Positions 1 to 64,000 of a DNA stretch of 64,000 nt are shown here, piece by piece. The stretch's first letter is position 1, and the number at the start of each line of letters is the position of its first letter. The notes under the pieces are model-generated. The model made no database searches. It saw only the letters and a program-made list of their open reading frames with translations, and had not been told where the DNA came from. The position numbers and the translations under genes were made by a program. The stretch is from Negativicutes bacterium. Lineage in GTDB: Bacteria > Bacillota > Negativicutes > UBA1444. Where the stretch lies: positions 32,001 to 96,000 of the forward strand of contig CAXXIN010000012.1 in the NCBI GenBank assembly GCA_963665275.2, written 5' to 3'.

Positions 1-642
1 CTCTCTGCGACCAACGGCAGAACCGTTTTCCAGCAGATACGCAACAAACTCGTCGGTTCGTCCTTTGTATTCCGGCGGCACGGCATGCGCGCCCATGAAG
101 GTCGACGCCACTTCGACCACATGTTCCCGGCCGAGCTGGGCCATGACTTCGAGCTGCTTTATTTCATTTGCAGCGTCCAGACCGTAGCCGCTTTTCCCTT
201 CCACCGTCGTCACACCGAAAGACAGCATGGAGCTCAGGCGTTGCCAGCCTGCGGCCAGCAACTCTTCCTGTGAAGCTTCTCGCGTGGCGCGGACAGTGTT
301 CACGATGCCACCGCCCCGTTCCATGATCTGCATGTACGTATCGCCGCGCAGCCGCCAGGAAAACTCTTCCGCCCGATTCCCTGCAAACAGAAAATGGGTG
401 TGCGGGTCGACAAACCCTGGCAGCACACAATGTTCTGCCGCGTCGATCACTTCCGCGCCAGTCGTATCGAGGCCGTCCATAACTTCGGCGGTCGTTCCCA
501 CTCGCCGAATCACGCCATCCTCAATCCACATGGCTCCATCAGGTATTATGCCGATATCCGCCATCGCGGCGCCTGTCTTGGGCGCTATTCCCCGACAAGT
601 CACCAGCTCGGCAGCGTTTTTGATCAACAGCTTCTTTCCCAC
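1..642 (-). CDS. hutI: Imidazolonepropionase, 5' part; runs off the left edge; probable 1-bp insertion near 27
   Basis: Not in the ORF track; manual translation from GTG at 642 gives MGKKLLIKNAAELVTC...PGFVDPHTH...YMQIMERGGGI...GVTTVEGKSGYGL...STFMGAHAVPPEY, all HutI motifs. Confidence 0.93.
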   Translation of the reverse strand, partial: MGKKLLIKNAAELVTCRGIAPKTGAAMADIGIIPDGAMWIEDGVIRRVGTTAEVMDGLDTTGAEVIDAAEHCVLPGFVDPHTHFLFAGNRAEEFSWRLRGDTYMQIMERGGGIVNTVRATREASQEELLAAGWQRLSSMLSFGVTTVEGKSGYGLDAANEIKQLEVMAQLGREHVVEVASTFMGAHAVPPEYKGRTDEFVAYLLENGSAVGRRE

Positions 643-643
643 A

Positions 644-1348
644 TTATCCTCCCAAATAAGCCCGTTTGACGGCATCGTCGCTCTTCAATGCTGATGCTGC
701 GCCTTCCAGCACGATATGCCCTGTCTCCAGCACATAGCCGCGGTCGGCAGCGCCGAGGGCCTTGCGTGCGTTTTGCTCCACCAGCAGAATCGTTGTTCCC
801 ATCGTATTCAGTTGTTTTAACACTTCAAAACAACGGTTGACCAATATCGGCATCAAGCCCATGGAGATTTCATCCACCAGCAGCAGCTCCGGCTCCAGCA
901 TCAACGCCCGTCCGATCGCCAGCATCTGCTGTTCGCCGCCTGACATTGTCCTCGCTGCCTGATTCATGCGCTCACCCAGACGTGGGAAAATGGTTACGAC
1001 TTTTTCCACCCGGCGCGGCAAATCGGCAGGAGGCTCCACCCAACCGCCAATCCGCAAATTTTCTGCTACAGTCAGTTCACCGAAAACTCGCCGTCCTTCG
1101 GGCACATAACCGATTTTCATGCCGGCTCGGTCCCACGGTTTGGCCGCTCTGATGTCTTTTCCCTTGAAAGTCAGCGTGCCGGAGGTGACTGGAACCAGTC
1201 CCATGATCACTTTCATCAGAGTGCTTTTGCCGGCGCCGTTGGCGCCGATGATCGTCACGAACTCTCCATCCTTCACGTCAATTGAGATATCATAGAGCAC
1301 CTGCGAATGTCCATAGTGGGCGGTCAAATTGCGAAGTTCCAGCATCAT
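644..1348 (-). CDS. livF: Branched-chain amino acid-type ABC transporter ATPase (LivF)
   Basis: GANGAGKST Walker A, MSGGEQQMLAIGRALM, LVEQNA, C-terminal AYLG. Confidence 0.93.
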   Translation of the reverse strand: MMLELRNLTAHYGHSQVLYDISIDVKDGEFVTIIGANGAGKSTLMKVIMGLVPVTSGTLTFKGKDIRAAKPWDRAGMKIGYVPEGRRVFGELTVAENLRIGGWVEPPADLPRRVEKVVTIFPRLGERMNQAARTMSGGEQQMLAIGRALMLEPELLLVDEISMGLMPILVNRCFEVLKQLNTMGTTILLVEQNARKALGAADRGYVLETGHIVLEGAASALKSDDAVKRAYLGG

Positions 1349-2119
1349 TCGGCCTCCTCGGCTTCACCCAGATTAAGCGTCGATAACGGCCTGGTTGCTT
1401 TGAACTTCCTGCGGCGTCCCTTCAGCGATCTTCACCCCATAGGAAAGCACCGTCATCCGGTCGCACAGCGCCGTAGCCACCGCCATATTATGTTCCACGA
1501 TCATGATGGTTGTCCCGGCTGCCTGCAGTTTGCGAATCAATTCCATGAAATCGCGCGTGGCATCTTTGGACAGTCCAGCGCACGGTTCATCCAGCATCAG
1601 CAGAATCGGTTGCAGTGCCAGAGCCCGGGCGATTTCGAGCCGCCTCATATACCCCAGACTCAGATCCCCGGCTTTGGACTGGGCAAAAGCGGCAAGGTCA
1701 ACCTGTTCGAGATACGCCATGACCTCTTCGCGATTGCGCCGCGTATGGCTGCGGCCAAGACTGGAAAACAGACTGGGCGCGCGCCGGAGCGCAAAGGGCC
1801 GCCAGCATATTGTCCTCCACCGTCATGTCTTTGAACACCCTGGTAATCTGGAACGTACGGGCAATTCCCCTGCGAGCTACCGCATGCGCCGGCAACCCTT
1901 GGATCTCCTGCCCGTCGAGCAATATTTTTCCGTCTGTCGGAGTATATGCGCCGCATACCATGTTGAAAGAAAGTTGTCCTTGCCGGCGCCGTTCGGAACC
2001 TATCAGACCCATGGTTTCGCCGCGGCGAACGCTCAGGTCCAACCCCGTCGACCGCCCTTCAGCCCGCCAAAATACTTTTTGAGGCCGATGACTTTGAGCA
2101 GCTCTTTCGTCTCACTCAT
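1345..2119 (-). pseudogene. livG: LivG ABC ATPase, split by several short indels (likely assembly errors)
   Basis: ATG at 2119 (MSETKELLKVIGLKKYFGGL). Fragments in different frames restore GPNGAGKTT, RGIARTFQ, LEIARALA, LDEP, VEHNM, AYLG. Stop overlaps the livF start. Confidence 0.85.
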
Positions 2120-3002
2120 GCCGCTTCACCCCCTTGCCGCGTCCCCGGATGGCGGCCCATTTGCGCGGCGCATAACTATCGTCGCCGAGCATTCCCTGTG
2201 GCTGAAAGCGCATCATGAGCACGAGCAGGCTACCGTATACCAGCATGCGGTAGTCGGATACGAAACGGAACACTTCCGGCGCCAACGTGAGGATCAGTGC
2301 TCCCAGCAGAGGACCTGACACCGTGCCGAGGCCCCCCAGCACTGCCATGGACAGAACGCCGATCGAAACAGGAAACGAAAAGTCCGTCGACGAGATGAAC
2401 CCCATGAAGTGGGCATATACGCTGCCGGTCATGCCGGCGATAAAGGTCCCAATCCCAAAGGCAAAGACTTTATAATGATCCGCATTAAAGCCGAGAGAGG
2501 CCGCCGCCTCCTCGTCATTGCGCACGCCGCCGAGCGCCAGGCCGAGCCAGGACTTGGGCAGATGGCGCATGAACAGATACACCAGCAAATTGAGCACGAC
2601 CAGCAATACCAGAATCTCCGTGTTGCCGAATTTGATCCCCAGCACCACCGGCTTCGGAACCGCCAACCCCATGGAGGCGCCAAACAACTCGACATATTGA
2701 AAAATCGCTACCACGACAAAATTGATGCCGATGGTGGTTACGGCCAGAAAATCTTCTCGCACCCTCACGCTGAACAGGCCTAGCAGTACGCCGACCAAGG
2801 CCGCCATCGCTCCGGACGCCGGCAGCGCCAGCAAGAACGGCCAGCCTGCTTTCGCCGTCAACAGGGCCGACGTATAGGCGCCGATCCCGTAAAAAGCCGC
2901 ATGCCCCAGCGTGGGCTGTCCGGCAAAGCCTGTGATGATATTCAGACTCATGGCCAGCAGCATTGCCAGCCCAACATTGATCGCTACTACCTGTTCGTAC
3001 AT
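2112..3002 (-). CDS. livM: BCAA-type ABC permease (LivM)
   Basis: LGHAAFYGIGAY, VLGGLGT; hydrophobic; operon position. Confidence 0.92.
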   Translation of the reverse strand: MYEQVVAINVGLAMLLAMSLNIITGFAGQPTLGHAAFYGIGAYTSALLTAKAGWPFLLALPASGAMAALVGVLLGLFSVRVREDFLAVTTIGINFVVVAIFQYVELFGASMGLAVPKPVVLGIKFGNTEILVLLVVLNLLVYLFMRHLPKSWLGLALGGVRNDEEAAASLGFNADHYKVFAFGIGTFIAGMTGSVYAHFMGFISSTDFSFPVSIGVLSMAVLGGLGTVSGPLLGALILTLAPEVFRFVSDYRMLVYGSLLVLMMRFQPQGMLGDDSYAPRKWAAIRGRGKGVKRHE

Positions 3003-3012
3003 AGAGTCCCCC

Positions 3013-3891
3013 TTATGACGTCCGGCGCTTGCCCAGGAGTCCCTGCGGCCGCCAGAGAAGGATCAGGATCAGCACCACGAAAGCAATCGCGTCACGCGGC
3101 AGGAAGAAGCCGATATAACCGCCGATCAGTGTCTCGGCCATACCGATGACCAAGGCTGCCAGCACAGTCCCGAGCGGATTCCCCAGCCCGCCCAGCACGA
3201 TGACTGCCAGCATTTTGTATGCCGGTACATCACCCATCGTCGGATAGACCGCATTATAAAGAATGCCGACGAGAATCCCTGCTACAGCAGCAAAACCATA
3301 CCCAAGGATAAAATTGAACGCCACCACCCGATTGGTGTTAATGCCCATCGCTTTGGCTGTCTCGAGGTCCTGCGCCGTCGCCCGCCAGGCCAGCCCGATG
3401 GAAGAACGGTTCAGCAGCAGCCAGAGAATCAGCAGCAGCATCGCTGTCGCTCCGAGAATCAAAAACCAGGCGCCGTACAATGTCAGCCCGATCTCCGGGA
3501 ACTGGATGGAAGGCAGCAGCTTGCCAAAATTTAGTTCCCGTGCCTGGGGTCCCGCTACCAGTCGCAGAAAATCCTGCAGGAAAATGAACAGTCCGATTCC
3601 CGCAATCAACGAGACATTCGGCGACTTATTCATCAAGGGCGCATACAGAAATTTCTGCACCAGGAATCCGAAAGCCGCCGTCAACGCGACACCCATTACG
3701 AGCGCCACTACCGGGCTGCCAGTCTGCAGCAGGAAAAAGAACGAGACATAAGCGCCGATCGCATAGGCGCCGGCGTTCGAGATGTCGAGAATTCGCATGA
3801 TGCCATATACCAGAGTGGCGCCCATCGCGGTCAGCGCATATACGCTGCCGACGACGATGCCGTTAACGATCTGCTGAAAAAACATGGCCAC
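3013..3891 (-). CDS. livH: BCAA-type ABC permease (LivH)
   Basis: QQIVNGIVVGSVYAL, VLGGLG, RPQGLLG. Confidence 0.92.
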   Translation of the reverse strand: MAMFFQQIVNGIVVGSVYALTAMGATLVYGIMRILDISNAGAYAIGAYVSFFFLLQTGSPVVALVMGVALTAAFGFLVQKFLYAPLMNKSPNVSLIAGIGLFIFLQDFLRLVAGPQARELNFGKLLPSIQFPEIGLTLYGAWFLILGATAMLLLILWLLLNRSSIGLAWRATAQDLETAKAMGINTNRVVAFNFILGYGFAAVAGILVGILYNAVYPTMGDVPAYKMLAVIVLGGLGNPLGTVLAALVIGMAETLIGGYIGFFLPRDAIAFVVLILILLWRPQGLLGKRRTS

Positions 3892-3974
3892 CCTCCTACC
3901 ATTGCGGCAAAAAGAATACGGAAGGGCCGGAAGCGTTCAACGCACCCGGCGCCTTCCGCGCATGGAACTACAGT

Positions 3975-5168
3975 TTATTTGTCAGGCGGAGTGATGATCG
4001 TCGGATCGCTGATTTCGCCATAATAAGTGAAAGCGCCGTTCTTTACGATCTGGACCTGAACATTTTTCGTTACTTCACCCAGTGGGTTGTATCCCTTGAT
4101 CAGGCCGGTGGCGGCTTCAAAATCTTTGATCTTGTAAATGCCGTCTTTGATCTTGTCAGGTTCGGTGCCATTCTTGCGCATGGATTCCGCCAGAACCATG
4201 AAGCAGTCATAAGTGGAGGCAGCCACCATATCCGGCGCGTGTCCGGCCATGGCCGTATAATCTTTGATGAATTCCTGAGTGGCTTTCAACTTGGATTCAC
4301 GGTTCAGGTTGGTGGTGATGATGATTCCATCGGCTGTCGGTCCGGATACCTTGAGGAATTCCATCGTGGAATCAATGCCCTCGGTTCCGAGCATCTGGAT
4401 ACCGAGATTCAGTTCCTTGGCCTGACGGGCAATCTGCGCACCAGTGCCGGAATAAGTCGGCATGTAGATCAGATCAGGTTTCAGCTGTTTGATCTTGGTA
4501 AGAACCGGATTAAATTCTTTTTCTACCATCGTGAACTTATCCCGGGAAACGATCTTGGCGCCCTTGGACTCAACGTATTGCGTGAAGGAATCCGCCAACG
4601 TCGTGCCAAAATCATTATCAACATTCAGTATGGCGATGGTCTTGGCTTTCAGCATGTCCACCGCAACATAGCCGCCAGCTTTGCCCTGGGCCGTGCCGAC
4701 GAACGATTGGCGGAATACATAGTCGCCGCCTTTGGTGATGTCCGGATGCAGCGCATAAGCTGCGATCATTGGGATTTTGGCATTTTCGAAGATCGGCGCC
4801 GCTGCGCGGGTGGTATGGCTGTAAGAGCCGGATACCGCCGCGGCCACTCCGTCCTTGGTCGTCAGTTTCTGAGCGATACTTACCGCTTCCTGCGGTTTCA
4901 GATTGTCATCATAAGCAACCAGTTCAACCGGCCGTCCATTGATGCCGCCGGTCTTGTTGATTTTTTCGACAGCCAGTTTGGCTGCTTTGGTGACGCTATC
5001 ACCATCTGCTGCCGCCGGGCCGGTCACTGGCGCAAAGAAGCCGATTTTGACAGGGGCTTTGTTTTCGGCAGCCGGTTTTTTGTCGCCGCCTGCGCCGCCG
5101 CAGCCGGAAACTATGAGGCCGAGAGCAAGAACCAGTACCAGCATCGCGAGAATTGTTTTGTTTTTCAT
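3975..5168 (-). CDS. livK: LivK/LivJ-family substrate-binding lipoprotein
   Basis: Start reassigned to ATG 5168 behind AGGAGG; lipobox VSGC; INKTGGINGRPVELV motif. Confidence 0.9.
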   Translation of the reverse strand: MKNKTILAMLVLVLALGLIVSGCGGAGGDKKPAAENKAPVKIGFFAPVTGPAAADGDSVTKAAKLAVEKINKTGGINGRPVELVAYDDNLKPQEAVSIAQKLTTKDGVAAAVSGSYSHTTRAAAPIFENAKIPMIAAYALHPDITKGGDYVFRQSFVGTAQGKAGGYVAVDMLKAKTIAILNVDNDFGTTLADSFTQYVESKGAKIVSRDKFTMVEKEFNPVLTKIKQLKPDLIYMPTYSGTGAQIARQAKELNLGIQMLGTEGIDSTMEFLKVSGPTADGIIITTNLNRESKLKATQEFIKDYTAMAGHAPDMVAASTYDCFMVLAESMRKNGTEPDKIKDGIYKIKDFEAATGLIKGYNPLGEVTKNVQVQIVKNGAFTYYGEISDPTIITPPDK

Positions 5169-5219
5169 GATATCCCTCCTTGAGATTCGCAGTACCCAAA
5201 ACTTAGCATAGGTAAAAAT

Positions 5220-5246
5220 ATTCCGCTTCGACGCGCTAAATCCTGC
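5220..5246 (-). promoter_or_regulatory. SigmaH-like promoter of the liv-hutI operon
   Basis: GCAGGA-N17-GAAT on the minus strand. Confidence 0.6.
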
Positions 5247-5338
5247 CTTGTGACCAAAATTAATTTTTATTCTCTTTCCAGCTCCGTCTGATCGCCTCCC
5301 CAAATTCGGCATCTGCCTGTGAACGCTTCCTTAAACGA

Positions 5339-5365
5339 GCAGGAATTTATGGAACCGCAACGAAA
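5339..5365 (+). promoter_or_regulatory. SigmaH-like promoter of P-II copy 1
   Basis: GCAGGA-N17-GAAA. Confidence 0.5.
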
Positions 5366-5416
5366 GAAACACAAGAGGAATCATCCAGCGTCTGACAGCG
5401 AAGGGAGACTGTGATT

Positions 5417-5794
5417 ATGAAGAAAATGACGAAAATTGAAATCATCACCCGACCCGAAAAACTGGAATCCCTCAAGGAAGGCATGAATAAAATCGGCGTG
5501 ACCGGCATGACGGTAACCCAGGTACTCGGTTATGGCCTTCAAAAAGGTCACCGTGAAGTATACCGCGGCACCGAATATAATGTAAATCTCGTCCCGAAAG
5601 TTAAAGTGGAAATCGTGGTTTGCGAGGTTCCCGTCGAAAAAGTCATTGAAACCGCCAAAACAATCTGCCGGACCGGCAATGTGGGCGACGGCAAGATCTT
5701 TGTCTACGGCATCGATAATGCTGTCCGCATCCGTACCGGCGAGGAAGGCGACAAAGCCATCATCGACCCGGCGGATATCCACATCAATAGCTAA
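5417..5794 (+). CDS. glnB: Nitrogen regulatory protein P-II (copy 1)
   Basis: GYGLQKG, T-loop YRGTEY, TGNVGDGKIFV, RIRTGEEG. Confidence 0.93.
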   Translation: MKKMTKIEIITRPEKLESLKEGMNKIGVTGMTVTQVLGYGLQKGHREVYRGTEYNVNLVPKVKVEIVVCEVPVEKVIETAKTICRTGNVGDGKIFVYGIDNAVRIRTGEEGDKAIIDPADIHINS

Positions 5795-5850
5795 ATTTCG
5801 TTCAAATTAGTTACACACTAAATATATTTAAGACTATATTCACACCCTAC

Positions 5851-5879
5851 TTGACAATCAAATCGGTTTCTGTTAAATT
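5851..5879 (+). promoter_or_regulatory. SigmaA promoter of amtB-glnK
   Basis: TTGACA-N17-TAAATT with extended -10 TG. Confidence 0.75.
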
Positions 5880-5899
5880 AAACATAAATATTTTAGGAA

Positions 5900-5946
5900 A
5901 AGGCAATGAAGCCTTCGCAAATTCGCGGAGGCTTTTTGTTTTTTTC
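5900..5946 (+). promoter_or_regulatory. ANTAR-type hexaloop hairpin overlapping an intrinsic terminator (amtB attenuator 1)
   Basis: AAGGC-AATGAA-GCCTT; terminator AAGCCTTCGC-AAATTC-GCGGAGGCTT followed by a T run. Confidence 0.8.
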
Positions 5947-5959
5947 TAAACACGCTAGT

Positions 5960-6005
5960 GGACAATGGCGTCCCGTGGCTCAGCCTCGGAACGCCGTCTT
6001 TTTTT
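5960..6005 (+). promoter_or_regulatory. ANTAR-type hexaloop hairpin overlapping an intrinsic terminator (amtB attenuator 2)
   Basis: GGAC-AATGGC-GTCC; terminator ATGGCGTCCCGTGGC-TCA-GCCTCGGAACGCCGT followed by T7. Confidence 0.8.
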
Positions 6006-6056
6006 ACCCGGAGTATTGAATTTTCTCCATCATCAATTTGAAAAGAGGGAAGGATT

Positions 6057-7457
6057 ATGAGAAAGATGTTTTCAAGAATTGCTTGTTTGACCCTGGGATT
6101 CTCCTCCACTCTGTCGGTTGCCTTCGCGGCAGAAGCCGCAGCCGCACCGAAAATCGACACCGGCGACACCGCCTTCGTACTGATCAGCGCGGCTCTAGTC
6201 CTTTTGATGACGCCGGCCCTGGCACTATTTTACGGCGGCATGTGCCGCACCAAAAACGTTCTGAGCACCATTATGCAAAGCTTTTTCATCATTGGCCTGA
6301 TTTCAGTGCAATGGGTATTGTTCGGTTACTCGCTGTCCTTTGGTCCGGACATCAATCATTTCATAGGATCTTTGGACTGGATCGGCCTCAAAGGAGTTAC
6401 CAACGCCCCCAATGCTGATTATGCGGCCACGATTCCCCATTCCACCTTCATGATTTTCCAGGCCATGTTCGCTGTCATCACTCCCGCGCTCATCACCGGC
6501 GCTTTTGCCGAACGGATGAAGTTTTCGGCCTTTGTGCTCTTTACGCTGATTTGGTCCACCTTCGTCTATGATCCTGTAGCGCACTGGGTCTGGGGCGTCG
6601 GCGGCTGGCTGCGTGAGATGGGTGTTCTCGACTTTGCCGGCGGGACTGTCGTTCACATCATATCCGGTGTTTCCGGACTGGTCATCTGTATCATGCTCGG
6701 TAAAAGGAAAGGACACGGCAAGGAAGTCATGTTGCCGCACCACCTGCCCATGACCGTTCTCGGCGCTGGTCTTCTGTGGTTCGGTTGGTTCGGGTTCAAT
6801 GCCGGCAGCGCTCTCGGCGCCAACGAGCTCGCCTCGGCCGCATTCGTCACCACCCATGTTGCCGCAGCAGCCGCTACGCTTTCCTGGGTACTGGCTGAAT
6901 GGATGATGCACGGGAAACCGACCGTGCTGGGTGCAGCCAGTGGTTGCATCGCCGGACTGGTCTCCATTACGCCTGCAGCTGGTTTTGTCAATCCGATGTC
7001 AGCGCTTGCGATTGGACTATTGGGCGGAGTGATCTGTTTCTTTTCAGTCAGCCAGCTAAAAGCCAAAATGGGCTATGACGACTCGCTGGATGCGTTTGGT
7101 GTCCATGGAGTTGGCGGAACCTGGGGGGCCCTAGCTACCGGCCTGTTTGCCTCCAAAGCCGTCAACGAGGCGGGCGCCGATGGCTTGCTGTTCGGCAACC
7201 CTGCACAGTTCAGCACTCAATTGATCGGCGTTGCGGTTAGCTGGGTGTTTGCCATCGCCATGACCTTCATCATCATCAAGTTCATCTCGCTCTTCATGCA
7301 AATTCGAGTGCATGAAGCTCAGGAACTTTCCGGGCTCGACATCACGGAGCACGGCGAACGCGGTTACGCTTACCAGGACCTCATCACCGGTTCGCCTGTC
7401 GCCCACATGGCAATCCAGCCCCAAACGGTTTCCGCCCGCGAAACGAGTCCTGCATAA
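6057..7457 (+). CDS. amtB: Ammonium transporter
   Basis: LALFYGGM, DFAGGTVVHIISG, LLWFGWFGFNAGS, DDSLDAFGVHGVGG; N-terminal signal-like segment. Confidence 0.97.
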   Translation: MRKMFSRIACLTLGFSSTLSVAFAAEAAAAPKIDTGDTAFVLISAALVLLMTPALALFYGGMCRTKNVLSTIMQSFFIIGLISVQWVLFGYSLSFGPDINHFIGSLDWIGLKGVTNAPNADYAATIPHSTFMIFQAMFAVITPALITGAFAERMKFSAFVLFTLIWSTFVYDPVAHWVWGVGGWLREMGVLDFAGGTVVHIISGVSGLVICIMLGKRKGHGKEVMLPHHLPMTVLGAGLLWFGWFGFNAGSALGANELASAAFVTTHVAAAAATLSWVLAEWMMHGKPTVLGAASGCIAGLVSITPAAGFVNPMSALAIGLLGGVICFFSVSQLKAKMGYDDSLDAFGVHGVGGTWGALATGLFASKAVNEAGADGLLFGNPAQFSTQLIGVAVSWVFAIAMTFIIIKFISLFMQIRVHEAQELSGLDITEHGERGYAYQDLITGSPVAHMAIQPQTVSARETSPA

Positions 7458-7481
7458 CAGACTGTTGAAGGAGGTTTACGC

Positions 7482-7859
7482 ATGAAAAGCATGACTAAAA
7501 TAGAAATCATCACCCGTCCGGAAAAACTGGAAGCACTCAAGGACTCCATGAACAAAATTGGCGTAACCGGCATGACCGTGACCCAAGTCCTCGGTTATGG
7601 CCTGCAAAAAGGCCACCGGGAAGTCTATCGGGGTACTGAGTATACCGTCAACCTGGTTCCAAAAGTGAAGGTGGAAATCGTCGTTTGCGAAGTTCCGGTC
7701 GAAAAAGTAATCGAAACCGCCAAAAAAGTCTGCCAGACCGGCAACGTCGGCGATGGAAAAATCTTTGTGTACGGCATTGACAATGCTGTCCGCATCCGTA
7801 CCGGCGAGGAAGGCGACAAAGCCATCATCGACCCGTCGGATTTCAATAAATTGATATAA
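7482..7859 (+). CDS. glnK: Nitrogen regulatory protein P-II (copy 2, amtB-linked)
   Basis: Same P-II motifs as copy 1; directly downstream of amtB. Confidence 0.92.
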   Translation: MKSMTKIEIITRPEKLEALKDSMNKIGVTGMTVTQVLGYGLQKGHREVYRGTEYTVNLVPKVKVEIVVCEVPVEKVIETAKKVCQTGNVGDGKIFVYGIDNAVRIRTGEEGDKAIIDPSDFNKLI

Positions 7860-7889
7860 TCTTCACCCTTCCCCCTCTTCCCCCCCCAT

Positions 7890-7928
7890 AAAGAAGCCCC
7901 CCGCCGATTTGGGCGAAGGGGCTTCTTT
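7890..7928. terminator. Bidirectional intrinsic terminator
   Basis: AAAGAAGCCCC...GGGGCTTCTTT between convergent genes. Confidence 0.8.
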
Positions 7929-7935
7929 CCCTATT

Positions 7936-8704
7936 CTAGATTATGCGTTCTTTCGCTCGTATATCAGACCGGTTACCAGCCCTTCTTGTTCCATGACGCA
8001 TTGCATGGCGGTGATCCTGTTTCCGGGATCATATTCCGCACGGTCCGACAGTTTCGCAATTCGCTGGCTATACCATTTTCATAGGTATTGATTTTGTTGA
8101 ACGTCACGCAGGGACTGAACACATTGATGAACGAAAAGCCTTTATGGCGGATCCCGGCTTCGATTAACTGCGCCAGTTCATTCAGATCTTTGGAAAAGCC
8201 TTGCGCCACGAACCCGGCTCCTGCGGACAATGCCAATTCCAGCGCCGATACGGGCCGCTCCGTTGATCCATGAGGGCTCGTTTTCGTTACGAACCCCAGG
8301 TCGCTGCGGGGGGAAACCTGCCCCTTCGTCAGTCCGTACACGTGGTTATCCATCACGATGTAAGTGATATCGACATCACGTCGCATTGCATGGATCGTAT
8401 GGCCGACGCCGATGGCAAAGCCGTCGCCGTCGCCGCCGCAAGCCAGTACCGTCAGCGCCGGATTGGCCAGCTTGACTCCCTGCGCCAGCGGCAAAGATCG
8501 CCCATGCGTCGAATGAAAGCCATAGGCGTTAACATAGCCAGGCAAACGGCTGGAGCAGCCGATGCCTGAGATGATGGCAACTTCATGCGGCTGGGCATTG
8601 ACCGCCGCCAATGCCCTCTGAATCGCCGCCTGCACGGAAAAATCGCCGCAGCCTGGACACCAGTTTTGCTTGACATTAAATTGAAAATCAGCAGCTGTTG
8701 ACAT
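7936..8704 (-). CDS. korB: 2-oxoacid:ferredoxin oxidoreductase beta subunit; frameshift near 8077
   Basis: WCPGCGD, GIGCS, GGDGD, YGLTKGQ, SPCVTFN. The conserved tail YDPGNR...EGLVTGLIY continues in another frame after an A run. Confidence 0.88.
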
Positions 8705-10467
8705 CACAGCACCTCCCTGCAACCGGCAACAATCTCTGCCGGTCGGAACGGATTCCCATCGTATTTGAGAATGGAATGAATTGCTCCGGCAAGCCTGGTA
8801 TTCGCTCGAACCAATGCAGCCAATTGACCGGTCGCATTGTGTTCAGCAACCACCACCGATTCTGCGGCATCCAGCAATGGTTGCAGGCTTTCTGACGGGA
8901 ACGGGTGCAGTAGCCGCACCTGAACATGATTCACCGTGATCCCTTCCAGTCGCAATTGAGTGACGGCTTCCGCAATCGGTCCGCCGGATGCGCCGACGCC
9001 AATGATGAGCAATCGGGGCTTTTCAGCCGGAGCATCGCTTCTCAGCGGTTCTGGAAAACGCGCAGCCACGGATGAAAGCTTGCGCAGTCTTTTATCCATC
9101 TGGGCGATCCGGTTTGCAATCCCTTCGAAAGGCCGTCCTGATTCATCATGTTCCAAGCCTGTCACATGATGGATACCATTTCTCATTCCGGGAATGACCC
9201 GAGGTGACACGCCGGAGGGCGTCACCTGATATCTTTTGAAATATTCGTTTTTAGACAATGCCGGCAGCTCCGCAGCGGACTTTAGTTCGCCCCGCCGCAC
9301 TGGAGGAGCAACCTCCGCAGACGAAATATCTGTTGTTTGATTGGCAAGCGAAAGTTGCATGTCAGACAGCAAAATGACTGGACATTGGTACTCTTCAGCC
9401 AGGTTGAACGCTTCAACCGTATCCCCGAAAGCCGAGGCCGCCGAGTCTAGGGCCATGACAATCTTGGGAGCTTCACCGTGCGTGGAGTAGATTGCCGCCA
9501 TGATATCAGACTGTTCGTGCTTGGTCGGCAATCCGGTGGAAGGACCCCCTCGCTGCACATCGATGACTACCAGCGGCGTCTCGGTCATCCCGGCCAGTCC
9601 TATGGATTCAGCCATCAATGACAACCCTGGCCCCGAGGTGGCGGTAAAAGCCCTGACCCCCGCATAGTTGGCGCCGATTGCCATCATACAGGCGGCGATT
9701 TCATCTTCAGTCTGAACCATGGCGCCGCCCAATTCCGGCAATCGTTCCACCATGGCTTCCATGATCTCTGAGGCCGGTGTAATCGGATAAGCCGCCATGA
9801 ACCGGGCTCCAGCTGCAATCGCTCCCTGCGAGATCGCTTCGTTCCCGATCACATACAGACGCCGAATCTTGTCCCCGGCGTCCATTTTATACGCTTCACG
9901 CAAATCTGCCGCAAACTTTTCCCCATATTCCCATCCGATGTGCAACGCGGCCAGATTCCCTTGCAGCATTGTTTCACCCTTGTCACCAAACATTTCCCGC
10001 AGCGGTTCTTCCCATTCCGCCGGGTTCAGGCCTAACATAAACACCGTCAAGCCTACGGCAATGATATTCTTCATTTTGACATTTCCAGACTGCTGTGCCA
10101 GCGCTGTCAAGGGTAAGCTCAACATTCGCGCCTTCGTCCCCGCCGACAGACTCGGTGCGAATTGCTCATCCGCAATGACCCAGCCGTCGCCGGAAAGTTC
10201 ACGGGCGCAAATTGTGATAGTCTCCTGATCCAACGCAATCAGTACATCGATCTTGTCGGCGATTGAAGCTACCCGCGTGGTGCTGAGGCGCAAATTGTAG
10301 TCAGTATGTCCGCCCCTGATCCGCGATGAGAAAACCCGATACCCATACAGATGATAACCTTGCCGGGACAAACCCTGCGCCAGAAGATCCCCGGCGCTTT
10401 CGACGCCTTCCCCCTGCTGACCGCCAATCTTCCATGAAACTTGTTGCAACACCCCACACTCCCCCAA
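8704..10467 (-). CDS. korA: 2-oxoacid:acceptor oxidoreductase alpha subunit (gamma-alpha fusion)
   Basis: GGQQGEG, SRIRGGH, YPITPASE, EDEIAA, TATSGPG, QRGGPSTGLPT. Confidence 0.93.
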   Translation of the reverse strand: MGECGVLQQVSWKIGGQQGEGVESAGDLLAQGLSRQGYHLYGYRVFSSRIRGGHTDYNLRLSTTRVASIADKIDVLIALDQETITICARELSGDGWVIADEQFAPSLSAGTKARMLSLPLTALAQQSGNVKMKNIIAVGLTVFMLGLNPAEWEEPLREMFGDKGETMLQGNLAALHIGWEYGEKFAADLREAYKMDAGDKIRRLYVIGNEAISQGAIAAGARFMAAYPITPASEIMEAMVERLPELGGAMVQTEDEIAACMMAIGANYAGVRAFTATSGPGLSLMAESIGLAGMTETPLVVIDVQRGGPSTGLPTKHEQSDIMAAIYSTHGEAPKIVMALDSAASAFGDTVEAFNLAEEYQCPVILLSDMQLSLANQTTDISSAEVAPPVRRGELKSAAELPALSKNEYFKRYQVTPSGVSPRVIPGMRNGIHHVTGLEHDESGRPFEGIANRIAQMDKRLRKLSSVAARFPEPLRSDAPAEKPRLLIIGVGASGGPIAEAVTQLRLEGITVNHVQVRLLHPFPSESLQPLLDAAESVVVAEHNATGQLAALVRANTRLAGAIHSILKYDGNPFRPAEIVAGCREVL

Positions 10468-10489
10468 TCAGCTTTATTGACGCAACCGT

Positions 10490-11501
10490 TCAGCTGCCGC
10501 CACCCAGGCTCGCCAATTCCTTCAGTCGCTCCCGATGCCCAATCACCAGCAAAATGTCTCCCGCCTGAATCATCTCGCTCGCCGATACATGCGTCATCAA
10601 AACACCGCCCCGATGAATACCGACAATCAGCGAATCATATTGTTCCTTGATGCCGCAGACTGCCAAACTGGTCCCGACCAACCGCGACGTGGGAGCAATA
10701 CGGATTTCGGCGATATCCAGATGCAGCTCTTCGTTATAGAAAACATTATCCATCAAATCGACAATCGCCGGTTTGGTCATGGCTGTTACCATCTGACGGC
10801 CGCCCATGATTTCAGGAGAGATGACATTGCTTGCTCCGCTGCGCTTCAACTTTTCAATTGCTTCAGGCCGGTTGGCCCTGGCCACAATCGAAAAAGCGGG
10901 GTTCCGATTCAAATTCCGGGCCGTCAAGGTGACATAAACATTTTCCGCATCGTGTGCGATCGTGGTGATGATACCACGAGCGCGTTCAACTCCTGCCTTT
11001 AAAAGGATCGAGTCCAGCGTGGCGTCGCCCTGAATCGCCAGAATTCCCCGATCCACCAGTCCCTGCCACAGCGCCTCATCCTGGTCGATGACAATGAAGG
11101 GTGCCTTTTCCTGTTGCAGTCTATCCATTACGGCATTGCCTACACGCCCCGCGCCGCAGACGATAATATGCCCGGACAATTTTTCGATTCGGTGTTCCAT
11201 GCCTCTCCTCCCCAATAAATCCCGCAATTTTCCTTCCAGCACAACCTGAAAAATTGACGTAAACACATAAAAGGCGCTGCCCACGCCGAAAAGAATCAAA
11301 ACAATTGTAAACATTCGTCCGGACAAAGTTTTGGCCACTACATCCCCATATCCCACCGTGGACACCGTGGTCACCGTCAAATACAAAGCATCCAACAGGG
11401 ACAACTGTTCCAACGCCATGTATCCAAGGGTACCGGCGGCAAGCATGCTGATAAAAAGCCCGAGCGCGAGAATCAGATTTCTGGATCCCAGAAGTATTCA
11501 C
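10490..11501 (-). CDS. Potassium channel with TrkA-N/TrkA-C (RCK) domains; probable 1-bp insertion near 11487
   Basis: Selectivity filter TVGYGD, GAGRVG, GDAT. GTG at 11501 behind GGGAGGGG is out of frame by one G. Confidence 0.88.
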
Positions 11502-11752
11502 CCCTCCCTACGATATTAAAGTGCTTCAGCACACCTGTCTTGCAGAGACTTCCGCAAACACATTGCCAATTCCTGCTTGCCAGAAAACCATATTTGTGCC
11601 CAGGCCGGACTATGCCCATCATCTCTCCTTAGTAAATCAAAGGCGGCCCAATTTGCTCATGCCGAAGCATTCGGGACAAAGCATATGAGAAAACGGCAAA
11701 TTCCTGTAAAGGAAAATGCCGCCATGAAAGACCCGTGCTGTAACACCAACAA

Positions 11753-13246
11753 TTATTTACTTTCCGCGTAAGTCGCCCTGAGCTTTCGCCGTTGTTGTAT
11801 ATAGGCCCCGATAATCGAGAACGCCGTCAGTCCTAGAATCATCAGGCAGATTGGCCGGGTGAAAAAGATGGAATATGCCCCATCGGAAAGCAGCAAGCTG
11901 CGCCGAAACTCGCTTTCCACCATCGGGCCCAGAATCAGTGCAAGAACAATGGGAGATACCGGAAACTTAAACTTGTCCATCAAGTAACCCAACAGACCGA
12001 AGAACATCATCACCACCAGATCGAACAAGCTGTTGTTGATCGAATAAGATCCAACGATACACAACACGAAGATGATCGGAGTCAAGATCGGTTTCGGTAT
12101 ATTGATGACCTTGGCGATATACTTGATGGCAAACAACCCGAACAGCAGGAAGATCAGATTGGCAACAAACATGCCGGCGAAAATCGAGTAGACCAAGTCC
12201 GCATTATCCTTAAATAAGAGCGGGCCCGGACGCAATCCCTGCAACATAAGTGCGCCGAGAAAAATCGCCGTGACTGCATCGCCAGGAATCCCCAGTGTTA
12301 GCAATGGAATAAGTGCGCCGCCAGTTACACCATTGTTCGCTGCTTCCGGCGCTGCTACGCCTTCCAGAACGCCCGTGCCGAATTTATCGCCGTCCTTCGA
12401 GCTGCGCTTGGCTTCACCATACGAGAGAAAGGCTGCAATGTCACCGCCGGTTGCCGGAATAATGCCGATAAGAGTGCCGATAATCGATCCCTTTAAAATA
12501 GTTTTGCTGCAACCCCGCAGTTCTTTCCATGAGGGCAATACTCCTGACAGGCTGAAATCCACATGTGCATTCCGAATCATGCTTTCGGTTGTCCGTAGAG
12601 CCTCTGAAACGGCAAACAACCCAATCAGCACCGGAATGAAAGAGACTCCGTTCAGCATATCCACCAGCCCGAACGTAAACCGCGGGTAGCCATTTAATCC
12701 GTCAATGCCCACAACACCCACGAGCAAACCGATGCAGGCGCTGATCAGACCCCTGACGACATAATCGCCTGAGATACTAGCCACGATACTCATCCCCAGC
12801 AGGCCCATGGCAAAATATTCGGGCGAACTGAATGATAGAGCCAGCCGTGCAAGTTCCGGCGCGATAAAGGTAAGGCACGCCGCGCTGAAAATTCCTCCGC
12901 AAAAAGATGCGATGGCCGACATTCCAAGAGCCTTTCCCGCCTGCCCTTTTTTCGCCAATTCATTGCCATCGAAAACGGTAGCGGCAGCGGCAGGAGTCCC
13001 CGGCGTCCGAATCAGTATCGCAGATATCGATCCCCCGTATATCGCCCCGCAATAGATCCCGCACAACATCACCAGCCCTGTTGCCGGCAGCATCGAAAAG
13101 GTCAACGGAGTCAGGAGCGCAACGCCCATGGTAGCAGTCAGACCAGGCAAGGCGCCAATGATGATCCCGCCGAGCGTCCCTGCAATCAAAACTGACAGAA
13201 TTCCTGGCTGAAGAACGGTCATAAATCCGTGCATTAATTGTTCCAT
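11753..13246 (-). CDS. tctA: Tripartite tricarboxylate transporter large subunit TctA
   Basis: GALPGL, YGGSISAIL..TPGT, PEAANN, LTLGIPG. Confidence 0.93.
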   Translation of the reverse strand: MEQLMHGFMTVLQPGILSVLIAGTLGGIIIGALPGLTATMGVALLTPLTFSMLPATGLVMLCGIYCGAIYGGSISAILIRTPGTPAAAATVFDGNELAKKGQAGKALGMSAIASFCGGIFSAACLTFIAPELARLALSFSSPEYFAMGLLGMSIVASISGDYVVRGLISACIGLLVGVVGIDGLNGYPRFTFGLVDMLNGVSFIPVLIGLFAVSEALRTTESMIRNAHVDFSLSGVLPSWKELRGCSKTILKGSIIGTLIGIIPATGGDIAAFLSYGEAKRSSKDGDKFGTGVLEGVAAPEAANNGVTGGALIPLLTLGIPGDAVTAIFLGALMLQGLRPGPLLFKDNADLVYSIFAGMFVANLIFLLFGLFAIKYIAKVINIPKPILTPIIFVLCIVGSYSINNSLFDLVVMMFFGLLGYLMDKFKFPVSPIVLALILGPMVESEFRRSLLLSDGAYSIFFTRPICLMILGLTAFSIIGAYIQQRRKLRATYAESK

Positions 13247-13257
13247 GCCGATACCTC

Positions 13258-13683
13258 CTAAAAGGACCATGCCGGTAACGGCACGTCAAGCATAACTTGA
13301 AAAACGAAGTATATACACGCTGTAGTTCCAACGGCTGAAAGCAGTTTCAGCTTCCAATCCCCTTTTTCCATCACCTGCATCAAAAGAATAAGGCAGAGCG
13401 GCGTTGTAATCAGGAATCCCACATATGCCATTGAAACAAGATAAATGCAAGTAATGACAAATACTTTTGCCGTTCGCCCAAAATCAAACTGCACAAAGTC
13501 GAACACAATCGCATCTTTGACCGAGTGGTTTTCGATTAACATCAGCGTTGTTAATACAATCAGCGCAATCGATACGACGCGTGGAAAAAACGCCGATTCC
13601 GGCGTAAATGATGCAGATCCGATCCAGACGGCGACAGCCAGCAACAAAACTAAAACTCCTGCAATCACACTGCCACGTTTCAC
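13258..13683 (-). CDS. tctB: Tripartite tricarboxylate transporter small subunit TctB
   Basis: Small 4-TM protein, FP motif, C-terminal F..ML.VPLP; position. Confidence 0.88.
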   Translation of the reverse strand: MKRGSVIAGVLVLLLAVAVWIGSASFTPESAFFPRVVSIALIVLTTLMLIENHSVKDAIVFDFVQFDFGRTAKVFVITCIYLVSMAYVGFLITTPLCLILLMQVMEKGDWKLKLLSAVGTTACIYFVFQVMLDVPLPAWSF

Positions 13684-13704
13684 GGTTTCACTCCCCTACG
13701 GAAA

Positions 13705-13730
13705 GAGGGCGGGCTTGCGCGTCCGCCCTC
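13705..13730 (-). other. Intercistronic hairpin after tctC (mRNA stabiliser or partial terminator)
   Basis: GAGGGCGGGC...GTCCGCCCTC inverted repeat. Confidence 0.55.
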
Positions 13731-13761
13731 TTGTGCTAATTCATTTTCCTTTAGCAGGTCA

Positions 13762-14760
13762 TTACTTTTTCTGTTTCAGGCCCAGTTTGTCAACGAGTTT
13801 CGCGTAGTTGGCAAAGTCTGCGTCCATGAATTTCGTGAAATCGGCGGCATTCATGTAACTCAGACCCAAACCAGCTTTGTCGGCCTGGGAAATGAAAGTG
13901 GGATCTTCCATAGCTTTTTTGAAGGCATCATGCAGGATAGCGACGATCGGTTCGGGAGTTCCTTTGGGAACGCCCAATCCCCGCCAAGTTCCGATCACAA
14001 TGTCATAGCCCTGCTCTTTGAAGGTCTTTACGTCCGGGAAAGCTTTTTCCCGCTTGTCGGACATAACACCCAGGATCTTCAGTTTACCGGATGCTACTTG
14101 GGCGCCCACTTCCGCCGGGCTCACAGCTACGGCTTCGATAGCGTTACCGAGCAGTGCCGTCACTGCCGGAGCTGCGCCGCTGTAAGGAACATGGTTGAAC
14201 TTAATACCGATTTTGTCTTCGATCGTAGCAGCCGCCAGATGCCAGATGCTGCCGGGACCGGAGTTGCCCATCCGGACTTTGCCGGGGTTTGCTTTCGCAT
14301 AATCCAGGAACTCTTTCAATGTTTTCCACGGTGCGTCAGCCGCAACGGTGATCGCCGCCGGGTCCATATTCACGCGCATGATCGGAACGAATAGTTTATG
14401 ATCCGCTTGGGCAATTCCCAGATGCGGCACGATGACGATTTCCGCGAAGAACATGGTCACGGTATAGCCGTCCGGTTTGGCAGTCTGTCCGGCTGTGAAA
14501 CCGACCGTGCCGCTTCCACCCGGTTTATTGACGATAACTACCGGTTGGCCCAGAAAGTCTTTGGCTTTATTGGCCAGCGCACGGGCCAACATGTCGGTGC
14601 CGCCGCCGGCGCCTGCAGGAACGATGACTTCGATCTGTTTCGTCGGGAACTTCGGTGTTTCCGGCGCTTTTTGCTGCGGAGTTCCTCCGCCGCAGCCAGC
14701 CACCACCAGCATCATGGATACGACCAGTATCATTGCCACCAGAGTCCACTGTTTCTTCAC
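13762..14760 (-). CDS. tctC: Tripartite tricarboxylate transporter substrate-binding lipoprotein TctC
   Basis: Lipobox VAGC, IVPAGAGGGTD, NKPGGSG, PDGYT, HVPYSG. Confidence 0.93.
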   Translation of the reverse strand: MKKQWTLVAMILVVSMMLVVAGCGGGTPQQKAPETPKFPTKQIEVIVPAGAGGGTDMLARALANKAKDFLGQPVVIVNKPGGSGTVGFTAGQTAKPDGYTVTMFFAEIVIVPHLGIAQADHKLFVPIMRVNMDPAAITVAADAPWKTLKEFLDYAKANPGKVRMGNSGPGSIWHLAAATIEDKIGIKFNHVPYSGAAPAVTALLGNAIEAVAVSPAEVGAQVASGKLKILGVMSDKREKAFPDVKTFKEQGYDIVIGTWRGLGVPKGTPEPIVAILHDAFKKAMEDPTFISQADKAGLGLSYMNAADFTKFMDADFANYAKLVDKLGLKQKK

Positions 14761-14880
14761 ATTCAGTCCTCCTTCTCCTAAAACGATTTATACGAAAAAT
14801 CTAACATGTTTGAATTTTCGCTCTTAATTAGGAAAAGTCCTGCTAAATAAAAAAAATTCATGCCCCCGGCGCGGATAGGG

Positions 14881-15672
14881 TTATTTCCATGGAATCAATC
14901 GTCGCTCCAGCCAATCGAGAACGCGATTAAAAACCAGTCCCAACAGCGACAATACCAATACGCCCACCATGAGTTTCGTCGTAAGCATCAGGTCGCCGTA
15001 GTGCAGAATCATGGCCCCGACACCTTCTTTGGCCGCGATCATTTCTGCAGCGACCAACAGCAACAGCGAGGTTCCCGCAGCCAGTTTCAATCCGGCAAAA
15101 ATTACCGGCAACGCTGCAGGTAAAACAACCTTGCGAATCAGGTTCATCCGTGAAGTTCGATAACTGACAGCAACTTTAATCAATAACGGATCGACGTTTT
15201 TCACGCCGGAATGGGTATTGATGACCACTGGAAAAAACACACCCAGACTGATGATCGTAATTTTTGAAACCTCGCCGATGCCGAGCCAGAGGATGATAAG
15301 AGGCAGCAATGCAATCTTTGGTATGGGATACAATGAATAAATCAAGGGATTTCCAATGGCCTCCGCCAGCCTGGAAAAACCGGTCAAAAGTCCGATCCCG
15401 ATGCCTGCCAAGGTACCGATCGCAAATCCCCAGCCAATCCGCTGCAAGCTGGCCTGCAGGTTGACGGCGATTTCACCGCTTGCCGCCATTTCCCAGCCGA
15501 CTTTGAGAATGGAAGTCGGCGCCGGAAGGTAAAGCTCCGAAACCCAGCCGGTCATGCACACAGCCTGCCAAAGCACCAGCAACACGATAATACCGCCGGG
15601 CCCTGTCCAGCGGGAGACTTTGCGTTCCATGAATGCAAGGCGAAATTGAACTTCCCTGCGAAACATACTCAT
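14881..15672 (-). CDS. ABC permease, SsuC/TauC/NitT family
   Basis: YPIPKIALLPL, LPAALP, LVAAEM; start reassigned to ATG 15672. Confidence 0.9.
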   Translation of the reverse strand: MSMFRREVQFRLAFMERKVSRWTGPGGIIVLLVLWQAVCMTGWVSELYLPAPTSILKVGWEMAASGEIAVNLQASLQRIGWGFAIGTLAGIGIGLLTGFSRLAEAIGNPLIYSLYPIPKIALLPLIILWLGIGEVSKITIISLGVFFPVVINTHSGVKNVDPLLIKVAVSYRTSRMNLIRKVVLPAALPVIFAGLKLAAGTSLLLLVAAEMIAAKEGVGAMILHYGDLMLTTKLMVGVLVLSLLGLVFNRVLDWLERRLIPWK

Positions 15673-15676
15673 TCGT

Positions 15677-16453
15677 TCACGCCTCCCGCAAAGCGTCTTC
15701 CGCATCTTTGCGAATGAGGCTCCAGATGTGGTCGCAATAGGAATTGAATCGAGAGATATGTTCCGCACCGTCTCGCCCACGCCGCGGCAAATCAATCTGC
15801 AAAATGCTCATGATCCGTCCCGGGCGACGGGACAAGACCACGATCCGGTCCGCCAGATACACCGCTTCCTGAATGTTGTGAGTCACATAGAGCGTGCTCA
15901 GGCGATGGGTTTCCCAGATTCGCAGCAATTCTTCCTGCATCAGGGTCCTCGTCTGGGCGTCCAGGGCTGAGAAGGGCTCGTCCATCAACAACAGATCCGG
16001 ATTGATCACCAACGTACGCGCAATGCCGGCCCGTTGCCGCATACCCCCTGACAGCTGATGGGGATAGGACTTTTCAAACCCGGCCAGGCCCACCAAGTCG
16101 ATATGCCAACGGATTCTCTCCTGTTGCTCTGCTTTCGACAATGACGATTCTTCCAACCCGAACCCGATGTTGTTTTCCACCGTGCGCCAAGGGAATAACC
16201 CAACTTCCTGGAATACCATGCCCACCGATGGATCGCGGTCTTCCGTCAATCCCTCCACGACAATCTTGCCTGAAGTAGGCGCGAGCAGCCCGCCAACCAT
16301 GTTCAGCAGCGTCGATTTTCCGCAGCCGCTCGGCCCAACCAAGACAACAAACTCTTCCTGTTCTACAGTAAGGCAGACATCCTCAAGAGCGGTGACCGGA
16401 CTCCCGTCCGGTCCCGCATATTGTTTTCCAACATGTTCAACAATAATCCTCAT
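15677..16453 (-). CDS. ABC ATPase, SsuB/TauB family
   Basis: [33 protein letters not shown]. Confidence 0.92.
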
Positions 16454-17520
16454 TGGCCAGCGCCAACCTTTTTCAGAGCCTCCTCCCAAAGTTTCAGATC
16501 CATCACCTGGGAAGCGTTCACCTGTTTTTCAATCATTTTATGGCTGTAATACCAGTCGATCTGCGTCTGAATATCCGCAGCCAGCAATTTCCCGTCCCGA
16601 TCCATATACGGCAGCCCCAGCTTGACGTCCTCAACCGGAGCTCCGGTGTGTTTGGCGATGATTCCCACCACTTCTTCATAATTGGCTCCCGGCGCCGGTT
16701 TCCCGCCATTTTGCTTTAAAACGGCATCAAAGTAATAGCGGGTCGACTTGATATACGCAGCCAGAAAGCGCACTGCCGCATCTTTATCCTTCATAAACTC
16801 CGGCGCAAAAAAGATTGCCGAAGTCTGATACTCGATCGCATCGCCCACCTGCACCACGACTTTGCCGTAGCCGGCTTTTTCCATTTTTGTGATATTCGGC
16901 TCGTTCAGAATAACTGCATCGACTTGTTTCCCCTGCAGCGCCGCCATCAGCGCGCTAAGCTTGCCCAATGGGACGATCTCCACGTCCGTCAATTTGAGTC
17001 CTTTGGTCTCGAGCAAGCGTCCCAGCATATAGTGGAAGGTCGAACCGGTCTGGGTAATCCCCACCCGTTTCCCCTTCAAATCTTCAAGCTTTTTGGCGCC
17101 GCCTTCCCAAAGATCGGTCCGCATCAGCACCGCTGAAGAGGAAAAACCTTTTTGTTCCCTGCCTTTATCGGCCACGATCGACAAATTCTGCCCGCCTGCG
17201 ACCATATTGAACAGGCTGGCGGTAATACCTGTTGCCCCTACCTGAACTTTGTTGGAAGCAGTGGCAACTGCGATCGGATGCGCTGCATCAAACCACTCGG
17301 GGTTGATGTCAATTCCCTGCTCTTTGAAAAACCCTTTTTCCATCCCGATGAAAATTGGCGCCGAACTGGTCAGTTTCAAAATCCCCACGCTGACCTTCGT
17401 CGCCTGTGAGGGCGCCGCAGGTTTTGCCGGTTCCGTCCCTTTGCCGCAGCCTGCCAGCAGCAGGACTGCCATGAAAACTGTTACTACCCCGATAATGACC
17501 CCATGACTTCTTTTCTGCAC
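16450..17520 (-). CDS. ABC substrate-binding lipoprotein, SsuA/TauA/NMT1 family
   Basis: Lipobox [24 protein letters not shown] motif. Confidence 0.88.
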
Positions 17521-17822
17521 AATAATACTCCCTTTCTACCTTGCTACATTTAATTACACGAATGGGCTCCAAGCTCCATTTGCTACTGATTATATTACAC
17601 GCTGCGGTTCGCGGCAACACAGCAAGCGGTTCTCCATTCGCCCGCCATTGAATTGTCTATTCTTGGTGCGGGTTTGTCTATTTTTTTAAACAAACGCGCT
17701 TGCTCTCGGGAAGGATTTTCATCACACAACCCGAATTTGATTATTAAGCGGTTTCTTTGACGAGACACGCTCCTTGCGGAATCCCCTATATTTGTCGCAT
17801 CAGTTTGCCACGCAAGAAACAT

Positions 17823-17838
17823 TGGCACGATTTATGCA
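17823..17838 (+). promoter_or_regulatory. Sigma54 (-24/-12) promoter
   Basis: TGGCAC-GATTT-ATGCA (GG-N10-GC), 70 bp upstream of the chemoreceptor. Confidence 0.65.
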
Positions 17839-17908
17839 ATAATATTTTTTCTTGTAGCAATTATGGATAAAAATCAGTTTTGGTACAACAGAGAAAGGAG
17901 CTGTACGC

Positions 17909-18754
17909 ATGTCCGATGAACCCAACGTTGTCCTTGAGAAATTTCTTCATGTCATGCCTTTACTAGGAGGCATGTTCTCCTCAGATGTGGGTGTCGCTGT
18001 AACCGATCGTGAAAAATATCTCCTTTATAAAAAGGGGCGGACGCTTGACTTGAAAATTGCAGCCGGAACCATGCTCAAACCCGGCACAGCGGTTGTCCGG
18101 GCCATGGAGGAAAACCATCGGGTTGTGGTCCGTGGCGACAGGGCAACTTTTGGACTGCCGTATATTGCAACGGCAGTGCCGATACACGATGAGAGCGGTC
18201 ACGTAGTCGGCGGGGCCGTGATCATCGAGTCCGTGGAGCAACAGGATCAGTTGAAGCAGATGGCTGAAAAGCTCGCGGATACCACCAATACTCTGGCAAG
18301 CACTTCCGAGGAAATTTCTGCCCAAACCCAGGAAATCAGCGCTCTCAGCCGGACGATGTCGGTTGCTGCCGGGGAATCGCAAGGGCGATTGAAGGAAACC
18401 GACGAAGTGGTCGGATTGATAAAAGCGGTCGCCGGTCAAACCAACATGTTGGGGCTGAATGCTGCCATCGAAGCAGCGCGTGCCGGGGAATCCGGTCGGG
18501 GTTTCTCGGTGGTCGCCGACGAAATTCGCAAACTGGCAACCACCAGCGCTGACTCCATCAAAAAAATCGAAGCGACCCTGCGGACGATTCGGGACGACGG
18601 TCAGAAAAATTTCGAACAGTCTAGGCGAATTGACGAAGTGATGCCGCAAATCGCGCAGGCCATCACACAGGTTGCCGGAGCCGTGCAGGAAGTGAACGAA
18701 ATGGCTCGCGGGCTTAATGAGATGGCGGATAATCTGACGAAAGACCAGGCGTAG
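17909..18754 (+). CDS. Soluble methyl-accepting chemotaxis protein (YfmS-like)
   Basis: [34 protein letters not shown]; no TM segment. Confidence 0.92.
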
Positions 18755-20147
18755 GTTTGAATCCACGGCACTGATACACCGCCATTTCCCGAGAAACGTA
18801 GCGATCGTTATATAACAGCGGTCCGATCGGCTCTACTTCAGTAAAGAAGGCGGCCAATTGGGTCGCTTGTGTTTTATCCCCGAAAAAAACCGCGTCACTG
18901 CCGGCAGAAATATTCAGGTCTTTTCGCCAGTAGTCGAACTGTGAAAATCGGGCAGGAGTTAGGATCTGAGCAGCCGGATGTCCGGGCAGGTAGTACCATG
19001 CAAGGGACGCCAGCTTGTAGTCGGAAGCCAGAACCATCGACGTTCCGCTCACATACCGGCCGCCCTCCCGGAACATCACGTCGTAACCCAGCACCTGTCG
19101 TTTCATAACGATTTGCGGCGGCAGGAAACCGAATAATTCCGGTACTTTCAGCAGCAAGGTCAATAAAATGCCCAACACAATTCCCGTTCTATAGATCGCT
19201 TTATAACGCGGCAAGTTGATCCATTTTGCTAGCAAGATGATCCCGGTTATATAGGCCGGCGCCGCCCAGTTGCCTTCCACTCTTTTAAACAACGCCGCAT
19301 AGCCGAAAAAGCCGAGAACCACTAGACAGGGCCACAGCAAAAAAGCCTGACGGTCGTCTGAAATGATCTGTCGAAAATTCTTCCAGCATACATAACCAAA
19401 AAAGAAAAAGAAAATCGGATTCAGGGCAGCAGCCTGCACTCCCAGATATTCGGCAAGAGAAGAAATGTTCAGGTTGCGCTCACCTGCCAGCCCGTGTCCC
19501 AATTGAAAGCGAAAAGAGCTCCAGTCATGGCCGGCATTCCAGACAATGACCGGCACAAATACCAGCAAGGCGAGTCCAAGGCTCGCAAAGAGTTCCTTGC
19601 GCCGCAATTCGCCGCGATGGGACGAGAAGAGCAGAAACAGCAACAGGCCTGGCAACAGCAGCACTGCGGTATACTTGGACAGCACCGCGAATCCGGCTGC
19701 CGCCCCCGCCGCGTAATAGTACCGGCGTTTCGCCTTGAATATCGCCTGGTAGACAAAAAAAACGACCGCCATCCACCCCAGAATCAGGGGCGCGTCAGGC
19801 GTCGCCAAGGTAAACCCCATCTGGGCCAGCGGTGATAACAAAAATATCAGCAAGGCTTTGCCTGCGACGGCTTTACCAAACATATCCGCAGACAAATGCC
19901 AGATTCCCAGGCCGGTTAACGTCGAACAAAATAGAGGAACCAAGCGGATCTGCCACTCCGAATCGCCAAAAATCGTCGCGAGCCGAATCAGCCAGGCGAT
20001 CATTGGCGGATGGTCAAAGTAGGAAAGCTGCAGATGATTGGACCACACCCAGTAGTACGCTTCATCGAAATGCAGCGGCAAAGCGGCGCTATAAAACAGA
20101 TTACCTAAAACGACCGCCGCCAAAATAGCGGCCCAGCGCCGGCTCAC
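18714..20147 (-). CDS. ArnT/PMT-family (GT83/GT39-like) membrane glycosyltransferase
   Basis: DEAYYW, YFDHPPM, TPDAP, SKYT; GTG start overlaps the upstream stop. Confidence 0.9.
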
Positions 20148-20863
20148 GAACCAATCGTGGAGTCCATGCGCAATTTCCATACCATCAACACGGCCTCCAG
20201 GAAAATTTTGCGTGACATTTTCGATTTCCCAGCAGTCCGATCTTCAAAAATGATCGGTGTCTCAACAATTCGGAATCCCAGAGCCTGCGCCCGATAAGTC
20301 ATTTCAATCTGAAAGGAATAACCGTTGGACTTGACTGCATCCAAATCGATAGCCTGAAGAACCTCCCTGCGGAAGCACTTGAATCCACCGGTCAGATCAC
20401 GCAGGGACAGCCCGAGGATTGTCCTGGCATACAAACTGCCGCCGCGGCTGATAAATTTCCGTAGCAATCCCCAGTTTTTCACCCCGCCGCCCGGAACATA
20501 ACGGCTGCCCAAAACCACATCATGCGTCTGAATTGCCGCCAAAAAATCGGGCAGGTACTTGGGATCATGGGAGAAATCGGCATCCATCTCAAAAATGTAG
20601 TCGTAATCACGGGCCAGCGCCCATTTGAACCCGGCAATATACGCTGTCCCCAGACCCAGCTTCCCGGCGCGCTTCAACAAAAACAGACGATCCGGATATC
20701 GCGACTGCATCAGCCCCTCGACGACTTCAAAGGTGCGATCAGGCGAGTTGTCGTCCACGATCAGCATATGGGCTGCCGGATCGGTCCGGGTAATCAGCTC
20801 CAGCAAACTTTCTATATTCTCCCGCTCATTATAGGTGGGAATGATGATTAGATGTTTCGACAA
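20144..20863 (-). CDS. Polyprenol-monophosphomannose synthase-like GT2 (Ppm1/DPM1)
   Basis: IPTYNE, VDDNSPD, GKLGLGTAY, MDADFSH, GSRYVPGG, GYSFQIE. Confidence 0.92.
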   Translation of the reverse strand: MSKHLIIIPTYNERENIESLLELITRTDPAAHMLIVDDNSPDRTFEVVEGLMQSRYPDRLFLLKRAGKLGLGTAYIAGFKWALARDYDYIFEMDADFSHDPKYLPDFLAAIQTHDVVLGSRYVPGGGVKNWGLLRKFISRGGSLYARTILGLSLRDLTGGFKCFRREVLQAIDLDAVKSNGYSFQIEMTYRAQALGFRIVETPIIFEDRTAGKSKMSRKIFLEAVLMVWKLRMDSTIGS

Positions 20864-20865
20864 GG

Positions 20866-21288
20866 CTATCGTTCCTCCCCGTTCGGTTCTTTCCCGCACG
20901 TGCTGTTTCGCTTTTCGCCAAAAGTAAACCGCGAATTCATGGCAAAATTCAAGATGCTGACCAAGCCAATGGAAACGAGCTGTGCCAGGGTCTTGTCCAT
21001 ATCGAATTTCTCGACAAAGGCTCCCAGCAACAACAAATTGAACCCGAGGTTCAGAACGCTGACCCCGAGAAATCGAAAGTACTTGTTGCGCGTGCTGCGA
21101 CTAGCGGCATGTCCCTTGAACGTCCAACGGAAGTTCCAGAAAAAATTATTGGTAACGGCAAACAAAAAGGATACCACGGCTGCCGCGAGATAATACAGAC
21201 CGCCTTGCACTGCGACCGCATACACAGCCATGTTGACCAGAGTTCCTGATAATCCGACGATCGAAAACTTCATGAATCGCTTTAACAA
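20866..21288 (-). CDS. GtrA-family flippase
   Basis: KFSIVGLSGTLVN, N.RWTF, NF..N.RFTF. Confidence 0.9.
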   Translation of the reverse strand: MLKRFMKFSIVGLSGTLVNMAVYAVAVQGGLYYLAAAVVSFLFAVTNNFFWNFRWTFKGHAASRSTRNKYFRFLGVSVLNLGFNLLLLGAFVEKFDMDKTLAQLVSIGLVSILNFAMNSRFTFGEKRNSTCGKEPNGEER

Positions 21289-21385
21289 AAAGTGGGTCCG
21301 CCTTCTTTACACAAAATTCTTTATCATTATATCACAAGGCTTCGATCAACTGTCAAAATCCATATTTTGCATAGCCTTATTATTA

Positions 21386-21414
21386 TTGATAATTTTTCTC
21401 CGCAGTCATATAAT
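21386..21414 (+). promoter_or_regulatory. SigmaA promoter of TM1266-aspA-hydF
   Basis: TTGATA-N17-TATAAT. Confidence 0.8.
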
Positions 21415-21420
21415 AATGTT

Positions 21421-21542
21421 AATATAGGGTTCCTGAGGGAGAGGGCCTAAAGCCTGACGCCGAGGGATGAACAACGCGGCGCATCAATGGGTGTGTCACA
21501 AGGTTCATCAGCTCCGCGAATTGTGCGGAGTTTTATTTTTTT
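21421..21542 (+). ncRNA. Candidate cis-regulatory structured leader (riboswitch-like) ending in an intrinsic terminator
   Basis: Stems GGGC/GCCT, GATGAAC/GTTCATC and GGCGCATC/GGTGTGTC; terminator GCTCCGCG/TGCGGAGT plus T run before the RBS; family not recognised. Confidence 0.6.
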
Positions 21543-21559
21543 AAAAGGGAGCTTGGAAG

Positions 21560-21814
21560 ATGAATTCACGTCTCGGCTTTGTTGGCATCGTTATCGAAGA
21601 TCCGTCCAGTGCACCTGACATCAACAACATCCTCAGCCGACATGGCCAAATCATTGCCGGCCGCATGGGTATTCCCCGTATTCATCACAACGAAGCGGGA
21701 ATCTCAGTCATCACTTTGATTGTGCAAGGAACTACGGATGAAATTGGCGCCCTGACCGGCCAGCTTGGCAACGTGGCCGGTGTTCAGGTCCGGTCTGCTC
21801 TGAGTAACAAATAA
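21560..21814 (+). CDS. TM1266-family iron-only hydrogenase system putative regulator
   Basis: 84 aa, GRMGIP, IGALTGQLG...GVQV; upstream of hydF. Confidence 0.88.
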   Translation: MNSRLGFVGIVIEDPSSAPDINNILSRHGQIIAGRMGIPRIHHNEAGISVITLIVQGTTDEIGALTGQLGNVAGVQVRSALSNK

Positions 21815-21832
21815 CTTTCGTGGGAGGTCGTC

Positions 21833-23263
21833 ATGTTCCGTATCGAATCCGACTTTCTTGGAGTGAAAAACGTACCGACTGATGCCTACTATGGAATCCA
21901 TACAGTCCGGGCCATGGAGAATTTCACTGTTTCGCGGCAACTGATCCATCCCGAACTGATTCGCGCCATTGCGACAGTCAAGCAGGCGGCAGCGGAAATG
22001 AACATGTCACTCGGGCTCTTGGATTCCCGACTGGGCTCAGCCATATTTCAGGCTGCCGCCGAAGTAGCAGACGGACAATTCGCCGACCAGTTCCCGTTGG
22101 ATGCGCTCCAGGGAGGCGCTGGCACTTCCACCAACATGAACGTCAATGAAGTCCTCGCCAACCGGGCGATTGAATTGTTGGCCGGTGAAAAAGGGGATTA
22201 TTCGCTGATCCATCCCCTAAACCATGTTAACCTGTCGCAGTCCACCAATGACGTCTATCCTACCGCCCTGCGTCTTGCGGCTATCCGTCTGCTGCAGGCC
22301 CTGTCCGAAGCCTGCGCCCAATTGCAGGGTTCTTTGCAGAAAAAAGAGGCTGAATTTGCTGGAGTCCTGAAACTGGGCAGAACCGAAATGCAGGATGCGG
22401 TCCCCATTACGCTTGGGCAGGAATTTTCCGCCTGGGCGGAAGCGATCGCCCGTGACCGCTGGCGCCTCTACAAGGTGGAAGAACGCCTCCGCGAAGTGAA
22501 CCTCGGCGGCACGGCCATTGGAACCGGCCTGAATGCGGAACGAAAATATGTGTTCGGCGTTGTGGAGCGTCTGCGTTCCCTGACAGGCATCGGGCTGGCG
22601 CGCGACGAAAACATGATTGACACCACCCAGAACGCCGACGTCTTTGTTGAAGTATCGGGGCTGCTCAAAGCCTGCGCCTCTACGCTGATCAAAATCAGCA
22701 ATGACCTTCGCCTGCTCTCCTCCGGTCCCCGCGGCGGCTTCGGCGAGATCCGGCTGCCGGATCTTCAGGCCGGCTCTTCCATCATGCCAGGCAAAGTGAA
22801 TCCGGTCATTCCTGAAATGGTTGCCCAAGTCGGCTATCAGATCATTGCCCGCGATCTGGCCATCACGTTGGCAGCTCAGGGCGGCCAGCTGGAACTTAAT
22901 GCTTTTTTACCGCTCATCGCCGCCAATCTGCTGCCTGGGATGGAAGAACTCACACAGGCAATGCGTCTGTTTGCATCCCGTTGCATCGACGGCATTGAGG
23001 CGGATACGGACCGGTGTCGGGCTCATTTGGAGAACAGCGTCGCCCTGATCACAGCGCTCTCTCCGCTCATCGGTTACGACCGGGCTGCCGCAATCGCCAA
23101 ACAGGCACTAAAGAATAACTCCCCCATCAAGAAAGCACTCTTGGAATCCGGTCTGTTTACCCAGGCGGAACTTGATGCTTTGTTGCGCCCGGAGACACTC
23201 ACCCGTCCCGGCATGATCAAAAGGCCGACCGCCGATAAACCAAAGGAGGCCCGCCATGAATGA
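21833..23263 (+). CDS. aspA: Aspartate ammonia-lyase (fumarase/aspartase family)
   Basis: QGGAGTSTNMN, SQSTNDVYPTA, GSSIMPGKVNP. Confidence 0.9.
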   Translation: MFRIESDFLGVKNVPTDAYYGIHTVRAMENFTVSRQLIHPELIRAIATVKQAAAEMNMSLGLLDSRLGSAIFQAAAEVADGQFADQFPLDALQGGAGTSTNMNVNEVLANRAIELLAGEKGDYSLIHPLNHVNLSQSTNDVYPTALRLAAIRLLQALSEACAQLQGSLQKKEAEFAGVLKLGRTEMQDAVPITLGQEFSAWAEAIARDRWRLYKVEERLREVNLGGTAIGTGLNAERKYVFGVVERLRSLTGIGLARDENMIDTTQNADVFVEVSGLLKACASTLIKISNDLRLLSSGPRGGFGEIRLPDLQAGSSIMPGKVNPVIPEMVAQVGYQIIARDLAITLAAQGGQLELNAFLPLIAANLLPGMEELTQAMRLFASRCIDGIEADTDRCRAHLENSVALITALSPLIGYDRAAAIAKQALKNNSPIKKALLESGLFTQAELDALLRPETLTRPGMIKRPTADKPKEARHE

Positions 23264-24488
23264 AACCCCACGCGGCAACCGGTTGCATATCGCTTTGTTC
23301 GGACGTCGGAACGCCGGAAAATCAAGTCTGATCAATGCACTGACCAATCAGTCGCTGGCCATCGTATCCCCTATTGCCGGCACCACTACCGATCCGGTCT
23401 ATAAATCCATGGAGATTTTGCCCATTGGTCCTGTGGTAGTTATCGACACCGCAGGGCTGGATGACGTAGGTGACTTGGGATCGTTGCGTGTCGCCAAATC
23501 ATTGGAAGTCTTGCGAAAATCCGATTTGGTCCTGCTAGTGGTTGATGCAGGCGTCGGACTCGGTGAGCCAGAAAAAGGCCTGGCGGAAAAATGTCTGGCG
23601 CAGAAAATCCCCTTCATCCTCGTCTTTAATAAAACCGATCTTCAGGAAGTTTCTCCGGCAACTCTGGAAACGGCAAAAAGCGAACTCGGAGCCGTTGCTG
23701 CAGTGGCCCTCAGTGCGCAGGAACGAAGAGGCATCGGGGAGCTCAAAATCGCCATGGTCCGTCACGCCCCAGCACGGTGGGATACGCAGACCATCGTGGG
23801 AGACTTGTTGCAGCCGGGTGATATCGCCGTTTTGGTCGTTCCGATCGATCTGGCCGCACCCGCCGGACGCCTGATCCTACCGCAGGTCCAGATGATTCGC
23901 GATATCCTGGATCACGATGCCATGGCCTATACGGTTAAAGAACGCGAACTGAAGGAATGCATCGCCAGTTTGAACCGCAAGCCGAAGATCGTCATTACGG
24001 ATTCGCAGGTTTTTCTCAAAGCCGACGCCGATACACCCCCGGATGTACTCCTGACTTCTTTTTCGATCCTGTTTGCCCGCTACAAGGGTGATCTGGAAAC
24101 GATGGTGCGAGGCGCCCGGGCAATTGATCGCCTGAAACCCGGCGACAAGGTTCTCATCAGCGAATCCTGCACTCATCATCGGGTTGAAGATGATATCGGC
24201 ACTGTTAAAATTCCCCGCTGGCTACGGCAGCATGTCGGCGGCGAACTGATCGTCGATCACTCCAGTGGATTGACATTTCCGCAAAATCTTAGTGATTACA
24301 AACTGGTTCTCCACTGCGGCGCCTGCATGACCAACCGTCGCGAAATGCTGGCCCGCATCGTCGAAGTTCAGCAGGCTGGCGTTCCTATCGTCAACTATGG
24401 CGTTGCCATCGCGGCGCTGATGGGCATCCTGAAGAGAGCCTTGTCGCCTTTTCCCCTGTTACAAGAGATACTGGATGAAGACGAGTGA
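23256..24488 (+). CDS. hydF: [FeFe]-hydrogenase H-cluster maturation GTPase HydF
   Basis: GRRNAGKSS, DTAG, NKTD, GRLILPQ, C-x-H...HCGAC cluster motif. Confidence 0.96.
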   Translation: MNETPRGNRLHIALFGRRNAGKSSLINALTNQSLAIVSPIAGTTTDPVYKSMEILPIGPVVVIDTAGLDDVGDLGSLRVAKSLEVLRKSDLVLLVVDAGVGLGEPEKGLAEKCLAQKIPFILVFNKTDLQEVSPATLETAKSELGAVAAVALSAQERRGIGELKIAMVRHAPARWDTQTIVGDLLQPGDIAVLVVPIDLAAPAGRLILPQVQMIRDILDHDAMAYTVKERELKECIASLNRKPKIVITDSQVFLKADADTPPDVLLTSFSILFARYKGDLETMVRGARAIDRLKPGDKVLISESCTHHRVEDDIGTVKIPRWLRQHVGGELIVDHSSGLTFPQNLSDYKLVLHCGACMTNRREMLARIVEVQQAGVPIVNYGVAIAALMGILKRALSPFPLLQEILDEDE

Positions 24489-24494
24489 GTAAAC

Positions 24495-24528
24495 AAAAAT
24501 CCCGGAGCATGAAGCTACCGGGATTTTT
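24495..24528. terminator. Bidirectional intrinsic terminator
   Basis: AAAAATCCCGG...CCGGGATTTTT between convergent genes. Confidence 0.8.
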
Positions 24529-24553
24529 GATAATCAGGCCACGGTTGATGCTA

Positions 24554-26296
24554 TTATACTTTAAACTGGTTTACCGTCTGCTGCAGGTCGTTGGCGAACT
24601 TGCCCAACTCCCGTCCCGCTGCGGCAATTTCCTGCATTGCAGCCGATTGTTCTTCTGTCGCTGCCGAAACATTATGAGTTTGTTGCACTGCCGTTTGTCC
24701 GATAATTTTCAAATCGTTCATTGCCCCAAGAATGGTAGAATTCCCTTCGGCCATTGCAGCGAAGGACTCGTCAATCTTCCGGACTTGATTCGAAACATTA
24801 GACACCTGCAAATTAATTTCTTGAAAAGATTGACCCGCGCTTCGCACATCATTGGCCCCGGTTCGTACTTCCTTGCTCCCTGCCGCCATGACTGCAACAG
24901 CCCGTTCTGTTTCCGACTGAATACCGCCGATTAACGAGGCAATTTGCTGCGCGGCATGATCTGATTGCTCCGCCAATTTTCGAACTTCATCCGCGACTAC
25001 GGAAAATCCTCGCCCGGACTCACCAGCGCGCGCTGCTTCAATCGCGGCATTGAGCGCCAGCAAATTAGTCTGTCCGGCAATATCCGAAATTGTTGCAACG
25101 ATGTGCCCAATTTCTTGCGACATTGTTCCTAGTTTCGCAACAACTTCCGCTGACTCTCCTACGGTTTTCTCAATTTGATCCATCTGTCGTACTGCTTGTC
25201 CAGCTGCAATTTCACCTTCTGCTGCTTTGCGTGCTGCAACAGTTGAACTTTCGGCAACTCCCGCAGCCTCTCGCGCCAAACGATCAACCTGATTCGCGCG
25301 CTTTGCCACACTTGCGATGACTTCTTCAATCGTTTTATTCTGGCTGTCGGCGCCAACAGCGACTTCGGCAATTGCGGTTGCGACTGAGTTTGCCGATTCC
25401 GCCGATTGCTCAACATTCGCCCCAAGCTGCTCTGCTGACTTGGTCAGCATATTTGAATTTTGACGAATGTTGAGCACCAAGGATTTAATATGCCCTTGCA
25501 TCCGATTCATAGCCGCGCCAACCTCACCAATCTCATCATTGGAAGAAACAACAATCGCCCGGGTCAGATCTCCCTTTGAATACATTGCGGCTCCCTCAGC
25601 CAAAGCTTGCAGTGGCCGCCTTACCGCACGTGAAAGCGTAAGGCTGAGCGCTATGCCGACCACTAGAGCAATTCCCCCAACCCCTGCAGCAACCTTAACT
25701 GCTTCCGCAGCAGCAATCGATGCATCTTCTACGGTTTCCGCCACGTTTTTTTCATCAGCTTCGACGAAGTTTAATATACTTCTTTTTACTGATTGCGCCT
25801 GAGAATTAAAGTTGATTGCCATCGCAATTGCTCGAACCCGCTTGGCCTCAACACTCCCATCAATCACCGCCGAGTCTCGTTGCGCATGACTAGCCGAATA
25901 ATAGTCCTTGACCGCTGGTAACAGCTCACCCGTCAGTTTCATTTTATACTCAATTACTTCTTTTACCAATTCATCAACGCGAGTCTTCTCGCCTTCTTCC
26001 CGCAAAAGTTTTTTCAATTCGATTGCCATATCGCTGATTTTATTTGCGGATTCTTCAGCTTGGCGAGCGTAGTTTTCATCTCCGAAAGCTACCAACCCCC
26101 GCAGACTTGCCAGCATGCCGGCCGCTTCCGCATCCATCTTCATTTCCAGCATCAGTCGACGATTAGTCTCATGAAGCGCTCCAACCTGTTTTTCCGCCTC
26201 ATAGAGCGAATAAAGCGCTATTGCCGCCATGAATCCCAGCAATACCAACATTGCCGCAAACCCGGCGGTTATTTTGGTTCCGATACGCATCTGCAT
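24554..26296 (-). CDS. Membrane methyl-accepting chemotaxis protein (2 TM, HAMP)
   Basis: DEIG HAMP motif, [23 protein letters not shown]. Confidence 0.94.
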
Positions 26297-26365
26297 AAAA
26301 CACCCCGCAACAAACTCTAATTTTCCTTATATTTCATTGCACATGCCTCTCCTATTCTCCTGCTA

Positions 26366-26410
26366 AATTGTCAAAAAAAACCGGCCAATTTCGGCCGGTT
26401 TTTGACAATT
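26366..26410 (-). terminator. Intrinsic terminator of the second livK
   Basis: AAAAACCGGCC...GGCCGGTTTTT with extended arms. Confidence 0.8.
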
Positions 26411-26439
26411 GAAATTATTGAGTTATTTAGGAAATTCGA

Positions 26440-27621
26440 TTACGGTTTAACGGTTGTTTTGTAGACCATCTTACCATCTTTCATTTCGATGATAACCGCG
26501 CTCTTCACCGCATCATGACTTGCATTCAGAGTCGTTGCTCCGGTAACAGCCGGGAAATCTTTGGTCGCTTCGAGAGCGTCGCGGATCTTCGCAGGGTCAG
26601 CAGCACCAGCGCGTTTGATCGCATCAGCCATTACGTAAGCGGCATCATAACCGAGTACCGCCATAGCATCAGGCATAACGCCGTATTCTTTTTTATAGGC
26701 ATCAACGAATTTCTTGGAGGCAGGACTGTTATCTTCCGGCGAATAATGATTGGTAAAGAAGGTATTGTTCATGCCGGCAGCCGTTCCGATTTCAACCAGT
26801 TTCGGAGAATCCCAGCCATCGCCACCGACGATGGGAACGGTGATGCCCATTTCACGAGCTTGTTTGGCAATCATACCCACTTCTTCGTAATAACCAGGCA
26901 GATAGATAACTTCGGGGCTCATCCCTTTGATCTTGGTCAGGATAGCCTTGAAATCCTTGTCTTTTTGCAGATAAGCTTCTTCACCGGCGATCGCACCGCC
27001 GCCTTTCGTGAAGGCTTCTTTGAAGAACTTAGCCAGTCCTTTGCTATAGTCGCTGGAGTTATCGATCATCACAACCGCTTTTTTCAGTTTGAGGTCTTTC
27101 AGTACGAAATTCGCACCAACTGTACCCTGGAACGGGTCAATGAAACAGACGCGGAAGGTGTAGGGTTTTGCTTTGCCTGTGGCTTCATTCACGGTGACTT
27201 TGGGGTTCGTTGTAGCGGCAGCCATGAAAGGAATCTTGTTGGCTTCGTTAACCGCTGAACCGGCAATGCCATTGGAGCTGGTGGTGAAACCGACAACCGC
27301 AACAACTTTGTCCTGCGAGATAACTTTGGTCATCGCATTGGCCGACTCAGAAGGTTCTCCCTTATTGTCAGCGCTGACGATAGTGATCTGCTTGCCAAGA
27401 ACACCGCCGGCAGCATTGATTTCTTTGAATGCAAGTTTGGTGCCATTATTGGCTGCTGTACCAAAGGAAGCCGTATTGCCAGTCAGTTCATAGACAACAC
27501 CGATTTTGATATCTTTCGAATCAGCCGGTTTTGCCGGAGTACTGGCGCCACCACAGCCTGCAACAGTTAAGGCAGCAACAACTAGAACCACAAGAACATA
27601 GAGAAGTGCACTCTTTTTCAT
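26440..27621 (-). CDS. Stand-alone LivK/LivJ-family substrate-binding lipoprotein
   Basis: ATG 27621 behind GGAGG; lipobox VAGC; INAAGGVLGK, FRVCFIDPFQG, GGDGWDS. Confidence 0.9.
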   Translation of the reverse strand: MKKSALLYVLVVLVVAALTVAGCGGASTPAKPADSKDIKIGVVYELTGNTASFGTAANNGTKLAFKEINAAGGVLGKQITIVSADNKGEPSESANAMTKVISQDKVVAVVGFTTSSNGIAGSAVNEANKIPFMAAATTNPKVTVNEATGKAKPYTFRVCFIDPFQGTVGANFVLKDLKLKKAVVMIDNSSDYSKGLAKFFKEAFTKGGGAIAGEEAYLQKDKDFKAILTKIKGMSPEVIYLPGYYEEVGMIAKQAREMGITVPIVGGDGWDSPKLVEIGTAAGMNNTFFTNHYSPEDNSPASKKFVDAYKKEYGVMPDAMAVLGYDAAYVMADAIKRAGAADPAKIRDALEATKDFPAVTGATTLNASHDAVKSAVIIEMKDGKMVYKTTVKP

Positions 27622-27727
27622 TCTTTCAACCTCCATTTTTTTGTCTTTCTCGTCAGCGGGTTTATCTACAATAGGTTCCCCTATGGCCCCCCCTTCAGCA
27701 CGAAGGCTTACACGTTCCAGATAAGAG

Positions 27728-27788
27728 AAAAAAGAAGCTTTTCGACATAATACCAAGACGGTATTGCGCAAAAAGCTTCTTCGCTTTT
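27728..27788 (-). promoter_or_regulatory. Leader attenuator: terminator with an overlapping hexaloop hairpin
   Basis: Minus strand AAAAGC-GAAGAA-GCTTTT overlapping AAGAAGCTTTT...AAAAGCTTCTT-TTTT, between promoter and gene. Confidence 0.65.
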
Positions 27789-27829
27789 ACTTTATGGCCT
27801 CTGTATGCTATGTAATGTTCTTGAAATAG

Positions 27830-27858
27830 ATTATAGTACGCAAATTCATATTTATCAA
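27830..27858 (-). promoter_or_regulatory. SigmaA promoter of the second livK
   Basis: TTGATA-N17-TATAAT. Confidence 0.8.
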
Positions 27859-27916
27859 GCATATTTAATAAAAAAAGTAACATTTCATCGCAAAAGTGGT
27901 TTTTCCAATCAGAAAT

Positions 27917-29443
27917 TTACCGGAGCCGTTCCCCCAAAGCCGATTCGGTTGCCGTTACGATTTTCTCCAGCACCAGCATTTTATAGACTGTTTCTATATC
28001 TTCAGCCGGTACCCGATCTTCATCCAGGTGGGGAACTTCCCGTCTGATCGCCTGAAATGCCGCATTAACTCCGATTCCCGGAGCAAGCGGTCGCAAGAAG
28101 TCCAGCCCCTGGGCCGCAACCAGCATCTCGATGGCCACAACATACCGAACGTTTTCCAAAATCTCGCGAGCCTGGCGCGCCGCAATGGTTCCCATGCTGA
28201 CATGATCTTCCTGATTGGCTGAGGTGGGAATCGAATCCACGCAGGCGGGATGGGCCAGCACTTTGTTCTCCGACACCAAGGCCGCCGCGGTGTACTGGGT
28301 GATCATCAGTCCTGAATCAACACCGGGATAGGCGGTCAAAAACGGGGGAAGATCGCTCAAATGAGCATCAAGCATACGATTGACACGACGTTCAGCAATG
28401 CTGCCGATCTCCGCCAGTGCAGTTTTCATATAGTCCATGACCAGTGCAACGGGTTGTCCATGAAAATTTCCGCCCGAAATCACCTCTCCCGTATCCGGGA
28501 AAATCAGAGGATTGTCGGTCGCAGAATTCATCTCAATATTCAGAGTGTCCAGCGTTCGCATCAAGGCATCCTTGGATGCACCGTGAACTTGGGGAATACA
28601 GCGAAGCGAATAAGCATCCTGAACTTTTTCGCAGTGGGCGTGCGAAGCGATGATCTCGCTTTCCGCAGTCAGTCGCAACATGTTCGCGCAGGCGGCCAAC
28701 TGTCCCGGATGCGGGCGCAAACGACTAATCCGCTCATCAAAAGCAGTCCGTGTGCCGCGCAAAGCTTCCAACGACATCGCTGCCGCAATGTCGGCGGCTT
28801 TCATCAAGCTTTCCGCATCAGCCCAGACCAGTGCCCCCACCGCAGTCATGATCTGTGTCCCGTTGATCAGCGCCAATCCTTCCTTGCCGCCGAGCTCTAT
28901 CGGCTGCAACCCGGCCGCCGCGAGCGACTCTCTGCCTGACACCAATTTTCCGTCAACAAAGGCTTTTCCTTCGCCCATCAATACTAACGCGATATGCGAC
29001 AACGGCGACAGATCACCGCTGGCCCCCACAGAACCCTTGGAAGGGACTGCGGGGTAGATACGGTGATTAATGAGGGCAATCAGCATATCCAATGTCTCCG
29101 GCCGGATACCTGAATAACCCTTGGCCAAGGAATTGGCCCGCAGGAGCATCGCGGCCCTCACCACATCTTCCGGCAAACATTCGCCGACCCCGGCGGCATG
29201 GCTCAGAATCAGGTTGCGTTGCAGCTTCGCCCGCTCCGGCGGCGAGATCCAGATGCGACTGAGATCGCCGAATCCGGTGGATATGCCGTAAACCGGCTCC
29301 TCAGAAGCCAGCAGTTTTTCAACCACCGCCCGGCTGGCTACGACTTGACGACGTCCCTCCGAGCTCAGGGCAACGATCTCAAATTGCCGGGCTACCCGAA
29401 CGACGTCATCAATGGTAAGTGAATTCCCGTCTATATTGATCAT
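27917..29443 (-). CDS. hutH: Histidine ammonia-lyase
   Basis: VYGISTGFG, MIO-forming GASGDL, KEGLALING, QDAYSLRC, QEDHVSMG. Confidence 0.96.
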   Translation of the reverse strand: MINIDGNSLTIDDVVRVARQFEIVALSSEGRRQVVASRAVVEKLLASEEPVYGISTGFGDLSRIWISPPERAKLQRNLILSHAAGVGECLPEDVVRAAMLLRANSLAKGYSGIRPETLDMLIALINHRIYPAVPSKGSVGASGDLSPLSHIALVLMGEGKAFVDGKLVSGRESLAAAGLQPIELGGKEGLALINGTQIMTAVGALVWADAESLMKAADIAAAMSLEALRGTRTAFDERISRLRPHPGQLAACANMLRLTAESEIIASHAHCEKVQDAYSLRCIPQVHGASKDALMRTLDTLNIEMNSATDNPLIFPDTGEVISGGNFHGQPVALVMDYMKTALAEIGSIAERRVNRMLDAHLSDLPPFLTAYPGVDSGLMITQYTAAALVSENKVLAHPACVDSIPTSANQEDHVSMGTIAARQAREILENVRYVVAIEMLVAAQGLDFLRPLAPGIGVNAAFQAIRREVPHLDEDRVPAEDIETVYKMLVLEKIVTATESALGERLR

Positions 29444-29495
29444 TTCTTCACCTTTTGCCTTTTCCTCTTTTAGCCCATGCCCAACATTCTTTACA

Positions 29496-30062
29496 TCAAG
29501 CGGCCATTGTCAACGCATATAGAAAAGCCGCCACCCCTACCAACCCGGCGCCGGCGCCGCCATACCAATAATAATGGTTTTTGCTGATAGCAGCCAACGA
29601 TGAGAGCAAGATGCCGATTTGCAGCAGGATCAGGGCCTCGCCGAAACGAACGCCGTGCGCCTGGTAGCGGTCCCTCGCCGCTTCGAGCTTCTTGGCTTCA
29701 TCCATGATTTCATTTTTTTCTTTCTTATAACGGGCACCTTCCTTGTCATAAGCGGTAATTTTATCCTGGTAGGTGCTCTCGAGCGTCGGGGAACCCTGCC
29801 GCGCCAAATCCATTGCGTCGCGTTGAGTCTGATAGGCAGTTTCCTTGATGCTTTTCGCCTGATAGAAAGCCCATTGATCCGATGCCTGACTTTGCGTCAG
29901 CACCATCTTATTACTAAAGCTACCAGCCTTAAAGGAGGCCAGTGTGGCGCATACGGCAAAAACGAGAGTCGTAACGGCGATTAAAGTTGGGATTCTATCT
30001 TTCCACGTTTTTTTCGGCTCTGCGGATTCTTTTTCACCTGCAGACTGTTTTTCCAGAGACAT
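29496..30062 (-). CDS. DUF4337-like membrane protein
   Basis: ASDQWAFYQAKSIK motif, LLQIGILLSS. Confidence 0.75.
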   Translation of the reverse strand: MSLEKQSAGEKESAEPKKTWKDRIPTLIAVTTLVFAVCATLASFKAGSFSNKMVLTQSQASDQWAFYQAKSIKETAYQTQRDAMDLARQGSPTLESTYQDKITAYDKEGARYKKEKNEIMDEAKKLEAARDRYQAHGVRFGEALILLQIGILLSSLAAISKNHYYWYGGAGAGLVGVAAFLYALTMAA

Positions 30063-30140
30063 TCGGTAGAATCATCCTTTCCTTTATTAGGTTTAACAGT
30101 GTTTGGCAATTTTATTTTACCACAACCATGCTTAAGGAGG

Positions 30141-30184
30141 CAAAAAAACAGGGTTGCCATCGCGGACAGCCCTGTTGCTTTTTT
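30141..30184 (-). terminator. Intrinsic terminator
   Basis: AAAAAACAGGGTTG...CAGCCCTGTT. Confidence 0.7.
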
Positions 30185-31043
30185 ATTCCCTGTTCTTGTA
30201 TGGTTTTCTCAGTTCAGCCAGTTCGTGTCGGTGCATCATGAAGTCGGCTTTGATCTGCTCGAGCCTCGCGCCGTGCTCCTGCATCCCGGATGGAGAAAAC
30301 CGGGGATGTTCGGGGGGCTGCCAGCGGCACTGAAGCATCGAGTCCGCCCCTTCCCCTGATGCCGTTATCTTGCCGATGGCTCCACAGAGTGTGCACCGAC
30401 TCCCGCCATCCACGGCAACTCTCAGCATGCCGCTGCCGCAGAACCCGCAGACGAGGTCCGACTCATCCACTGACTGTCGCAGCATCGCGGCATTGTTCTC
30501 AGGAAGCCTTTCGCCCAACAAAAGGCCGGCCAGTTCTCTCGCGCGCTTCAGGACTTCAGGCTGGACTACTTCGCCCGGGTTGGCGGCATGCACAGGCATC
30601 ACTCCAACCACTTCCAGATGAAGGAACCGCGCGAAACTCACAGTAGCCTCCACACCATATCCTTGCCAACCCTCGACTCCGTAAGGAACGGCAACCACGC
30701 AACGTCGCCCCGCATATTTTTCCGCTTCATTCAACACGCTGATGAAACGGTCGCATAAAAGCTTCAACCGGGTATGCATCCCGAGAAAATAAACCGGAGC
30801 CGCTATAATCACTGCATCGGATTCTCTGACCTGCTGCAAAAAAGCATCGTAGTCATCCTGAATCACGCAGTCACAACCGGACGGCAGACAGGCATAGCAG
30901 GCCTTGCACGGCTCTATATTGAAATCAGCCAGCCGTATCATTTTTTTCTCTACCGATTCCGGCAGAGCCGCCAGCATTTCCCTGGCCAGTATCTCCGAGT
31001 TACCCGTTTTTCGAGCTGATGCCACAATCGCCAGCACTTTCAT
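30183..31043 (-). CDS. Flavodoxin/iron-sulfur flavoprotein family with C-terminal CxxC..CxxC domain
   Basis: SARKTGNSE, CKACYAC...C, APVYF; CGFC and CTLC. Confidence 0.85.
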   Translation of the reverse strand: MKVLAIVASARKTGNSEILAREMLAALPESVEKKMIRLADFNIEPCKACYACLPSGCDCVIQDDYDAFLQQVRESDAVIIAAPVYFLGMHTRLKLLCDRFISVLNEAEKYAGRRCVVAVPYGVEGWQGYGVEATVSFARFLHLEVVGVMPVHAANPGEVVQPEVLKRARELAGLLLGERLPENNAAMLRQSVDESDLVCGFCGSGMLRVAVDGGSRCTLCGAIGKITASGEGADSMLQCRWQPPEHPRFSPSGMQEHGARLEQIKADFMMHRHELAELRKPYKNRE

Positions 31044-31110
31044 CCTTGGAATCCCCCCTGATTCGATCCTATCTTTCCTGATTTCATACACTTACTGCAC
31101 ACACCCCATG

Positions 31111-31875
31111 CTATTGCGCGGTCCAGCCGCCATCGACAGTCAGCGTTTGGCCGGTCATATAGTCAGACGCATCCGAGGCCAGGAACCAAACGGCCCCCAC
31201 CATGTCGGAAACCTGACCCAGGCGGCCATTGGGAATCTTGCGCAGCGTCGCGTTGAAAATTTTCTCATCTTTCATGGCTTCTTCATTGATCGAGGTCAGC
31301 ACAAAACCCGGACACAGGGCATTGACCTGAATGTTGTGCCGCGCCCATTCCAGCGCCAGCGCACGAGTCACTCCGATCACCCCAGACTTCGCCGCGCAGT
31401 AAGTCAACGTGAGTTTTTGCCCCACTTGCCCCATGATGGAAGCAGTATTAATGATTTTTCCGCGCTGCTGACGGATCATCCGCAAGCCTGCGCGTTGCGA
31501 GCAAAAGAATACGCTCTTTAGATCAAGGTCCAGCACTTGGTCCCATTCAGCCTCTGTAATGTTTTCCGCTTTATGGGTCAGGGCGCTGCCGGCATTGTTC
31601 ACCAGAATGTCGATGCGCCCGAAAGCGTCCTCTGTCAGTTGCATCAGACGTTCCACCTCAGCCACTTTGGTCACATCGGTCGGCGCCGCCAAGGTTTTCA
31701 CCCCCATCGCTGCCAATTCCGCCGCCGCCAGATTGCACGCCGCCTTATTTCGGCCAACCACAACAACCGAGGCGCCTGCCAGTCCCAGACATTCGGCGAT
31801 CCCTCTGCCGATGCCTCGCGTCGAACCGGTTACGATAGCCACCCTCCCTGTCAGATCAAACAAATTTGCTTTCAT
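31111..31875 (-). CDS. Short-chain dehydrogenase/reductase (KduD/Gno-like)
   Basis: TGSTRGIG, NNAG, YCAAK, DGGW. Confidence 0.92.
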   Translation of the reverse strand: MKANLFDLTGRVAIVTGSTRGIGRGIAECLGLAGASVVVVGRNKAACNLAAAELAAMGVKTLAAPTDVTKVAEVERLMQLTEDAFGRIDILVNNAGSALTHKAENITEAEWDQVLDLDLKSVFFCSQRAGLRMIRQQRGKIINTASIMGQVGQKLTLTYCAAKSGVIGVTRALALEWARHNIQVNALCPGFVLTSINEEAMKDEKIFNATLRKIPNGRLGQVSDMVGAVWFLASDASDYMTGQTLTVDGGWTAQ

Positions 31876-31915
31876 TTCATTCTTCCTTTCTGCACCCGCC
31901 GTGGCGGATCGCTTA

Positions 31916-33108
31916 TCAACTTCTGCCCGGTTTTGCCCAGGCATCGACCGGATAGCCGCGCACTTCCCAGTACCCTTTGTGCGGCGCGTCGGCAAGCTCC
32001 ATTCCCACCAGCCACTTAACGGCTTTGTACGCATACATCTGCGGTATCACCAACCGGACCGGGCCGCCCAAGTCGGAGGGAATTTCGCTTCCATCCAGCA
32101 GCACCGCCGCCATTACATCCGGCAAGCGCGCTTGCTCCAACGATAAAGCATCGGTATAAATCTTTTCGGCGGAATAAAATTTCACATACTTTGCCTGAGG
32201 TTTCACCCCGACCCGCTCCAGCAAATCAGACAGGCGGACGCCCTCGTATGTGATCGTGTACACCGACCAGCCTTCGACGCAGTGAAAATCGCTGACCTGG
32301 ACCACCCGCGGCAATTTCAAAAACTCTTCCCAACTGAAAGTCTGAGGCTTTTCCACCAGACCGTTCACCGTGAACTTCCAGTCAGCACTCGTTGTACAAG
32401 GAATCTGCGGGTCAATTTTATATACTTTGAACTTCCCTGTGTACCCGCCGCCTTTGGGTGGTGAGGATTCCGGCAGCGGGCTGGGCGCCGGGGTCATCTT
32501 GTTGCACTGGGCAAATATCGCCAACGTTTCGGTTTTGATGGTCTCAGCATGTTGCCCGAGCCATTTCCAAGCCACGCCAACACCGGCGAACAAGATGCCC
32601 CCGATAACATAGCGCAAAAAACTGCGTCTTCCAGAGTTCGGCTCTGCCGCGACTGTATTTTCTACTGCGGCAGACTGTCGCCGCCGCTTCACAATTGAGT
32701 AAAACAAGTGGGGTGAAACGATCAGCGCCCCGAAAAGAGCTGTAACCATGTGCATTTCATATAGTTGGGAACTTCCCTGGCCCAACCAACCCAGCAGCAA
32801 CGCCGCAAGTAATCCGCCGCCCGAGATAATTAATCCCGCACCGACAACCAGCAACAGCCATAAATATTCCCGGCGATTGAGTCCATCAGGGGCTCCGCAC
32901 CGAAATGCCCACAGATAAGGAATGTTGGCGAAAAACCCTACGATGAACAACGTTCCGGCAGCCAGATGAAAGCCCCGCAACGCGAATCGAAAATCGGAGA
33001 TAGAACCTCGAAGCGCTTCACTGTGGGAAGCGTCATTAAAGCGCCTGTAAGCGCCAAAATCACAAATAGAATGCCCAACAGTTGATGCAACCGGCGTTGA
33101 GCCTTCAT
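31916..33108 (-). CDS. Sulfite-oxidase/MsrP-family molybdoprotein with N-terminal cytochrome b-like membrane domain; probable frameshift near 33025
   Basis: DFHCVEGW, GGPVRLVIP, YKAVKW, GYWE..GY. ATG 33108 behind AAGGGGG gives MKAQRRLHQLLGILFVILALTG in another frame. Confidence 0.82.
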
Positions 33109-33282
33109 TCAAATCCGCCCCCTTTTCGATTTGAAAATTTCGAAAACCATTCACTATTTGGCATATTACGCAATCCTTAGTAAATTCATCTCCTCCAGTC
33201 CAAATTCCTGTCTGACCATAGTATATTCGGCAGATTTATCCATCCACAATCAAGTTAACCTTCATTATTCTTCATAAAACCT

Positions 33283-33315
33283 GCCTGTTTCGCTGTCAGC
33301 GGGGCAGGCTTTTTT
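33283..33315 (+). terminator. Orphan intrinsic terminator between divergent genes
   Basis: GCCTGTTTCGCT-GTC-AGCGGGGCAGGC-TTTTTT. Confidence 0.7.
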
Positions 33316-33316
33316 C

Positions 33317-33345
33317 TTGCCATGCATCGGCAAATATTATAAAAT
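33317..33345 (+). promoter_or_regulatory. SigmaA promoter of the aminotransferase
   Basis: TTGCCA-N17-TAAAAT. Confidence 0.7.
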
Positions 33346-33391
33346 GTCATCGTATATTGTGCAAATGTTCATCAGAAAAGGAGTCTTGCCA

Positions 33392-34552
33392 ATGCGTCCG
33401 TTTTCGAAACTTACTCAGGGCCTTCTCGGGCAACCCATGCTGGAAATTTTGTCTACCGTCACAGCAATGGAAGCGGCCGGTCGCAAAGTGTACCGGTTTG
33501 AAGTCGGCGATTCTGATTTCGACGCACATCCTCATATCATTGAAGCAACCAAGGCGGCTTTGGACGCTGGCCACACCCGATATGTCAACTCTATGGGCAT
33601 CGAGCCTCTACGCCAATCCATCTGCACTTACATCGAGCGCGGCTGGGGCTTCAGGCCGGACCTGGACCAAATCGTCGCAATGCCCTCCAACAGCATCATC
33701 GACTTCGTTGTCCGGTGTCTGGTCGATCCCGGCGATGAGGTTATCTTTCCCGATCCCGGCTTTCCTTCTTATTTTGCCGTTACCAATTATCTCGGCATCA
33801 AGGATGTTCGGGTACCTGTTTATGAGAGCAACGGCTTCCGCCTAAATCCTGACGACCTGGAAGCAAAAATCACTGATAAAACGAAACTGATCATCGTAAA
33901 CACCCCACAAAATCCTACCGGCGCCGTTATGACCGAAGAAGAAGCGGCACAGATCGCAGCTATCGCGAAAAAACACGATCTATGGCTGCTTAGCGATGAA
34001 ATGTACTCCGAAAACCTCTACGAAGGATTGCGGCATTTCTCTCCCGCCTCCCTGGATCAGTGCCGCGAACGCACCATTATCCTCCACGGATTTTCCAAAG
34101 GATTTTCGATGTCGGGCTGGCGTCTCGGCTATGCCGTCGGCCCAGCGCCACTCATGGCCAAAATGGGGACGATGTTTCAGACCATTTACTCCTGCGTGCC
34201 GCCCTTTATCCAATATGCCGGCATCAGCGCACTCGAAGGCGACCCGAAGCTGCTGCGTGACCGTATGAAATTTTACCAACACCTGCGGGATGTCATGGTC
34301 GGGGCTCTGAATACGATTCCGGGCATATCCTGCCCTGCCCCCAAAGGCGCGATCTACGCGTTTCCCAACATCAAGGGAACCGGACTCACCAGCCAGGAGT
34401 TCGCCAAAACCGTATTGGAAAAAGCGGGAGTCGCTACCGTTCCCGGCACCTGTTTCGGCCCGGGCGGCGAAGGCTACGTCCGTTTCTGCTACCTGCGCGA
34501 AGAAGCGATGCTGCTGGAAGCGTGCGAAAAGATGCGCCAGGCGTTGGCCTAA
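33392..34552 (+). CDS. PLP-dependent aminotransferase class I/II (AspC-like)
   Basis: NTPQNPTG, SDEMY, FSKGFSMSGWRLGY. Confidence 0.93.
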   Translation: MRPFSKLTQGLLGQPMLEILSTVTAMEAAGRKVYRFEVGDSDFDAHPHIIEATKAALDAGHTRYVNSMGIEPLRQSICTYIERGWGFRPDLDQIVAMPSNSIIDFVVRCLVDPGDEVIFPDPGFPSYFAVTNYLGIKDVRVPVYESNGFRLNPDDLEAKITDKTKLIIVNTPQNPTGAVMTEEEAAQIAAIAKKHDLWLLSDEMYSENLYEGLRHFSPASLDQCRERTIILHGFSKGFSMSGWRLGYAVGPAPLMAKMGTMFQTIYSCVPPFIQYAGISALEGDPKLLRDRMKFYQHLRDVMVGALNTIPGISCPAPKGAIYAFPNIKGTGLTSQEFAKTVLEKAGVATVPGTCFGPGGEGYVRFCYLREEAMLLEACEKMRQALA

Positions 34553-34580
34553 ACCTTGCACTTCGGGACCGGTAAACGAA

Positions 34581-34628
34581 GGCCGTCTCAAAGCAGGTTG
34601 CAAAACCTGTTTTGAGACGGCCCTTTTT
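34581..34628. terminator. Intrinsic terminator between convergent genes
   Basis: GGCCGTCTCAAAGCAGGTT/AACCTGTTTTGAGACGGCC. Confidence 0.8.
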
Positions 34629-34654
34629 AGTCGACATACCTTTTTGCAAAAAGC

Positions 34655-35815
34655 TCAGCTGATTTCCCTGTTCACTACCGGAATCGTTAACAGCAACAAC
34701 GTTCCTGCAAACATCAGCAACGATCCTGCAACAATTGCCGCAGCCAGCGAGCCGGTCTGGTCACGCAGAAAGCCCGAAACCACCGGCGCCACTACTGCGG
34801 AAAACATGATGGCGCAGTTGAAAATCCCCACGGAGGCCCCTGTGAGTCCAGGGTGACGCCGTTCCACAATATCAACAGACCAGGTAAGCATCGAAGGCAC
34901 AAAAGCGGTATTGCTCAACATACCAAACAAAACGAGCATCCCGATCAAAGCCACGTGCCCTTCTAATACCGAGAGAAGCAATAATGCTATTGCTCCTGCC
35001 GGCAAAACAACAGCCGCAATTTTTTTGCGTCCAAAGCGATCCGCCAGCCGTCCCCAGAAAATCGACGCCGGTATGGCGCTTACGGCAATCAGACCGGTAT
35101 AAAAGCCGGATGCCCCCAGCGAAAACCCCCGTTCCACTTTCAGGAAAGTCGGCCCCCAGGTGACAGCGACCCAAAATCCATACAAGGCGGTAAAAGTTGC
35201 CAAGTTGATCCGCCATAAGTCCCAATCCAGCAAAATTGCCCGATACTGAGCCCAAGCCGGGGTCGGGGCTCCGCTAGTGTCCGGCAGATATTTGTAAAAC
35301 AAAAACCACATCAGAACTGTTGGAAGCGCCATCAGCAAAATAGGAATCCTTATGCTATGAAACAGTTCAAACAATGTGCCACCGGCGGTCATGCCAGTCA
35401 ACAGTCCAACAGCCATCCCGATCCCGATCAGCGCCGAACTCAATGCCCGCCTGCCCGGTTCCGTTTTTTGCATCACCATGCCAAACGAAGAGGGGTAGAA
35501 TCCTCCGGCGCCCAGTCCGTGCAAGGCCATGAAGACCAGCATCGCGGTATAATTTCCTACTGACAGCGCCATCCCAATCGCGCCTATCGAAGACAAGGCA
35601 TATGTCCAAAGCAGAACCCGCTTCATGCCGAACCGGTCGCCCAGTATCCCGGCGGGAATCTGTAACAAAAGGTACGTCAGGAAATATACCCCCGTCAGTA
35701 ATCCAGCATCAGCGGAAGACAGGGAATATTCAGCGGCAATGATGGACAATAACGGGTAGATAACCGTACGATTCGCATATGTCAGAGCCCAACCGGCTGC
35801 AAGAAGCATCAACAT
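34655..35815 (-). CDS. MFS transporter
   Basis: GILGDRFGMKR and GRLADRFGRKK motif A; about 12 TM. Confidence 0.92.
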   Translation of the reverse strand: MLMLLAAGWALTYANRTVIYPLLSIIAAEYSLSSADAGLLTGVYFLTYLLLQIPAGILGDRFGMKRVLLWTYALSSIGAIGMALSVGNYTAMLVFMALHGLGAGGFYPSSFGMVMQKTEPGRRALSSALIGIGMAVGLLTGMTAGGTLFELFHSIRIPILLMALPTVLMWFLFYKYLPDTSGAPTPAWAQYRAILLDWDLWRINLATFTALYGFWVAVTWGPTFLKVERGFSLGASGFYTGLIAVSAIPASIFWGRLADRFGRKKIAAVVLPAGAIALLLLSVLEGHVALIGMLVLFGMLSNTAFVPSMLTWSVDIVERRHPGLTGASVGIFNCAIMFSAVVAPVVSGFLRDQTGSLAAAIVAGSLLMFAGTLLLLTIPVVNREIS

Positions 35816-35821
35816 CCAAAT

Positions 35822-36706
35822 TTATTCCTTTTCAAATGATTTCATCACTGCCTGCTGCAGGTCCGGCTGGCGAAATAAATAGTGTATTTCCTGCAAGCGT
35901 TCCGGTAAAACCCGCTGCCCCTGCAGAATCAGTTCATCCGCCATTTCACCGAATAAAAGCCGCAGCGGCAAAGCCGGAACGCGCAGCCAGGAAGGGCGTC
36001 TGAGCGCCACCCCGATGGCTGCCGCCATTTCATCCATAGTCGCCGGTTTTGGCGCCGTTACATTATAAGAATCCTGCATCGCTGAATCAGTGAGGGCATT
36101 GATAATCACCGCCACTACGTCATCCCGATGGATCCAGGAAATCCACTGTCGGCCGCTGCCAGCCGGGCCTCCGGCGAAAAACCGAAAGGGCGGGGCTAGC
36201 TTTGCGAGAAAGCCTCCGGGTCCAAGAACAACCCCAAGTCGTAGAATGACACATCTAACGCCAGATTGCTGCACGCGACACGCTTCCTGTTCCCAATCCT
36301 TTGCCACCTGGGACAGCCAACTGTTTCCGGCCCGACTCTGTTCGGTAAAATTCTCAGATGGGTGAGTGCCATAATAACCGACCGCTGAAAAACTGATTAA
36401 GGTTTTCGGCGGCTCTTTTCCTTTGGCCGCCAAATCCAGACAGGCGTCCACTAGGCTCCGGGTGAGGGGGATACGGCTGTCCCTTATTTTCTTTTTATAG
36501 ACATCTGTCCAGCGGCTGCCGGCAATACTTTCGCCCGCCATATTGATAATGGCCTCGATGCCTGTCAACGTCTCGGGCGGAATAGGCCGTCCAGGCGCAG
36601 GAACATCACGGCGGGTCAGAAGCACGACTTCATGCCCCTGACCCTGCAATGCGCTAACCAACGTTTTGCCGATAAACCCGGTTCCGCCAGTCACCAGAAT
36701 ACGCAT
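35822..36706 (-). CDS. TIGR01777-family NAD-dependent epimerase/oxidoreductase
   Basis: TGGTGFIG, INMAGESI, SAVGYYG, GSGRQWISWIH. Confidence 0.9.
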   Translation of the reverse strand: MRILVTGGTGFIGKTLVSALQGQGHEVVLLTRRDVPAPGRPIPPETLTGIEAIINMAGESIAGSRWTDVYKKKIRDSRIPLTRSLVDACLDLAAKGKEPPKTLISFSAVGYYGTHPSENFTEQSRAGNSWLSQVAKDWEQEACRVQQSGVRCVILRLGVVLGPGGFLAKLAPPFRFFAGGPAGSGRQWISWIHRDDVVAVIINALTDSAMQDSYNVTAPKPATMDEMAAAIGVALRRPSWLRVPALPLRLLFGEMADELILQGQRVLPERLQEIHYLFRQPDLQQAVMKSFEKE

Positions 36707-36725
36707 TCCGGTCACTCTCCCTCGC

Positions 36726-37871
36726 CTATCCTTGACTCCACTCCACCCAGGCCGCACCTACCGCCGCCCCTTGCTGCACCTTTACGCCAAGCGCCGTTAA
36801 CGTTCTTTCCAATGCATAGAGGGTCAATACCAGTTCATTGATGCATATGTTTCCCATATGACCAACCCGGAAGATCTTGCCTTTTAACGGGCCGACGCCG
36901 CCTGCGACAATGATATCGTATTCTTCCATTTTGGCCCGGAAGGCCACATCATCCATTCCTTCGGGGTATTTGATGACAGAGAGCGTCGGAGCGACTGCGT
37001 CTGTTTCTGTGACGAGCGTAAGCCCCAACGCCTTCAGACCGGCCCGAAAACTACGGGCAATCTTTTCATGGCGGGCATACCGCACTTCCAACCCTTCCTC
37101 CAGAATGATCTGCACCGCTTTCGCCAAGGCCTGGATAAGATTCACCGGTGGAGTCGAAAAATACATGGAGGGATTGTCCATAACCGGCAGCCAGTTTTTC
37201 CAGTCCACGTAATAACCGGCCACCGTTCCAAGAGATTCCCGGCGAGCCAGCGCTTTTTCATTGAAAGCCACGATGGTCAGTCCCGGCGGTGTGCCAAAAG
37301 CCTTTTGGCTCGTGGTGATGACGACGTCGATCCCAAAATCTTTCATCGGTTCCGGAATACCGGCGCTCGCACAAACTCCGTCCAGAATGAACAGCGTATC
37401 GTATTTTTTCGCCAGTGCCGCGACTTCCTTGACCTGTCCCATGACCCCGGTCGAAGTGTCCACATGCGTCAACGTCAGCGCCGCATATTTCTTCGACTTC
37501 AGTTTTGCCTCAATGTCGGAGAGGGAAACCCGCGCACCTGCAGGCGCCGTCAAGACATCCGGCACGATCCCCAATGCCTTGGTCAATGGCACAAAACGCT
37601 CGCCAAAATAGCCCTGCGTAATGACGAGAACTTCTTCTCCCGCCCGTACGGTGTTGATGAGGCCCATCTCCATGGAAAGAGTTCCTGCTCCGCCGATTGC
37701 CACTACATGATCAGCCTGGAAGATTGTTTTCAGTCCCGCCAGACAATCTTTATAGATCGTCACGAACGGGCCGTAAGTGTGCCCGTATGTCGGCCCGGCC
37801 AACGCCTGCCTGATCGGTTCGGCCACCGGCGTCGGTCCGGGAATCATCACCAAAGGATTCTGTCTGATCAT
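36726..37871 (-). CDS. Class V aminotransferase (serine/alanine-glyoxylate type)
   Basis: MIPGPTP, HVDTSTG, SQKA..PPG, FRVGHMG. Confidence 0.92.
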   Translation of the reverse strand: MIRQNPLVMIPGPTPVAEPIRQALAGPTYGHTYGPFVTIYKDCLAGLKTIFQADHVVAIGGAGTLSMEMGLINTVRAGEEVLVITQGYFGERFVPLTKALGIVPDVLTAPAGARVSLSDIEAKLKSKKYAALTLTHVDTSTGVMGQVKEVAALAKKYDTLFILDGVCASAGIPEPMKDFGIDVVITTSQKAFGTPPGLTIVAFNEKALARRESLGTVAGYYVDWKNWLPVMDNPSMYFSTPPVNLIQALAKAVQIILEEGLEVRYARHEKIARSFRAGLKALGLTLVTETDAVAPTLSVIKYPEGMDDVAFRAKMEEYDIIVAGGVGPLKGKIFRVGHMGNICINELVLTLYALERTLTALGVKVQQGAAVGAAWVEWSQG

Positions 37872-37939
37872 TTCACTACACTCCTTTGTCTTCATAATTG
37901 GCACAGCCCAGCAGTTCTTCTTTTCTCGTTTTTTGACCA

Positions 37940-38353
37940 TTATCCTGCCGAATTTCCAACAGTTTTCTGAGGCTTATCGATTTTCTCACGAACCTCCACG
38001 ATCAGCGGGCAACCGATATTGCAACGCCCGCAGCCGATGCACCCGCCGACCTTGCGGCGGACTGTCACATAATCCTCTCCCTCAACTTCCATCTGCCGAT
38101 CCATCCATCCTTTCACATATACCAACGCCAATAGACAAATCAGGGTAAATACGTTGGCAAAAAAAACCGAGGGACTAGCCATATAGTAGCCATAAACCAT
38201 CCAGAGAAAAACACCCGAAGACATCATGACCAACCAGATCCAGGACAGATCTCCGGTTGACCTGCTACGCACCGTTTTGGCAACCTGCGGCAAAAACGCG
38301 CAGGTCGTCAGGGCCCCTGCCACAATACCTATCCATTCAACAGTCATTTTCAT
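37940..38353 (-). CDS. SemiSWEET (PQ-loop) transporter with C-terminal CxxCxxCxxxCP extension
   Basis: AGALTTCAFLPQ...STGDLS...LW.VYG...AN; tail GGCIGCGRCNIGCP. Confidence 0.85.
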   Translation of the reverse strand: MKMTVEWIGIVAGALTTCAFLPQVAKTVRSRSTGDLSWIWLVMMSSGVFLWMVYGYYMASPSVFFANVFTLICLLALVYVKGWMDRQMEVEGEDYVTVRRKVGGCIGCGRCNIGCPLIVEVREKIDKPQKTVGNSAG

Positions 38354-38377
38354 ACCCCGCTTTGTAAATCATCCTAT

Positions 38378-39280
38378 TCATGGAGTGGAGAAGCCTTTGA
38401 AAAAATTCCAGATCAGGGTATTAGCATCGATATCCTTGGAGGTTTTTCCAATAAACGGCTCAGGCAGATACTGATATCCACCCGGCCAGGTATGTCCGCC
38501 GCCTTCGATGGCAACCAAGGTCACATCAGCTTTGTCGCCGCAATCGGCAAATAGCTCCAGACGCACCCGAGTACCGTCTTGGGGGTCGCGGTCCGGTTCG
38601 CTCATTACCAGGGGCGCCCCTTTGCAAAGATTACGCGATGCCCAGAAACGGGCGGTTTCGGCAGCAGACACCACCTTGCCGAATTCTTCGAAGCCGGCCA
38701 CCGCGCCTCCTCCCCAGGGAATAATCGGATCTGCCGTTCCATGAATGACCATGACGGGTACCGGTCGTGACGGCTTGCACACAGTTGCCATTCCAGCCGG
38801 CATCGTGCCTGCCACTGTCGCAATGGCCGCCACCCGGTTCGAATATTCGCAGGCCATGCGTTGCGCCATCATTCCTCCGTTTGAAATCCCTGCCATATAT
38901 ACGCGTTTTTTGTCGACTCTGGATTCAGCCGCCAGTTTATCCACGATGGCCAGCAAAAATCCGGCATCGTCCACCGTCCCGTCCTGTTCATTCCAACGGC
39001 GCTCCAATGCATCCGGGTATACGACGATGAACTTTTCCTTATCGGCGATGCGTTCAAACCCTCTTTGCGTCACCGTCATCATCACCTCGCCGTTGCCGGC
39101 GCTGCCGTGCAAAACGAACAGAAGCGGCGCCGGGATATTTTTATCGGACCCTGGCGGGGTATAGATCAAAAAAGTCCGTGTAACGCCGTCCAGCACGACC
39201 TCGGACGCCACCGGCTCAGCCGCGTATACTGTCACACCATACACCAGCAGCATGGCCAACAATAGAATTCGACTCCGCAC
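38378..39280 (-). CDS. Secreted PHB-depolymerase/LpqC-family esterase
   Basis: Signal peptide, LHG, GISNGG, HGTADP, GGGHTWPG. Confidence 0.9.
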   Translation of the reverse strand: MRSRILLLAMLLVYGVTVYAAEPVASEVVLDGVTRTFLIYTPPGSDKNIPAPLLFVLHGSAGNGEVMMTVTQRGFERIADKEKFIVVYPDALERRWNEQDGTVDDAGFLLAIVDKLAAESRVDKKRVYMAGISNGGMMAQRMACEYSNRVAAIATVAGTMPAGMATVCKPSRPVPVMVIHGTADPIIPWGGGAVAGFEEFGKVVSAAETARFWASRNLCKGAPLVMSEPDRDPQDGTRVRLELFADCGDKADVTLVAIEGGGHTWPGGYQYLPEPFIGKTSKDIDANTLIWNFFKGFSTP

Positions 39281-39287
39281 AGATACT

Positions 39288-39968
39288 TCAGCTCCCCTCT
39301 TTTGCAAATCGAACCCAAATGGATGTCAGCACCCGAACCGGTTTTTGTCCCTGTGGTTGACGAGCTGGTTCGAACCTCCATCGCGACACATTTTCCCGGG
39401 CCGCTTCATCCAAAATCTTCGACCCACTCGAGCGACCGAGAACAATTTTGCCGACACTGCCATTTTCCAGCACTTCCACGCTCAGCAGCACGTCGCCTGT
39501 CAATGCGCCTCTTGCTGCTTCCGGAGCCAGCAGTGGCGGTCGTTCTTTGATCTTGGGCGGAATCAGTGCGAATCCACTTGACTCTCCTTCGATCGGGTCT
39601 AACGGTCTTTCAGAAGAATTCTGCGCACCTACAGGTCCAGTTGCAACCTCCGGTGTTTTGGGGGGTGGGACAGGTTTTTGCGAGGGGGTCCCCGTTGCAT
39701 CCGCCGGCGCCGCTTTGCTTTCCTGTCCCGGAACGGATAAATCCGACGGTGCCGGAGTTGACGCGGAACCTTGTTTTTGAGCAGGTTTATCGGGCGCCGG
39801 CTTCTCGGGAGTCGGCGCACTCCATGTCCATTCCACCTCAGGTTCGACGGTTGGCATCGGCGAGAACATCCACGTTCCCCAAAAAAGCACTCCGGCCAGA
39901 ACATGCAGACTCAGCGAAACTCCGAGTGCAATCCAAAAATCATGGGATGCCGCTCCCCTCCGTCTCAC
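39288..39968 (-). CDS. tonB: Energy transducer TonB
   Basis: N-terminal SLSLH TM, Pro-rich linker, SSG..ILD.AA...V..WRFEPA. Confidence 0.9.
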   Translation of the reverse strand: MRRRGAASHDFWIALGVSLSLHVLAGVLFWGTWMFSPMPTVEPEVEWTWSAPTPEKPAPDKPAQKQGSASTPAPSDLSVPGQESKAAPADATGTPSQKPVPPPKTPEVATGPVGAQNSSERPLDPIEGESSGFALIPPKIKERPPLLAPEAARGALTGDVLLSVEVLENGSVGKIVLGRSSGSKILDEAARENVSRWRFEPARQPQGQKPVRVLTSIWVRFAKEGS

Positions 39969-40372
39969 GGGACGAGGTCCACCGCAACGGTCAATCGCTG
40001 CACGCCGAGCCGGCGCAATAAGTCCAATACTTCAACTACCTTCCCGTAGGCAACGGCTCGGTCGGCCCGGAGCACAAACCGCGTTTCCCGATCTTGCACC
40101 ATTGCCGCACGAATCTGTGCTTCCAGTTCAACGACAGAAACGCCCTTTTCACCGAATTGGACGCTGCCGTCAGCCATCACCGTGATCGGCGCCGTCCGCT
40201 GCGCCTCGGCATCCGGTGCAGATGCCGCAGGCAATGTCACAGGCAGCACTTTCTGTTCCACCATGAACATCGTACTCATCATAAAAAACACCAGCAAAAA
40301 GAACATAATATCAATCATGGGAATGACCATCAACCGAGGATTTTCAGCAAATCTCCGCTCACGGATCTTCAC
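39965..40372 (-). CDS. exbD: Biopolymer transport protein ExbD
   Basis: IPMIDIMFFLLVFFM, LRADR..YG.VV. Confidence 0.93.
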   Translation of the reverse strand: MKIRERRFAENPRLMVIPMIDIMFFLLVFFMMSTMFMVEQKVLPVTLPAASAPDAEAQRTAPITVMADGSVQFGEKGVSVVELEAQIRAAMVQDRETRFVLRADRAVAYGKVVEVLDLLRRLGVQRLTVAVDLVP

Positions 40373-40983
40373 GATTCCCGCTCCTGGATCGCTGATAACA
40401 CAAGGGAGGCAACCTCTTCCACATCACCCAGCATCCGGTCGAGTCGATTTCGAAAATAGGACAGCAGAACAAGGGCCAGGATGGCCACGCACAGTCCTGC
40501 CGCCGTCGCAATCAACGCCTCACCGACTCCGCCCGTGATCGCGAAGGGCTGCCCGCTGCGAACGTTCAGCACATTAAAAGCACGAATCATGCCGATCACT
40601 GTTCCCAAAAGCCCCAATAGCGGCGCCAACGTCACCATCAGCCCCAGGATATCCAACCGTTGTCGCAACCTCGCCGCGCCGCGGTTGGCCACTCCTTCCA
40701 TCGCCATGTCCGCAGCGCGGCTGCCTCGCATGGCATTTTCAAGCCCTGCAGATGCAACCAGCGCAATCAACGACTCCGTTTCCCCCGCCTCCGTCAGTGC
40801 AGCCTTCCAATCACCCTGTTTCAAAAAAGGCTCCAGCCGTTCCTGTAAAAGAGCGCTGTTTGCATCCCCTCTATGAAAAGCGCGGAACCTATCAACAGCC
40901 ACCGCCACGGATAACACCGACCCCAGAAAAAGCAACGGCATCACAAGGCCGCCTTTTTCAAGCAATGCCCAGAATTCAGCCAT
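40369..40983 (-). CDS. exbB: Biopolymer transport protein ExbB (MotA/TolQ/ExbB)
   Basis: APLLGLLGTVIGMI, GVGEALIATAAGL. Confidence 0.93.
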   Translation of the reverse strand: MAEFWALLEKGGLVMPLLFLGSVLSVAVAVDRFRAFHRGDANSALLQERLEPFLKQGDWKAALTEAGETESLIALVASAGLENAMRGSRAADMAMEGVANRGAARLRQRLDILGLMVTLAPLLGLLGTVIGMIRAFNVLNVRSGQPFAITGGVGEALIATAAGLCVAILALVLLSYFRNRLDRMLGDVEEVASLVLSAIQERES

Positions 40984-40994
40984 CCTTACCTCCT

Positions 40995-41474
40995 TTATCG
41001 CCCTGCCGCAGGCAATATGAAAAATTGCCACACGGCAAAATCCTCGCATCCGTATGTCGCCACCCGGCCACGAATCATCGCCTGCCCGTCACCCAGGAAC
41101 ACCTTTCCTTCCAAGCTTACCATCCGGTAACTCGGATCCACAGGTTGGTCGATCCAGTTTTCCGGCTTCAGGAATAGGGCCCGCGTCGCCGGGTCCCACG
41201 TACCCGTCATCCGAAACGACCCGGTTGGCACCTGCGGATTATCCGGGTCCGCCGAGAAAGCGAATTCTGCTTCCATACGGCGTTCACCTCCGCCAGGCAA
41301 CGGCCGGAGCGTCAAGCGCAGTCGGGTCAACCCCTGATTGCATACATACGACCCATGCCAGGGCGCCGACAGCAGCAATGGCATCATATCCGTCGCCGCT
41401 TGCGCTTGGGGAGCAAAAGGGATGGATATCAGAAGAACGCCCAATAGGATCCCCAGCCAATACGTCCTGCTCAT
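40995..41474 (-). CDS. Secreted hypothetical protein
   Basis: Signal peptide ending AQA; WHGSYVCNQGLT motif; start overlaps the gloA stop. Confidence 0.7.
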   Translation of the reverse strand: MSRTYWLGILLGVLLISIPFAPQAQAATDMMPLLLSAPWHGSYVCNQGLTRLRLTLRPLPGGGERRMEAEFAFSADPDNPQVPTGSFRMTGTWDPATRALFLKPENWIDQPVDPSYRMVSLEGKVFLGDGQAMIRGRVATYGCEDFAVWQFFILPAAGR

Positions 41475-41836
41475 TTCCGGACCGGAACGATCTCCAGCCA
41501 ATATCCGTCGGGATCCGCGATGAAATAAATCCCCATCGCTTTATTTTCATAGCAGATGCAGCCCATTTTTTTGTGCAGCTCGTAGGCCTTGTCGAAATCT
41601 TCGACCCTGAACGCGAGATGAAATTCGTTTTCTCCCAAATTATAGGCTTCTTTGCGGTCTTTTAGCCAAGTTAGTTCCAGACTGTGGGGCGTTTTACCAT
41701 CCCCCAGGTAGACCAGTGTGAAGTCCGGATTTCCCACCCGGCGGACCTCGGTGAGATTGAGCGCTTCCTTGTAAAAGGCAAGGCTCTGCTCAAGATTCAA
41801 AACATTGAAGTTGTTGTGTGCGAAAGTAAATTCCAT
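41471..41836 (-). CDS. gloA: Lactoylglutathione lyase / VOC family
   Basis: HNNFNV, LELTW, HLAF, DPDGYWLE. Confidence 0.88.
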   Translation of the reverse strand: MEFTFAHNNFNVLNLEQSLAFYKEALNLTEVRRVGNPDFTLVYLGDGKTPHSLELTWLKDRKEAYNLGENEFHLAFRVEDFDKAYELHKKMGCICYENKAMGIYFIADPDGYWLEIVPVRK

Positions 41837-41918
41837 GATGTTGCCTCCTTGAAGGTTTTTATTATATTATACCTTAAATGCATCAATCAGCACGTCACAT
41901 CACAGGGAGGTTTTTTCC

Positions 41919-42587
41919 ATGAACCGGATTACCACCATCCCACTGGGATTCTCCAATGCCATCCTAGTCCAGGAATCAGGCACGATTCTCGTAGACACTG
42001 GCGCACCAGCCACGCAGCAAAAATATCAGGAAGTGTTCGCGAGTTTGCAGGTCAATCCGCAGGACATCCGACTGATCGTGATCACTCACGGCCACTCCGA
42101 CCATTTCGCCCACGCACGCGAACTACGTGAACTGACAGGTGCGCCCATATTGTGTCATCCAAAAGCTTTGCCCGCTTTGCGAACAGGCAAAAATCCACCC
42201 GTTCATCCGCGAAACGAACTGGGCGAGAGTGTCCTGAAAATGATTACCGGCAAAGAACCCCCTGCCATGCCGGTTGAACCGGACATTGTTATTGATTCGG
42301 ACTATGACCTGGCGTTCTTCGGCATAGCTGGCAAAATCATTTCCACGCCAGGACACAGCGACTGTTCCCTATCCGTACTCCTGGAGTCAGGGAATGCAAT
42401 CGTCGGCGACCTGGTCGTTTCCTCTCCTTTCAACCGCAAGGCAAGCATAGCCTATTTCGCAGACAACCCTGCCGCGCTCTTCGCCAGTGTCCGAAAGTTG
42501 CTCCCGTTTGCCCACACATTTTACAGCGGACATGGCGGCCCTTTTACGCGCGAGCAAGTGGAAACCGCGCTGCAGGAAAAAGGGTAA
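41919..42587 (+). CDS. MBL-fold metallo-hydrolase
   Basis: VDTG, THGHSDH, TPGHS, GD, GHG. Confidence 0.9.
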   Translation: MNRITTIPLGFSNAILVQESGTILVDTGAPATQQKYQEVFASLQVNPQDIRLIVITHGHSDHFAHARELRELTGAPILCHPKALPALRTGKNPPVHPRNELGESVLKMITGKEPPAMPVEPDIVIDSDYDLAFFGIAGKIISTPGHSDCSLSVLLESGNAIVGDLVVSSPFNRKASIAYFADNPAALFASVRKLLPFAHTFYSGHGGPFTREQVETALQEKG

Positions 42588-42640
42588 CGCTTTTTTGTTT
42601 ATTTGCACAACAATATTTCGTTTTTTTGTACTCACAGACA

Positions 42641-42669
42641 TAGACGTTGAAAATCATTTTTGTTATGAT
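42641..42669 (+). promoter_or_regulatory. SigmaA promoter of the PucR operon
   Basis: TAGACG-N17-TATGAT with extended -10 TG. Confidence 0.65.
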
Positions 42670-42711
42670 ACATGCATAGGTGTGGTTGCTCAAGTCGACA
42701 TCATACAACAG

Positions 42712-42751
42712 CAGCAATGAGGCTGGCAGAGAATTCTTCTGCCGGCTTTTT
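42712..42751 (+). promoter_or_regulatory. ANTAR-type hexaloop hairpin overlapping an intrinsic terminator
   Basis: CAGC-AATGAG-GCTG; terminator GGCTGGCAGA-GAATTCT-TCTGCCGGCT-TTTT. Confidence 0.8.
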
Positions 42752-42803
42752 CATTAAGGTGTTTCGCGCAAACATTCCTGGCGATGAAAGAAAGGGGCAC
42801 ACG

Positions 42804-44015
42804 ATGGCTCTCAAATTGAAAGACCTTTTCGGGTTGCCCCAACTGAAGAACCTTAAACTGGTGGCCGGTTCCGCTGGTCTGGACCGCGCCCTTCACTGGG
42901 TTCATGTAGTGGAGCTGCCTGATGTCATGCATTGGACTCTGGGCGGCGAACTGCTTTTCATGACCGGTATCGGGATTCGGGACAACCTGGCAATCCTTTC
43001 ACGGATTGTCGAAGAATGCTCGCGCCGCAATATCGCCGGCCTGGTCCTTAACGTTGGTCCCTATATCCCAGCCACCCCGCCCGAGGTGATCGAATTGGCG
43101 GATGCGCTGGGGTTCCCTGTGTTCGAGCTGCCCTGGGAAGTGAAGTTAGTCGAAGTCACGCGGGAAATTTGCAACCATATCATGAACCAACAGGTCGAAG
43201 AAAAGTCGATCCAGGACATCATCGAAAACATCCTCTATGGCGACTGCTCCAATCCCGAGCTCCTATCAACCCGGGCCGCGCTATATGACTACGACCTCAC
43301 CAAACCCCATCGGGTGCTGTTTGTAAGATACAGCCGTGTTCTTCCTTCGAACAGACCTGATATGAATACCGAGCAGAAAGTTCTGGAAGACAAGCAAAAA
43401 ATCCAGCAAATCGTCCAGGATGCTTTTCGACGATCCGCAAAGAAAGTGCTGTTCACCAGCCGTTCCGACCGCATCGTCCTGTTGGTTCCCTCTGATGGCA
43501 GCATGCAGGAATCTCAACGTGTTGAGTCTATTGCGCATAGTATCCTGCAAACCGCCGCCGAGCAGATGAAAAACATCCAGATGCATATCGGGTGGGGAAA
43601 TCCTTTCGAAGCCCTGCAGGATGGCAAAAAAAGCATGGAACAGGCCGAACTGGCTCTGAAGGTGGGCATCACATCAGGCCGGAAAAAGTTTTTCGGCTAT
43701 GAATCACTCGGTTTTTACAAAGTGCTGTTCAACGTATCCAACCGCAAGGAACTGGAGACTTTTCGCTTGGAAGTTTTGGGCCCGCTGAATGACTACGACC
43801 AACGGCACAAAGGGGAACTGCTGCCGACCTTGACCGCCTATCTGGAAGACACCGAGAACCTGGCCCTCGTTGCCGAGCGGCTCCATATTCACCGCAACAC
43901 GCTCCGCTACCGGATGCAAAAAGTGGAAGAACTCACCGGACGCAACCTCAATGACACTCAGGACCGGATGCATCTGTATTTCGCAACGGTTGTCGACAAA
44001 TACCTCAGTTTATAG
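42804..44015 (+). CDS. PucR-family transcriptional regulator
   Basis: LVAGSAGLDR..WVHVVE N-terminal domain; HIHRNTLRYRMQK HTH. Confidence 0.93.
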   Translation: MALKLKDLFGLPQLKNLKLVAGSAGLDRALHWVHVVELPDVMHWTLGGELLFMTGIGIRDNLAILSRIVEECSRRNIAGLVLNVGPYIPATPPEVIELADALGFPVFELPWEVKLVEVTREICNHIMNQQVEEKSIQDIIENILYGDCSNPELLSTRAALYDYDLTKPHRVLFVRYSRVLPSNRPDMNTEQKVLEDKQKIQQIVQDAFRRSAKKVLFTSRSDRIVLLVPSDGSMQESQRVESIAHSILQTAAEQMKNIQMHIGWGNPFEALQDGKKSMEQAELALKVGITSGRKKFFGYESLGFYKVLFNVSNRKELETFRLEVLGPLNDYDQRHKGELLPTLTAYLEDTENLALVAERLHIHRNTLRYRMQKVEELTGRNLNDTQDRMHLYFATVVDKYLSL

Positions 44016-44034
44016 CAAGGAGCGAAGGCGATCC

Positions 44035-45255
44035 ATGGATACTAAAATCATTGACGCAGCAGCCAAACTAAAAGAAGAAATGTTCACTTTTGCCCAAAGA
44101 CTGATTCAGACGCCCAGCCTCAGTGGTGAGGAAAAAGCATTGGCCGAATTATGTGAGTCCGAGATGGTCCGCCTCGGCTATGACGAAGTTTTTATCGATG
44201 GTATCGGGAATGTTGTGGGAATCATCCGCGGCTCCGGTGATGGCTGCAACCTTATGTACAACTCCCATATGGATCACGTCGACCCTGGCAATGAAGCGCT
44301 TTGGGACTACCCGCCCTACGGCGCGGTAATGGCTGATGGGTATATTCACGGGCGCGCCGCCAGCGATGTCAAAGGAGGTCTCGCCGCCCAGATTTACGCC
44401 GGAGCCTTGCTGCGCCAGGCTGGAATTCCGCTGCGGGGCGATTACATCGTCACCGGCGTTGTTCAGGAAGAACCGGCGGAAATGCTGGGCATCCAGTACT
44501 TATGCGATAAAACGTTTCCTGCACATGGACTCCGTTTTGATCTGATGATCAGTTCCGAAGCTACCGGTCTGAATTTATTTCTGGGCCATCGCGGTCGTGT
44601 GGAACTGGAAGTCGTGACTGAAGGGCGCACCAGTCATGGTAGCGCTCCCTGGAGGGGCATCAATGCCGTAACTAAAATGCTGCCTGTGCTCGATCAGGTC
44701 AATCGCCTGGCCGAAAGTCTTCCCACTCACCCGATCCTTGGGCAGTCCACCCTCGCATTGACCAATATTACCTGCAGTCCCGGCCGATTGTCGATCATTC
44801 CGGATATTTGCACCGTTTCCCTCGACCGTCGATTGCTGCCGGAAGAAAGCTGCGAATTGGCATTGGCTCAAATCGAGGCCATCTTAACCGATCTCTCGGC
44901 AAAGGATCCCGAATTCAAGGCTCAGGTCCGCATCCGAACGGTTCGTGAAACTTCTTGGACCGGCGTATCGATGGACTGCGAGAAAAAAATGGCAGCCTGG
45001 ATAATCCGTCCCGATCATCCCCTGGTTATCGAAACGGTGAAAGCGCTCAACTCCATCGGCCAGACACCCGATTTCGGCAAATGGGATTTTGGCACCGATG
45101 CCAGCTATGTCACGGGCGTACTCGGCATCCCCACGATTGGCTATTCTCCTATGGAAGAACAGTATGCACATACGCCCCAGGACCGGGTCAGTACAGAAAT
45201 GATGCTCAAAGCTCTGGCAGGCAACGCAGCCATTGCCCGGCGCATCGCCGGATAA
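44035..45255 (+). CDS. M20/ArgE-DapE metallo-amidohydrolase, YgeY-like
   Basis: HMDHV, GRAASDVKGG, QEE, GHRGRVE, HGSAP..GINA, WDFGTD, YAH. Confidence 0.88.
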   Translation: MDTKIIDAAAKLKEEMFTFAQRLIQTPSLSGEEKALAELCESEMVRLGYDEVFIDGIGNVVGIIRGSGDGCNLMYNSHMDHVDPGNEALWDYPPYGAVMADGYIHGRAASDVKGGLAAQIYAGALLRQAGIPLRGDYIVTGVVQEEPAEMLGIQYLCDKTFPAHGLRFDLMISSEATGLNLFLGHRGRVELEVVTEGRTSHGSAPWRGINAVTKMLPVLDQVNRLAESLPTHPILGQSTLALTNITCSPGRLSIIPDICTVSLDRRLLPEESCELALAQIEAILTDLSAKDPEFKAQVRIRTVRETSWTGVSMDCEKKMAAWIIRPDHPLVIETVKALNSIGQTPDFGKWDFGTDASYVTGVLGIPTIGYSPMEEQYAHTPQDRVSTEMMLKALAGNAAIARRIAG

Positions 45256-45289
45256 CCGTCTGAAATTAAAATTACTGGAGGAGATCAAC

Positions 45290-46447
45290 ATGTCCATCGA
45301 TCTGTTTCAATCCCCTGAACGTCTTTTGTTCGGCTGGGGCAGCGTGGAAAAATCCGGGGAGGAAGCGTTGCGTTATGGAACCAAAGCAATGCTTGTCAGC
45401 GGCAAAACTTCTTCCCGCGCCAGCGGAGCGCTTGACGCGGTGTGCGCTTCCCTGAAATCGGCCGGTATCGCCGTGACGTTGTTTTGTGAAGCGGAATCCG
45501 ATCCCAGCGTCCGCACAATCACCGCCGGTACCGCGCTTGCCAGAGAAATCGGCGCCGAGGTGATCATCGCACTCGGCGGTGGCAGTCCTCTTGATGCCGG
45601 CAAAGCCATTGGCCTCATGGCCGCCAATGACGGCAACATCACCAACTATGAAAAAACTGCGCCAACGAAGCCCGGTCTACCGGTCATCGCCATCCCCACG
45701 ACCGCCGGTACCGGCAGTGAAGTGACAAAATTCGTTGTAATTACCGACACCGAACGAAAAGTGAAAATGTTGATCAGCACTCCTTTCCTAATCCCCAGAG
45801 TCGCGTTGCTCGACCCCCAGCTCACGCTGAGCATCCCGTCCGCTTACACAGCCGGACCGGGAATGGACGCACTGACCCATGCCATTGAAGCTTTTCAATC
45901 CAGCCTCGCTTCCCCCACCACCGATGTGTTTGCCCTCTCTGCCATCCGCCTGATCGGAGGCCATCTCGTCAAGGCAACCTTAAACGGCGCCAACATCGAG
46001 GCCCGCACCGCCATGTTGCTCGGTCAGATGCATGCCGGTCTTGCCTTCGGCAATGCTTCGGTAGCTCTCGTCCATGCCATGTCCCGACCGCTCGGCGCGC
46101 ACTTCGGCATTCCTCATGGTCAAGCCAATGCCATTTTGTTGCCTTGGGTCATGAAATACAACAGGCCTGCCTGCCCGGAAAAATTCGTCCGAATTGCCGA
46201 AGCTCTTGGCTGTGAGGTAAAGGGACTGTCGCTAAGAGAATCCAGTCAGCTCGCCGTGGATACCGTACGCGAAATTTATGCCGATACCGGGCTGCCGCTT
46301 ACACTCGCCGAACTCGGCGTTCCGGCAGACGCCTTGCCCCAGCTCGCCAAAGATGCGTCGCAAAGCGGCAGCGTGCTCTTTAATCCCCGCAAACCGACCT
46401 TAAGTGAAATCGAACAACTCTATCATTCATGCCTGAACGGCAAATAA
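45290..46447 (+). CDS. Iron-containing alcohol dehydrogenase (possible sulfoacetaldehyde or malonate-semialdehyde reductase)
   Basis: GGGSPLD, PTTAGTGSE, DALTHAIE, HAMS, PHG. Confidence 0.9.
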   Translation: MSIDLFQSPERLLFGWGSVEKSGEEALRYGTKAMLVSGKTSSRASGALDAVCASLKSAGIAVTLFCEAESDPSVRTITAGTALAREIGAEVIIALGGGSPLDAGKAIGLMAANDGNITNYEKTAPTKPGLPVIAIPTTAGTGSEVTKFVVITDTERKVKMLISTPFLIPRVALLDPQLTLSIPSAYTAGPGMDALTHAIEAFQSSLASPTTDVFALSAIRLIGGHLVKATLNGANIEARTAMLLGQMHAGLAFGNASVALVHAMSRPLGAHFGIPHGQANAILLPWVMKYNRPACPEKFVRIAEALGCEVKGLSLRESSQLAVDTVREIYADTGLPLTLAELGVPADALPQLAKDASQSGSVLFNPRKPTLSEIEQLYHSCLNGK

Positions 46448-46464
46448 GAAGGGAGCGAAGCCGT

Positions 46465-47847
46465 ATGACAACCCCAATCAACGTAGAAGAATTGATTGCC
46501 CAGGAAAAGGAACATCTCTGGCTCCATCTGACCAACCACAAAATGATGGAGACTCAGGAACCTCAAATCATGGTATCAGGCAATGGTTGCAACATCACGG
46601 ACGCCCGGGGCAACGAATACCTTGATATGCTCTCCGGCGGCGTATGGTGCGTCAATGTCGGCTATGGACGCGAATCGATGGTGCAGGCCGCTGCCGACCA
46701 GCTTCGCACCCTTCCCTACTATGCCGGGACAGTGGCTACCCCTCCCTACATCCATCTGGCAACCAAGCTCGCTTCCCTGCTGCCAGCGCTCCCCAAAGTC
46801 TACATTTCAAACAGTGGATCTGAAGCCAATGAAAAAGCGTTCAAAATGTCTCGCCTGTACTTCGGCGTCACCGAAACGCAAAAAGAGAAACATAAAATCA
46901 TTTACCGTGACCGGGATTATCATGGCAGCACCCTGGCGGTCCTCGCCGCCGGCGGACAAAAGGAAAGAAAGGCCGGTTACGGCCCTTATCCGGAAGGGTT
47001 CGTGGAAATCCCCCACGCATGCTGTTATCGCTGTCCGTTCGGCAAGGAATATCCGAACTGCGAGATCGACTGCGCCCGTGCTCTGGAAACAACCATTCTA
47101 AAGGAAGGTCCCGACACCGTGGCGGCGATCATTCTTGAACCAATCACTGCCGGTGGCGGCATCATACCGCCGGTTCCGGAGTATTTCCCGCTCATCCAGT
47201 CTATCTGCCGCAAATACGAGGTGCTCCTCATTATCGACGAAGTAGTCGCCGGGTTCGGGCGGACAGGGAAAATGTTCGGCCATGATCACTACGATGTGCA
47301 ACCTGATATGGTGACTCTCGCCAAAGGCATCGCAAGCTCCTACATGCCGCTCTCGGCTACGCTCGCCACCAAAGCGGTTTTTGACCGATTCCTGACCTCG
47401 CCGACCGATACCTTCGGTTATTTCCGTGACATCAGCACTTACGGCGGCTGCACTGCAGGCTGTAGTGTAGCACTGGAAAACATCCGCATCATCGAAGAAG
47501 AAAAGTTGGTTGAAAACAGCGCCGTGTTGGGCCGCTACCTGCTCGATCAACTGAAGCAGTTCGCCGATCACCCGATGGTTGGGGACATCCGCGGCCTGGG
47601 CCTGTTCGCCGGCATCGAGATCGTCGACGACAAAAAGACCAAAGCACCTTCCGCAGAAGGCACTTTGGCCGGCATCGTGGCTGATGTTAAAAAGCAGGGC
47701 ATTCTGATGGGACGGATGGGACGCAGCGTTCCTGGACTCAACAACGTTCTCACGCTCGCCCCTGCCCTCATCGTCACCAAAGAGCAGATCGACTCAACCG
47801 TCAAAGCGATCGGCGTTGCTCTGGGCAACCTGAAAGCTGCAAAATAG
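46465..47847 (+). CDS. tpa: Class III aminotransferase, taurine:pyruvate aminotransferase-like
   Basis: SGGVWCVNVGYGR, SNSGSEANEKAFK, RDYHG, YFRDISTYGGC, NNVLTLAPALI match the Tpa subfamily as recalled; substrate not proven. Confidence 0.75.
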   Translation: MTTPINVEELIAQEKEHLWLHLTNHKMMETQEPQIMVSGNGCNITDARGNEYLDMLSGGVWCVNVGYGRESMVQAAADQLRTLPYYAGTVATPPYIHLATKLASLLPALPKVYISNSGSEANEKAFKMSRLYFGVTETQKEKHKIIYRDRDYHGSTLAVLAAGGQKERKAGYGPYPEGFVEIPHACCYRCPFGKEYPNCEIDCARALETTILKEGPDTVAAIILEPITAGGGIIPPVPEYFPLIQSICRKYEVLLIIDEVVAGFGRTGKMFGHDHYDVQPDMVTLAKGIASSYMPLSATLATKAVFDRFLTSPTDTFGYFRDISTYGGCTAGCSVALENIRIIEEEKLVENSAVLGRYLLDQLKQFADHPMVGDIRGLGLFAGIEIVDDKKTKAPSAEGTLAGIVADVKKQGILMGRMGRSVPGLNNVLTLAPALIVTKEQIDSTVKAIGVALGNLKAAK

Positions 47848-47858
47848 TACGAACCGAC

Positions 47859-50800
47859 TTAGCCTGCGTCCGGTCTGGACAACTCAAGCAGCAAATCTCC
47901 GGATTCAATTGAGTCACCGGGTTTGACGAAAATTTCTTTCACGAAGCCATGAATGGGCGCCTGAATCGAGGTTTCCATCTTCATGGCTTCTGTTGCAACC
48001 AACGGGGTTCCTTTTTTTACCTTGGCGCCTGTTTGCACCATCACCTTGACAACAGAACCGGACATTGTCGCCGCCACGTGCTCCGGGTTAGCGGGGTCGG
48101 CTTTGCGGCGCTCGGCAACCGTGGTTTCCACGGCCTTGTCCTTGATCAACGTTTCCCGCACCGATCCATTCAACTCAAAACTGACTACCCTAACTCCGGC
48201 GGCATCAGGAGCACCAACGGACAGCAGCCGGATATTGAGCGTTTTTCCTTGCTGAATATCCACACTGATTTCTTCTCCCGGCAGCATGCCATAGAAGAAG
48301 GTTGGGGTATCCAGCATCGACATATCGCCATATTCCTGCATGAATCCGACCCATTCCTTGAATACCTTGGGATATAGGGCATAAGAAAGCACATCTTTTT
48401 CCGTCACATCACGGTGAGGAATTGCTCCGACGGCAACCCGCAGCGCGTCGAAATCAACCGGCGCCATCAGTTCGCCAGGCCGACAATCCAGAGGTTTTTT
48501 GCCCTTGAGGATGATTGCTTGCAGTTTTTCAGGGAAACCTTGATACGGTTGCCCGATCTGACCTTCAAAGAATTCGACCACCGACTGTGGGAAATTGAGC
48601 CGGTCTCCTTTGGCGTAAATGTCGTCTTCTGACAGACCATTCTCCACCATGAACAGGGCCATGTCGCCCACAACTTTGGACGAAGGAGTAACTTTCACGA
48701 TATCGCCGAACAGGTCGTTGACCCTGCGGTACATCTTTTTGACTTCTTCCCAACGCGGTTCCAGTCCCAGCGCCTTGGCCTGCTGTTTGAGATTGCTGTA
48801 TTGGCCGCCCGGCATCTCGTGCTCGTACACTTCCGGATTGGGAGAAAACAGTTTCGCGTCAAAGTCTGCGTAATAGGAACGAACATCTTCCCAGTAATGG
48901 GATAGCTCATTCAATCCCAGAATTTCGGCATCCGGTTGGCGTTTGTGACCCGAAAGGGCATAATAAAGACTGTTGGCGCTTGGCTGAGAGGTCATGCCTG
49001 CCAGCGAAGAAATCGATACATCCACGATATCCACGCCGGCATCAATCGCCCGCGCATACGTATAGACCCCGTTGCCGCTCGTGTCATGAGTATGAAGGTG
49101 AACCGGAATGTCGACCGCATCTTTGATCGCCGACACCAGCTGATAAGCCGCTTCCGGTTTCAAGAGGCCCGCCATGTCCTTGATGCCCAGAATATGAGCA
49201 CCGGCTGTTTCCATCTCTTTCGCCATGTTCACGTAATATTTCAGGTCATATTTGCTGCGATCAGGGTTTAGAATATCCCCTGTATAACATAGCGCCGCTT
49301 CCGCGACCTTGCCTGACTCGCGCACGGCCTCGATGGCGACTCGCATGCTGTCCAGCCAGTTCAGGCTGTCAAATATCCGAAATACATCGATCCCGGCTGC
49401 AGCGGACTCAGCCACAAAATTTCTTACCACATTGTCGGGATAATTCGTGTACCCTACGGCATTGGCGGAGCGCAGCAGCATCTGGAACAAAATATTGGGG
49501 GATTTTTTCCGCAGGACGGCCAGCCGCTCCCACGGATCTTCATGCAAGAACCGGTAGGCTACGTCAAAAGTGGCGCCGCCCCACATTTCCAGGGAAAACA
49601 GCTGGGGCATCAGACTCGAGGTAGGCTCGATAATATCGATGATATCCCTTGAACGGACACGGGTGGCCAGCAAGGACTGATGCGCATCACGCAACGTCGT
49701 ATCTGTCAGCAGCACCTTGTCTTGCGCTTTGATCCAGGAAATCAATCCACCGACGCCGCGTTCATCCAAAATCTGCTTGGTACCGGACGGAGCCTCTCCC
49801 ACCGGCACTTCCGGCATGCGTGGCGTTTGATAGGCCGTCTTTTCCTTGCGTGAAATTCCTTCGTAGCCATTGACAGTGATGTTCCCCAGATATTTGAGCA
49901 ACTTGGTCGCCCGGTCTTTACGGTCAGGAAAAACGAATAATTCCGGCGAACTGTCGACAAAAGAAGTATCATAGGAACCTTGCAGAAATTTTTCATGCCC
50001 CACCACGTTGGCCAAAAAAGGAATATTGGTCTTGACTCCGCGAATGCGGAACTCTCCGAGGCACCGCTGCATCTTGGCGATGGCTGCTTTGCGGGTCAGG
50101 CCCCAAGTCATGGCCTTCACCAGCAGCGAATCGTAATAGGGCGTGATCACCGAGCCAGTGAAAGCATTACTGCCGTCCAGACGCAGACCGAACCCGCCGC
50201 CGCTGCGGTAGGTGGTCAGTTTCCCGGTGTCCGGCAGGAAGTTGTTGGCAGGATCTTCTGTGGTCACCCTGCACTGGATGGCATGTCCGTAGCAGTGGAT
50301 GAGCTCCTGGGCCGGGATCCCGATCTCATCGCCGTGCAGGGCATACCCATCGGCGATGAGCAGCTGCGACTGAACGATATCTATGCCTGTGACCATTTCC
50401 GTGATGGTATGCTCCACCTGGACGCGGGGGTTGACCTCAATGAAATAGAATTGATGCTCCGGCGTCACCAGGAATTCCACCGTTCCGGCATTTACGTACC
50501 CAACGTTTTGCATCAGCCGGACAGCGGCCTGGCAGATATCCAGCCTCAGCGAATCAGGCAGCGCGGCCGGCGCGACTTCCACCAATTTCTGATGGCGTCG
50601 CTGAACCGAACAGTCCCGCTCATAAAGATGAACGATGTTGCCGTATTGGTCTCCCAGTATCTGCACTTCAATATGTCGGGGGTTCTCCAGAAGTTTTTCC
50701 AGGTATACCTCATCGCTGCCAAACGAAGCTTTCGCTTCGGATCGTGCTTGGTTGTAGAGACCTTCCAGCGATTCGGCGTCGCGTACAACCCGCATGCCGC

Positions 50801-51305
50801 GACCGCCGCCGCCCAAAACCGCCTTGATCATGATCGGGAACCCATGCCTGGACGTGAAGTCCCTGACTTCTTCCAGGCTGGCAACAGGTCCGTCAGTTCC
50901 CGGAATCATCGGGATTCCGGCGTTTTTCGCCTGGATCCGGGCATTGATTTTATCACCGAACATGGTCAAATGACGCAGCTCAGGCCCGATAAAAATCAGG
51001 TTTTCTTCTGCACAGCGTTTGGCCAGCTGCGCATTTTCGGCGAGAAAACCATATCCGGGGTGAATGGCGTCCACATTATTTTCTTTCGCAATTTTCAGGA
51101 TTCCTTCAATGTCCAGATACGCCTCAATGGGGCCCTTCCCCTCGCCGATCAGATAGGTTTCGTCCGCTTTGTAACGATGCAGGGACAAAACATCCTCCTG
51201 CGAATAAATAGCCACGGTTCGAATCCCCAGCTCGGTGCAGGCCCGAAAGACACGTATGGCTATTTCGCCGCGATTCGCAACCAACACCGTTTTAATTCTG
51301 TTCAT
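47859..51305 (-). CDS. pyc: Pyruvate carboxylase
   Basis: ANRGEIA, RDCSVQRRHQK, RDAHQSL, KDMAG, HTHD, biotin motif EAMKM; 1148 aa. Confidence 0.98.
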   Translation of the reverse strand: MNRIKTVLVANRGEIAIRVFRACTELGIRTVAIYSQEDVLSLHRYKADETYLIGEGKGPIEAYLDIEGILKIAKENNVDAIHPGYGFLAENAQLAKRCAEENLIFIGPELRHLTMFGDKINARIQAKNAGIPMIPGTDGPVASLEEVRDFTSRHGFPIMIKAVLGGGGRGMRVVRDAESLEGLYNQARSEAKASFGSDEVYLEKLLENPRHIEVQILGDQYGNIVHLYERDCSVQRRHQKLVEVAPAALPDSLRLDICQAAVRLMQNVGYVNAGTVEFLVTPEHQFYFIEVNPRVQVEHTITEMVTGIDIVQSQLLIADGYALHGDEIGIPAQELIHCYGHAIQCRVTTEDPANNFLPDTGKLTTYRSGGGFGLRLDGSNAFTGSVITPYYDSLLVKAMTWGLTRKAAIAKMQRCLGEFRIRGVKTNIPFLANVVGHEKFLQGSYDTSFVDSSPELFVFPDRKDRATKLLKYLGNITVNGYEGISRKEKTAYQTPRMPEVPVGEAPSGTKQILDERGVGGLISWIKAQDKVLLTDTTLRDAHQSLLATRVRSRDIIDIIEPTSSLMPQLFSLEMWGGATFDVAYRFLHEDPWERLAVLRKKSPNILFQMLLRSANAVGYTNYPDNVVRNFVAESAAAGIDVFRIFDSLNWLDSMRVAIEAVRESGKVAEAALCYTGDILNPDRSKYDLKYYVNMAKEMETAGAHILGIKDMAGLLKPEAAYQLVSAIKDAVDIPVHLHTHDTSGNGVYTYARAIDAGVDIVDVSISSLAGMTSQPSANSLYYALSGHKRQPDAEILGLNELSHYWEDVRSYYADFDAKLFSPNPEVYEHEMPGGQYSNLKQQAKALGLEPRWEEVKKMYRRVNDLFGDIVKVTPSSKVVGDMALFMVENGLSEDDIYAKGDRLNFPQSVVEFFEGQIGQPYQGFPEKLQAIILKGKKPLDCRPGELMAPVDFDALRVAVGAIPHRDVTEKDVLSYALYPKVFKEWVGFMQEYGDMSMLDTPTFFYGMLPGEEISVDIQQGKTLNIRLLSVGAPDAAGVRVVSFELNGSVRETLIKDKAVETTVAERRKADPANPEHVAATMSGSVVKVMVQTGAKVKKGTPLVATEAMKMETSIQAPIHGFVKEIFVKPGDSIESGDLLLELSRPDAG

Positions 51306-51360
51306 TTCAAGCCCACTCCTTTTGCTTCATTTTCAGGCGCGCCTTGCAACACACTTTTAA

Positions 51361-51389
51361 AGTCTACCACAAATATTTTTCCGCCTCAA
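51361..51389 (-). promoter_or_regulatory. SigmaA promoter of pyc
   Basis: TTGAGG-N17-TAGACT with extended -10 TG. Confidence 0.55.
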
Positions 51390-51669
51390 GAAAAAAAAAC
51401 ACCGAAATGTCCGTATTTCATTTCGTGATAATTGATGTTTTTATTAAAAAAATACCTTACTCAAATCCACAATTTTTCTTTGTAAAATTTGACTTTAATG
51501 CGTTTTTTTATTCGCGCCATTATTTATTTTTTCTTGAATTTTCTTTGCGGAAATTTCCTTAATTCAAAAAAAGTTGCCGTATAACCAGCAATCGTTTCTC
51601 CCACGTAACACACCCAGCCATTTTTCACACTTTAACAATATTATCGACGCGCCCGCCTAATCCAGAGCG

Positions 51670-51713
51670 AAAAAATGCCTGGTATGGGTTTTTTCCCTAC
51701 CAGGCATTTTTTT
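51670..51713 (-). terminator. Intrinsic terminator of the urt-amidase-M20 operon
   Basis: AAAAAATGCCTGGTA...TACCAGGCATTTTTT. Confidence 0.82.
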
Positions 51714-51725
51714 GCTCTATTATTT

Positions 51726-53030
51726 TTACTCCAGCTTGAAATCTTCCTGCGGCACTTTCCCCAATTCCAGAAATATCGCCGCATATCCGGCAATCGCTTT
51801 TCCCATGTAATCAGTGCGGACTTTATCAATCGGCCGATGGCAGTAAAACTCCTGCATGGGAGAATAACCGATAGCCGGTTTCTGGTCGCGCCCGCAGATA
51901 ACGGAAAGGTCAGTGCCGAAATCCCAGTAGCCGTATTTGACCGGCTGGTCGACCTGAGTCAGGCCCGACGCTGCCGCCTTGACGAAGGGATGGGACGAGT
52001 CAATCTTCCAGGGCTGCTTCACGTTCGGGATCGTGGCCGATTGGCCGGTATAGGAAGTCCGGGGCACGGCCGCGATCTCCACCTTCGCCCGGAAATCTTT
52101 ATCGCTGGCCGCCAATTCGTCAATAACGCTCTGGATTTGTTTCACGCAATCCTCAGCCGATTCACCCGGAACCATCCGCCGATCATAAGTGATATGGCAA
52201 CGGTCCGGCACGATGCACATCGCCCCCGGCGTACAGCTGATGATCGTCAGGGCGATGCTCGATTTGCCGAGCTGCGGATCCTCAAGCGCGTTCGCCGCCA
52301 CGACCTGTTCCACCCGGTCAATGAAGGCTGTCGCTTTGTTCACTGCATTGACGCCGAGCCACGGCGCGCTGCCGTGCGAGGTCACGCCTTCGATCGTCAC
52401 CAGCAGTTCGACCCGCCCCCGATGCCCCAGATAGAGTTTGAGCGAAGTCGCTTCGCAGGAAACAACGCCGTCATAGTCCAGCCCCCGGCCTGGCAAAGTT
52501 TCATCAATCAGTTTGATCATGCCGAGCTGTTCGGCTGGTTCTTCCAATACGACGCCCGTAAACATGTAATTGCCGTAGAGATCCTGACCCTGCTCCCGCA
52601 GCTTCAGCAGCAAGGCTCCAGCGTAAACCTGACAGGCTCCGCCGCCTTTCACATCGGAGGCGGCCCGGCCATGAATGACTTCAACCTGCTCCGTCCCGGT
52701 GCGGTCCTGATTCTCCATCTCATCGATATCGAGGGCTGCGCCGTAGGGGTCATAACCCAACCATTCGGAGTGATCGCCTGGCGCCACATGATCCAGATGG
52801 GCATTGTACATGATCGTCGGGCCCGGTTGGTTCCCCCGGACAATCCCCACGACACTGCCCCATTCATCCCGGAACACTTCGTCATAGCCAAGCTTCTCCA
52901 TCTCGGCCAGATACAGATCCGCTACGCCCTTTTCCTCACCCGGCAACGCCGGTACCCTGATCAGCCGGCGACAAAACTCCACTGCCGCCGGTTTCAGCTC
53001 GGCGGCAAGTTTATTCAACTCACTCGACAT
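51726..53030 (-). CDS. M20 metallo-amidohydrolase, YgeY-like (paralogue of 44035-45255)
   Basis: HLDHV, GRAASDVKGG, EEPAE, GHRGRVE, HGSAPW.G.NA, WDFGTD, IGYSPM. Confidence 0.88.
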   Translation of the reverse strand: MSSELNKLAAELKPAAVEFCRRLIRVPALPGEEKGVADLYLAEMEKLGYDEVFRDEWGSVVGIVRGNQPGPTIMYNAHLDHVAPGDHSEWLGYDPYGAALDIDEMENQDRTGTEQVEVIHGRAASDVKGGGACQVYAGALLLKLREQGQDLYGNYMFTGVVLEEPAEQLGMIKLIDETLPGRGLDYDGVVSCEATSLKLYLGHRGRVELLVTIEGVTSHGSAPWLGVNAVNKATAFIDRVEQVVAANALEDPQLGKSSIALTIISCTPGAMCIVPDRCHITYDRRMVPGESAEDCVKQIQSVIDELAASDKDFRAKVEIAAVPRTSYTGQSATIPNVKQPWKIDSSHPFVKAAASGLTQVDQPVKYGYWDFGTDLSVICGRDQKPAIGYSPMQEFYCHRPIDKVRTDYMGKAIAGYAAIFLELGKVPQEDFKLE

Positions 53031-53043
53031 GGTTATCCCTCCG

Positions 53044-53247
53044 TTACTTGGTCGGCGGTTTCAGTGAAAATACCGATGCGGGCGCCAGCTCCGCCGGAAA
53101 CTCTTGCGCCGCCGCGCGCACCGCCGCCAATAATCCCGCCACTTCTTTCGCATATTGGGGAAGGTGTGCGTCAATCGCAGGGTTCACCGTTCGACCGGAT
53201 AGCTCGACTGTCATGCTGCGCAGTGTACTTACTTCCACAATCCACAC
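53044..53247 (-). CDS. Small protein, possible AtzG/HpxX/GatC-like amidase partner
   Basis: About 65 aa filling the amidase-M20 gap; ends PAELAPASVF; start codon uncertain. Confidence 0.6.
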   Translation of the reverse strand: MWIVEVSTLRSMTVELSGRTVNPAIDAHLPQYAKEVAGLLAAVRAAAQEFPAELAPASVFSLKPPTK

Positions 53248-54653
53248 TTCCTCTCGCTGATTTCCGGGTGCGCCTGTTCATAGGCATAAGCCACTTGAAA
53301 CACTTGATTTTCCGCAAACGGTTTCCCCTGAATCTGAAACCCGATCGGCAAGTCCCCGGCAGCAAATCCGCACGGCAGCGACAGCACCGGGTGCCCGTTG
53401 AAATCGCCAAGGGAGGTCAAAAACATCAGTACCGCATTCACACGGGGATCTACCGCGTCGTTGCCGAACATCACCGTTTTTTCACCGATGGGGAAAGCCG
53501 GCATAATGACGGTGGGCGACAAGAACACATCAATCTCCTGATAAACCTCCGCCCAGATCTGTCGGTCCTTGTTGCGCAGCCGTTGCGCGTTGACATAAGC
53601 CGACGCTGGCAGGTACTGGCCCTTCTCGAGTCGATATCGGATACTGGGGCCGTATTTCTCGCCGCAGTTCTCCAAATTCTGTTCGTGGTAAGCATAGGCT
53701 TCCGCCATCGTGAGAACGCTGCCGATATTGAACGCATCCCTGTTTGGATAAGACAGTTCCTTCAAAACAGCGCCATTAGCCTCGAACCATTGGAGTACCT
53801 GTAAAAAAGCCTGCTCGACTTCCGGTTGCAGCAAACCCTCATAATAACGCGGGCAAATTCCAACTCGCAGACCTTTGACGCCGGGATTATTTTGATCCAG
53901 CCCAACCGTATAATCCTGGGCGGCTACATTAGCAGATCCCGCATCGATTTCATCATAGCCAGCCATGACATTCAGTACGGCAGCGGCATCCCATACGGAC
54001 TGCGCCAGCGGTCCGGCGTGGTCCATCGACCAGCTCAGGGGAATGATCCCCCGCTTGCTCACCCGGCCATACGTCGGTTTGATGCCGACCACGCCGCAGA
54101 AGGAAGCAGGAATCCTTATCGACCCGCCGGTATCCGTTCCCAGCGAAAAAACCGAACTGGCGGCAGCCACCGATGCCGCCGATCCCCCGCTGGAGCCGCC
54201 GGTTACCATGCGGGAATCCCACGGGTTGCGACAGGGACCGAAGTGGTCATTCTCACTGGTCGTGCCATAGGCGAATTCATGCAGGTTGTTTTTGCCGACC
54301 AGAATGGCCCCGGCTTCTTCCATCCCTTCAATCACGGCAGCATTCGAATCCGGTATGTTGTCGGCCAGAATCGCCGATCCCGCCGTTGTCCGCACGCCCC
54401 GAGTCATATACAGATCTTTGGCTGAGTACGGGATTCCATGTAGCGGGCCGCGGTAACGCCCCTGCAGGATTTCTTTTTCCGCCTGCGCCGCTTTTTGCAG
54501 CGCCGGCTCAGCTGTCACCGTAATATAAGCGTTAAGTACGGGTTCAGTTGCTTCGATGCGTTGCAGACATTCCCGGGTCAGCTCCACCGGCGATATTGTT
54601 TTTGCTTGCAGCAGCGGCGCCAATTCCCGGATAGATTTTTGCATTAGCGACAT
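53229..54653 (-). CDS. Amidase-signature family enzyme (GatA/AtzE-like)
   Basis: GPLHGIP...KD, GGSSGGS, GTDTGGSIRIPAS. Confidence 0.93.
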   Translation of the reverse strand: MSLMQKSIRELAPLLQAKTISPVELTRECLQRIEATEPVLNAYITVTAEPALQKAAQAEKEILQGRYRGPLHGIPYSAKDLYMTRGVRTTAGSAILADNIPDSNAAVIEGMEEAGAILVGKNNLHEFAYGTTSENDHFGPCRNPWDSRMVTGGSSGGSAASVAAASSVFSLGTDTGGSIRIPASFCGVVGIKPTYGRVSKRGIIPLSWSMDHAGPLAQSVWDAAAVLNVMAGYDEIDAGSANVAAQDYTVGLDQNNPGVKGLRVGICPRYYEGLLQPEVEQAFLQVLQWFEANGAVLKELSYPNRDAFNIGSVLTMAEAYAYHEQNLENCGEKYGPSIRYRLEKGQYLPASAYVNAQRLRNKDRQIWAEVYQEIDVFLSPTVIMPAFPIGEKTVMFGNDAVDPRVNAVLMFLTSLGDFNGHPVLSLPCGFAAGDLPIGFQIQGKPFAENQVFQVAYAYEQAHPEISERKCGLWK

Positions 54654-54693
54654 GTCATCGGCTCCTTCCACGGTATTGATCCATTCGACTTAA

Positions 54694-55389
54694 TTATACC
54701 GTAAGATACCGATGAATGACTTCATCCGACAATTCTTCCGTTGCTCCGCAAGCAACAATTTCGCCTTTTTGTATCACAATGAAGCGATCCGCCAGTTTCT
54801 TGGCAAACTTCAGATTTTGTTCCACGATCACGATCGGAATCTGCATCGCCTTGTGGATGCGTTTCAAAATATTGCCGATCTCCGCCACCACATTCGGTTG
54901 AATTCCTTCGGTCGGTTCATCCAAAAGCAATGTTTTCGGATGGCTCATCAGCGCGCGGGCGATGGCCAGCTGTTGCTGCTGCCCGCCGGAGAGCACGCCG
55001 CCCTTGCGGTGCAGATGTTCAGGCAGGATCGGAAAATAGTCGAATACTTCCTCCATCCGTTCTTTGACCTCGCTCGTGTGCGCCAGGGCGCCAAGTTCCA
55101 GATTTTCTTTGACAGTCAGATTGGGAATGATCTCTCGTCCCTGCGGCACATAGGCAATCCCGCTGCAGGCCCGTTCGTAGGCTTTCATCTTCGTCAGGTT
55201 GACACTGCCGAGACTGATAGACCCCGTCTGCATCGGCAACAGTCCAATCATGCTTTTGAGCAGAGTCGTCTTGCCAACGCCATTGCGGCCGAGAATCGCC
55301 AGTTTCTCCGTGGAATCGACAGCGAAAGAGACTTTGTTCACGATACGGCTTTTGCCGTAACTGACCGAAACCGCGTTCACTTCCAGCAT
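54694..55389 (-). CDS. urtE: Urea/amide ABC ATPase UrtE
   Basis: GRNGVGKTT, YVPQGREI, LSGGQQQQLAI, DEPTEGIQP. Confidence 0.92.
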   Translation of the reverse strand: MLEVNAVSVSYGKSRIVNKVSFAVDSTEKLAILGRNGVGKTTLLKSMIGLLPMQTGSISLGSVNLTKMKAYERACSGIAYVPQGREIIPNLTVKENLELGALAHTSEVKERMEEVFDYFPILPEHLHRKGGVLSGGQQQQLAIARALMSHPKTLLLDEPTEGIQPNVVAEIGNILKRIHKAMQIPIVIVEQNLKFAKKLADRFIVIQKGEIVACGATEELSDEVIHRYLTV

Positions 55390-55390
55390 A

Positions 55391-56143
55391 TTAAGCCACT
55401 TCCTCGTCATCATCTTTCAGATACACTTGCACCACTTTGGGGTTGCGCTTGACCTCGGCAAAGGTTCCCTCCGCCAATACTTTTCCCTGATGCAGCACGG
55501 TCACGGTTTCCGCGATCTGCTCGACAAAATCGATATCATGTTCCACCACGATGACGGTCTTGTCCTTCATCATAGTCTTGATCATTTCGCCGGTTTTATA
55601 GGTTTCATCAGCGGTCATTCCTGCTGTGGGCTCGTCCAGTGTGATCAGTTGGGGCTTCTGGGCAATGACCATGCCCATCTCGAGCCACTGTCGCTCGCCG
55701 TGTGACAGGGAGGTGGAAATCACATCCCGTTTGCCGTATAAATTGATCTGTTCCAGAATTGTTTTGATTTCATCGGCAATCGATTTGTTCTTGCGGTAGA
55801 GAAAGGTCTTCAGGACACTACTGTGCCCTGCCAGCGCCACTTCAACGTTTTCATACACACTGAGAAAATCAAACAGATTGGGCCCCTGAAATTTGCGTCC
55901 CACTTTATATTTCCCGGCAATTTCATGCGGGCTGCAACCAGTGATATCCGCTCCGCCGAGAAATACTTTACCGCTCGTCGGTGCTGTTTTGCCTGTGATC
56001 ATATCGATAATGGTAGTTTTTCCTGCGCCGTTTGGCCCAATGACTACCCGGGTTTCGCCTTTTTCCACTGATAGGGAAACCCGATCCACCGCCAGAAATC
56101 CGCTGAAACTCACGCTCACATCCCGCAATTCCAAGAAAGCCAT
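55391..56143 (-). CDS. urtD: Urea/amide ABC ATPase UrtD
   Basis: GPNGAGKTT, GRKFQ, LSHGERQWLE. Confidence 0.92.
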   Translation of the reverse strand: MAFLELRDVSVSFSGFLAVDRVSLSVEKGETRVVIGPNGAGKTTIIDMITGKTAPTSGKVFLGGADITGCSPHEIAGKYKVGRKFQGPNLFDFLSVYENVEVALAGHSSVLKTFLYRKNKSIADEIKTILEQINLYGKRDVISTSLSHGERQWLEMGMVIAQKPQLITLDEPTAGMTADETYKTGEMIKTMMKDKTVIVVEHDIDFVEQIAETVTVLHQGKVLAEGTFAEVKRNPKVVQVYLKDDDEEVA

Positions 56144-56146
56144 TCC

Positions 56147-57259
56147 TTACACCTTTCCCTTCGCCGTGGCAAAATCGCTTTCCCGCAATCCCACAGAATC
56201 GTCGGTTTGAACCAGTCCCATTTGCCGGTCAATCTTCCGGTTATACTGCCAATCCAGTAAGGTTCCGACCAGCCCTTTGGGGAAGAACATCACGACCGCC
56301 AGCATCGCGGCGCCGAGCAACAACAGCCAGACATTTTCAAATTGCTCGGACAACAGGCTTTCCATCCAGGTGATCAGAAAGGCGCCGACCATGGCGCCGG
56401 TCAGATTGCCCCGGCCGCCAACCGCCAGCCACACCAGTACCGACGTGGAAAAAGCCACGCCGATGTTGCCGGGGGAAATGAAGGAATGGATCGGAATGTA
56501 TAACATGCCGGATAAGCCGGCGATCATGCCCGAAATCACAAAAATCGTCAATTTGAATGCCGCCGGATTGAATCCGAGAAACTGTAGCCGGCTCTCATTA
56601 TCGCGCACCGAACGCAGAATCATGCCGAACCGGCTGTGCGTCAACCAGCGGCAGAAGAGATACACCAACACTCCGACAGCCAGCATCAGATAATAGTGCG
56701 CGGTGATCGACAACGGCTCCGAACCCAGGGTGATCGGCGGCAGTCCGCTGATCCCGTTCGCGCCGCCGGTATATTTCTGCTGATTGTTAAAGAACATTTC
56801 GATCAAAGAGGCCAGGGACAGGGTGATGATGTTAAAGAACACCCCCTTGACCTTGCTGGTGAAAATGAAATAACCGAGCAGGCCTGCCACTACGCCAGGA
56901 ACGACCATTCCCAGCAACACCGCCAACGGGGTGTTTTGCAGTATCTGCATGAACCAGGGAACTTCCGTCACGCCAAATCCGGCCATGAACGCAGGCACTC
57001 CGTCGCGGGCGGCATAAGACAATGCCAGCACATATCCGCCCAAGCCGAAGAACATCGCCTGCCCCAGATTCATCAAGCCCGCACTGCCCCAGAGAATATC
57101 GAGAGACAAAGCAAAGATGATGTACACGATGCATTTGCTCATCATCTCCACCCGGAACAGCGACCCGACCAGTGGAAACCCGATCAGAAAGGCAAACAAC
57201 AGCACGTCGATATATTTGTCCCAGCCAATATTTTTCATTTCCTTCATCATGACGCTCAC
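56147..57259 (-). CDS. urtC: Urea/amide ABC permease UrtC
   Basis: LDILWG, GQAMFFGLGGY, RDNESR, AVGGRG. Confidence 0.92.
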   Translation of the reverse strand: MSVMMKEMKNIGWDKYIDVLLFAFLIGFPLVGSLFRVEMMSKCIVYIIFALSLDILWGSAGLMNLGQAMFFGLGGYVLALSYAARDGVPAFMAGFGVTEVPWFMQILQNTPLAVLLGMVVPGVVAGLLGYFIFTSKVKGVFFNIITLSLASLIEMFFNNQQKYTGGANGISGLPPITLGSEPLSITAHYYLMLAVGVLVYLFCRWLTHSRFGMILRSVRDNESRLQFLGFNPAAFKLTIFVISGMIAGLSGMLYIPIHSFISPGNIGVAFSTSVLVWLAVGGRGNLTGAMVGAFLITWMESLLSEQFENVWLLLLGAAMLAVVMFFPKGLVGTLLDWQYNRKIDRQMGLVQTDDSVGLRESDFATAKGKV

Positions 57260-58116
57260 CTCTTCTCGCTTGTAAACAAGCCTTCCGGCTTGAACCGGAT
57301 CAGTACGATGATAATGAGGAACACCAGGACTTTGGCCGTGATCTCACTGATGTAACCGGCCATCACCGTGACGGATTCGCTGATAACCACCGAGCTGGCG
57401 GCCGTGCCGGCGATGGAGGCGAAGCCTCCCAGCACAACGGTCAGAAATCCATCCACAATGTAATAGGAACCCATCGAAGGCATGACGCTCTTTACCGGCG
57501 CGATCAGCGCTCCCGCCAGGCCCGCCAGGCCGGAACCGCAGGCGAAAGTCAGGGTATCAATCCGTGCGGTATTCACGCCCAGGCATTGCGCCATGCTGCG
57601 ATTCTTCGTCACTGCCCGCAGCTGCATGCCAAAACCAGTCTTGTAAAAGAGCGCCAGCGTGGCCGCGAGGATTCCCAACGCAACCATGATCAGAAAAATG
57701 TTGTAGTGCGGTATCACGATGCCTTGCAATGAAAAATGCCCTTCCATCGGCAGACCAACGAACTTGTCTTCAGGACCGAAGGCCATACGCACCAATTGCT
57801 GCAAAATGATGGAAAGGGCAAAGGTCGCCAGCAGCGTTTCCGCAACTTTTCCATACAAACGCTTGATTAACGTCACTTCAATCACAATACCCATCAGAGC
57901 AGTGACCAGAAACGCCAGCAGCATCGACACAGCAAACGGCAAGTGAAAAACGGTGGTCGCGAAATAGGTAACATACGCACCAATCATGATGAACTCTCCG
58001 TGCGCCATATTGACTACATCCATCAAGCCGAAAATGATCACCAAACCCAATGCCGTGATGAACAACATGGCCGATACGCTCAGTCCGTTGATGCTCTGTG
58101 AAAGGAGAAGTTCCAT
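57256..58116 (-). CDS. urtB: Urea/amide ABC permease UrtB
   Basis: NMAHGEFIMIGAY, ETLLAT. Confidence 0.92.
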   Translation of the reverse strand: MELLLSQSINGLSVSAMLFITALGLVIIFGLMDVVNMAHGEFIMIGAYVTYFATTVFHLPFAVSMLLAFLVTALMGIVIEVTLIKRLYGKVAETLLATFALSIILQQLVRMAFGPEDKFVGLPMEGHFSLQGIVIPHYNIFLIMVALGILAATLALFYKTGFGMQLRAVTKNRSMAQCLGVNTARIDTLTFACGSGLAGLAGALIAPVKSVMPSMGSYYIVDGFLTVVLGGFASIAGTAASSVVISESVTVMAGYISEITAKVLVFLIIIVLIRFKPEGLFTSEKR

Positions 58117-58264
58117 GCACCGATCACTCCCCTACCCTTGATTCATTGTGGCTAAAAGCATTAATGCGCCTGCCAAAAGCTATCATTAAACTTTTGGCAA
58201 GCGCACTTCGTCGTGTCAGATTATCCTATTCGTTTGTAAAAAACCGCTAATTGATTCGAAGAGC

Positions 58265-59461
58265 TTACAGTTCCGGTTTCACCCATTCTTTGGAGCTGTA
58301 TACGATTTCAAACGTTCCGTCGGGTTTGACCTTGCCGATACGGGACTGTAGCCAAGTATGGTTATTGGTCGGATCAACCTTGATTTTCCCTTGCGGCGAT
58401 TCGATTTCCAACCCCTTGAAAGCGCTGAGCAGAGTCGGTCCGTCATAGGCAGTCGCTTTTTCCAATGCTTTGGCCAGCAAATAGACACCATGGTAAGCGC
58501 CTTCAGCCAGATTGGTTACGGTGGTGTTGTCCTGGAATTTACTGTTGTAAGCAGCGACGAACTTCTTACTCGCAGCGGTTTCATCTACCTGGAAGTAATC
58601 GAAAGAGCTGTAGTGTCCGGCTGCGGCTGCCGCGCCGATCCCCTTGACCGTCGCTTCATGGGTCGCGATCGAGCAGATTGGGATATCTTTGGCGGAAAGT
58701 CCGTACTGTTGATATTGTTTGTAGAAAGGAACCACGCTGTCACCGGCGACCGCCGAGAAGATCACATCCGGTTTAGCCTGCTTGATTTTATTGATCAGGG
58801 AGGAGAACTCCGTATGACCCAGCGGTACGAATTCTTCGCCGACGATTTCACCACCGGCTTTCTCCAGCATCGCTTTGGCCTTCTTGACGCTCGTTACGCC
58901 AAACACATAGTCTGAACCGACGAAGAAGACTTTCTTGCCGAGGTTCTTCACGATCCAGGGGATGAAATCAGCGCTCTGCTGGCTGGGAACCGAGTTGGTA
59001 TAGATGACATTGGGGGAAGGTTTTTCACCTTCATAATAAGTATTGTAGACCAACACCGACTTGTTGCGCTCCACATCCGGGATAACGGCCAGGCGGGAGG
59101 CGGAAGAATTGGTGCCGACGGTGGCGACGACTTTGTCCTGCAGAATCAGCTTTTTGATTTTCTCTGTGGCCTTCGCCGGATCAGAAGCGTAATCTTCATA
59201 AACAGGAATCAGTTTTTTGCCTTTGATTCCGCCAGCGGCGTTGATCTCATCGATCGCCATTTTCGCGGCGTTAAGCATCGGCTTTTCCGAAATAGAGAAA
59301 GGCCCGGTGGTCGAGTAAAGCACGCCGATTTTGATTCCATCAGCCGCAGCGGCGTCTGTCCCGCCTTTGGCCGGGGTCGTTTCCGACTTGCCGCAGCCGG
59401 CGAGCACCGTTATTGCCATTGCCGCCACCAAAAGTAATATCAGCCATTTCTTTGTCGCCAT
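58265..59461 (-). CDS. urtA: Urea/amide ABC substrate-binding lipoprotein (UrtA/AmiC family)
   Basis: Lipobox LAGC, S.TG..SISE, SASR, YEGE, GSDYVF; binding specificity uncertain. Confidence 0.88.
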   Translation of the reverse strand: MATKKWLILLLVAAMAITVLAGCGKSETTPAKGGTDAAAADGIKIGVLYSTTGPFSISEKPMLNAAKMAIDEINAAGGIKGKKLIPVYEDYASDPAKATEKIKKLILQDKVVATVGTNSSASRLAVIPDVERNKSVLVYNTYYEGEKPSPNVIYTNSVPSQQSADFIPWIVKNLGKKVFFVGSDYVFGVTSVKKAKAMLEKAGGEIVGEEFVPLGHTEFSSLINKIKQAKPDVIFSAVAGDSVVPFYKQYQQYGLSAKDIPICSIATHEATVKGIGAAAAAGHYSSFDYFQVDETAASKKFVAAYNSKFQDNTTVTNLAEGAYHGVYLLAKALEKATAYDGPTLLSAFKGLEIESPQGKIKVDPTNNHTWLQSRIGKVKPDGTFEIVYSSKEWVKPEL

Positions 59462-59492
59462 CGATTCTTCCTCCTAACGCTATTGCACCTTT

Positions 59493-59538
59493 AAAAACAA
59501 AACAGACTTTGTTCCTGCGAACAAAGCCTCATTGCTTT
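59493..59538 (-). promoter_or_regulatory. ANTAR-type hexaloop hairpin overlapping an intrinsic terminator
   Basis: Minus strand AAAGC-AATGAG-GCTTT; terminator GGCTTTGTTC-GCAG-GAACAAAGTC-TGTTTTGTTTTT. Confidence 0.8.
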
Positions 59539-59788
59539 TACCTGTGTCCATTATATCGGGGCGATTGCCCTGTTGAGATAGATTATAGCATCGTAAAATT
59601 TCAAACACAATAGATGCAGCAAACAAACAACCCTGTGCGGACGCACAATCGATCATAAAACAGATACTATCCGAAAGTATACTATTTATCTTTTCCCAGC
59701 CAGTTTCAGACTCCCGCAATATGGTCATTAATTCCACAAATTTCATCCACAACGATGATTGCCGTATCGGAGTTGTTTTGAATTCGCA

Positions 59789-60381
59789 TCATGGGTGATT
59801 GCTCCTTGCTTCCTCGACGGCCATCATCAGAAAGCCGCCAAAAGCAGCATTATCAACGCGTAGCAGTTCATTTACTTCCTGTTTCATCAGCATGATCTGC
59901 TCACGGCATGCCTGCTAAAATGCGCGATGATTCCATTCACGGTTGTCGGCTTGATGAATGCCTCGATACTGGGCCGGTAATAGATCGGGTAACCCGTCAA
60001 CAGCGGCCATTTCGCAACTTTATATTCCTGCAGCAGGCCCGTCGTCAACCCAAACCCCTTTGCCTGGTCTCCATGCAGAAATCCTTTCAGCCCGTAGGCC
60101 AAGTGTTCTTTTTCATCGGCACTCATGGAATGCACCGCATCACGAAATTTTGGCTTTTCAAAAATCGAGACTAAAGATGACTGGCTGACAATTTTGATCA
60201 TAGATTCGGCAATGGAGGTAGCACTGTGGAATTGTTCCGGCGCGAAGCTTTCCTGCGCCATTTTTATCATCTTCGGCACCTTGTGCTTCTTCACGATTTC
60301 AAGCATGTCCGGGTGGGAAAACCCGCCTGGATACTGAGCCAGAAAGCGACCTTCGGCTTCTCTAAGTTTCGTGCTGTTCAT
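59789..60381 (-). pseudogene. Hypothetical protein gene with frame break near 59915
   Basis: ORF stops at 59887, but a protein-like tail (REQIMLMKQEV...DNAAFGGFLMM) continues in another frame to TGA at 59789. Confidence 0.6.
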
Positions 60382-60450
60382 TCTTTCATCTTCCCATCAA
60401 TGATGCCACTGTCAGCGTTTACTTTCTCTCCTGTTAGCTTTGTCGCAAGG

Positions 60451-60924
60451 TTATTCTGACGAATCGACAGACTCTGCGATCAGTTCTTCTTCACGCTCAT
60501 TCAACGATGAATATATTTTGAACCGTTGTTTAGTCTGTCGATGCGTGGCGTATCCGATAAAGACAGAGTCGTTGCCATCGTCTTTGCGACTACTCTTTTT
60601 TAGGCTGCCAATGTTGGACAGCTTAAGAATAGTCTTATTGAGTTGTTGAATCCGCTCCTCAAGTCGCTTGGCTGCAGATTCCAGCGTGAAACCTTGATCC
60701 AAAAAGTCTTTCAGTAATACAATTTTCTCGATAGTTGGGTAGTCGTATCTCCGATTGGTGCTGTCGTTGTCGCCTATCGCGCGGATGATCCCTTTTGTTT
60801 CCCAGTACCGAAGCTGCCTAGCCGATACGCCGGTGATTTCGGAAGTTTCACCAATCCCGACAATGATTCGTGACAGGATCGGTGAATCAAGTATCGTTGA
60901 AAGTGATGTTGATTTTTTTGCCAC
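60451..60924 (-). CDS. MerR-family (GlnR/TnrA-like HTH) transcriptional regulator
   Basis: IGETSEITGVSARQLRYWE.KG, RRY. Confidence 0.9.
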   Translation of the reverse strand: MAKKSTSLSTILDSPILSRIIVGIGETSEITGVSARQLRYWETKGIIRAIGDNDSTNRRYDYPTIEKIVLLKDFLDQGFTLESAAKRLEERIQQLNKTILKLSNIGSLKKSSRKDDGNDSVFIGYATHRQTKQRFKIYSSLNEREEELIAESVDSSE

Positions 60925-60952
60925 AATATCAGTCCTTTACGCAGTTTTGCTT

Positions 60953-61024
60953 ATTATAATATATGTTAGAATGTTTTTCAACCTTGTAAGATATATTGAC
61001 ATTAATGTAAGATTCGATTACACT
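60953..61024. promoter_or_regulatory. Divergent sigmaA promoters overlaid by three TGTnA-N7-TnACA boxes
   Basis: Plus TTGACA-N17-TACACT (60996-61024); minus TTGAAA-N17-TATAAT (60981-60953); boxes start at 60964, 60985 and 61006. Confidence 0.8.
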
Positions 61025-61055
61025 AAAAATAGTTCTATTTAGGGAGGCGATTGGC

Positions 61056-61472
61056 TTGGATATTCGATTTAAAAAGGGATGGGACAAACTCCGGGAAATT
61101 GATGGCGAAGCAGGAGAAGCTGTGGTGCAATCACTACACGACATTGCTCCGGATTTGGGGAAGTATATCATTGAGTTCGCGTTCGGCGACATTTACTCAC
61201 GACCCGGGTTGAATTTGCAGCACAGACAATTGGTAACGATTGCGTCTTTGACTACACAGGGCAACTGTGAACCGCAACTTGAGGTTCATATCAATGCAGC
61301 GTTAAATGTAGGCTTGTCGCCCAATCAAATTATTGAAGCGATCCTGCACTGTAGCCCGTACATCGGATTCCCACGTGTAATAAATGCCGTAAAAGTGGGA
61401 CAAAAAGTTTTTGACAAAAGAGAAGTACAGCCTGTTTGGGAGGAGGGAGCGGACAATGCGTCTTCGGACTAG
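61056..61472 (+). CDS. Carboxymuconolactone decarboxylase family protein
   Basis: EFAFGDIYSRPGL, QL.VHI.AALN.G, PYIGFP. Confidence 0.9.
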   Translation: MDIRFKKGWDKLREIDGEAGEAVVQSLHDIAPDLGKYIIEFAFGDIYSRPGLNLQHRQLVTIASLTTQGNCEPQLEVHINAALNVGLSPNQIIEAILHCSPYIGFPRVINAVKVGQKVFDKREVQPVWEEGADNASSD

Positions 61473-62325
61473 GTCAACCCAATGGGTGGTTGGAAGCCTG
61501 TTGTTGTTTTTGGCACTACTGTCAGGATGCCAGTCTGCTACTAGTCAAATGACGGGGAAAAGGCCGGATTCACAAGCGGCAATGACAGCAAGTAAACCGA
61601 AAGGAACCATGATGGCAACAATAACAGCAAAAACAGGTTTTAATGCCCCAACGGCGATAACGTTTGATCCCGCAGGGAATATGTATGTTGCAAACTGGAA
61701 TGACGGCACGGTATCGAGAGTGGACAGCACCGACAATAGGAAAACCTTCGCTTCAATCGACGGATCACCTGCAGGACTTGCTTTTGACAAGCAGGGAAAC
61801 CTATATGTGTCGGATTATAGAGAAAATATTTATCGCGTCAGTCCCGATGGGGCTACAACTATTTTTGCAACAGGATTGCATACTCCGACAGGGATCGCCT
61901 TCAACAAAAGTGGAGAGTTGCTTGTGACAAACCGGAGTAGTAATGAACTGGTAAAAGTATCGCCGACAGGAAATGTTTCCGTTTTAGAACGGGGATTGCG
62001 AACTCCAGTGGGTGTCGTGGAGCATCCTGACGGCACGCTTTATGTTTCGAATTACGGCGGCGGTATTACCAAAATTTCACCTGGTGGTTCTGCAACGACG
62101 ATAGGAGCTAATTTTGTTACACCAGGATGCGGGATTGTAATTTTCCATGGCGATGTTCTGGTTGTCGATTATGGACAAGGAACGATTAAAAATCTAGGAC
62201 CGGATGGGACACAATTGAGTGTGGTTGCACAAAATCTCAAACAGCCGGTTGCGCTGGGAGTACATCCACAGGGCAATTTATATGTTGGCACCTGGGGTGA
62301 TGGCTCGGTTTATTTATTAGATTAA
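61456..62325 (+). CDS. NHL/SMP-30-like beta-propeller lipoprotein
   Basis: Lipobox LSGC; six ~40-aa repeats P.G(I/L)AFD..GNLYV. Confidence 0.85.
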   Translation: MRLRTRSTQWVVGSLLLFLALLSGCQSATSQMTGKRPDSQAAMTASKPKGTMMATITAKTGFNAPTAITFDPAGNMYVANWNDGTVSRVDSTDNRKTFASIDGSPAGLAFDKQGNLYVSDYRENIYRVSPDGATTIFATGLHTPTGIAFNKSGELLVTNRSSNELVKVSPTGNVSVLERGLRTPVGVVEHPDGTLYVSNYGGGITKISPGGSATTIGANFVTPGCGIVIFHGDVLVVDYGQGTIKNLGPDGTQLSVVAQNLKQPVALGVHPQGNLYVGTWGDGSVYLLD

Positions 62326-62364
62326 CTAGATTATGAGGCGAGTTCGAATCGCGTTGTCGGACAC

Positions 62365-62401
62365 AAAAAAGCGCTTTCGGTTTTTCGCCGGAAGCGCTTT
62401 T
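62365..62401. terminator. Bidirectional intrinsic terminator
   Basis: AAAAGCGCTTTCGG...CCGGAAGCGCTTTT. Confidence 0.78.
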
Positions 62402-62450
62402 ACATTATATTCAGCCGAAAAAATCAAAAGAAATTGCATCGTTACCGTCT

Positions 62451-63482
62451 TTATATCGTATTCTTTTTCGCGGCAGCCTCTCGTACCGATTCCCTATCGC
62501 ACCGGATAAAAGCCATCAGTTCTTTGGCCGTCTGCGAATACAGTTTCGTTTCCTCATAATCAGGTTCTCCGCCGGACAAATGCTGCATCAATACTCCGTC
62601 CGTCCCAAACCAGCGGGGTGCAAGTCCTCCGAAGAAAAAGCCGTTATGCCGCAGCAATTCGACCGCTTCGCCAATTGCTGGGCAAGCTGCGTTCAGCACT
62701 ACCTGCAAACTGACCACCTGCCGCCTGTCGGCCTCAGTCAGCAGTTCCTCCACCACCGTCGCCCAATCGCCGCCGATCGAGCTCACCGCTACTTTCCAGG
62801 TTTTCGCAAAGTCATAATACTTATCCTCTCGGACTGTATCGCCTGCCGCCGGCAAGGCTGCCGACGACGTCAGAAAAGTCCGGGGTCGTAGCGGCGCGGC
62901 CAGTCGTCGCAAATACTCATCATACCTGGCAGGCAAATACTCTGGCGCCACAGGGTCAGAAAGTTCCGAAAAATTCAGTACGCAGGATACTCGTGCCATG
63001 CCTGCCTTATTGCTTTTTCCGTCTTTAAAACTGGCGCCGTCCAATTGATCCAGCTCCAGCGCACAGTCGACAAATCCTGACTTTATTGCGCTGACTTGGG
63101 TGAAATAATGACAGCAGACCGCTTCGCTGAAAATCCCGTCATTGCCAGACATTCTACACATTGTCGGATCAAAATAAAAGCACGCCAATTCCAATGACAC
63201 AGCAGACTGGGCATAAGCCGGATCAACCAACATATTTCCGGCTTCCCACAGCCGGAAGTTAGGGGCTGACTTGAAGAAAGAAATGTAACCTGCGGGATGC
63301 CCCTCGGCAGTCAACGCCAAAGCGGCCGTCAACTTTTCAGCTTGAATATCCCGCCACAACACGTCAGGTTGATACACGTCCTTGACGGGAAAGTCCTCAC
63401 CATACAGCGCACGAAAAACAGCGCCCACATGGTGTGCATTGTTTTTCCCTACCGCAACAATTTGAAACATTTTTTCCAACAT
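62451..63482 (-). CDS. Hypothetical protein, possibly GNAT-like acyltransferase
   Basis: 343-aa ORF behind AAGGGG; E.G.MLVDPAY resembles a degenerate GNAT motif; follows the ACP gene. Confidence 0.6.
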   Translation of the reverse strand: MLEKMFQIVAVGKNNAHHVGAVFRALYGEDFPVKDVYQPDVLWRDIQAEKLTAALALTAEGHPAGYISFFKSAPNFRLWEAGNMLVDPAYAQSAVSLELACFYFDPTMCRMSGNDGIFSEAVCCHYFTQVSAIKSGFVDCALELDQLDGASFKDGKSNKAGMARVSCVLNFSELSDPVAPEYLPARYDEYLRRLAAPLRPRTFLTSSAALPAAGDTVREDKYYDFAKTWKVAVSSIGGDWATVVEELLTEADRRQVVSLQVVLNAACPAIGEAVELLRHNGFFFGGLAPRWFGTDGVLMQHLSGGEPDYEETKLYSQTAKELMAFIRCDRESVREAAAKKNTI

Positions 63483-63510
63483 TGGTCTTACCCCTTTTCT
63501 TCCGCGACTA

Positions 63511-63753
63511 TTATTTTGCGATTCGTTTATCCAGATAGGCCACTGCATATGCGATAGTCGTCATTTCTTTTACATCTTCCTGTGGAATCGTTATCGCAAA
63601 GGTTTCTTCCGCCATTACCAGAAGTTCGGTGTAATCAAGCGAATCCAGTTTGAGGTTCTCCACCAGCAAAGCTTCCGGTTTCAAATCCGCCTCTGTGATA
63701 TTTTTCTTTTTTAGTTTCAAAATGATTGCCTTTACTTTTTCCAATGTTGTCAT
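63511..63753 (-). CDS. Acyl carrier protein
   Basis: 80 aa, L.LDSLD phosphopantetheine site, EETFAITIP. Confidence 0.9.
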   Translation of the reverse strand: MTTLEKVKAIILKLKKKNITEADLKPEALLVENLKLDSLDYTELLVMAEETFAITIPQEDVKEMTTIAYAVAYLDKRIAK

Positions 63754-63880
63754 GTTCATCCATCCTTTCATTTTTAGCTTGTCTTTTTTCATGAACTTTA
63801 TCCGGAATAATTTCTGCAACCTATGGCATTCCCCCTTTAAATTGAAAACCAAATTAACTCCTTGCCGGAATTGGCAGAAG

Positions 63881-64000
63881 TCAAATCCAACGCATAATGA
63901 TGGACCCCCAGGCTAGTCCTCCGCCAAATCCGGTCAGCGCAATCACATCGCCGGACTCAATCCGTCCGGTTTCCAACGCCTCGAAAAGAGCTATTGGAAT
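63881..64000 (-). CDS. fabH: 3-oxoacyl-ACP synthase III, C-terminal end (gene enters from the right edge)
   Basis: Manual translation [39 protein letters not shown]. Confidence 0.88.

Follow-up and report, generated by a model that had tools for sequence, protein, structure and literature searches.

A conserved leader RNA upstream of [FeFe]-hydrogenase maturation genes in three phyla, apparently an undescribed attenuator

The TM1266-aspA-hydF operon of a Negativicutes bacterium is preceded by a leader RNA that folds extensively and ends in a terminator. This locus raises the question of whether the leader is a regulatory RNA and, if so, what acts on it. The window analyzed here was the whole 64-kb stretch of contig CAXXIN010000012.1 that contains the operon. 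The leader was compared with known RNA families, with its relatives in other genomes, and with its own alternative folds. The results indicate that it is apparently a real, conserved attenuator RNA of [FeFe]-hydrogenase maturation that has not been described so far.

The leader and its operon

The features of the locus are listed in Table 1. The promoter and the intrinsic terminator in front of the ribosome-binding site, both noted in the sequence-only reading, were present. The proposed gene order was also confirmed with curated profiles. The first gene exceeded the cut-offs of TIGR03959 (93.9 bits, cut-off 60.8, 4e-27) and PF21699 (89.6 bits, cut-off 27, 1.2e-25), the other two passed those given in Table 1, and the dimer and tetramer domains of HydF were found in the product of the third gene.

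Table 1. Features of the leader and the neighboring genes (window coordinates).
Feature	Position	Strand	Evidence or description
GtrA-like gene, divergent, 5' of the AT-rich spacer that holds the promoter	20866-21288	-	PF04138
Sigma-70-type promoter	21386-21414	+	Consensus scan, 11/12 matches, TTGATA-N17-TATAAT
-35 box, TTGATA	21386-21391	+	
Promoter spacer, ATTTTTCTCC	21392-21401	+	
-10 box, TATAAT	21409-21414	+	
Leader RNA, whole	21421-21542	+	Fold plus BLAST and covariance-model matches in relatives; start inferred from the -10 box
Hairpin A, conserved putative sensor / anti-antiterminator	21432-21466	+	R1, R2, and R3 matches, covariation, dyad symmetry
Hairpin A, unit 1, CCTGAGGGAGAGGG	21432-21445	+	
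Hairpin A, unit 2, CCTGACGCCGAGGG	21453-21466	+	
Hairpin B	21466-21509	+	MFE fold; compensatory changes in helices 3-5 of alignment A3
Hairpin B, outer helix, GATGAAC / GTTCATC	21466-21472 / 21503-21509	+	
Hairpin B, inner helix, GGCGCATC / GGTGTGTC	21478-21485 / 21490-21497	+	
Predicted antiterminator	21458-21518	+	21458-21472 with 21503-21518, fold of the shortened leader
Intrinsic terminator	21510-21542	+	9-bp stem, stem-loop 21510-21532, T-run 21531-21542
TM1266-family gene, 84 aa	21560-21814	+	First gene 3' of the leader; RBS-like AAGGGAG just upstream
Aspartate ammonia-lyase-like (AspA-like) gene, 476 aa	21833-23263	+	NF008909, 674.6 bits, cut-off 510, 7.8e-203
hydF, [FeFe]-hydrogenase maturation GTPase, 410 aa	23256-24488	+	TIGR03918, 570.3 bits, cut-off 325.55, 1.8e-171

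The leader folded into three hairpins with a minimum free energy of -49.4 kcal/mol (z = -2.85), and 3 of 200 shuffled sequences folded as well. Its GC content was 0.51. The leader had been called GC-rich, which holds against the upstream spacer (0.31 at 21290-21420) and not against the whole window (0.53). The nested stems that had been proposed were found in place. Hairpin B consists of an outer helix that encloses an inner one, and a small GGGC/GCCT stem inside 21443-21455 is part of hairpin A. Hairpin B, the large hairpin that had been emphasized, turned out to be the variable part. The conserved core is the whole 5' hairpin, hairpin A, of which the small GGGC/GCCT stem was all that had been noted. 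Metatranscriptome contigs from two runs matched parts of aspA only within 21300-22300 and left the leader uncovered.

In the promoter, ATTTTTCTCC was almost invariant between the -35 and -10 boxes at the hydrogenase maturation (hyd) and ABC transporter loci across the genus, L011 being among the copies that have it. It was retained where the promoter lies about 25 nt farther from the RNA (L038, L039, and L032) and was not conserved in the second genus of the family (L009). TTGATAAT also resembles a Fur-box half-site. A DNA-level operator may act in addition to the attenuator.

In the window's assembly, which is 92.6% complete, HydE was found near a contig end (G000:C19:852-1841). No HydG exceeded the cut-off, and the best candidate (G000:C5:20254-21267, 186.9 bits) looked ThiH-like by score. 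Since the genome holds only two copies of the RNA, its hydE does not lie behind a detectable copy.

A scan of the 64-kb window against Rfam 15 at gathering thresholds gave no match. When 21300-21620 was searched at E<=10, six matches were obtained, all of them chance-like (E>=1.5) and with scores far short of gathering; the best were L10_leader (16.7 bits against 44) and STnc230 (18.4 against 50). At E<=1, six related loci gave three matches in all, each far below the gathering score. The leader thus reached the gathering score of no Rfam 15 family, including glycine, PyrR binding site, NMT1, nadA, folE, NiCo, and ykkC, in line with the expectation that it would match no known family. Glycine, T-box-like, and ykkC-like resemblances were dropped after these scans. 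An echo of the glycine aptamer had been suggested, and no glycine match appeared even at E<=10. The leader shares purine-rich GGAGAG/GAAGGG-type words with the glycine riboswitch and occurs in tandem in some species, but it contains a single symmetric hairpin instead of a three-way junction and is not a member.

Conservation of hairpin A in three phyla

Conservation of hairpin A, accompanied by covariation, extends over Negativicutes, Thermotogota, and Clostridia, and the hairpin lies almost always upstream of hydrogenase maturation genes (TM1266, hydG, hydE, hydF, and aspA). Conservation and covariation in relatives had been named beforehand as the test of the leader, and both were found, from Negativicutes to Thermotogota and Clostridia. 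Their presence in related as well as distant genomes indicates a signal beyond chance.

Within the window's own genome, BLAST detected a second leader copy, 73% identical including the promoter. It precedes a permease, an ABC ATPase, and an SsuA-family binding protein (TIGR01728, 186 bits, cut-off 163.5), that is, an SsuCBA-like importer. A covariance model built from 15 leader copies (R1) matched all 13 genomes of the family, with 23 matches and one to three per genome. The first ORF behind these copies was TM1266-like in 11 cases, permease-like in seven, and uninformative in five, where the contig was short or the ORF lay in another frame. An order-level search returned the same 13 genomes. 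In the class sample, 14 of 151 genomes matched, namely the 13 of the family and G040, in which two weak matches precede TM1266-hydG-hydF. This class-level search also gave a third copy in G005, which was divergent and stood upstream of an ABC permease. The genomes carrying the leader are recorded as MAGs of Negativicutes, Veillonellaceae, Sporomusaceae, and Selenomonadales.

The exact core pattern was found in 24 stretches among 185,579 species genomes: 18 from Negativicutes, one from Marinitoga lauensis, and five without fitting context. In Marinitoga the RNA is followed by TM1266 (PF21699, 3e-28), hydG, hydE, hydF, and aspA. The hydG of this species is present as two ORFs of 168 and 239 aa (L057 5134-6551, minus strand; profile positions 8-166 and 234-470), which may reflect a frameshift, an error in the assembly, or a gene that is split. 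JGI metagenomes gave 26 further stretches with the exact pattern, 14 in hyd or ABC contexts and 12 without. The contigs without a hyd context included two groups (L095, L100, and L101; L082, L092, and L093). In one of them the pattern lies 69 nt upstream of an ORF that looks by eye like a ribose-phosphate pyrophosphokinase, and in the other the hairpin can form fully.

A model of hairpin A only (R2) matched 58 of 151 Thermotogota genomes. All 30 Thermotogota loci that were read lie before hyd genes. The first ORF was TM1266-like in 28 of them (four identified directly from DNA) and hydG in one, and the remaining locus begins with a 356-aa ORF with TM1266 behind it. Weaker second matches (five of five fetched) and the single match of G286 precede 404-aa ORFs, which were read by eye as HydF from their GRRNVGKSS GTPase start. 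Many Thermotogota also carry a second, weak TM1266-like ORF of about 30 bits, below the cut-off (e.g., G263:C1:1096296-1096523); in several of them it is found on the opposite strand, about 3 kb away from the hyd cluster.

Among 151 genomes sampled from the phylum that holds the Lachnospiraceae, R2 found only one real case (G433), with a tandem copy before TM1266-aspA-hydF. Upstream of 30 TM1266 genes of the Clostridia sample, two to five tandem (C)CUGA-N4-6-RAGGG units were present, and these mostly pair into one or two hairpins like A. A strict structural finder gave 10 matches in these 30 upstream regions, compared to 2.3 in shuffled sequences. This finder was too strict, and a cross-phylum covariance model (R3) was therefore adopted. 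With filters off, 19 of the 23 R3 matches at the 30 TM1266 loci lay just upstream on the coding strand, in 16 of the loci. A tandem duplication of the hairpin is frequent in Clostridia (L153 1258-1355, which is G433, and L143, L159, and L177), with the greater degeneracy in the upstream copy.

When whole genomes of the sample containing Clostridia were searched, R3 had matches in 17 of 151, 13 of them in hyd or ECF contexts. In nine the match adjoins TM1266, in three it stands before HydE- or HydG(-HydF)-like genes, in one before an ECF S-component, and in four within coding DNA. Around G345, 16 of 39 genomes carried 19 matches, of which 16 precede HydG-like ORFs (by eye), one a HydF-like ORF, and two an ECF S-component. 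The RNA is thus found upstream of a HymD-like ECF S-component in two Clostridia; one source calls this component 'HymD protein' in Thermosediminibacter oceani.

Several look-alikes were set aside. A well-formed one (L064 7362-7432, minus strand; R2, 35.8 bits) has a GCAA loop and comes from a Lachnospiraceae MAG in which TM1266 and HydF are missing; it lies between a terminator and the ribosome-binding site of a gene for an 88-aa HMA-domain protein. It was taken as chance because it had no match in 40 relatives and the whole collection should yield about four chance matches as strong as this one. Were it real, it would speak for an RNA that senses metal without a protein. The pattern matches L050, L065, L066, and L070 and the R2 or R3 matches in G386, G152 (C25), G320, G326, and G429 were chance-like and lay in coding or GC-rich DNA.

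Hairpin A is pseudo-symmetric and carries CCUGA-N4-RAGGG on both strands together with two 2x2 purine loops. Its parts follow in the order CCU:GGG, a 2x2 purine loop, a central helix of 2-4 bp, a second 2x2 loop, GGG:CCU, and a variable cap, which makes a duplex of 35-46 nt. Across 53 sequences, the identity between unit 1 and unit 2 was 0.70, 1.0, 0.94, 0.92, and 0.91 at the YCUGA positions and 0.57, 0.87, 0.96, 1.0, and 0.79 at the RAGGG positions, but at most 0.32 at the four central, mutually complementary positions. Either loop reads GA/GA or GA/AA in 41 of the 53. In most Thermotogota, GGUG:CACC forms the central helix; L146 has CUUA:UAAG there and L154 has GACG:CGUC, and the helix of the window consists of two pairs with a larger loop. 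About 20 nucleotides, unpaired ones included, are conserved in the three phyla.

In the cross-phylum alignment of these 53 sequences, 92.4% of the cells at 11 pairs were paired, compared to at most 63.9% with slid partners. Double-sided changes occurred at seven of the 11 pairs (62 cells), and the covariation score of 0.332 (0.153 in shuffles) was reached by none of 500 shuffles. These counts lean towards structure, since the alignments were partly model-fitted or pattern-chosen. Narrower alignments, including A3, agreed. Hairpin A therefore has the properties of a conserved, structured sensor domain with covariation, as is expected of a riboswitch.

Predicted switch logic

Sixteen leaders, nine of this family and seven of Thermotogota, were folded with a cut just 5' of the terminator's 3' strand, at 37 C and at equilibrium without kinetics. 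A usable split was obtained in 13 of them (7/9 and 6/7, respectively; L023, L026, and L111 gave none). The antiterminator displaced hairpin A in 12 of these 13 and was better by 2.6 to 17 kcal/mol, L031 being the single usable leader that kept hairpin A. The gain was largest in Thermotogota (8.5 to 17 kcal/mol), where the complementarity is perfect over 12-17 nt. For the shortened leader of the window, the antiterminator reached -36.6 kcal/mol, compared to -31.8 with hairpins A and B. It includes the pairing of GAG at 21462-21464 with the terminator's CTC, as had been suggested. Full-length folds contained hairpin A and the terminator. In the computed folds, the expression platform is thus mutually exclusive with the sensor, as in a riboswitch.

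According to these folds, a folded hairpin A would let the terminator form, and transcription would stop before TM1266-aspA-hydF. When hairpin A is open, its 3' strand would pair with the terminator's 5' strand, extending hairpin B, and readthrough would follow. Stabilization of hairpin A is predicted to mean termination, or OFF, since its 3' strand otherwise pairs with the terminator's 5' strand. It is very probable that the leader is a conserved OFF-type transcription attenuator with hairpin A as the anti-antiterminator. The original suggestion of an attenuator of hydrogenase maturation genes is supported. In the two ECF-S leaders (two genomes), the 3' strand of the hairpin is itself the Shine-Dalgarno sequence, and the predicted logic is the same at the level of translation.

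Attenuation by a leader peptide was also considered, in which a short ORF from the ATG at 21468 in hairpin B would control the terminator. A GAGGG precedes this ATG, a 26-codon frame (21468-21548) runs into the terminator, and Rfam Trp_leader matched weakly (E = 2.1). However, the purine run abuts the ATG without spacing, and the Trp_leader match is driven by the terminator. Hairpin B is variable, the frame is not kept in other leaders, and the Thermotogota have no ATG there. We consider this explanation extremely improbable. The product of the 26-codon ORF is rich in His and Cys.

The arrangement resembles the PyrR-dependent pyr attenuators of Bacillus. There, termination follows when an effector binds an anti-antiterminator hairpin, the operon begins with the gene for the regulator, and each genome has several attenuators. 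Both systems show the order of anti-antiterminator, antiterminator, and terminator, and copies of the present RNA stand before the TM1266 operon and hydF. The present hairpin differs in being a dyad-symmetric duplex with two tandem-purine loops and no Rfam match. Furthermore, PyrR has a PRTase fold, whereas the candidate TM1266, a putative binder, has an ACT-like fold.

Candidates for the factor that locks hairpin A

We favor TM1266 as the effector over direct binding of a small molecule. In this proposal, the small ACT-like TM1266-family protein, which may carry a metabolite or metal from the maturation pathway, would lock hairpin A, and its oligomer would bind the two symmetric tandem-purine loops. 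The outcome would be feedback control of the maturases and, in the window's organism, of the SsuCBA-like importer. Taken as a whole, the statement that the leader is an OFF attenuator of H-cluster maturation genes with TM1266 as its effector is a tentative one, to which we give somewhat less than an even chance.

The gene contexts are consistent with this proposal. TM1266 leads most RNA-bearing operons in the three phyla, being the first ORF 3' of the RNA in the window, G040, and G433 as well as in the Thermotogota loci counted above. It exceeded the cut-off in 57 of the 58 RNA-positive Thermotogota genomes, and in the Clostridia sample none of the 13 RNA-positive genomes with a supporting context lacked it. 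A regulator gene linked to the RNA site, as is expected of a protein-dependent attenuator, is thus found as an association. NCBIfam labels the family a putative regulator. A symmetric oligomer would suit hairpin A, because the hairpin is a dyad with the same words on both strands; PDB entry 2NZC, a relative, has four chains. The TM1266 fold shares the beta-alpha-beta-beta-alpha-beta topology of RRM domains. In the literature searched, no experiment on RNA binding by TM1266 was found.

The co-occurrence of RNA and TM1266 was also examined in the HydF-positive genomes of the Clostridia sample. TM1266 was present in 64 of 77, and none of the 13 TM1266-negative genomes had the RNA, for which the chance is about 0.05 if the two are independent. 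This is a weak test, since TM1266 is so common and only 13 genomes lack it.

Several observations speak against TM1266 as the effector. In the Clostridia sample, 14 of the 30 TM1266 loci had no detected upstream hairpin. Relatives of G345 have the RNA before hydG, hydF, and ECF-S genes, and the DNA upstream of TM1266 in G345, G389, and G430 has no such units and looks coding by eye. The window's protein is not basic (five Arg/Lys and six Asp/Glu). The importers in the regulon and the near-invariant loops fit a true riboswitch as well.

The TRAP and HutP proteins are ligand-activated, oligomeric RNA-binding attenuation proteins. The effector proposed here would likewise be small and oligomeric with a ligand-binding fold, and short RNA words are repeated here too, at two to five CCUGA-N4-6-RAGGG units per leader. 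In contrast to those systems, the units pair into hairpins with no wrapping around a ring, and TM1266 is a putative RNA binder. IscR is a DNA-binding transcription factor that exerts feedback on the isc operon. It shares with the proposed logic that a cofactor-assembly pathway represses its own genes at product excess, but control is at the DNA level there and at the RNA level here.

A true riboswitch, in which hairpin A, as a single or tandem copy, would directly bind an ion or small molecule and the bound form would favor the terminator, is somewhat unlikely. The conservation of unpaired nucleotides across three phyla would fit it, as would the mutually exclusive predicted folds of aptamer, antiterminator, and terminator, the translational version before the ECF-S genes, and the tandem copies in Clostridia. 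Two unrelated importers lie within the regulon, and TM1266 genes without a detectable hairpin exist. Since the regulon joins biosynthesis with importers, the ligand could be an H-cluster product or building block, or a substrate of HymD-like ECF or Ssu-like import. Small hairpin-type riboswitches are known, such as THF-II (folE motif), xanthine (NMT1 motif), and NAD+-I (nadA motif). Like these, the present RNA is a rod-like hairpin with conserved internal loops, sometimes in tandem, close to a terminator or ribosome-binding site, and with transporters in its regulon. It differs from them in its conserved words and hyd gene context, and none of the three was among the Rfam matches at E<=10.

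Against a riboswitch stands the small size of the sensor, in which two 2x2 tandem-purine loops interrupt a duplex. Loops of this kind usually act as rigid modules that are recognized by proteins or metal ions, rather than as pockets selective for a metabolite. Among TM1266-negative genomes, no copy with a supporting context was found, and we can name no ligand for which OFF would make sense in the maturases and in a sulfonate-type importer alike. An attenuator that works through a protein is no less likely than an RNA-only ligand sensor, because the sensor is a small pseudo-symmetric duplex that lies nearly always beside a TM1266 gene.

The same attenuator might instead be locked by another trans-acting factor, such as another RNA-binding protein, a maturase such as HydF, or a small RNA. 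The switch logic does not depend on the identity of the effector, some TM1266 genes lack a detectable upstream hairpin, and the spacer ATTTTTCTCC, conserved at both loci of the genus, hints at a further, DNA-acting regulator. However, no further candidate gene was consistently linked to the RNA, and TM1266 was the sole non-enzymatic gene that recurs beside it. Such a factor is unlikely.

The regulon takes in all dedicated maturation genes together with AspA, which donates ammonia, and importers, and it has the look of a feedback circuit of the cofactor type. A bolder possibility is that the RNA, alone or in complex with TM1266, responds to an organometallic compound that arises as an intermediate or product in H-cluster assembly, such as the HydG synthon or a precursor of the [2Fe] subcluster, and shuts off the maturases and salvage importers. 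The latter would be the HymD-like ECF S-component in Thermosediminibacter-type Clostridia and the Ssu-like ABC importer in the window. This version is speculative, and we rate it slightly below another trans-acting factor in probability.

The literature covered here offers limited background on these genes. A role of AspA in dithiomethylamine synthesis is described in PMC11736057, which mentions neither TM1266 nor an RNA. PMC7039931 reports that the TM1266 homologue, HydE, and HydG are upregulated in T. neapolitana under CO2, and PMC12917699 that the level of the TM1266 homologue in C. sporogenes shifts with metals. A full-text search found no paper that links TM1266 to a riboswitch. Among the papers listed on hydF and hydrogenase maturation, TM1266 and its family, RNA motifs of hydG and hydE, HymD, Thermotoga attenuation, and hydrogenase Term-seq, the titles and the beginnings of the abstracts pointed to no such RNA. 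For the GC-IGR surveys of the Breaker laboratory (PMC8632094 and PMC11109978), the comparison covered the main text, from which hydrogenase is absent. A low-ranked supplementary entry for the motif is possible, since PMC8632094 included a Thermotogae genome.

In the literature searched, the regulation of HydE, HydF, and HydG is essentially undescribed, and the role of the TM1266 family is only guessed. The leader family described here appears to be widespread and to shut off the genes that build the H-cluster by premature termination. An attenuator in three phyla offers a concrete and testable regulatory mechanism together with a candidate function for TM1266, and its regulon ties two importers, the HymD-like ECF-S and the SsuA-type ABC systems, to H-cluster assembly. 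As a compact OFF-switch part, the RNA could also be of use in the engineering of anaerobes that produce hydrogen. If a pathway intermediate is indeed sensed, the RNA would be an in vivo probe for that chemistry. If organometallic sensing holds true, it would be the first cofactor-feedback sensor for the biosynthesis of a hydrogenase active site and would give the first hint of the uptake of H-cluster building blocks.

Follow-up and report, generated by a model that had tools for sequence, protein, structure and literature searches.

The window analysed here is a stretch of 64,000 nucleotides on contig C12 of a Negativicutes bacterium. The ORF listing, together with the sequence of 42560–42830, revealed an operon of four co-directional genes on the plus strand at 42804–47847, the same four genes and boundaries that the sequence-only reading had given. 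They encode a PucR-family regulator (42804–44015), an M20 metallohydrolase of 406 residues, hereafter W1 (44035–45255), an iron-type alcohol dehydrogenase of 385 residues, hereafter Fe-ADH (45290–46447), and a class-III aminotransferase of 460 residues (46465–47847), with intergenic gaps of 19 bp (PucR/M20), 34 bp (M20/Fe-ADH) and 17 bp (Fe-ADH/aminotransferase). A scan of the plus strand for terminator-like sites found none in these gaps, and none of the four genes encodes a transporter. A candidate sigma-70-like promoter precedes the PucR gene on the plus strand at 42641–42669 (TAGACG-17-TATGAT with an extended TG, 9/12 matches); it is a match to the consensus only and counts as weak evidence, because 8 such sites were found in the scan of the region against 4.6 ± 2.3 expected. 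The base composition of the region showed nothing unusual.

The regulator starts at the ATG at 42804, with GAAAGGGG upstream, and comprises an N-terminal PucR domain (123.1 bits), a GGDEF-like middle domain (GGDEF_2, 67.9 bits) and a C-terminal HTH_30 domain (74.7 bits), all above the Pfam gathering scores. Outside the genus, the protein closest to it (44% identical) belongs to a pyrimidine-breakdown (Pyd) cluster, L004. Upstream of the regulator gene, at 41919–42587 on the plus strand, lies a gene for an MBL-fold hydrolase of 222 residues (Pfam Lactamase_B, 82.9 bits), which also stands 5' of the PucR gene in all seven other same-genus loci with sequence there (L002/L161, L009, L160, L162, L163 and L164), while no such gene was seen in Pyd clusters from other taxa.

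W1 carries the Pfam domains Peptidase_M20 and M20_dimer. Its earlier description as YgeY-like was borne out at the family level, that is, as a YgeY-family enzyme of the ureidohydrolase type: W1 passes the NCBIfam model NF009555 'YgeY family' (359.3 bits, cut-off 321), as E. coli YgeY does, and falls short of TIGR03526 (298.6 against 321.5). Passages of PMC12507026 and bioRxiv 2025.04.24.650524 state that the E. coli enzyme takes the ureido group off ureido-aminopropionate. The two proteins share the M20 (ArgE/DapE-like) fold family, and the reaction that we assign to W1 would likewise strip a ureido acid of its carbamoyl group. W1 could be a true YgeY, hydrolysing ureido-aminopropionate (an albizziin-type substrate) in an operon for purine breakdown by the reductive uric acid pathway, a reading in keeping with the NF009555 score, with the public naming of close relatives as YgeY family and with a regulator of the purine-catabolism (PucR) family. 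However, W1 has just 35% identity to E. coli YgeY, whereas a paralogue at G000:C16:318809-320086 is 66% identical to it and, with 650.5 bits on NF009555 and 685.6 on TIGR03526, is the true orthologue. A tree of 58 rows places E. coli YgeY and the proteins linked to YgeX/YgeW in clades other than that of W1. The neighbours differ as well: E. coli YgeY is accompanied by YgeW, YgeX, HyuA and SsnA, but the window holds no gene for YgeX, YgeW/UacY, HyuA, SsnA or Xdh, homologues of which lie on contigs C6 and C3 and distally on C12, and C12 carries a further YgeY-like gene elsewhere. Moreover, the product of a true YgeY, 2,3-diaminopropionate, goes to a lyase according to the passages of PMC12507026 that concern it, not to an aminotransferase and an alcohol dehydrogenase. 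We consider this reading barely credible.

The clade to which W1 belongs has 37 rows (SH-aLRT 98, from a quick tree method whose support values call for some caution), and 26 of these rows come from loci that also carry PydA/PydB. The nearest relatives of W1 outside the genus, 64–65% identical, are the M20 proteins of loci L003–L005, where the gene order is PucR, NCS1 permease, PydA (DHO_dh/Fer4), PydB (dihydropyrimidinase) and M20; the PydA and PydB calls in these clusters are above threshold (PreA model 476 bits against 335; TIGR02033 584 against 393). W1 retains 110 of the 132 columns that are at least 90% conserved among 26 Pyd-linked M20 proteins. It also has 24 residues that are specific to the clade and that the YgeY group lacks, and alignment A1 shows no variation at H78, D80, D111, E145, E146, E175, H201 or H379. 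These features suggest that W1 is a beta-ureido acid amidohydrolase in the role of PydC. Against this role, five positions that Pyd-linked M20 proteins otherwise conserve are altered in the genus clade only (S178G, Y182F, I219L, I244N and Y308W). The proposed reaction would be shared with the classical beta-ureidopropionase/L-carbamoylase (TIGR01879), which is also of the M20 superfamily; unlike that enzyme, W1 is ArgE/DapE/YgeY-like and belongs to a different M20 subfamily. A literature search found no enzyme assays for any member of the W1 clade.

To define the genomic company of such proteins, we compared 32 loci whose M20 protein is at least 46% identical to W1. Dihydropyrimidine dehydrogenase and/or dihydropyrimidinase genes (PydA/PydB) occur in 22 of them, an aminotransferase gene in 23, a PucR gene in 15 and an Fe-ADH gene in 12. 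M20, Fe-ADH and aminotransferase genes stand together in 12 loci, and all but one of these (11/12) also have PydA/PydB, making them full Pyd clusters; the clusters of L012, L020 and L014 contain no other carbamoylase candidate. The primary paper on the PydA–PydE pathway, found in Bacillus smithii and Clostridia, is reportedly that of Yin et al. 2019 in J Biol Chem. The sequence-only reading did not know the combination seen in the window as a described pathway, but it is one: M20 hydrolase, class-III aminotransferase and Fe-ADH correspond to PydC, PydD and PydE of the extended reductive pyrimidine pathway, for which the legend to Fig. 1C of PMC7332683 supplies names and roles.

The Fe-ADH (Pfam Fe-ADH 178 bits, ADH_Fe_C 186 bits) points in the same direction. 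It is 58–59% identical to the Fe-ADH of three Desulfovibrionaceae Pyd clusters, where the gene sits between a PydD-type aminotransferase and PydA. The two other of the five Desulfovibrionaceae orthologues (60–61%) lie in unrelated gene contexts, and no orthologue above 49% was found among 400 sampled Bacillota genomes. A role as malonic semialdehyde reductase, equivalent to PydE, is thus the one predicted for it.

The aminotransferase (Aminotran_3 317 bits; NF005812 495.5 against 488) differs from the enzyme of true Pyd clusters. A PydD-type identity was ruled out by its 36% identity to the PydD-type enzyme of L005, by its score on NF004718 (PRK06062 type), which is 281 against 532 for the L005 enzyme, and by the outgroup position of PydD-type proteins in the aminotransferase tree. 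It groups instead with taurine:pyruvate (Tpa) and beta-alanine:pyruvate aminotransferases. Their clade has 20 rows (SH-aLRT 95), with Xsc-linked and MMSDH-linked members interleaved. The Tpa-like assignment made from the sequence alone therefore holds on gene context and on membership of a Tpa-containing clade, not on motifs, and close relatives carry the automatic JGI name 'taurine-pyruvate aminotransferase'. Orthologues 56–66% identical occur in 11 other Bacillota genomes, and in 6 of these (59–63%) they adjoin genes for sulfoacetaldehyde acetyltransferase (Xsc; TIGR03457 814–840 bits, cut-off 676) and alanine dehydrogenase, which points to taurine. Two members of the clade, by contrast, adjoin a CoA-acylating (methyl)malonate-semialdehyde dehydrogenase (MMSDH; TIGR01722 560–567 against 448.5), which points to a beta-alanine-type substrate, and because these share the clade with the Xsc-linked ones, clade membership cannot define the substrate. 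By these sequence criteria, the enzyme evidently stands in place of the PydD-type aminotransferase of true Pyd clusters.

Taurine is known to be degraded by Tpa–Ald–Xsc and, in Bilophila and Bifidobacterium, by Tpa with SarD or TauF. The operon resembles these routes in that its aminotransferase belongs to a clade with Xsc- and Ald-linked genes and in that transamination would be followed by aldehyde reduction by an Fe-ADH. The sequence-only reading had preferred a pathway in which W1 would release taurine from N-carbamoyltaurine (or from a different N-acyl taurine), the aminotransferase would form sulfoacetaldehyde, and the Fe-ADH would reduce it to isethionate for excretion. The replacement of the PydD-type enzyme and the absence of linked PydA and PydB speak for such a pathway, as does the lack of Xsc in the genome (best match 28% identical), which would leave reduction and excretion as the only fate of sulfoacetaldehyde. 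On the other hand, Pyd clusters hold the closest outside relatives of M20, Fe-ADH and PucR alike, and the aminotransferase clade interleaves the beta-alanine-type, MMSDH-linked loci. The Fe-ADH also fails the SarD model NF050025 (253.6 bits, cut-off 700) and is only 42% identical to that of L126, the one locus where an Fe-ADH was seen next to a Tpa-clade aminotransferase. A search for Xsc and SarD as sulfoacetaldehyde partners found neither Xsc nor an Fe-ADH above the SarD cut-off, and the locus contains no sulfonate transporter or other sulfonate-related gene. To our knowledge, an M20 ureidohydrolase is part of no described taurine route. N-Carbamyltaurine does occur in mammalian tissue, according to bioRxiv 2024.11.13.623458, which mentions it once, among its standards, but the compound appeared in only one paper of the literature searched. 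Overall, we consider the taurine pathway improbable.

Within the genus the operon is less constant than across phyla. The aminotransferase and PucR genes are present in all eight genomes, while W1 is missing from three of the eight and Fe-ADH likewise from three; the three enzymes therefore do not form an obligate unit. Co-conservation of the M20 gene with the other two, on which the earlier proposal had been made to depend, accordingly stands across phyla and breaks down inside the genus, where M20 and ADH are each found in 5/8 genomes.

A second operon, convergent with the first, is its neighbour on the minus strand. Its last gene (51726–53030) encodes another M20 hydrolase of the Pyd clade, W2 (434 residues; Pfam M20 and M20_dimer), which is 48% identical to W1, scores below the cut-off of NF009555 (291 against 321) and, like W1, is of the ArgE/DapE/YgeY-like subfamily and not of that of the classical TIGR01879 carbamoylase. 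Three Clostridial Pyd clusters (L019, L020 and L026) carry M20 genes in tandem pairs, and W2 groups with the upstream member of these pairs (SH-aLRT 100). Next to W2 is an amidase-signature enzyme (53229–54671; Pfam Amidase 378 bits), AtzE-like with 379.9 bits on NF006631 (AtzE family, cut-off 461), which adjoins W2 in six same-genus loci. AtzE-like amidases act on terminal amides of urea derivatives. The operon further encodes a Urt-like ABC transporter (54694–59461), made up of two ATPases (54694–55413 and 55391–56143; ABC_tran twice), two permeases (56147–57259 and 57256–58116; BPD_transp_2 twice) and a substrate-binding protein (58265–59461). The order transporter–amidase–W2 is retained in L162, L163 and L164. 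In genomes G405 and G408 this set meets the aminotransferase gene tail to tail; it lies within 4.5 kb of that gene in G409, and in the window and in L009 nothing but pyc stands between them.

It is conceivable that the stable unit is PucR plus aminotransferase, with or without the ADH, acting on free beta-alanine or taurine, and that W1, W2, the amidase and the transporter would dismantle a different imported ureide or amide whose amine product is passed to the aminotransferase. The distribution of the genes over the eight genomes and the proximity of the second operon to the aminotransferase gene agree with this, as do the AtzE-like amidase, given the activity of its family, and the binding protein, which is of the UrtA/AmiC type (Peripla_BP_5, 393 bits) yet stays under the urea cut-off (UrtA model TIGR03407, 359.3 against 492.75). 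However, adjacency inside one genus may reflect nothing more than common descent. Beyond the genus, no locus turned up that pairs a Urt-like system with these M20 proteins, the closest outside relatives of W2 are themselves in Pyd clusters, and the reading offers no candidate substrate. We regard this arrangement as unlikely, though worth more weight than the taurine pathway.

Most probably, the operon represents the lower half of the Pyd nitrogen pathway, detached from its upper half and equipped with a taurine-type aminotransferase; it would then be a variant of something already described, not a new pathway. Its three steps would match the lower ones of the PydA–PydE pathway, which are carried out by the ureidopropionase PydC, the beta-alanine aminotransferase PydD and the metal-dependent malonic semialdehyde reductase PydE; PydA–PydE clusters frequently include a PucR gene too, and close outside relatives of W1 and Fe-ADH reside in them. 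Unlike those clusters, the operon has no PydA or PydB, its aminotransferase is of the Tpa/beta-alanine:pyruvate clade and not of the PydD (PRK06062-type) kind, and W1 and Fe-ADH are each dispensable within the genus. With middling confidence we propose a PucR-controlled nitrogen-scavenging route from beta-ureidopropionate via beta-alanine and malonic semialdehyde to 3-hydroxypropionate, with PucR as the presumed activator. W1, as a PydC-type YgeY paralogue, would hydrolyse beta-ureidopropionate to beta-alanine, CO2 and NH3, and probably beta-ureidoisobutyrate as well. The aminotransferase would use pyruvate as acceptor of the beta-amino group, so that L-alanine and malonic semialdehyde are formed; the nitrogen could then be freed as ammonia by alanine dehydrogenase, of which the genome encodes two, and the Fe-ADH would reduce the reactive semialdehyde to 3-hydroxypropionate. 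The two alanine dehydrogenase genes and the lack of Xsc in the genome agree with this route. The chemistry proposed from the sequence alone, in which ureido or N-acyl hydrolysis, transamination and aldehyde reduction serve to harvest nitrogen, is thus still the best reading; among the substrates proposed with it, the evidence favours beta-ureidopropionate, whereas the taurine route is left with the aminotransferase clade.

PydA and PydB, which reduce and open the pyrimidine ring, are encoded neither in the operon nor elsewhere in the window (no DHO_dh or dihydropyrimidinase gene), so an unlinked cluster or the surroundings of the cell would have to supply the substrate. No clearly identifiable PydA or PydB was found elsewhere in the genome. 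Of its dihydropyrimidinase-like genes, those on C6 belong to a uric-acid-type cluster (read in three frames) and those on C17 score best as allantoinase-like (TIGR03178 328 against 358; TIGR02033 232 against 393). The C17 cluster holds a carbamoylase of its own (TIGR01879 280 against 204), and W1 is therefore not obviously needed. These points speak against the proposed route, as do the want of a transporter gene in the operon and the two Desulfovibrionaceae Fe-ADH orthologues in unrelated contexts. The additional YgeY-like gene of C12, which lies past the window, adjoins genes for two PALP enzymes and an Amidohydro_3 enzyme.

The operon consists of four genes on the forward strand, encoding a PucR-family regulator (42804-44015), an M20 metallohydrolase here called W1 (44035-45255), an iron-type alcohol dehydrogenase (Fe-ADH, 45290-46447) and a class-III aminotransferase (46465-47847), with intergenic gaps of 19, 34 and 17 bp. 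The ORF listing and Pfam, which confirmed the family of each product, bore out the operon coordinates and gene calls of the sequence-only reading. An MBL-fold gene (41919-42587) lies upstream, and a convergent pyruvate carboxylase gene (47859-51305, reverse strand) comes next after the operon. Genes for TonB, ExbD and ExbB (39288-41049, reverse strand), also upstream in this Bacillota genome, are consistent with the outer membrane of Negativicutes; together with the names of the best-matching database proteins they assign the organism to the Negativicutes/Sporomusaceae.

Database relatives of W1 bear the name 'YgeY family selenium metabolism-linked hydrolase', and W1 itself scored above one NCBIfam YgeY model (NF009555, 359.3 against a cut-off of 321) and below another (TIGR03526, 298.6 against 321.5). 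According to excerpts of two reports (PMC12507026; bioRxiv 2025.04.24.650524), E. coli YgeY converts ureido-aminopropionate to 2,3-diaminopropionate by ureido removal. When the uric acid cluster of the E. coli K-12 record was used as query against the window's genome (G000), the YgeY orthologue was found on contig C16 (G000:C16:318809-320086; L086 10810-12087), with 66% identity and 685.6 bits against TIGR03526, while W1 shares only 35% identity with the E. coli protein. A 58-row IQ-TREE tree (like the aminotransferase tree below, a quick search with SH-aLRT support only) placed E. coli YgeY, YgeX/YgeW-adjacent proteins and the C16 protein in clades other than that of W1. On identity, clade and context we rejected the reading of W1 as a true YgeY of purine breakdown. 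Next to the C16 gene, which stands apart from the other uricolytic genes, are a gene for a GGDEF sensor and an amino-acid ABC transporter. A uric-acid-type cluster on contig C6 (G000:C6:64137-74925, L088) encodes SsnA, Xdh, a UacX-like reductase and a HyuA-like hydantoinase; the model matches of this hydantoinase fall in three different frames (71506-72495, 72464-72652 and 72603-72845), a sign of frameshifts or assembly errors. Also beyond the window, a cluster of a PALP enzyme, a YgeY-like M20 (NF009555, 432.9 bits), an Amidohydro_3 protein and a second PALP enzyme (G000:C12:140047-145502; L087 4048-9503) is similar to the lower module of uric acid degradation of the C. difficile type (UacY, YgeY, YgeX).

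The neighbourhoods of W1's relatives point to pyrimidine degradation. We collected 78 loci, one genome per species, with the help of an alignment of 16 relatives; neighbours were tallied for 32 loci whose M20 was at least 46% identical across at least 300 residues (L028 and L042, with an M20 match that was split or slightly below threshold, were left out), with a simple longest-ORF rule supplying the gene calls in foreign loci and tblastn at fixed thresholds the scores of neighbours. A class-III aminotransferase gene was present in 23 of the 32 loci, a dihydropyrimidine dehydrogenase-like (DHO_dh plus 4Fe-4S; PydA) and/or dihydropyrimidinase (PydB) gene in 22, PucR in 15, Fe-ADH in 12 and an NCS1 pyrimidine-type permease in 10; four loci (L007, L013, L025 and L032) had no Pyd-type, aminotransferase, Fe-ADH, PucR or NCS1 neighbours. 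The sequence-only reading had proposed that M20, Fe-ADH and aminotransferase together were a candidate new pathway. These three genes are instead PydC, PydE and PydD of the extended reductive pyrimidine pathway, whose names and roles are set out in the legend to Fig. 1C of PMC7332683 (the article's text does not name PydC's protein family): among the 12 loci with all three genes, 11 also carry PydA/PydB, and the sole exception, L009, comes from the window's own genus.

In Clostridia the genes usually run PucR, aminotransferase, Fe-ADH, M20 (at times two), dihydropyrimidinase, dihydropyrimidine dehydrogenase and a NitT/TauT-type ABC transporter; the clusters of L012, L014 and L020 contain no carbamoylase candidate besides the M20. 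W1's closest relatives outside the genus (L003-L005, 64-65% identical) lie in PucR-NCS1-PydA-PydB-M20 clusters, in which PydB exceeds the dihydropyrimidinase model (584 against 393) and PydA the PreA model (476 against 335), and which continue with an aldehyde:ferredoxin oxidoreductase or a CoA-acylating (methyl)malonate-semialdehyde dehydrogenase, plus an aminotransferase. In the 58-row tree the W1 clade comprised 37 rows (SH-aLRT 98), 26 of them with PydA/B in the locus. W1 possesses 24 Pyd-linked conserved residues that are absent from the YgeY group, and matches 110 of the 132 columns at least 90% conserved across the 26 Pyd-linked rows; a look for a specificity change showed ten of the 132 altered in all four W1 members of the genus, of which positions 54, 86, 172, 251 and 386 are variable among Pyd-linked or other outside relatives as well, and the remainder are mostly conservative. 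Clade and context suggest that W1 is a PydC-type beta-ureido acid amidohydrolase, because ureido removal of the YgeY type, applied to beta-ureidopropionate, would yield beta-alanine. Our literature search found no enzyme assay for any member of this M20 clade and no text linking YgeY with ureidopropionate or ureidopropionase. A large M20 clade that public pipelines label 'YgeY family' is housed in clusters for pyrimidine degradation in Clostridia, Desulfotomaculia-like Bacillota and Desulfovibrionaceae, as the only candidate for their ureidopropionase step; it should not be taken to indicate uric acid degradation, and surveys that apply loose thresholds when counting YgeY homologues could overestimate uricolysis.

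Tandem pairs of YgeY-like M20 genes, 46-53% identical, are frequent in Clostridial Pyd clusters (L019 5162-7769, L020 6689-9224, L026 6690-9242 and L042); they might form a heteromer, or be separate enzymes for uracil- and thymine-derived ureido acids. Some Pyd clusters with a YgeY-like M20 encode a two-subunit NAD(P)H-type PydA (Pyr_redox_2 plus Fer4_20, then DHO_dh plus Fer4; as at L014 9306-11971), and others have a single ferredoxin-type PydAc. Since both types occur with such M20s, the clade is not bound to one kind of reductase.

The window's aminotransferase is not the PydD-type enzyme of Pyd clusters. It scored slightly above the unnamed NCBIfam subfamily NF005812 (495.5 against 488) and shares 36% identity with the aminotransferase of L005, which belongs to another subfamily (NF004718, 532 bits). 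Matches at E <= 1e-100 were found in 25 of 400 Bacillota genomes besides the window's own (here as elsewhere, the genomes searched are samples of their groups), with 14 places at 56-66% identity. Neighbourhoods were examined for 12 of these places, from 11 genomes: alanine dehydrogenase plus a TPP enzyme adjoined the orthologue in six genomes, alanine dehydrogenase alone in two, a CoA-acylating methylmalonate-semialdehyde dehydrogenase (MMSDH; TIGR01722, 560-567 against 448.5) in two, and Fe-ADH in one. All three TPP enzymes scanned exceeded the Xsc model (TIGR03457, 814-840 against 676). In the tree, the 12 places and the genus aminotransferases formed one clade (SH-aLRT 95) with PydD-type enzymes as outgroup; Xsc-linked and MMSDH-linked members were interleaved, with no separation of taurine-linked from beta-alanine-linked members, so clade membership cannot decide between taurine and a beta-alanine-type substrate. 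The earlier label 'Tpa-like' therefore holds for the clade but not as evidence of substrate, as the clade serves both kinds. In the window's genome no Xsc was found (best match 28%), and two alanine dehydrogenases (64%) are present.

The Fe-ADH fell far below every named NCBIfam equivalog (SarD, 253.6 against a cut-off of 700). No orthologue above 49% identity was found among the 400 sampled Bacillota genomes, where matches were generic ADHs, many adjoining aldehyde:ferredoxin oxidoreductase (AFOR) genes. Seven of 121 Desulfovibrionaceae genomes gave matches at E <= 1e-100. Five of these were 58-61% identical, three inside PydB - M20 - PydD-type aminotransferase - Fe-ADH - PydA clusters and two in unrelated surroundings; the other two, at 50-52%, had no Pyd genes within 8 kb. 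These surroundings favour, though not strongly, a PydE-like role as malonic semialdehyde reductase. We infer the substrates of all the operon's enzymes. In the route to which we give about an even chance, the M20 would release beta-alanine from beta-ureidopropionate, the aminotransferase would convert it to malonic semialdehyde and harvest the nitrogen, and the Fe-ADH would reduce the semialdehyde to 3-hydroxypropionate.

Compared with the Pyd pathway, the window holds a lower module without PydA/PydB, a member of the Tpa / beta-alanine:pyruvate clade replaces the PydD-type aminotransferase, and parts have been gained or lost inside a single genus. A search of 60 relatives found W1 orthologues (76-84% identical) only in four of the 11 other same-genus genomes, and no match above 38% in other families of the class. 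Operon forms were compared in the eight genus genomes, window included, whose locus was in hand. After the MBL-fold and PucR genes came W1, Fe-ADH and the aminotransferase in the window, G410 (L009) and G403, W1 and the aminotransferase in G401 and G406, Fe-ADH and the aminotransferase in G405 and G408, and the aminotransferase alone in G409. The aminotransferase and regulator are thus the constant part, and the M20 and ADH are each optional, across these eight genomes, which are non-independent observations. The window indicates that the lower Pyd module can stand alone and swap parts, with a taurine-type aminotransferase, probably pyruvate-dependent, in place of PydD, and it informs how nitrogen-scavenging modules get rebuilt.

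An upstream supply might be encoded elsewhere in the genome, where a DHO_dh-like reductase is paired with a cyclic amidohydrolase at three places (contigs C6, C17 and C3), none a clear PydA/PydB pair. The C6 pair lies in the uric acid cluster with SsnA, Xdh and the three-frame hydantoinase, and the C3 pair adjoins Xdh and SsnA-like genes. The C17 pair could not be assigned to a Pyd upper pathway with confidence, given an amidohydrolase whose best score is allantoinase-like (328, below 358) and a TIGR01879 carbamoylase of its own. Its cluster (G000:C17:185705-191206; L085 9706-15207) encodes an NMT1-type binding protein of the kind seen in Clostridial Pyd clusters, a 207-aa protein, a PreA-like DHO_dh/4Fe-4S reductase (425 against 335), the amidohydrolase, the carbamoylase and a PrpF-like isomerase. 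It may belong to a route of pyrimidine, orotate or hydantoin type, and among the three it is the best candidate to supply beta-alanine or a beta-ureido acid from upstream. The same contig carries a CBASS-like defence island (G000:C17:178722-182196; L085 2723-6197) with an SMODS/DncV-like nucleotidyltransferase bearing an AGS_C sensor domain, a patatin-like phospholipase and a second SMODS gene. The missing upper pathway and the aminotransferase clade alone speak for a route from N-carbamoyltaurine, mentioned by a single paper of the literature searched, to isethionate, and we consider this route improbable.

Convergent with the aminotransferase operon is a second operon (51726-59461, reverse strand), encoding a UrtA-like binding protein, two permeases, two ATPases, an AtzE-like amidase and, as last gene, a 434-aa M20 (W2, 51726-53030, reverse strand) that is 48% identical to W1. 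W2 clustered with the upstream copy of tandem M20 pairs from some Clostridial Pyd clusters in the 58-row tree, and the UrtA-like protein scored below the urea cut-off. The two operons are syntenic throughout the genus: in G405 and G408 the W2 operon and the aminotransferase gene meet tail to tail, the pyruvate carboxylase gene separates them in the window and L009, and an efflux pump is inserted in G409. That the M20s serve some ureide imported by this Urt-like system is a reading we regard as unlikely. With still less confidence, the whole locus (Urt-like ABC transporter, AtzE-like amidase, two Pyd-clade M20s, Tpa-clade aminotransferase and Fe-ADH) might be one scavenging system for an imported N-carbamoylated beta-amino sulfonate or carboxylate, one whose source is not pyrimidine breakdown in the cell itself; this hitherto undescribed pathway would have adapted PydC- and PydE-type enzymes to a new use and drawn in a taurine aminotransferase, for example to lead from N-carbamoyltaurine through taurine and sulfoacetaldehyde to isethionate. 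Were this doubtful reading true, it would make the locus a route for compounds like N-carbamoyl-taurine, which have no known pathway. Antisense to the W2 and amidase genes runs a 709-aa open frame (51675-53804, forward strand) with no Pfam match, very probably a spurious shadow ORF.

Follow-up and report, generated by a model that had tools for sequence, protein, structure and literature searches.

As the window (the whole stretch of 64,000 nucleotides that was analysed) encodes a Urt-type ABC transporter beside an amidase and a metallohydrolase, we asked which compound this transporter imports and how the compound is used.

A urt-like operon without urease

Eight co-directional, tightly packed minus-strand ORFs form one operon in the order urtA-like lipoprotein gene, urtBCDE, AtzE/GatA-like amidase gene, 67-aa ORF and YgeY-like M20 gene. 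A strong terminator follows, in agreement with the sequence-only reading of a minus-strand operon ending in a terminator. Intergenic gaps or overlaps do not exceed 23 nt, except for a 148-nt urtA-urtB gap, the hairpin of which is likely a partial terminator or mRNA stabiliser. The following features were assigned:

59634..59647, minus strand: perfect palindrome TGTGCG-N2-CGCACA upstream of the promoter, candidate operator
59586..59620, minus strand: promoter-like region read from the sequence, with an ATTGTG... -35-like element and an extended -10 TGCTATAAT
59504..59538, minus strand: leader terminator hairpin and U-tract, between promoter and start codon
58265..59461, minus strand: UrtA/AmiC-family lipoprotein binding protein (SBP), lipobox LAGC, pocket N118/Y142/A239/A266
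58163..58207, minus strand: hairpin of 19 bp in the urtA-urtB gap
57256..58116, minus strand: UrtB-type permease (TIGR03409, 303.3 > 250.3)
56147..57259, minus strand: UrtC-type permease (TIGR03408, 303.3 > 296.2)
55391..56143, minus strand: UrtD-type ATPase (TIGR03411, 312.8 > 304.1)
54694..55413, minus strand: UrtE-type ATPase (TIGR03410, 307.1 > 285.8)
53229..54671, minus strand: amidase-signature enzyme, AtzE/GatA-like, K85, S160 and S184 intact
53044..53247, minus strand: 67-aa GatC/AtzG-like small subunit candidate, 19-nt overlap with the amidase stop
51726..53030, minus strand: YgeY-like M20 metallohydrolase (M20a), presumed metal ligands intact
51665..51706, minus strand: operon terminator (A-tract, hairpin, U-tract) 3' of the M20 gene, -35.9 kcal/mol, z -8.7
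42672..47847, plus strand: linked operon of PucR regulator, second M20, Fe-alcohol dehydrogenase (Fe-ADH) and aminotransferase
42672-44015, plus strand: PucR-type regulator
about 44041-45255, plus strand: second YgeY-like M20
45233-46447, plus strand: Fe-alcohol dehydrogenase
46429-47847, plus strand: class-III omega-aminotransferase

The lack of urease and urea carboxylase, already noted for the operon, extends to the genome (92.6% complete), in which neither urease alpha (best match 25.8 bits vs 680) nor urea carboxylase (best match the pyruvate carboxylase next door) was found above cut-off. The cluster is kept in 8 distinct genomes from two families and is therefore not a chance juxtaposition; as several of the loci are closely related or near-duplicates, such counts overstate independence.

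Upstream of the operon, the palindrome is conserved in the aligned relatives from genus g1, and it is the single match in the window and the genome's only zero-mismatch site. The promoter-like region was not reported by a simple promoter scan; TGCTATAATC does not vary among the 8 rows of the leader alignment, which represent 6 distinct genomes. The leader terminator hairpin (59529-59504, then the U-tract; leader fold z -4.0) shows compensatory stem changes in relatives (GTTC..GAAC vs GCTC..GAGC) and is preceded by a conserved AAGC-AAUGAG-GCUU, a possible alternative hairpin. ANTAR leaders consist of two tandem short hexaloop hairpins (A1, G4), the second overlapping the terminator. Only AAGC-AAUGAG-GCUU fits a short A..G hexaloop hairpin here and a tandem pair cannot be drawn; the upstream hairpin has other loops, is not conserved and is absent in one relative (G048). 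An Rfam search gave no matches. The genome encodes a single ANTAR protein, a response regulator of PdtaR type that sits with a PdtaS-like kinase on contig 19 and has no link to the operon. The earlier assignment of an ANTAR-type leader is not supported, while promoter, palindrome and leader terminator are present.

The binding protein differs from canonical UrtA

The transporter has the complete five-gene architecture of UrtABCDE (TIGR03407-03411; 8HIC), with a binding protein, two permeases and two ATPases. UrtB-E exceed the NCBIfam urea-transporter equivalog cut-offs, whereas the binding protein, although of the same fold family (PF13433), does not (TIGR03407, 359.3 < 492.75; TIGR03669, 233.5 < 494.8). 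Its pocket was read from an alignment to the urea-bound Prochlorococcus marinus UrtA chain 8hic and from a class-wide alignment. For P. marinus UrtA, W120, S122, Y141, Q144, E146, Y190, N246 and S274 are reported as urea contacts, with mutants of W120, Q144 and N246 abolishing or strongly cutting urea binding and mutants of S274 reducing it (PMC10392092). Four of these eight residues are replaced in our protein (W120N, Q144Y, N246A and S274A in P. marinus numbering), while S122, Y141, E146 and Y190 are retained as S120, Y139, E144 and Y185, and F192 is also kept. Class-wide, the full urea set W-S-Y-Q-E-Y-F-N-S was seen in 17 of 32 SBP sequences and the variant set N-S-Y-Y/F-E-Y-F-A-A/S in 15 of 32. 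Among the query and its 120 best database matches, the variant set occurred in 110 of 121 sequences, an AmiC-like Y/L..V set in 11 and the urea set in none. Phylogenetic analysis led to a clade of urea-type sequences (support 1.0) and a clade of 125 variant-type sequences including one near-variant (support 0.68). By sequence, then, the binding protein is not canonical UrtA.

Gene neighbourhoods separate the two transporter types as well. In 4/4 genomes checked (G073, G264, G160, G212), ureC directly follows canonical urtABCDE on the same strand at a distance of 0.7-0.8 kb, whereas the variant clade adjoins amidase, CN-hydrolase or M20 genes, not urease, in the genomes examined. Two genomes (G160 and G212) hold both a canonical Urt by ureC and a separate variant operon that includes amidase, small ORF and M20 genes, and two others (G000 and the 99% complete G398) hold the variant transporter only, with no urease match. 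The view that this is not a plain urea system is therefore supported by four lost urea contacts out of eight, a separate clade and hydrolase neighbours. A urea-specific binding protein with urease elsewhere in the genome is not what we found.

The partner hydrolases

The Ser-cisSer-Lys triad of the amidase (K85, S160, S184) is invariant in 24 sequences. The enzyme misses both AtzE family cut-offs (NF006631, 379.9 < 461; TIGR02715, 366.3 < 425.75), GatA chains outscore AtzE in a PDB search (277 vs 229 bits), and the genome has a true gatA of which this gene is a paralogue. The 67-aa ORF adjoins the amidase gene in all relatives and belongs to a narrow family with a conserved N-terminus (M..NTLR.ITTE..GR) and C-terminus (L.PAPVF), which gave direct matches to Pfam for 0/21 members and no direct match in the PDB. 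By hhalign it matched the small ORFs upstream of AtzE-like amidases (85%, E 6e-6), which in turn match GatC in the PDB (E 3.8e-4) and, in Pfam, AtzG-like and GatC in 2/19 cases each. This transitive link makes the ORF a candidate for a remote GatC/AtzG-like partner. The AtzE-AtzG 1-carboxybiuret hydrolase of Pseudomonas sp. ADP likewise combines a GatA-derived amidase with a GatC-like partner gene of ~60-70 aa, and atzG-atzE-atzH clusters occur in Proteobacteria (PMC6219798). Unlike there, the window's small gene follows the amidase gene instead of preceding it, no atzD, atzF or AtzH-type gene is among the operon's 8 ORFs, and the host is an anaerobic Negativicute.

M20a finds its best model in YgeY, the ureidohydrolase of the reductive uric-acid (2,8-dioxopurine) pathway, and belongs to the same M20 subfamily, yet it misses the YgeY cut-offs (NF009555, 291 < 321; TIGR03526, 244.7 < 321.5) and has no ssnA, hyuA, ygeW or ygeX beside it. 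Its identity with the canonical YgeY encoded elsewhere in the genome (650 bits, on another contig) is 32%, and it has an insertion of 14 residues. H78, D80, D126, E163, E164, E193 and H398 are invariant and, by M20 motifs, are assigned as metal or catalytic residues. YgeY is described as taking the ureido group off ureido-diaminopropionate (PMC12507026; bioRxiv 2025.04.24.650524).

Partners vary across genomes: an amidase-signature (AS) amidase and a YgeY-type M20 in the window's genus and G212/G160, a CN-hydrolase with or without an AllC/hydantase-type M20 in G264, G398 and G263, and an AllC-type M20 with or without Amidohydro_3 at metagenome loci. In the tier-2 operons the CN-hydrolase gene sits inside the transporter operon, between urtE (or M20) and urtA'. 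Every partner hydrolase family includes characterised ureido-group hydrolases, as reported for the YgeY-type M20 enzymes YgeY and UacY (PMC12507026; bioRxiv 2025.04.24.650524) and for the AS-family AguY vs the CN-hydrolase AguB (PMC12283126). For metagenome relatives of the transporter, M20 was the sole adjacent hydrolase found with the queries used, with no amidase, and two hydrolytic steps are therefore not constant for the system. Of the two-step hydrolytic route proposed earlier, a transporter other than a plain urea system beside hydrolases is supported, but a strictly two-step route is not, in view of these M20-only relatives.

The system reaches past 51726-59538 to the operon at 42672-47847. 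The PucR/M20/Fe-ADH/omega-transaminase set accompanies the variant transporter also in G212/G160, G014/G071, G398/L125 and L132, and the PucR/Fe-ADH/transaminase genes are linked to it in four different arrangements.

Proposed function and alternatives

From the loss of urea-gripping residues together with three hydrolase genes, the most likely role of the system is to obtain nitrogen from a small amide or a derivative of urea. We lean towards a compound with a terminal carbamoyl or amide group (R-CO-NH2) rather than urea itself, most likely a mono-substituted urea (R'-NH-CO-NH2). The Urt-derived importer would bring this compound into the cell, with S120, Y139, E144 and Y185 of the SBP predicted to bind the carbonyl oxygen and an NH2 group. 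W120N, Q144Y, N246A and S274A would replace residues packing against the other nitrogen and so make space for a substituent. Ammonia, plus CO2 if the group is ureido, would be freed in the cytoplasm by the Ser-cisSer-Lys amidase of GatA/AtzE lineage, probably held soluble by the GatC/AtzG-like 67-aa subunit, and by the YgeY-like dinuclear-metal hydrolase. The leftover amine would probably be handed to the PucR-controlled omega-transaminase and Fe-alcohol dehydrogenase, with the second YgeY-like hydrolase taking part, to yield an alcohol or hydroxy-acid. Reductive pyrimidine degradation offers a precedent for such logic, as PydC, PydD and PydE are described as ureidohydrolase, beta-alanine transaminase and malonic semialdehyde reductase (PMC7332683), paralleled here by M20, class-III aminotransferase and Fe-ADH. 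The likeness is one of gene-set logic and function class, and compared with the pathway as outlined there the window cluster is without PydA/PydB, an importer taking their place.

Ordinary urea uptake, with the amidase serving as a nickel-free urea amidohydrolase or with urease on unassembled DNA, would agree with the UrtB-E scores and with a genome that is 92.6% complete, which leaves room for an unassembled urease gene. We regard it as highly improbable, as the changed residues are those reported to matter for urea binding (PMC10392092), urease genomes keep canonical Urt beside urease and hold the variant operon additionally, and a 99% complete genome (G398) has the variant without urease. 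Import of short-chain aliphatic amides (formamide, acetamide, propionamide), as by FmdDEF or AmiC-linked transporters, is also rather unlikely. The amidase alone would then hydrolyse the import, with M20 and the transaminase operon serving something else. The UrtA/AmiC family does include amide binders, with a link to amide hydrolases and to use as a nitrogen source, AmiC (1PEA) is the fifth-best PDB match, and Q144 and N246, which bind urea nitrogen, are changed to non-bonding residues as in AmiC (P, V). To our knowledge AmiC has no lipoprotein signal peptide, unlike the SBP with its lipobox LAGC. The AmiC pocket reads Y/P/V/T, with hydrophobic residues where urea N1 would lie, vs N/Y/A/A in the SBP, and the AmiC-like pattern Y..P/L/Y..V..T/I/V (11/121) stands apart from N..Y/F..A..A/S. 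Urt-type transporters by formamidase or acetamidase genes have been described with proposed formamide uptake (PMC13209695), but the partner hydrolases come from other families, with no AmiE/AmiF/FmdA-type enzyme among them, and AmiR is not adjacent. Against the amidase acting alone, M20 co-varies with the transporter and can be the sole hydrolase beside it.

The amidase and its small partner might instead be an older resident pair with an unrelated substrate, around which transporter, M20 and PucR set were inserted as an island, with only M20 acting on the import. Five of 14 amidase-holding genomes (G036, which is 100% complete, and G065, G089, G107 and G095) hold the pair alone at the same chromosomal place, by pyc or TsaA-like genes, without the variant transporter (urt'), M20a or the PucR set, and the pair may thus have its own role and be merely co-transcribed in the operon. 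In addition, urt' and M20a are both present or both absent in the genomes examined, and between the two families amidase (62% identity) and small ORF (45-47%) are far more diverged than SBP (82%) and M20a (75%). The claim that the hydrolases are co-conserved with urt holds for M20, found in 8/8 genomes with a readable region downstream of tier-1 urt', but does not hold throughout for the amidase pair. Nevertheless, G212 and G160 from a different family keep the pair at the same position between urtE and M20a, the amidase is found in that family only in the 2 of 20 genomes that also hold urt', and the CN-hydrolase within tier-2 transporter operons hints at a need for a second hydrolase. Such a mosaic origin is unlikely in our view.

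For the preferred mono-substituted urea, a wider reading may be put forward tentatively: the N-Y/F-A-A/S clade could be a third UrtA/AmiC ligand class, an importer dedicated to ureides (N-substituted ureas) that feeds ureidohydrolases. Candidates would be beta-ureidopropionate, ureido-diaminopropionates and oxalurate, which are pyrimidine- or purine-derived, as well as N-carbamoyl amines. Anionic ureido acids would be the most attractive of these, but the variant clade has acquired no conserved basic residue, a weak argument against them. If true, such an importer would feed nickel-free and ATP-free ureidohydrolases, transaminase and Fe-alcohol dehydrogenase would dispose of the carbon skeleton, and anaerobes of soil, wastewater and gut would cross-feed on the half-degraded nucleobases of other microbes.

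Operon layout and gene content

The segment 51726-59538 carries eight co-directional ORFs, all on the minus strand. They are listed here with the upstream elements and with a second, linked operon on the plus strand:

59634-59647: perfect 14-bp palindrome TGTGCG-N2-CGCACA, upstream of the operon promoter
downstream of the palindrome: conserved extended -10 box TGCTATAAT, followed by a short leader
59529-59504, minus: 11-bp hairpin with U-tract, between the short leader and the urtA start codon
58265-59461, minus: Peripla_BP_5/UrtA-like binding protein with lipoprotein signal (lipobox LAGC)
58163-58207, minus: 19-bp hairpin with a weak T tail, in the urtA-urtB gap between the binding-protein and first permease genes
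57256-58116 and 56147-57259, minus: two permeases
55391-56143 and 54694-55413, minus: two ABC ATPases
53229-54671, minus: amidase-signature enzyme
53044-53247, minus: 67-aa ORF, overlapping the amidase stop by 19 nt
51726-53030, minus: M20 hydrolase (M20a)
42672-47847, plus: PucR-type regulator, second YgeY-like M20, Fe-alcohol dehydrogenase (Fe-ADH) and class-III omega-aminotransferase

Apart from the 148-nt urtA-urtB gap, whose hairpin may lead to surplus binding-protein mRNA, gaps and overlaps do not exceed 23 nt, and a strong terminator (-35.9 kcal/mol, z -8.7) lies 3' of M20a. The operon is real and conserved, and its gene content was described correctly in the sequence-only reading, including the absence of urease and urea carboxylase: the window's own genome (G000, 92.6% complete) gave no urease alpha (best match <26 bits, cut-off 680), and a search of the whole genome for urea carboxylase returned the adjoining pyruvate carboxylase as top match and no urea carboxylase. 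Elsewhere in the window, genes for a PHA-depolymerase-like esterase, a TonB C-terminal domain protein and a TolQ-like protein are grouped at 38378-41049 (minus). Two minus-strand ORFs of 164 aa (59887-60381) and 365 aa (62451-63548) had no Pfam match, and a MerR-type regulator (60451-60924) and an NHL-repeat protein (61411-62325) are encoded between them.

The binding-protein pocket and its clade

UrtB, C, D and E passed the NCBIfam equivalog cut-offs, whereas the binding protein failed (359.3 vs 492.75). In Prochlorococcus marinus UrtA, urea is reported to be contacted by W120, S122, Y141, Q144, E146, Y190, F192, N246 and S274, with binding lost in mutants of S122, Q144, Y190, N246 and W120 (PMC10392092). 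Counted along an alignment to this protein (chain 8hic), the window protein retains S, Y, E, Y and F at the contact positions and shows the replacements W120 to N, Q144 to Y, N246 to A and S274 to A. The carbonyl oxygen of urea and one of its nitrogens are held by retained residues; the lost ones hold the 'first' nitrogen or buttress N246. All urea residues are kept in the closest solved structure, 8tg1, and AmiC differs as well, with Y, P, V and T where the window protein has N, Y, A and A. Judged by its predicted pocket, the window protein is probably not a urea binder; the simplest reading is that the pocket would still grip a -CO-NH2 head, with room left beyond the carbonyl on the other side.

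Matches to the binding protein among 401 genomes of the class were of two kinds with nothing intermediate: 15 sequences (including one partial and two duplicates of others) with 61-100% identity to the window protein, all carrying N-S-Y-Y/F-E-Y-F-A-A/S, and 17 sequences with 41-47% identity, all carrying the full urea set. When the query and its best 120 matches from a collection of 5.8 billion proteins were inspected, 110 had the variant set, 11 an AmiC-like set and none the urea set. FastTree analysis of 152 sequences led to a urea-type clade with a support of 1.0 and a variant clade of 125 sequences, including one near-variant, with a support of 0.68. Source labels within the variant clade were 'urea transport system substrate-binding protein', 'branched-chain amino acid transport...', 'Aliphatic amidase expression-regulating protein' and 'transporter substrate-binding domain-containing protein'. 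Two of the matched proteins are assigned by their sources to Sporomusa sp. KB1 and Sporomusa silvacetica DSM 10669. Annotation as 'urea ABC transporter', 'branched-chain amino acid transporter' or 'AmiC' is routine for members of this clade, so that metagenome surveys would include them in counts of urea uptake. An easy sequence test to tell them apart is provided by the pocket signature.

Leader and regulation

The palindrome upstream of the promoter occurs once in G000 at zero mismatches and is kept in relatives of the genus; no copy was found before the PucR operon. In the leader alignment (eight rows, six distinct genomes of the genus), compensatory changes in the hairpin stem at 59529-59504 indicate that the leader terminator is real. 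Immediately 5' of it, AAGC-AAUGAG-GCUU is conserved, which could fold into a short stem whose loop resembles those of ANTAR sites. ANTAR sites require a second hairpin, and this was unconserved in the alignment and missing from one relative (G048). Rfam searches of the leader, both at gathering and at E<=10, gave nothing relevant, the sole ANTAR protein of G000 is a PdtaR-like response regulator encoded beside a PdtaS-like kinase on another contig, and two further relatives (G212 and G160) have the operon without such a leader, urtA' (the variant urtA) directly following another gene. For these reasons the proposed 'ANTAR-type' assignment finds no support here, and we take the leader to be an attenuator-bearing one.

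A regulon search with the palindrome and AAGCRATGAGGCTT across the whole of G000 returned no further motif matches except an inverted pair of AAGCAATGACGCTT on contig 7 (99949-100002; 14-bp stem, one mismatch to the leader motif). It lies near two amidohydrolase-like genes, themselves weak urease-alpha matches, and was judged an unrelated coincidence.

Hydrolases and the small ORF

The Ser-cisSer-Lys triad of the amidase (K85, S160, S184) is invariant in 24 relatives. AtzE family models scored best, yet under their cut-offs, and in the PDB the amidase matched GatA (277 bits) better than AtzE (entry 6c62, 229 bits). Assignment as the housekeeping GatA was rejected, the true gatA (643 bits) being located on contig 7. 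Amidases 40-48% identical to that of the window were found in Chloroflexi, Rokubacteria, Alphaproteobacteria and others, with a small ORF upstream. A profile built from 19 such upstream ORFs matched GatC of entry 3h0l (E 3.8e-4), and individually 2/19 matched Pfam AtzG-like and 2/19 GatC.

In the window, the small ORF lies downstream of the amidase instead of upstream as in these AtzE-like relatives. It gave no match in direct Pfam, NCBIfam and PDB searches, and its family is narrow: a search of 1.84 billion representatives gave 24 matches with E<=0.001, of which 17 were small proteins. In a full-length hhalign comparison of its profile with the upstream-ORF profile, the result rose from 32% to 85% (E 6e-6) when 21 sequences were used in place of 10, and both profiles share a C-terminal motif, EPAxVF / LxPAPVF. 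AtzG is described as a GatC-derived subunit that has no catalytic role but is needed for the solubility of AtzE (PMC6219798). By analogy, we infer the AtzG role for the 67-aa ORF, as the subunit that would keep the amidase soluble.

M20a keeps the metal and catalytic residues of M20 enzymes and is 32% identical to the canonical YgeY of G000 and 50% to the second YgeY-like protein of the window (M20b), which itself scores above the family cut-off (359 > 321). With these two, G000 has five YgeY-like paralogues (the others at C16:318827-320014, C12:141452-142600 and C3:93715-94884), a number that points to a wide range of ureido or N-acyl substrates. Compared with canonical YgeY, M20a has a 14-residue insertion (DIDEMENQDRTG...) at residues about 100-118, common to M20a orthologues and the extra M20 of G212 and missing in M20b. 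The nearest solved relatives of the Fe-ADH are methanol dehydrogenase, 1,3-propanediol oxidoreductase and lactaldehyde reductase, and relatives of the aminotransferase include polyamine, putrescine and GABA transaminases.

Neighbourhoods and co-variation

In 4/4 genomes inspected (G073, G264, G160, G212), canonical urtABCDE and ureC share a strand, with urtABCDE 0.7-0.8 kb upstream. G160 and G212 possess the variant operon besides canonical urt/ureC; G000 and G398 have the variant only and gave no urease match. Eight distinct genomes (the window's, G083, G048, G014, G101, G071, G212 and G160) have the complete variant operon, amidase, small ORF and M20a included; some of their loci show gaps, perhaps stretches withheld or broken, with G077 and G058 as fragments. 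A more distant variant transporter in G264 is arranged as urtBCDE, a Nit2-like CN-hydrolase and urtA', and in G398, G263 and locus L125 an AllC/hydantase-type M20 (TIGR01879, 275 > 204) precedes the CN-hydrolase.

Four arrangements join the PucR set to the variant transporter: convergent across pyc (window and G048); directly convergent with the M20 absent (G014 and G071); a 12-gene co-directional cluster of pucR, Fe-ADH, transaminase, M20, urtA'BCDE, amidase, small ORF and M20a (G212 and G160); and adjoining a transporter with different hydrolases (G398/L125 and L132). In G398 and L125, PucR, transaminase and Fe-ADH come after urtA'. Among nine metagenome loci (52-56% identical), which were fetched by a pattern already containing the variant motif and several of which are near-identical to one another, a PucR gene was upstream in 7/9. 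An AllC-type M20 was found in all six with readable downstream sequence, an Amidohydro_3 gene with the transaminase/Fe-ADH pair in one, and one locus lies beside amtB-glnB. In two metagenome relatives of the variant transporter operon, a Cytidylate_kin2 (PF13189) gene is located within the operon (L131:9078-9827 and L132:9144-9773); L131 adjoins amtB-glnB, and in L132 an Amidohydro_3 gene follows the M20.

Among the 401 genomes, an amidase orthologue was found in 14, a variant binding protein of the kind that accompanies amidase, small ORF and M20a in ten, and both in nine. The binding protein without the amidase is seen in G058 alone (84% complete, short contigs). Amidase and small ORF occur without it in G036 (100% complete), G065, G089, G107 and G095, and the readable amidase-only loci (L012, L013, L014, L016) lack urt' upstream, M20a downstream and also the PucR/M20/Fe-ADH/transaminase operon beyond pyc. 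Thus the amidase pair is the constant element, and transporter, M20a and PucR set are gained or lost together. In another family (f25), the amidase was found in 2/20 genomes, the only two that also carry urt'. The co-conservation of the hydrolases with urt predicted earlier therefore holds for M20a, which travels with the transporter, and only partly for the amidase, whose pair stands alone in five genomes. Apart from this and the ANTAR-type leader, the idea of a transporter coupled to hydrolysis of an imported amide or ureide seems largely right.

Proposed function and ligand

Every hydrolase family partnering the variant transporter includes characterised enzymes that remove terminal ureido groups. 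This activity is reported for YgeY and UacY (PMC12507026; bioRxiv 2025.04.24.650524) and for AguY, an amidase-signature enzyme standing in for the CN-hydrolase AguB (PMC12283126); AtzE is reported to deamidate 1-carboxybiuret (PMC6219798), and AllC-type enzymes are counted as carbamoylases by the names of their profile models. Therefore, from the pocket changes and the ureido activity in the partner families, a mono-substituted urea would be the most economical ligand class. A plain amide is possible. Oxamate, malonamate, allophanate and biuret may also be ligands, though we see nothing specific in their support. The variant clade has gained no conserved basic residue; three were lost (K124L, R313T, K371L) and one acidic residue was gained (M146E; window numbering).

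For a mono-substituted urea, the reported PydC/D/E logic of ureidohydrolase, omega-transaminase and aldehyde reductase (PMC7332683) suggests an order of steps: the ligand would be imported by the variant transporter, NH3 (and CO2) released by the amidase complex and/or M20a, and the product transaminated and finally reduced. Amidase and M20 may work one after the other, side by side on separate substrates, or each on its own.

YgeY as a ureidohydrolase is already in print (PMC12507026; bioRxiv 2025.04.24.650524). What seems new is the pocket signature setting a large clade apart from urea and amide binders, the consistent pairing of this clade with ureidohydrolase-type enzymes and the PucR/transaminase/Fe-ADH set in anaerobes, and a highly diverged AtzG-like partner in reversed gene order. 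Titles and abstracts in the searched literature, which includes few subscription journals, mentioned neither the pocket variant nor the operon. Should the ligand prove to be a ureide, the transporter would represent an ABC importer of ureides in bacteria. This would connect cross-feeding with anaerobic purine and pyrimidine degradation, whose pathways were solved recently, and it would give the AtzE/AtzG-like pair a natural, non-xenobiotic context, a question described as open for AtzE/AtzG (PMC6219798).
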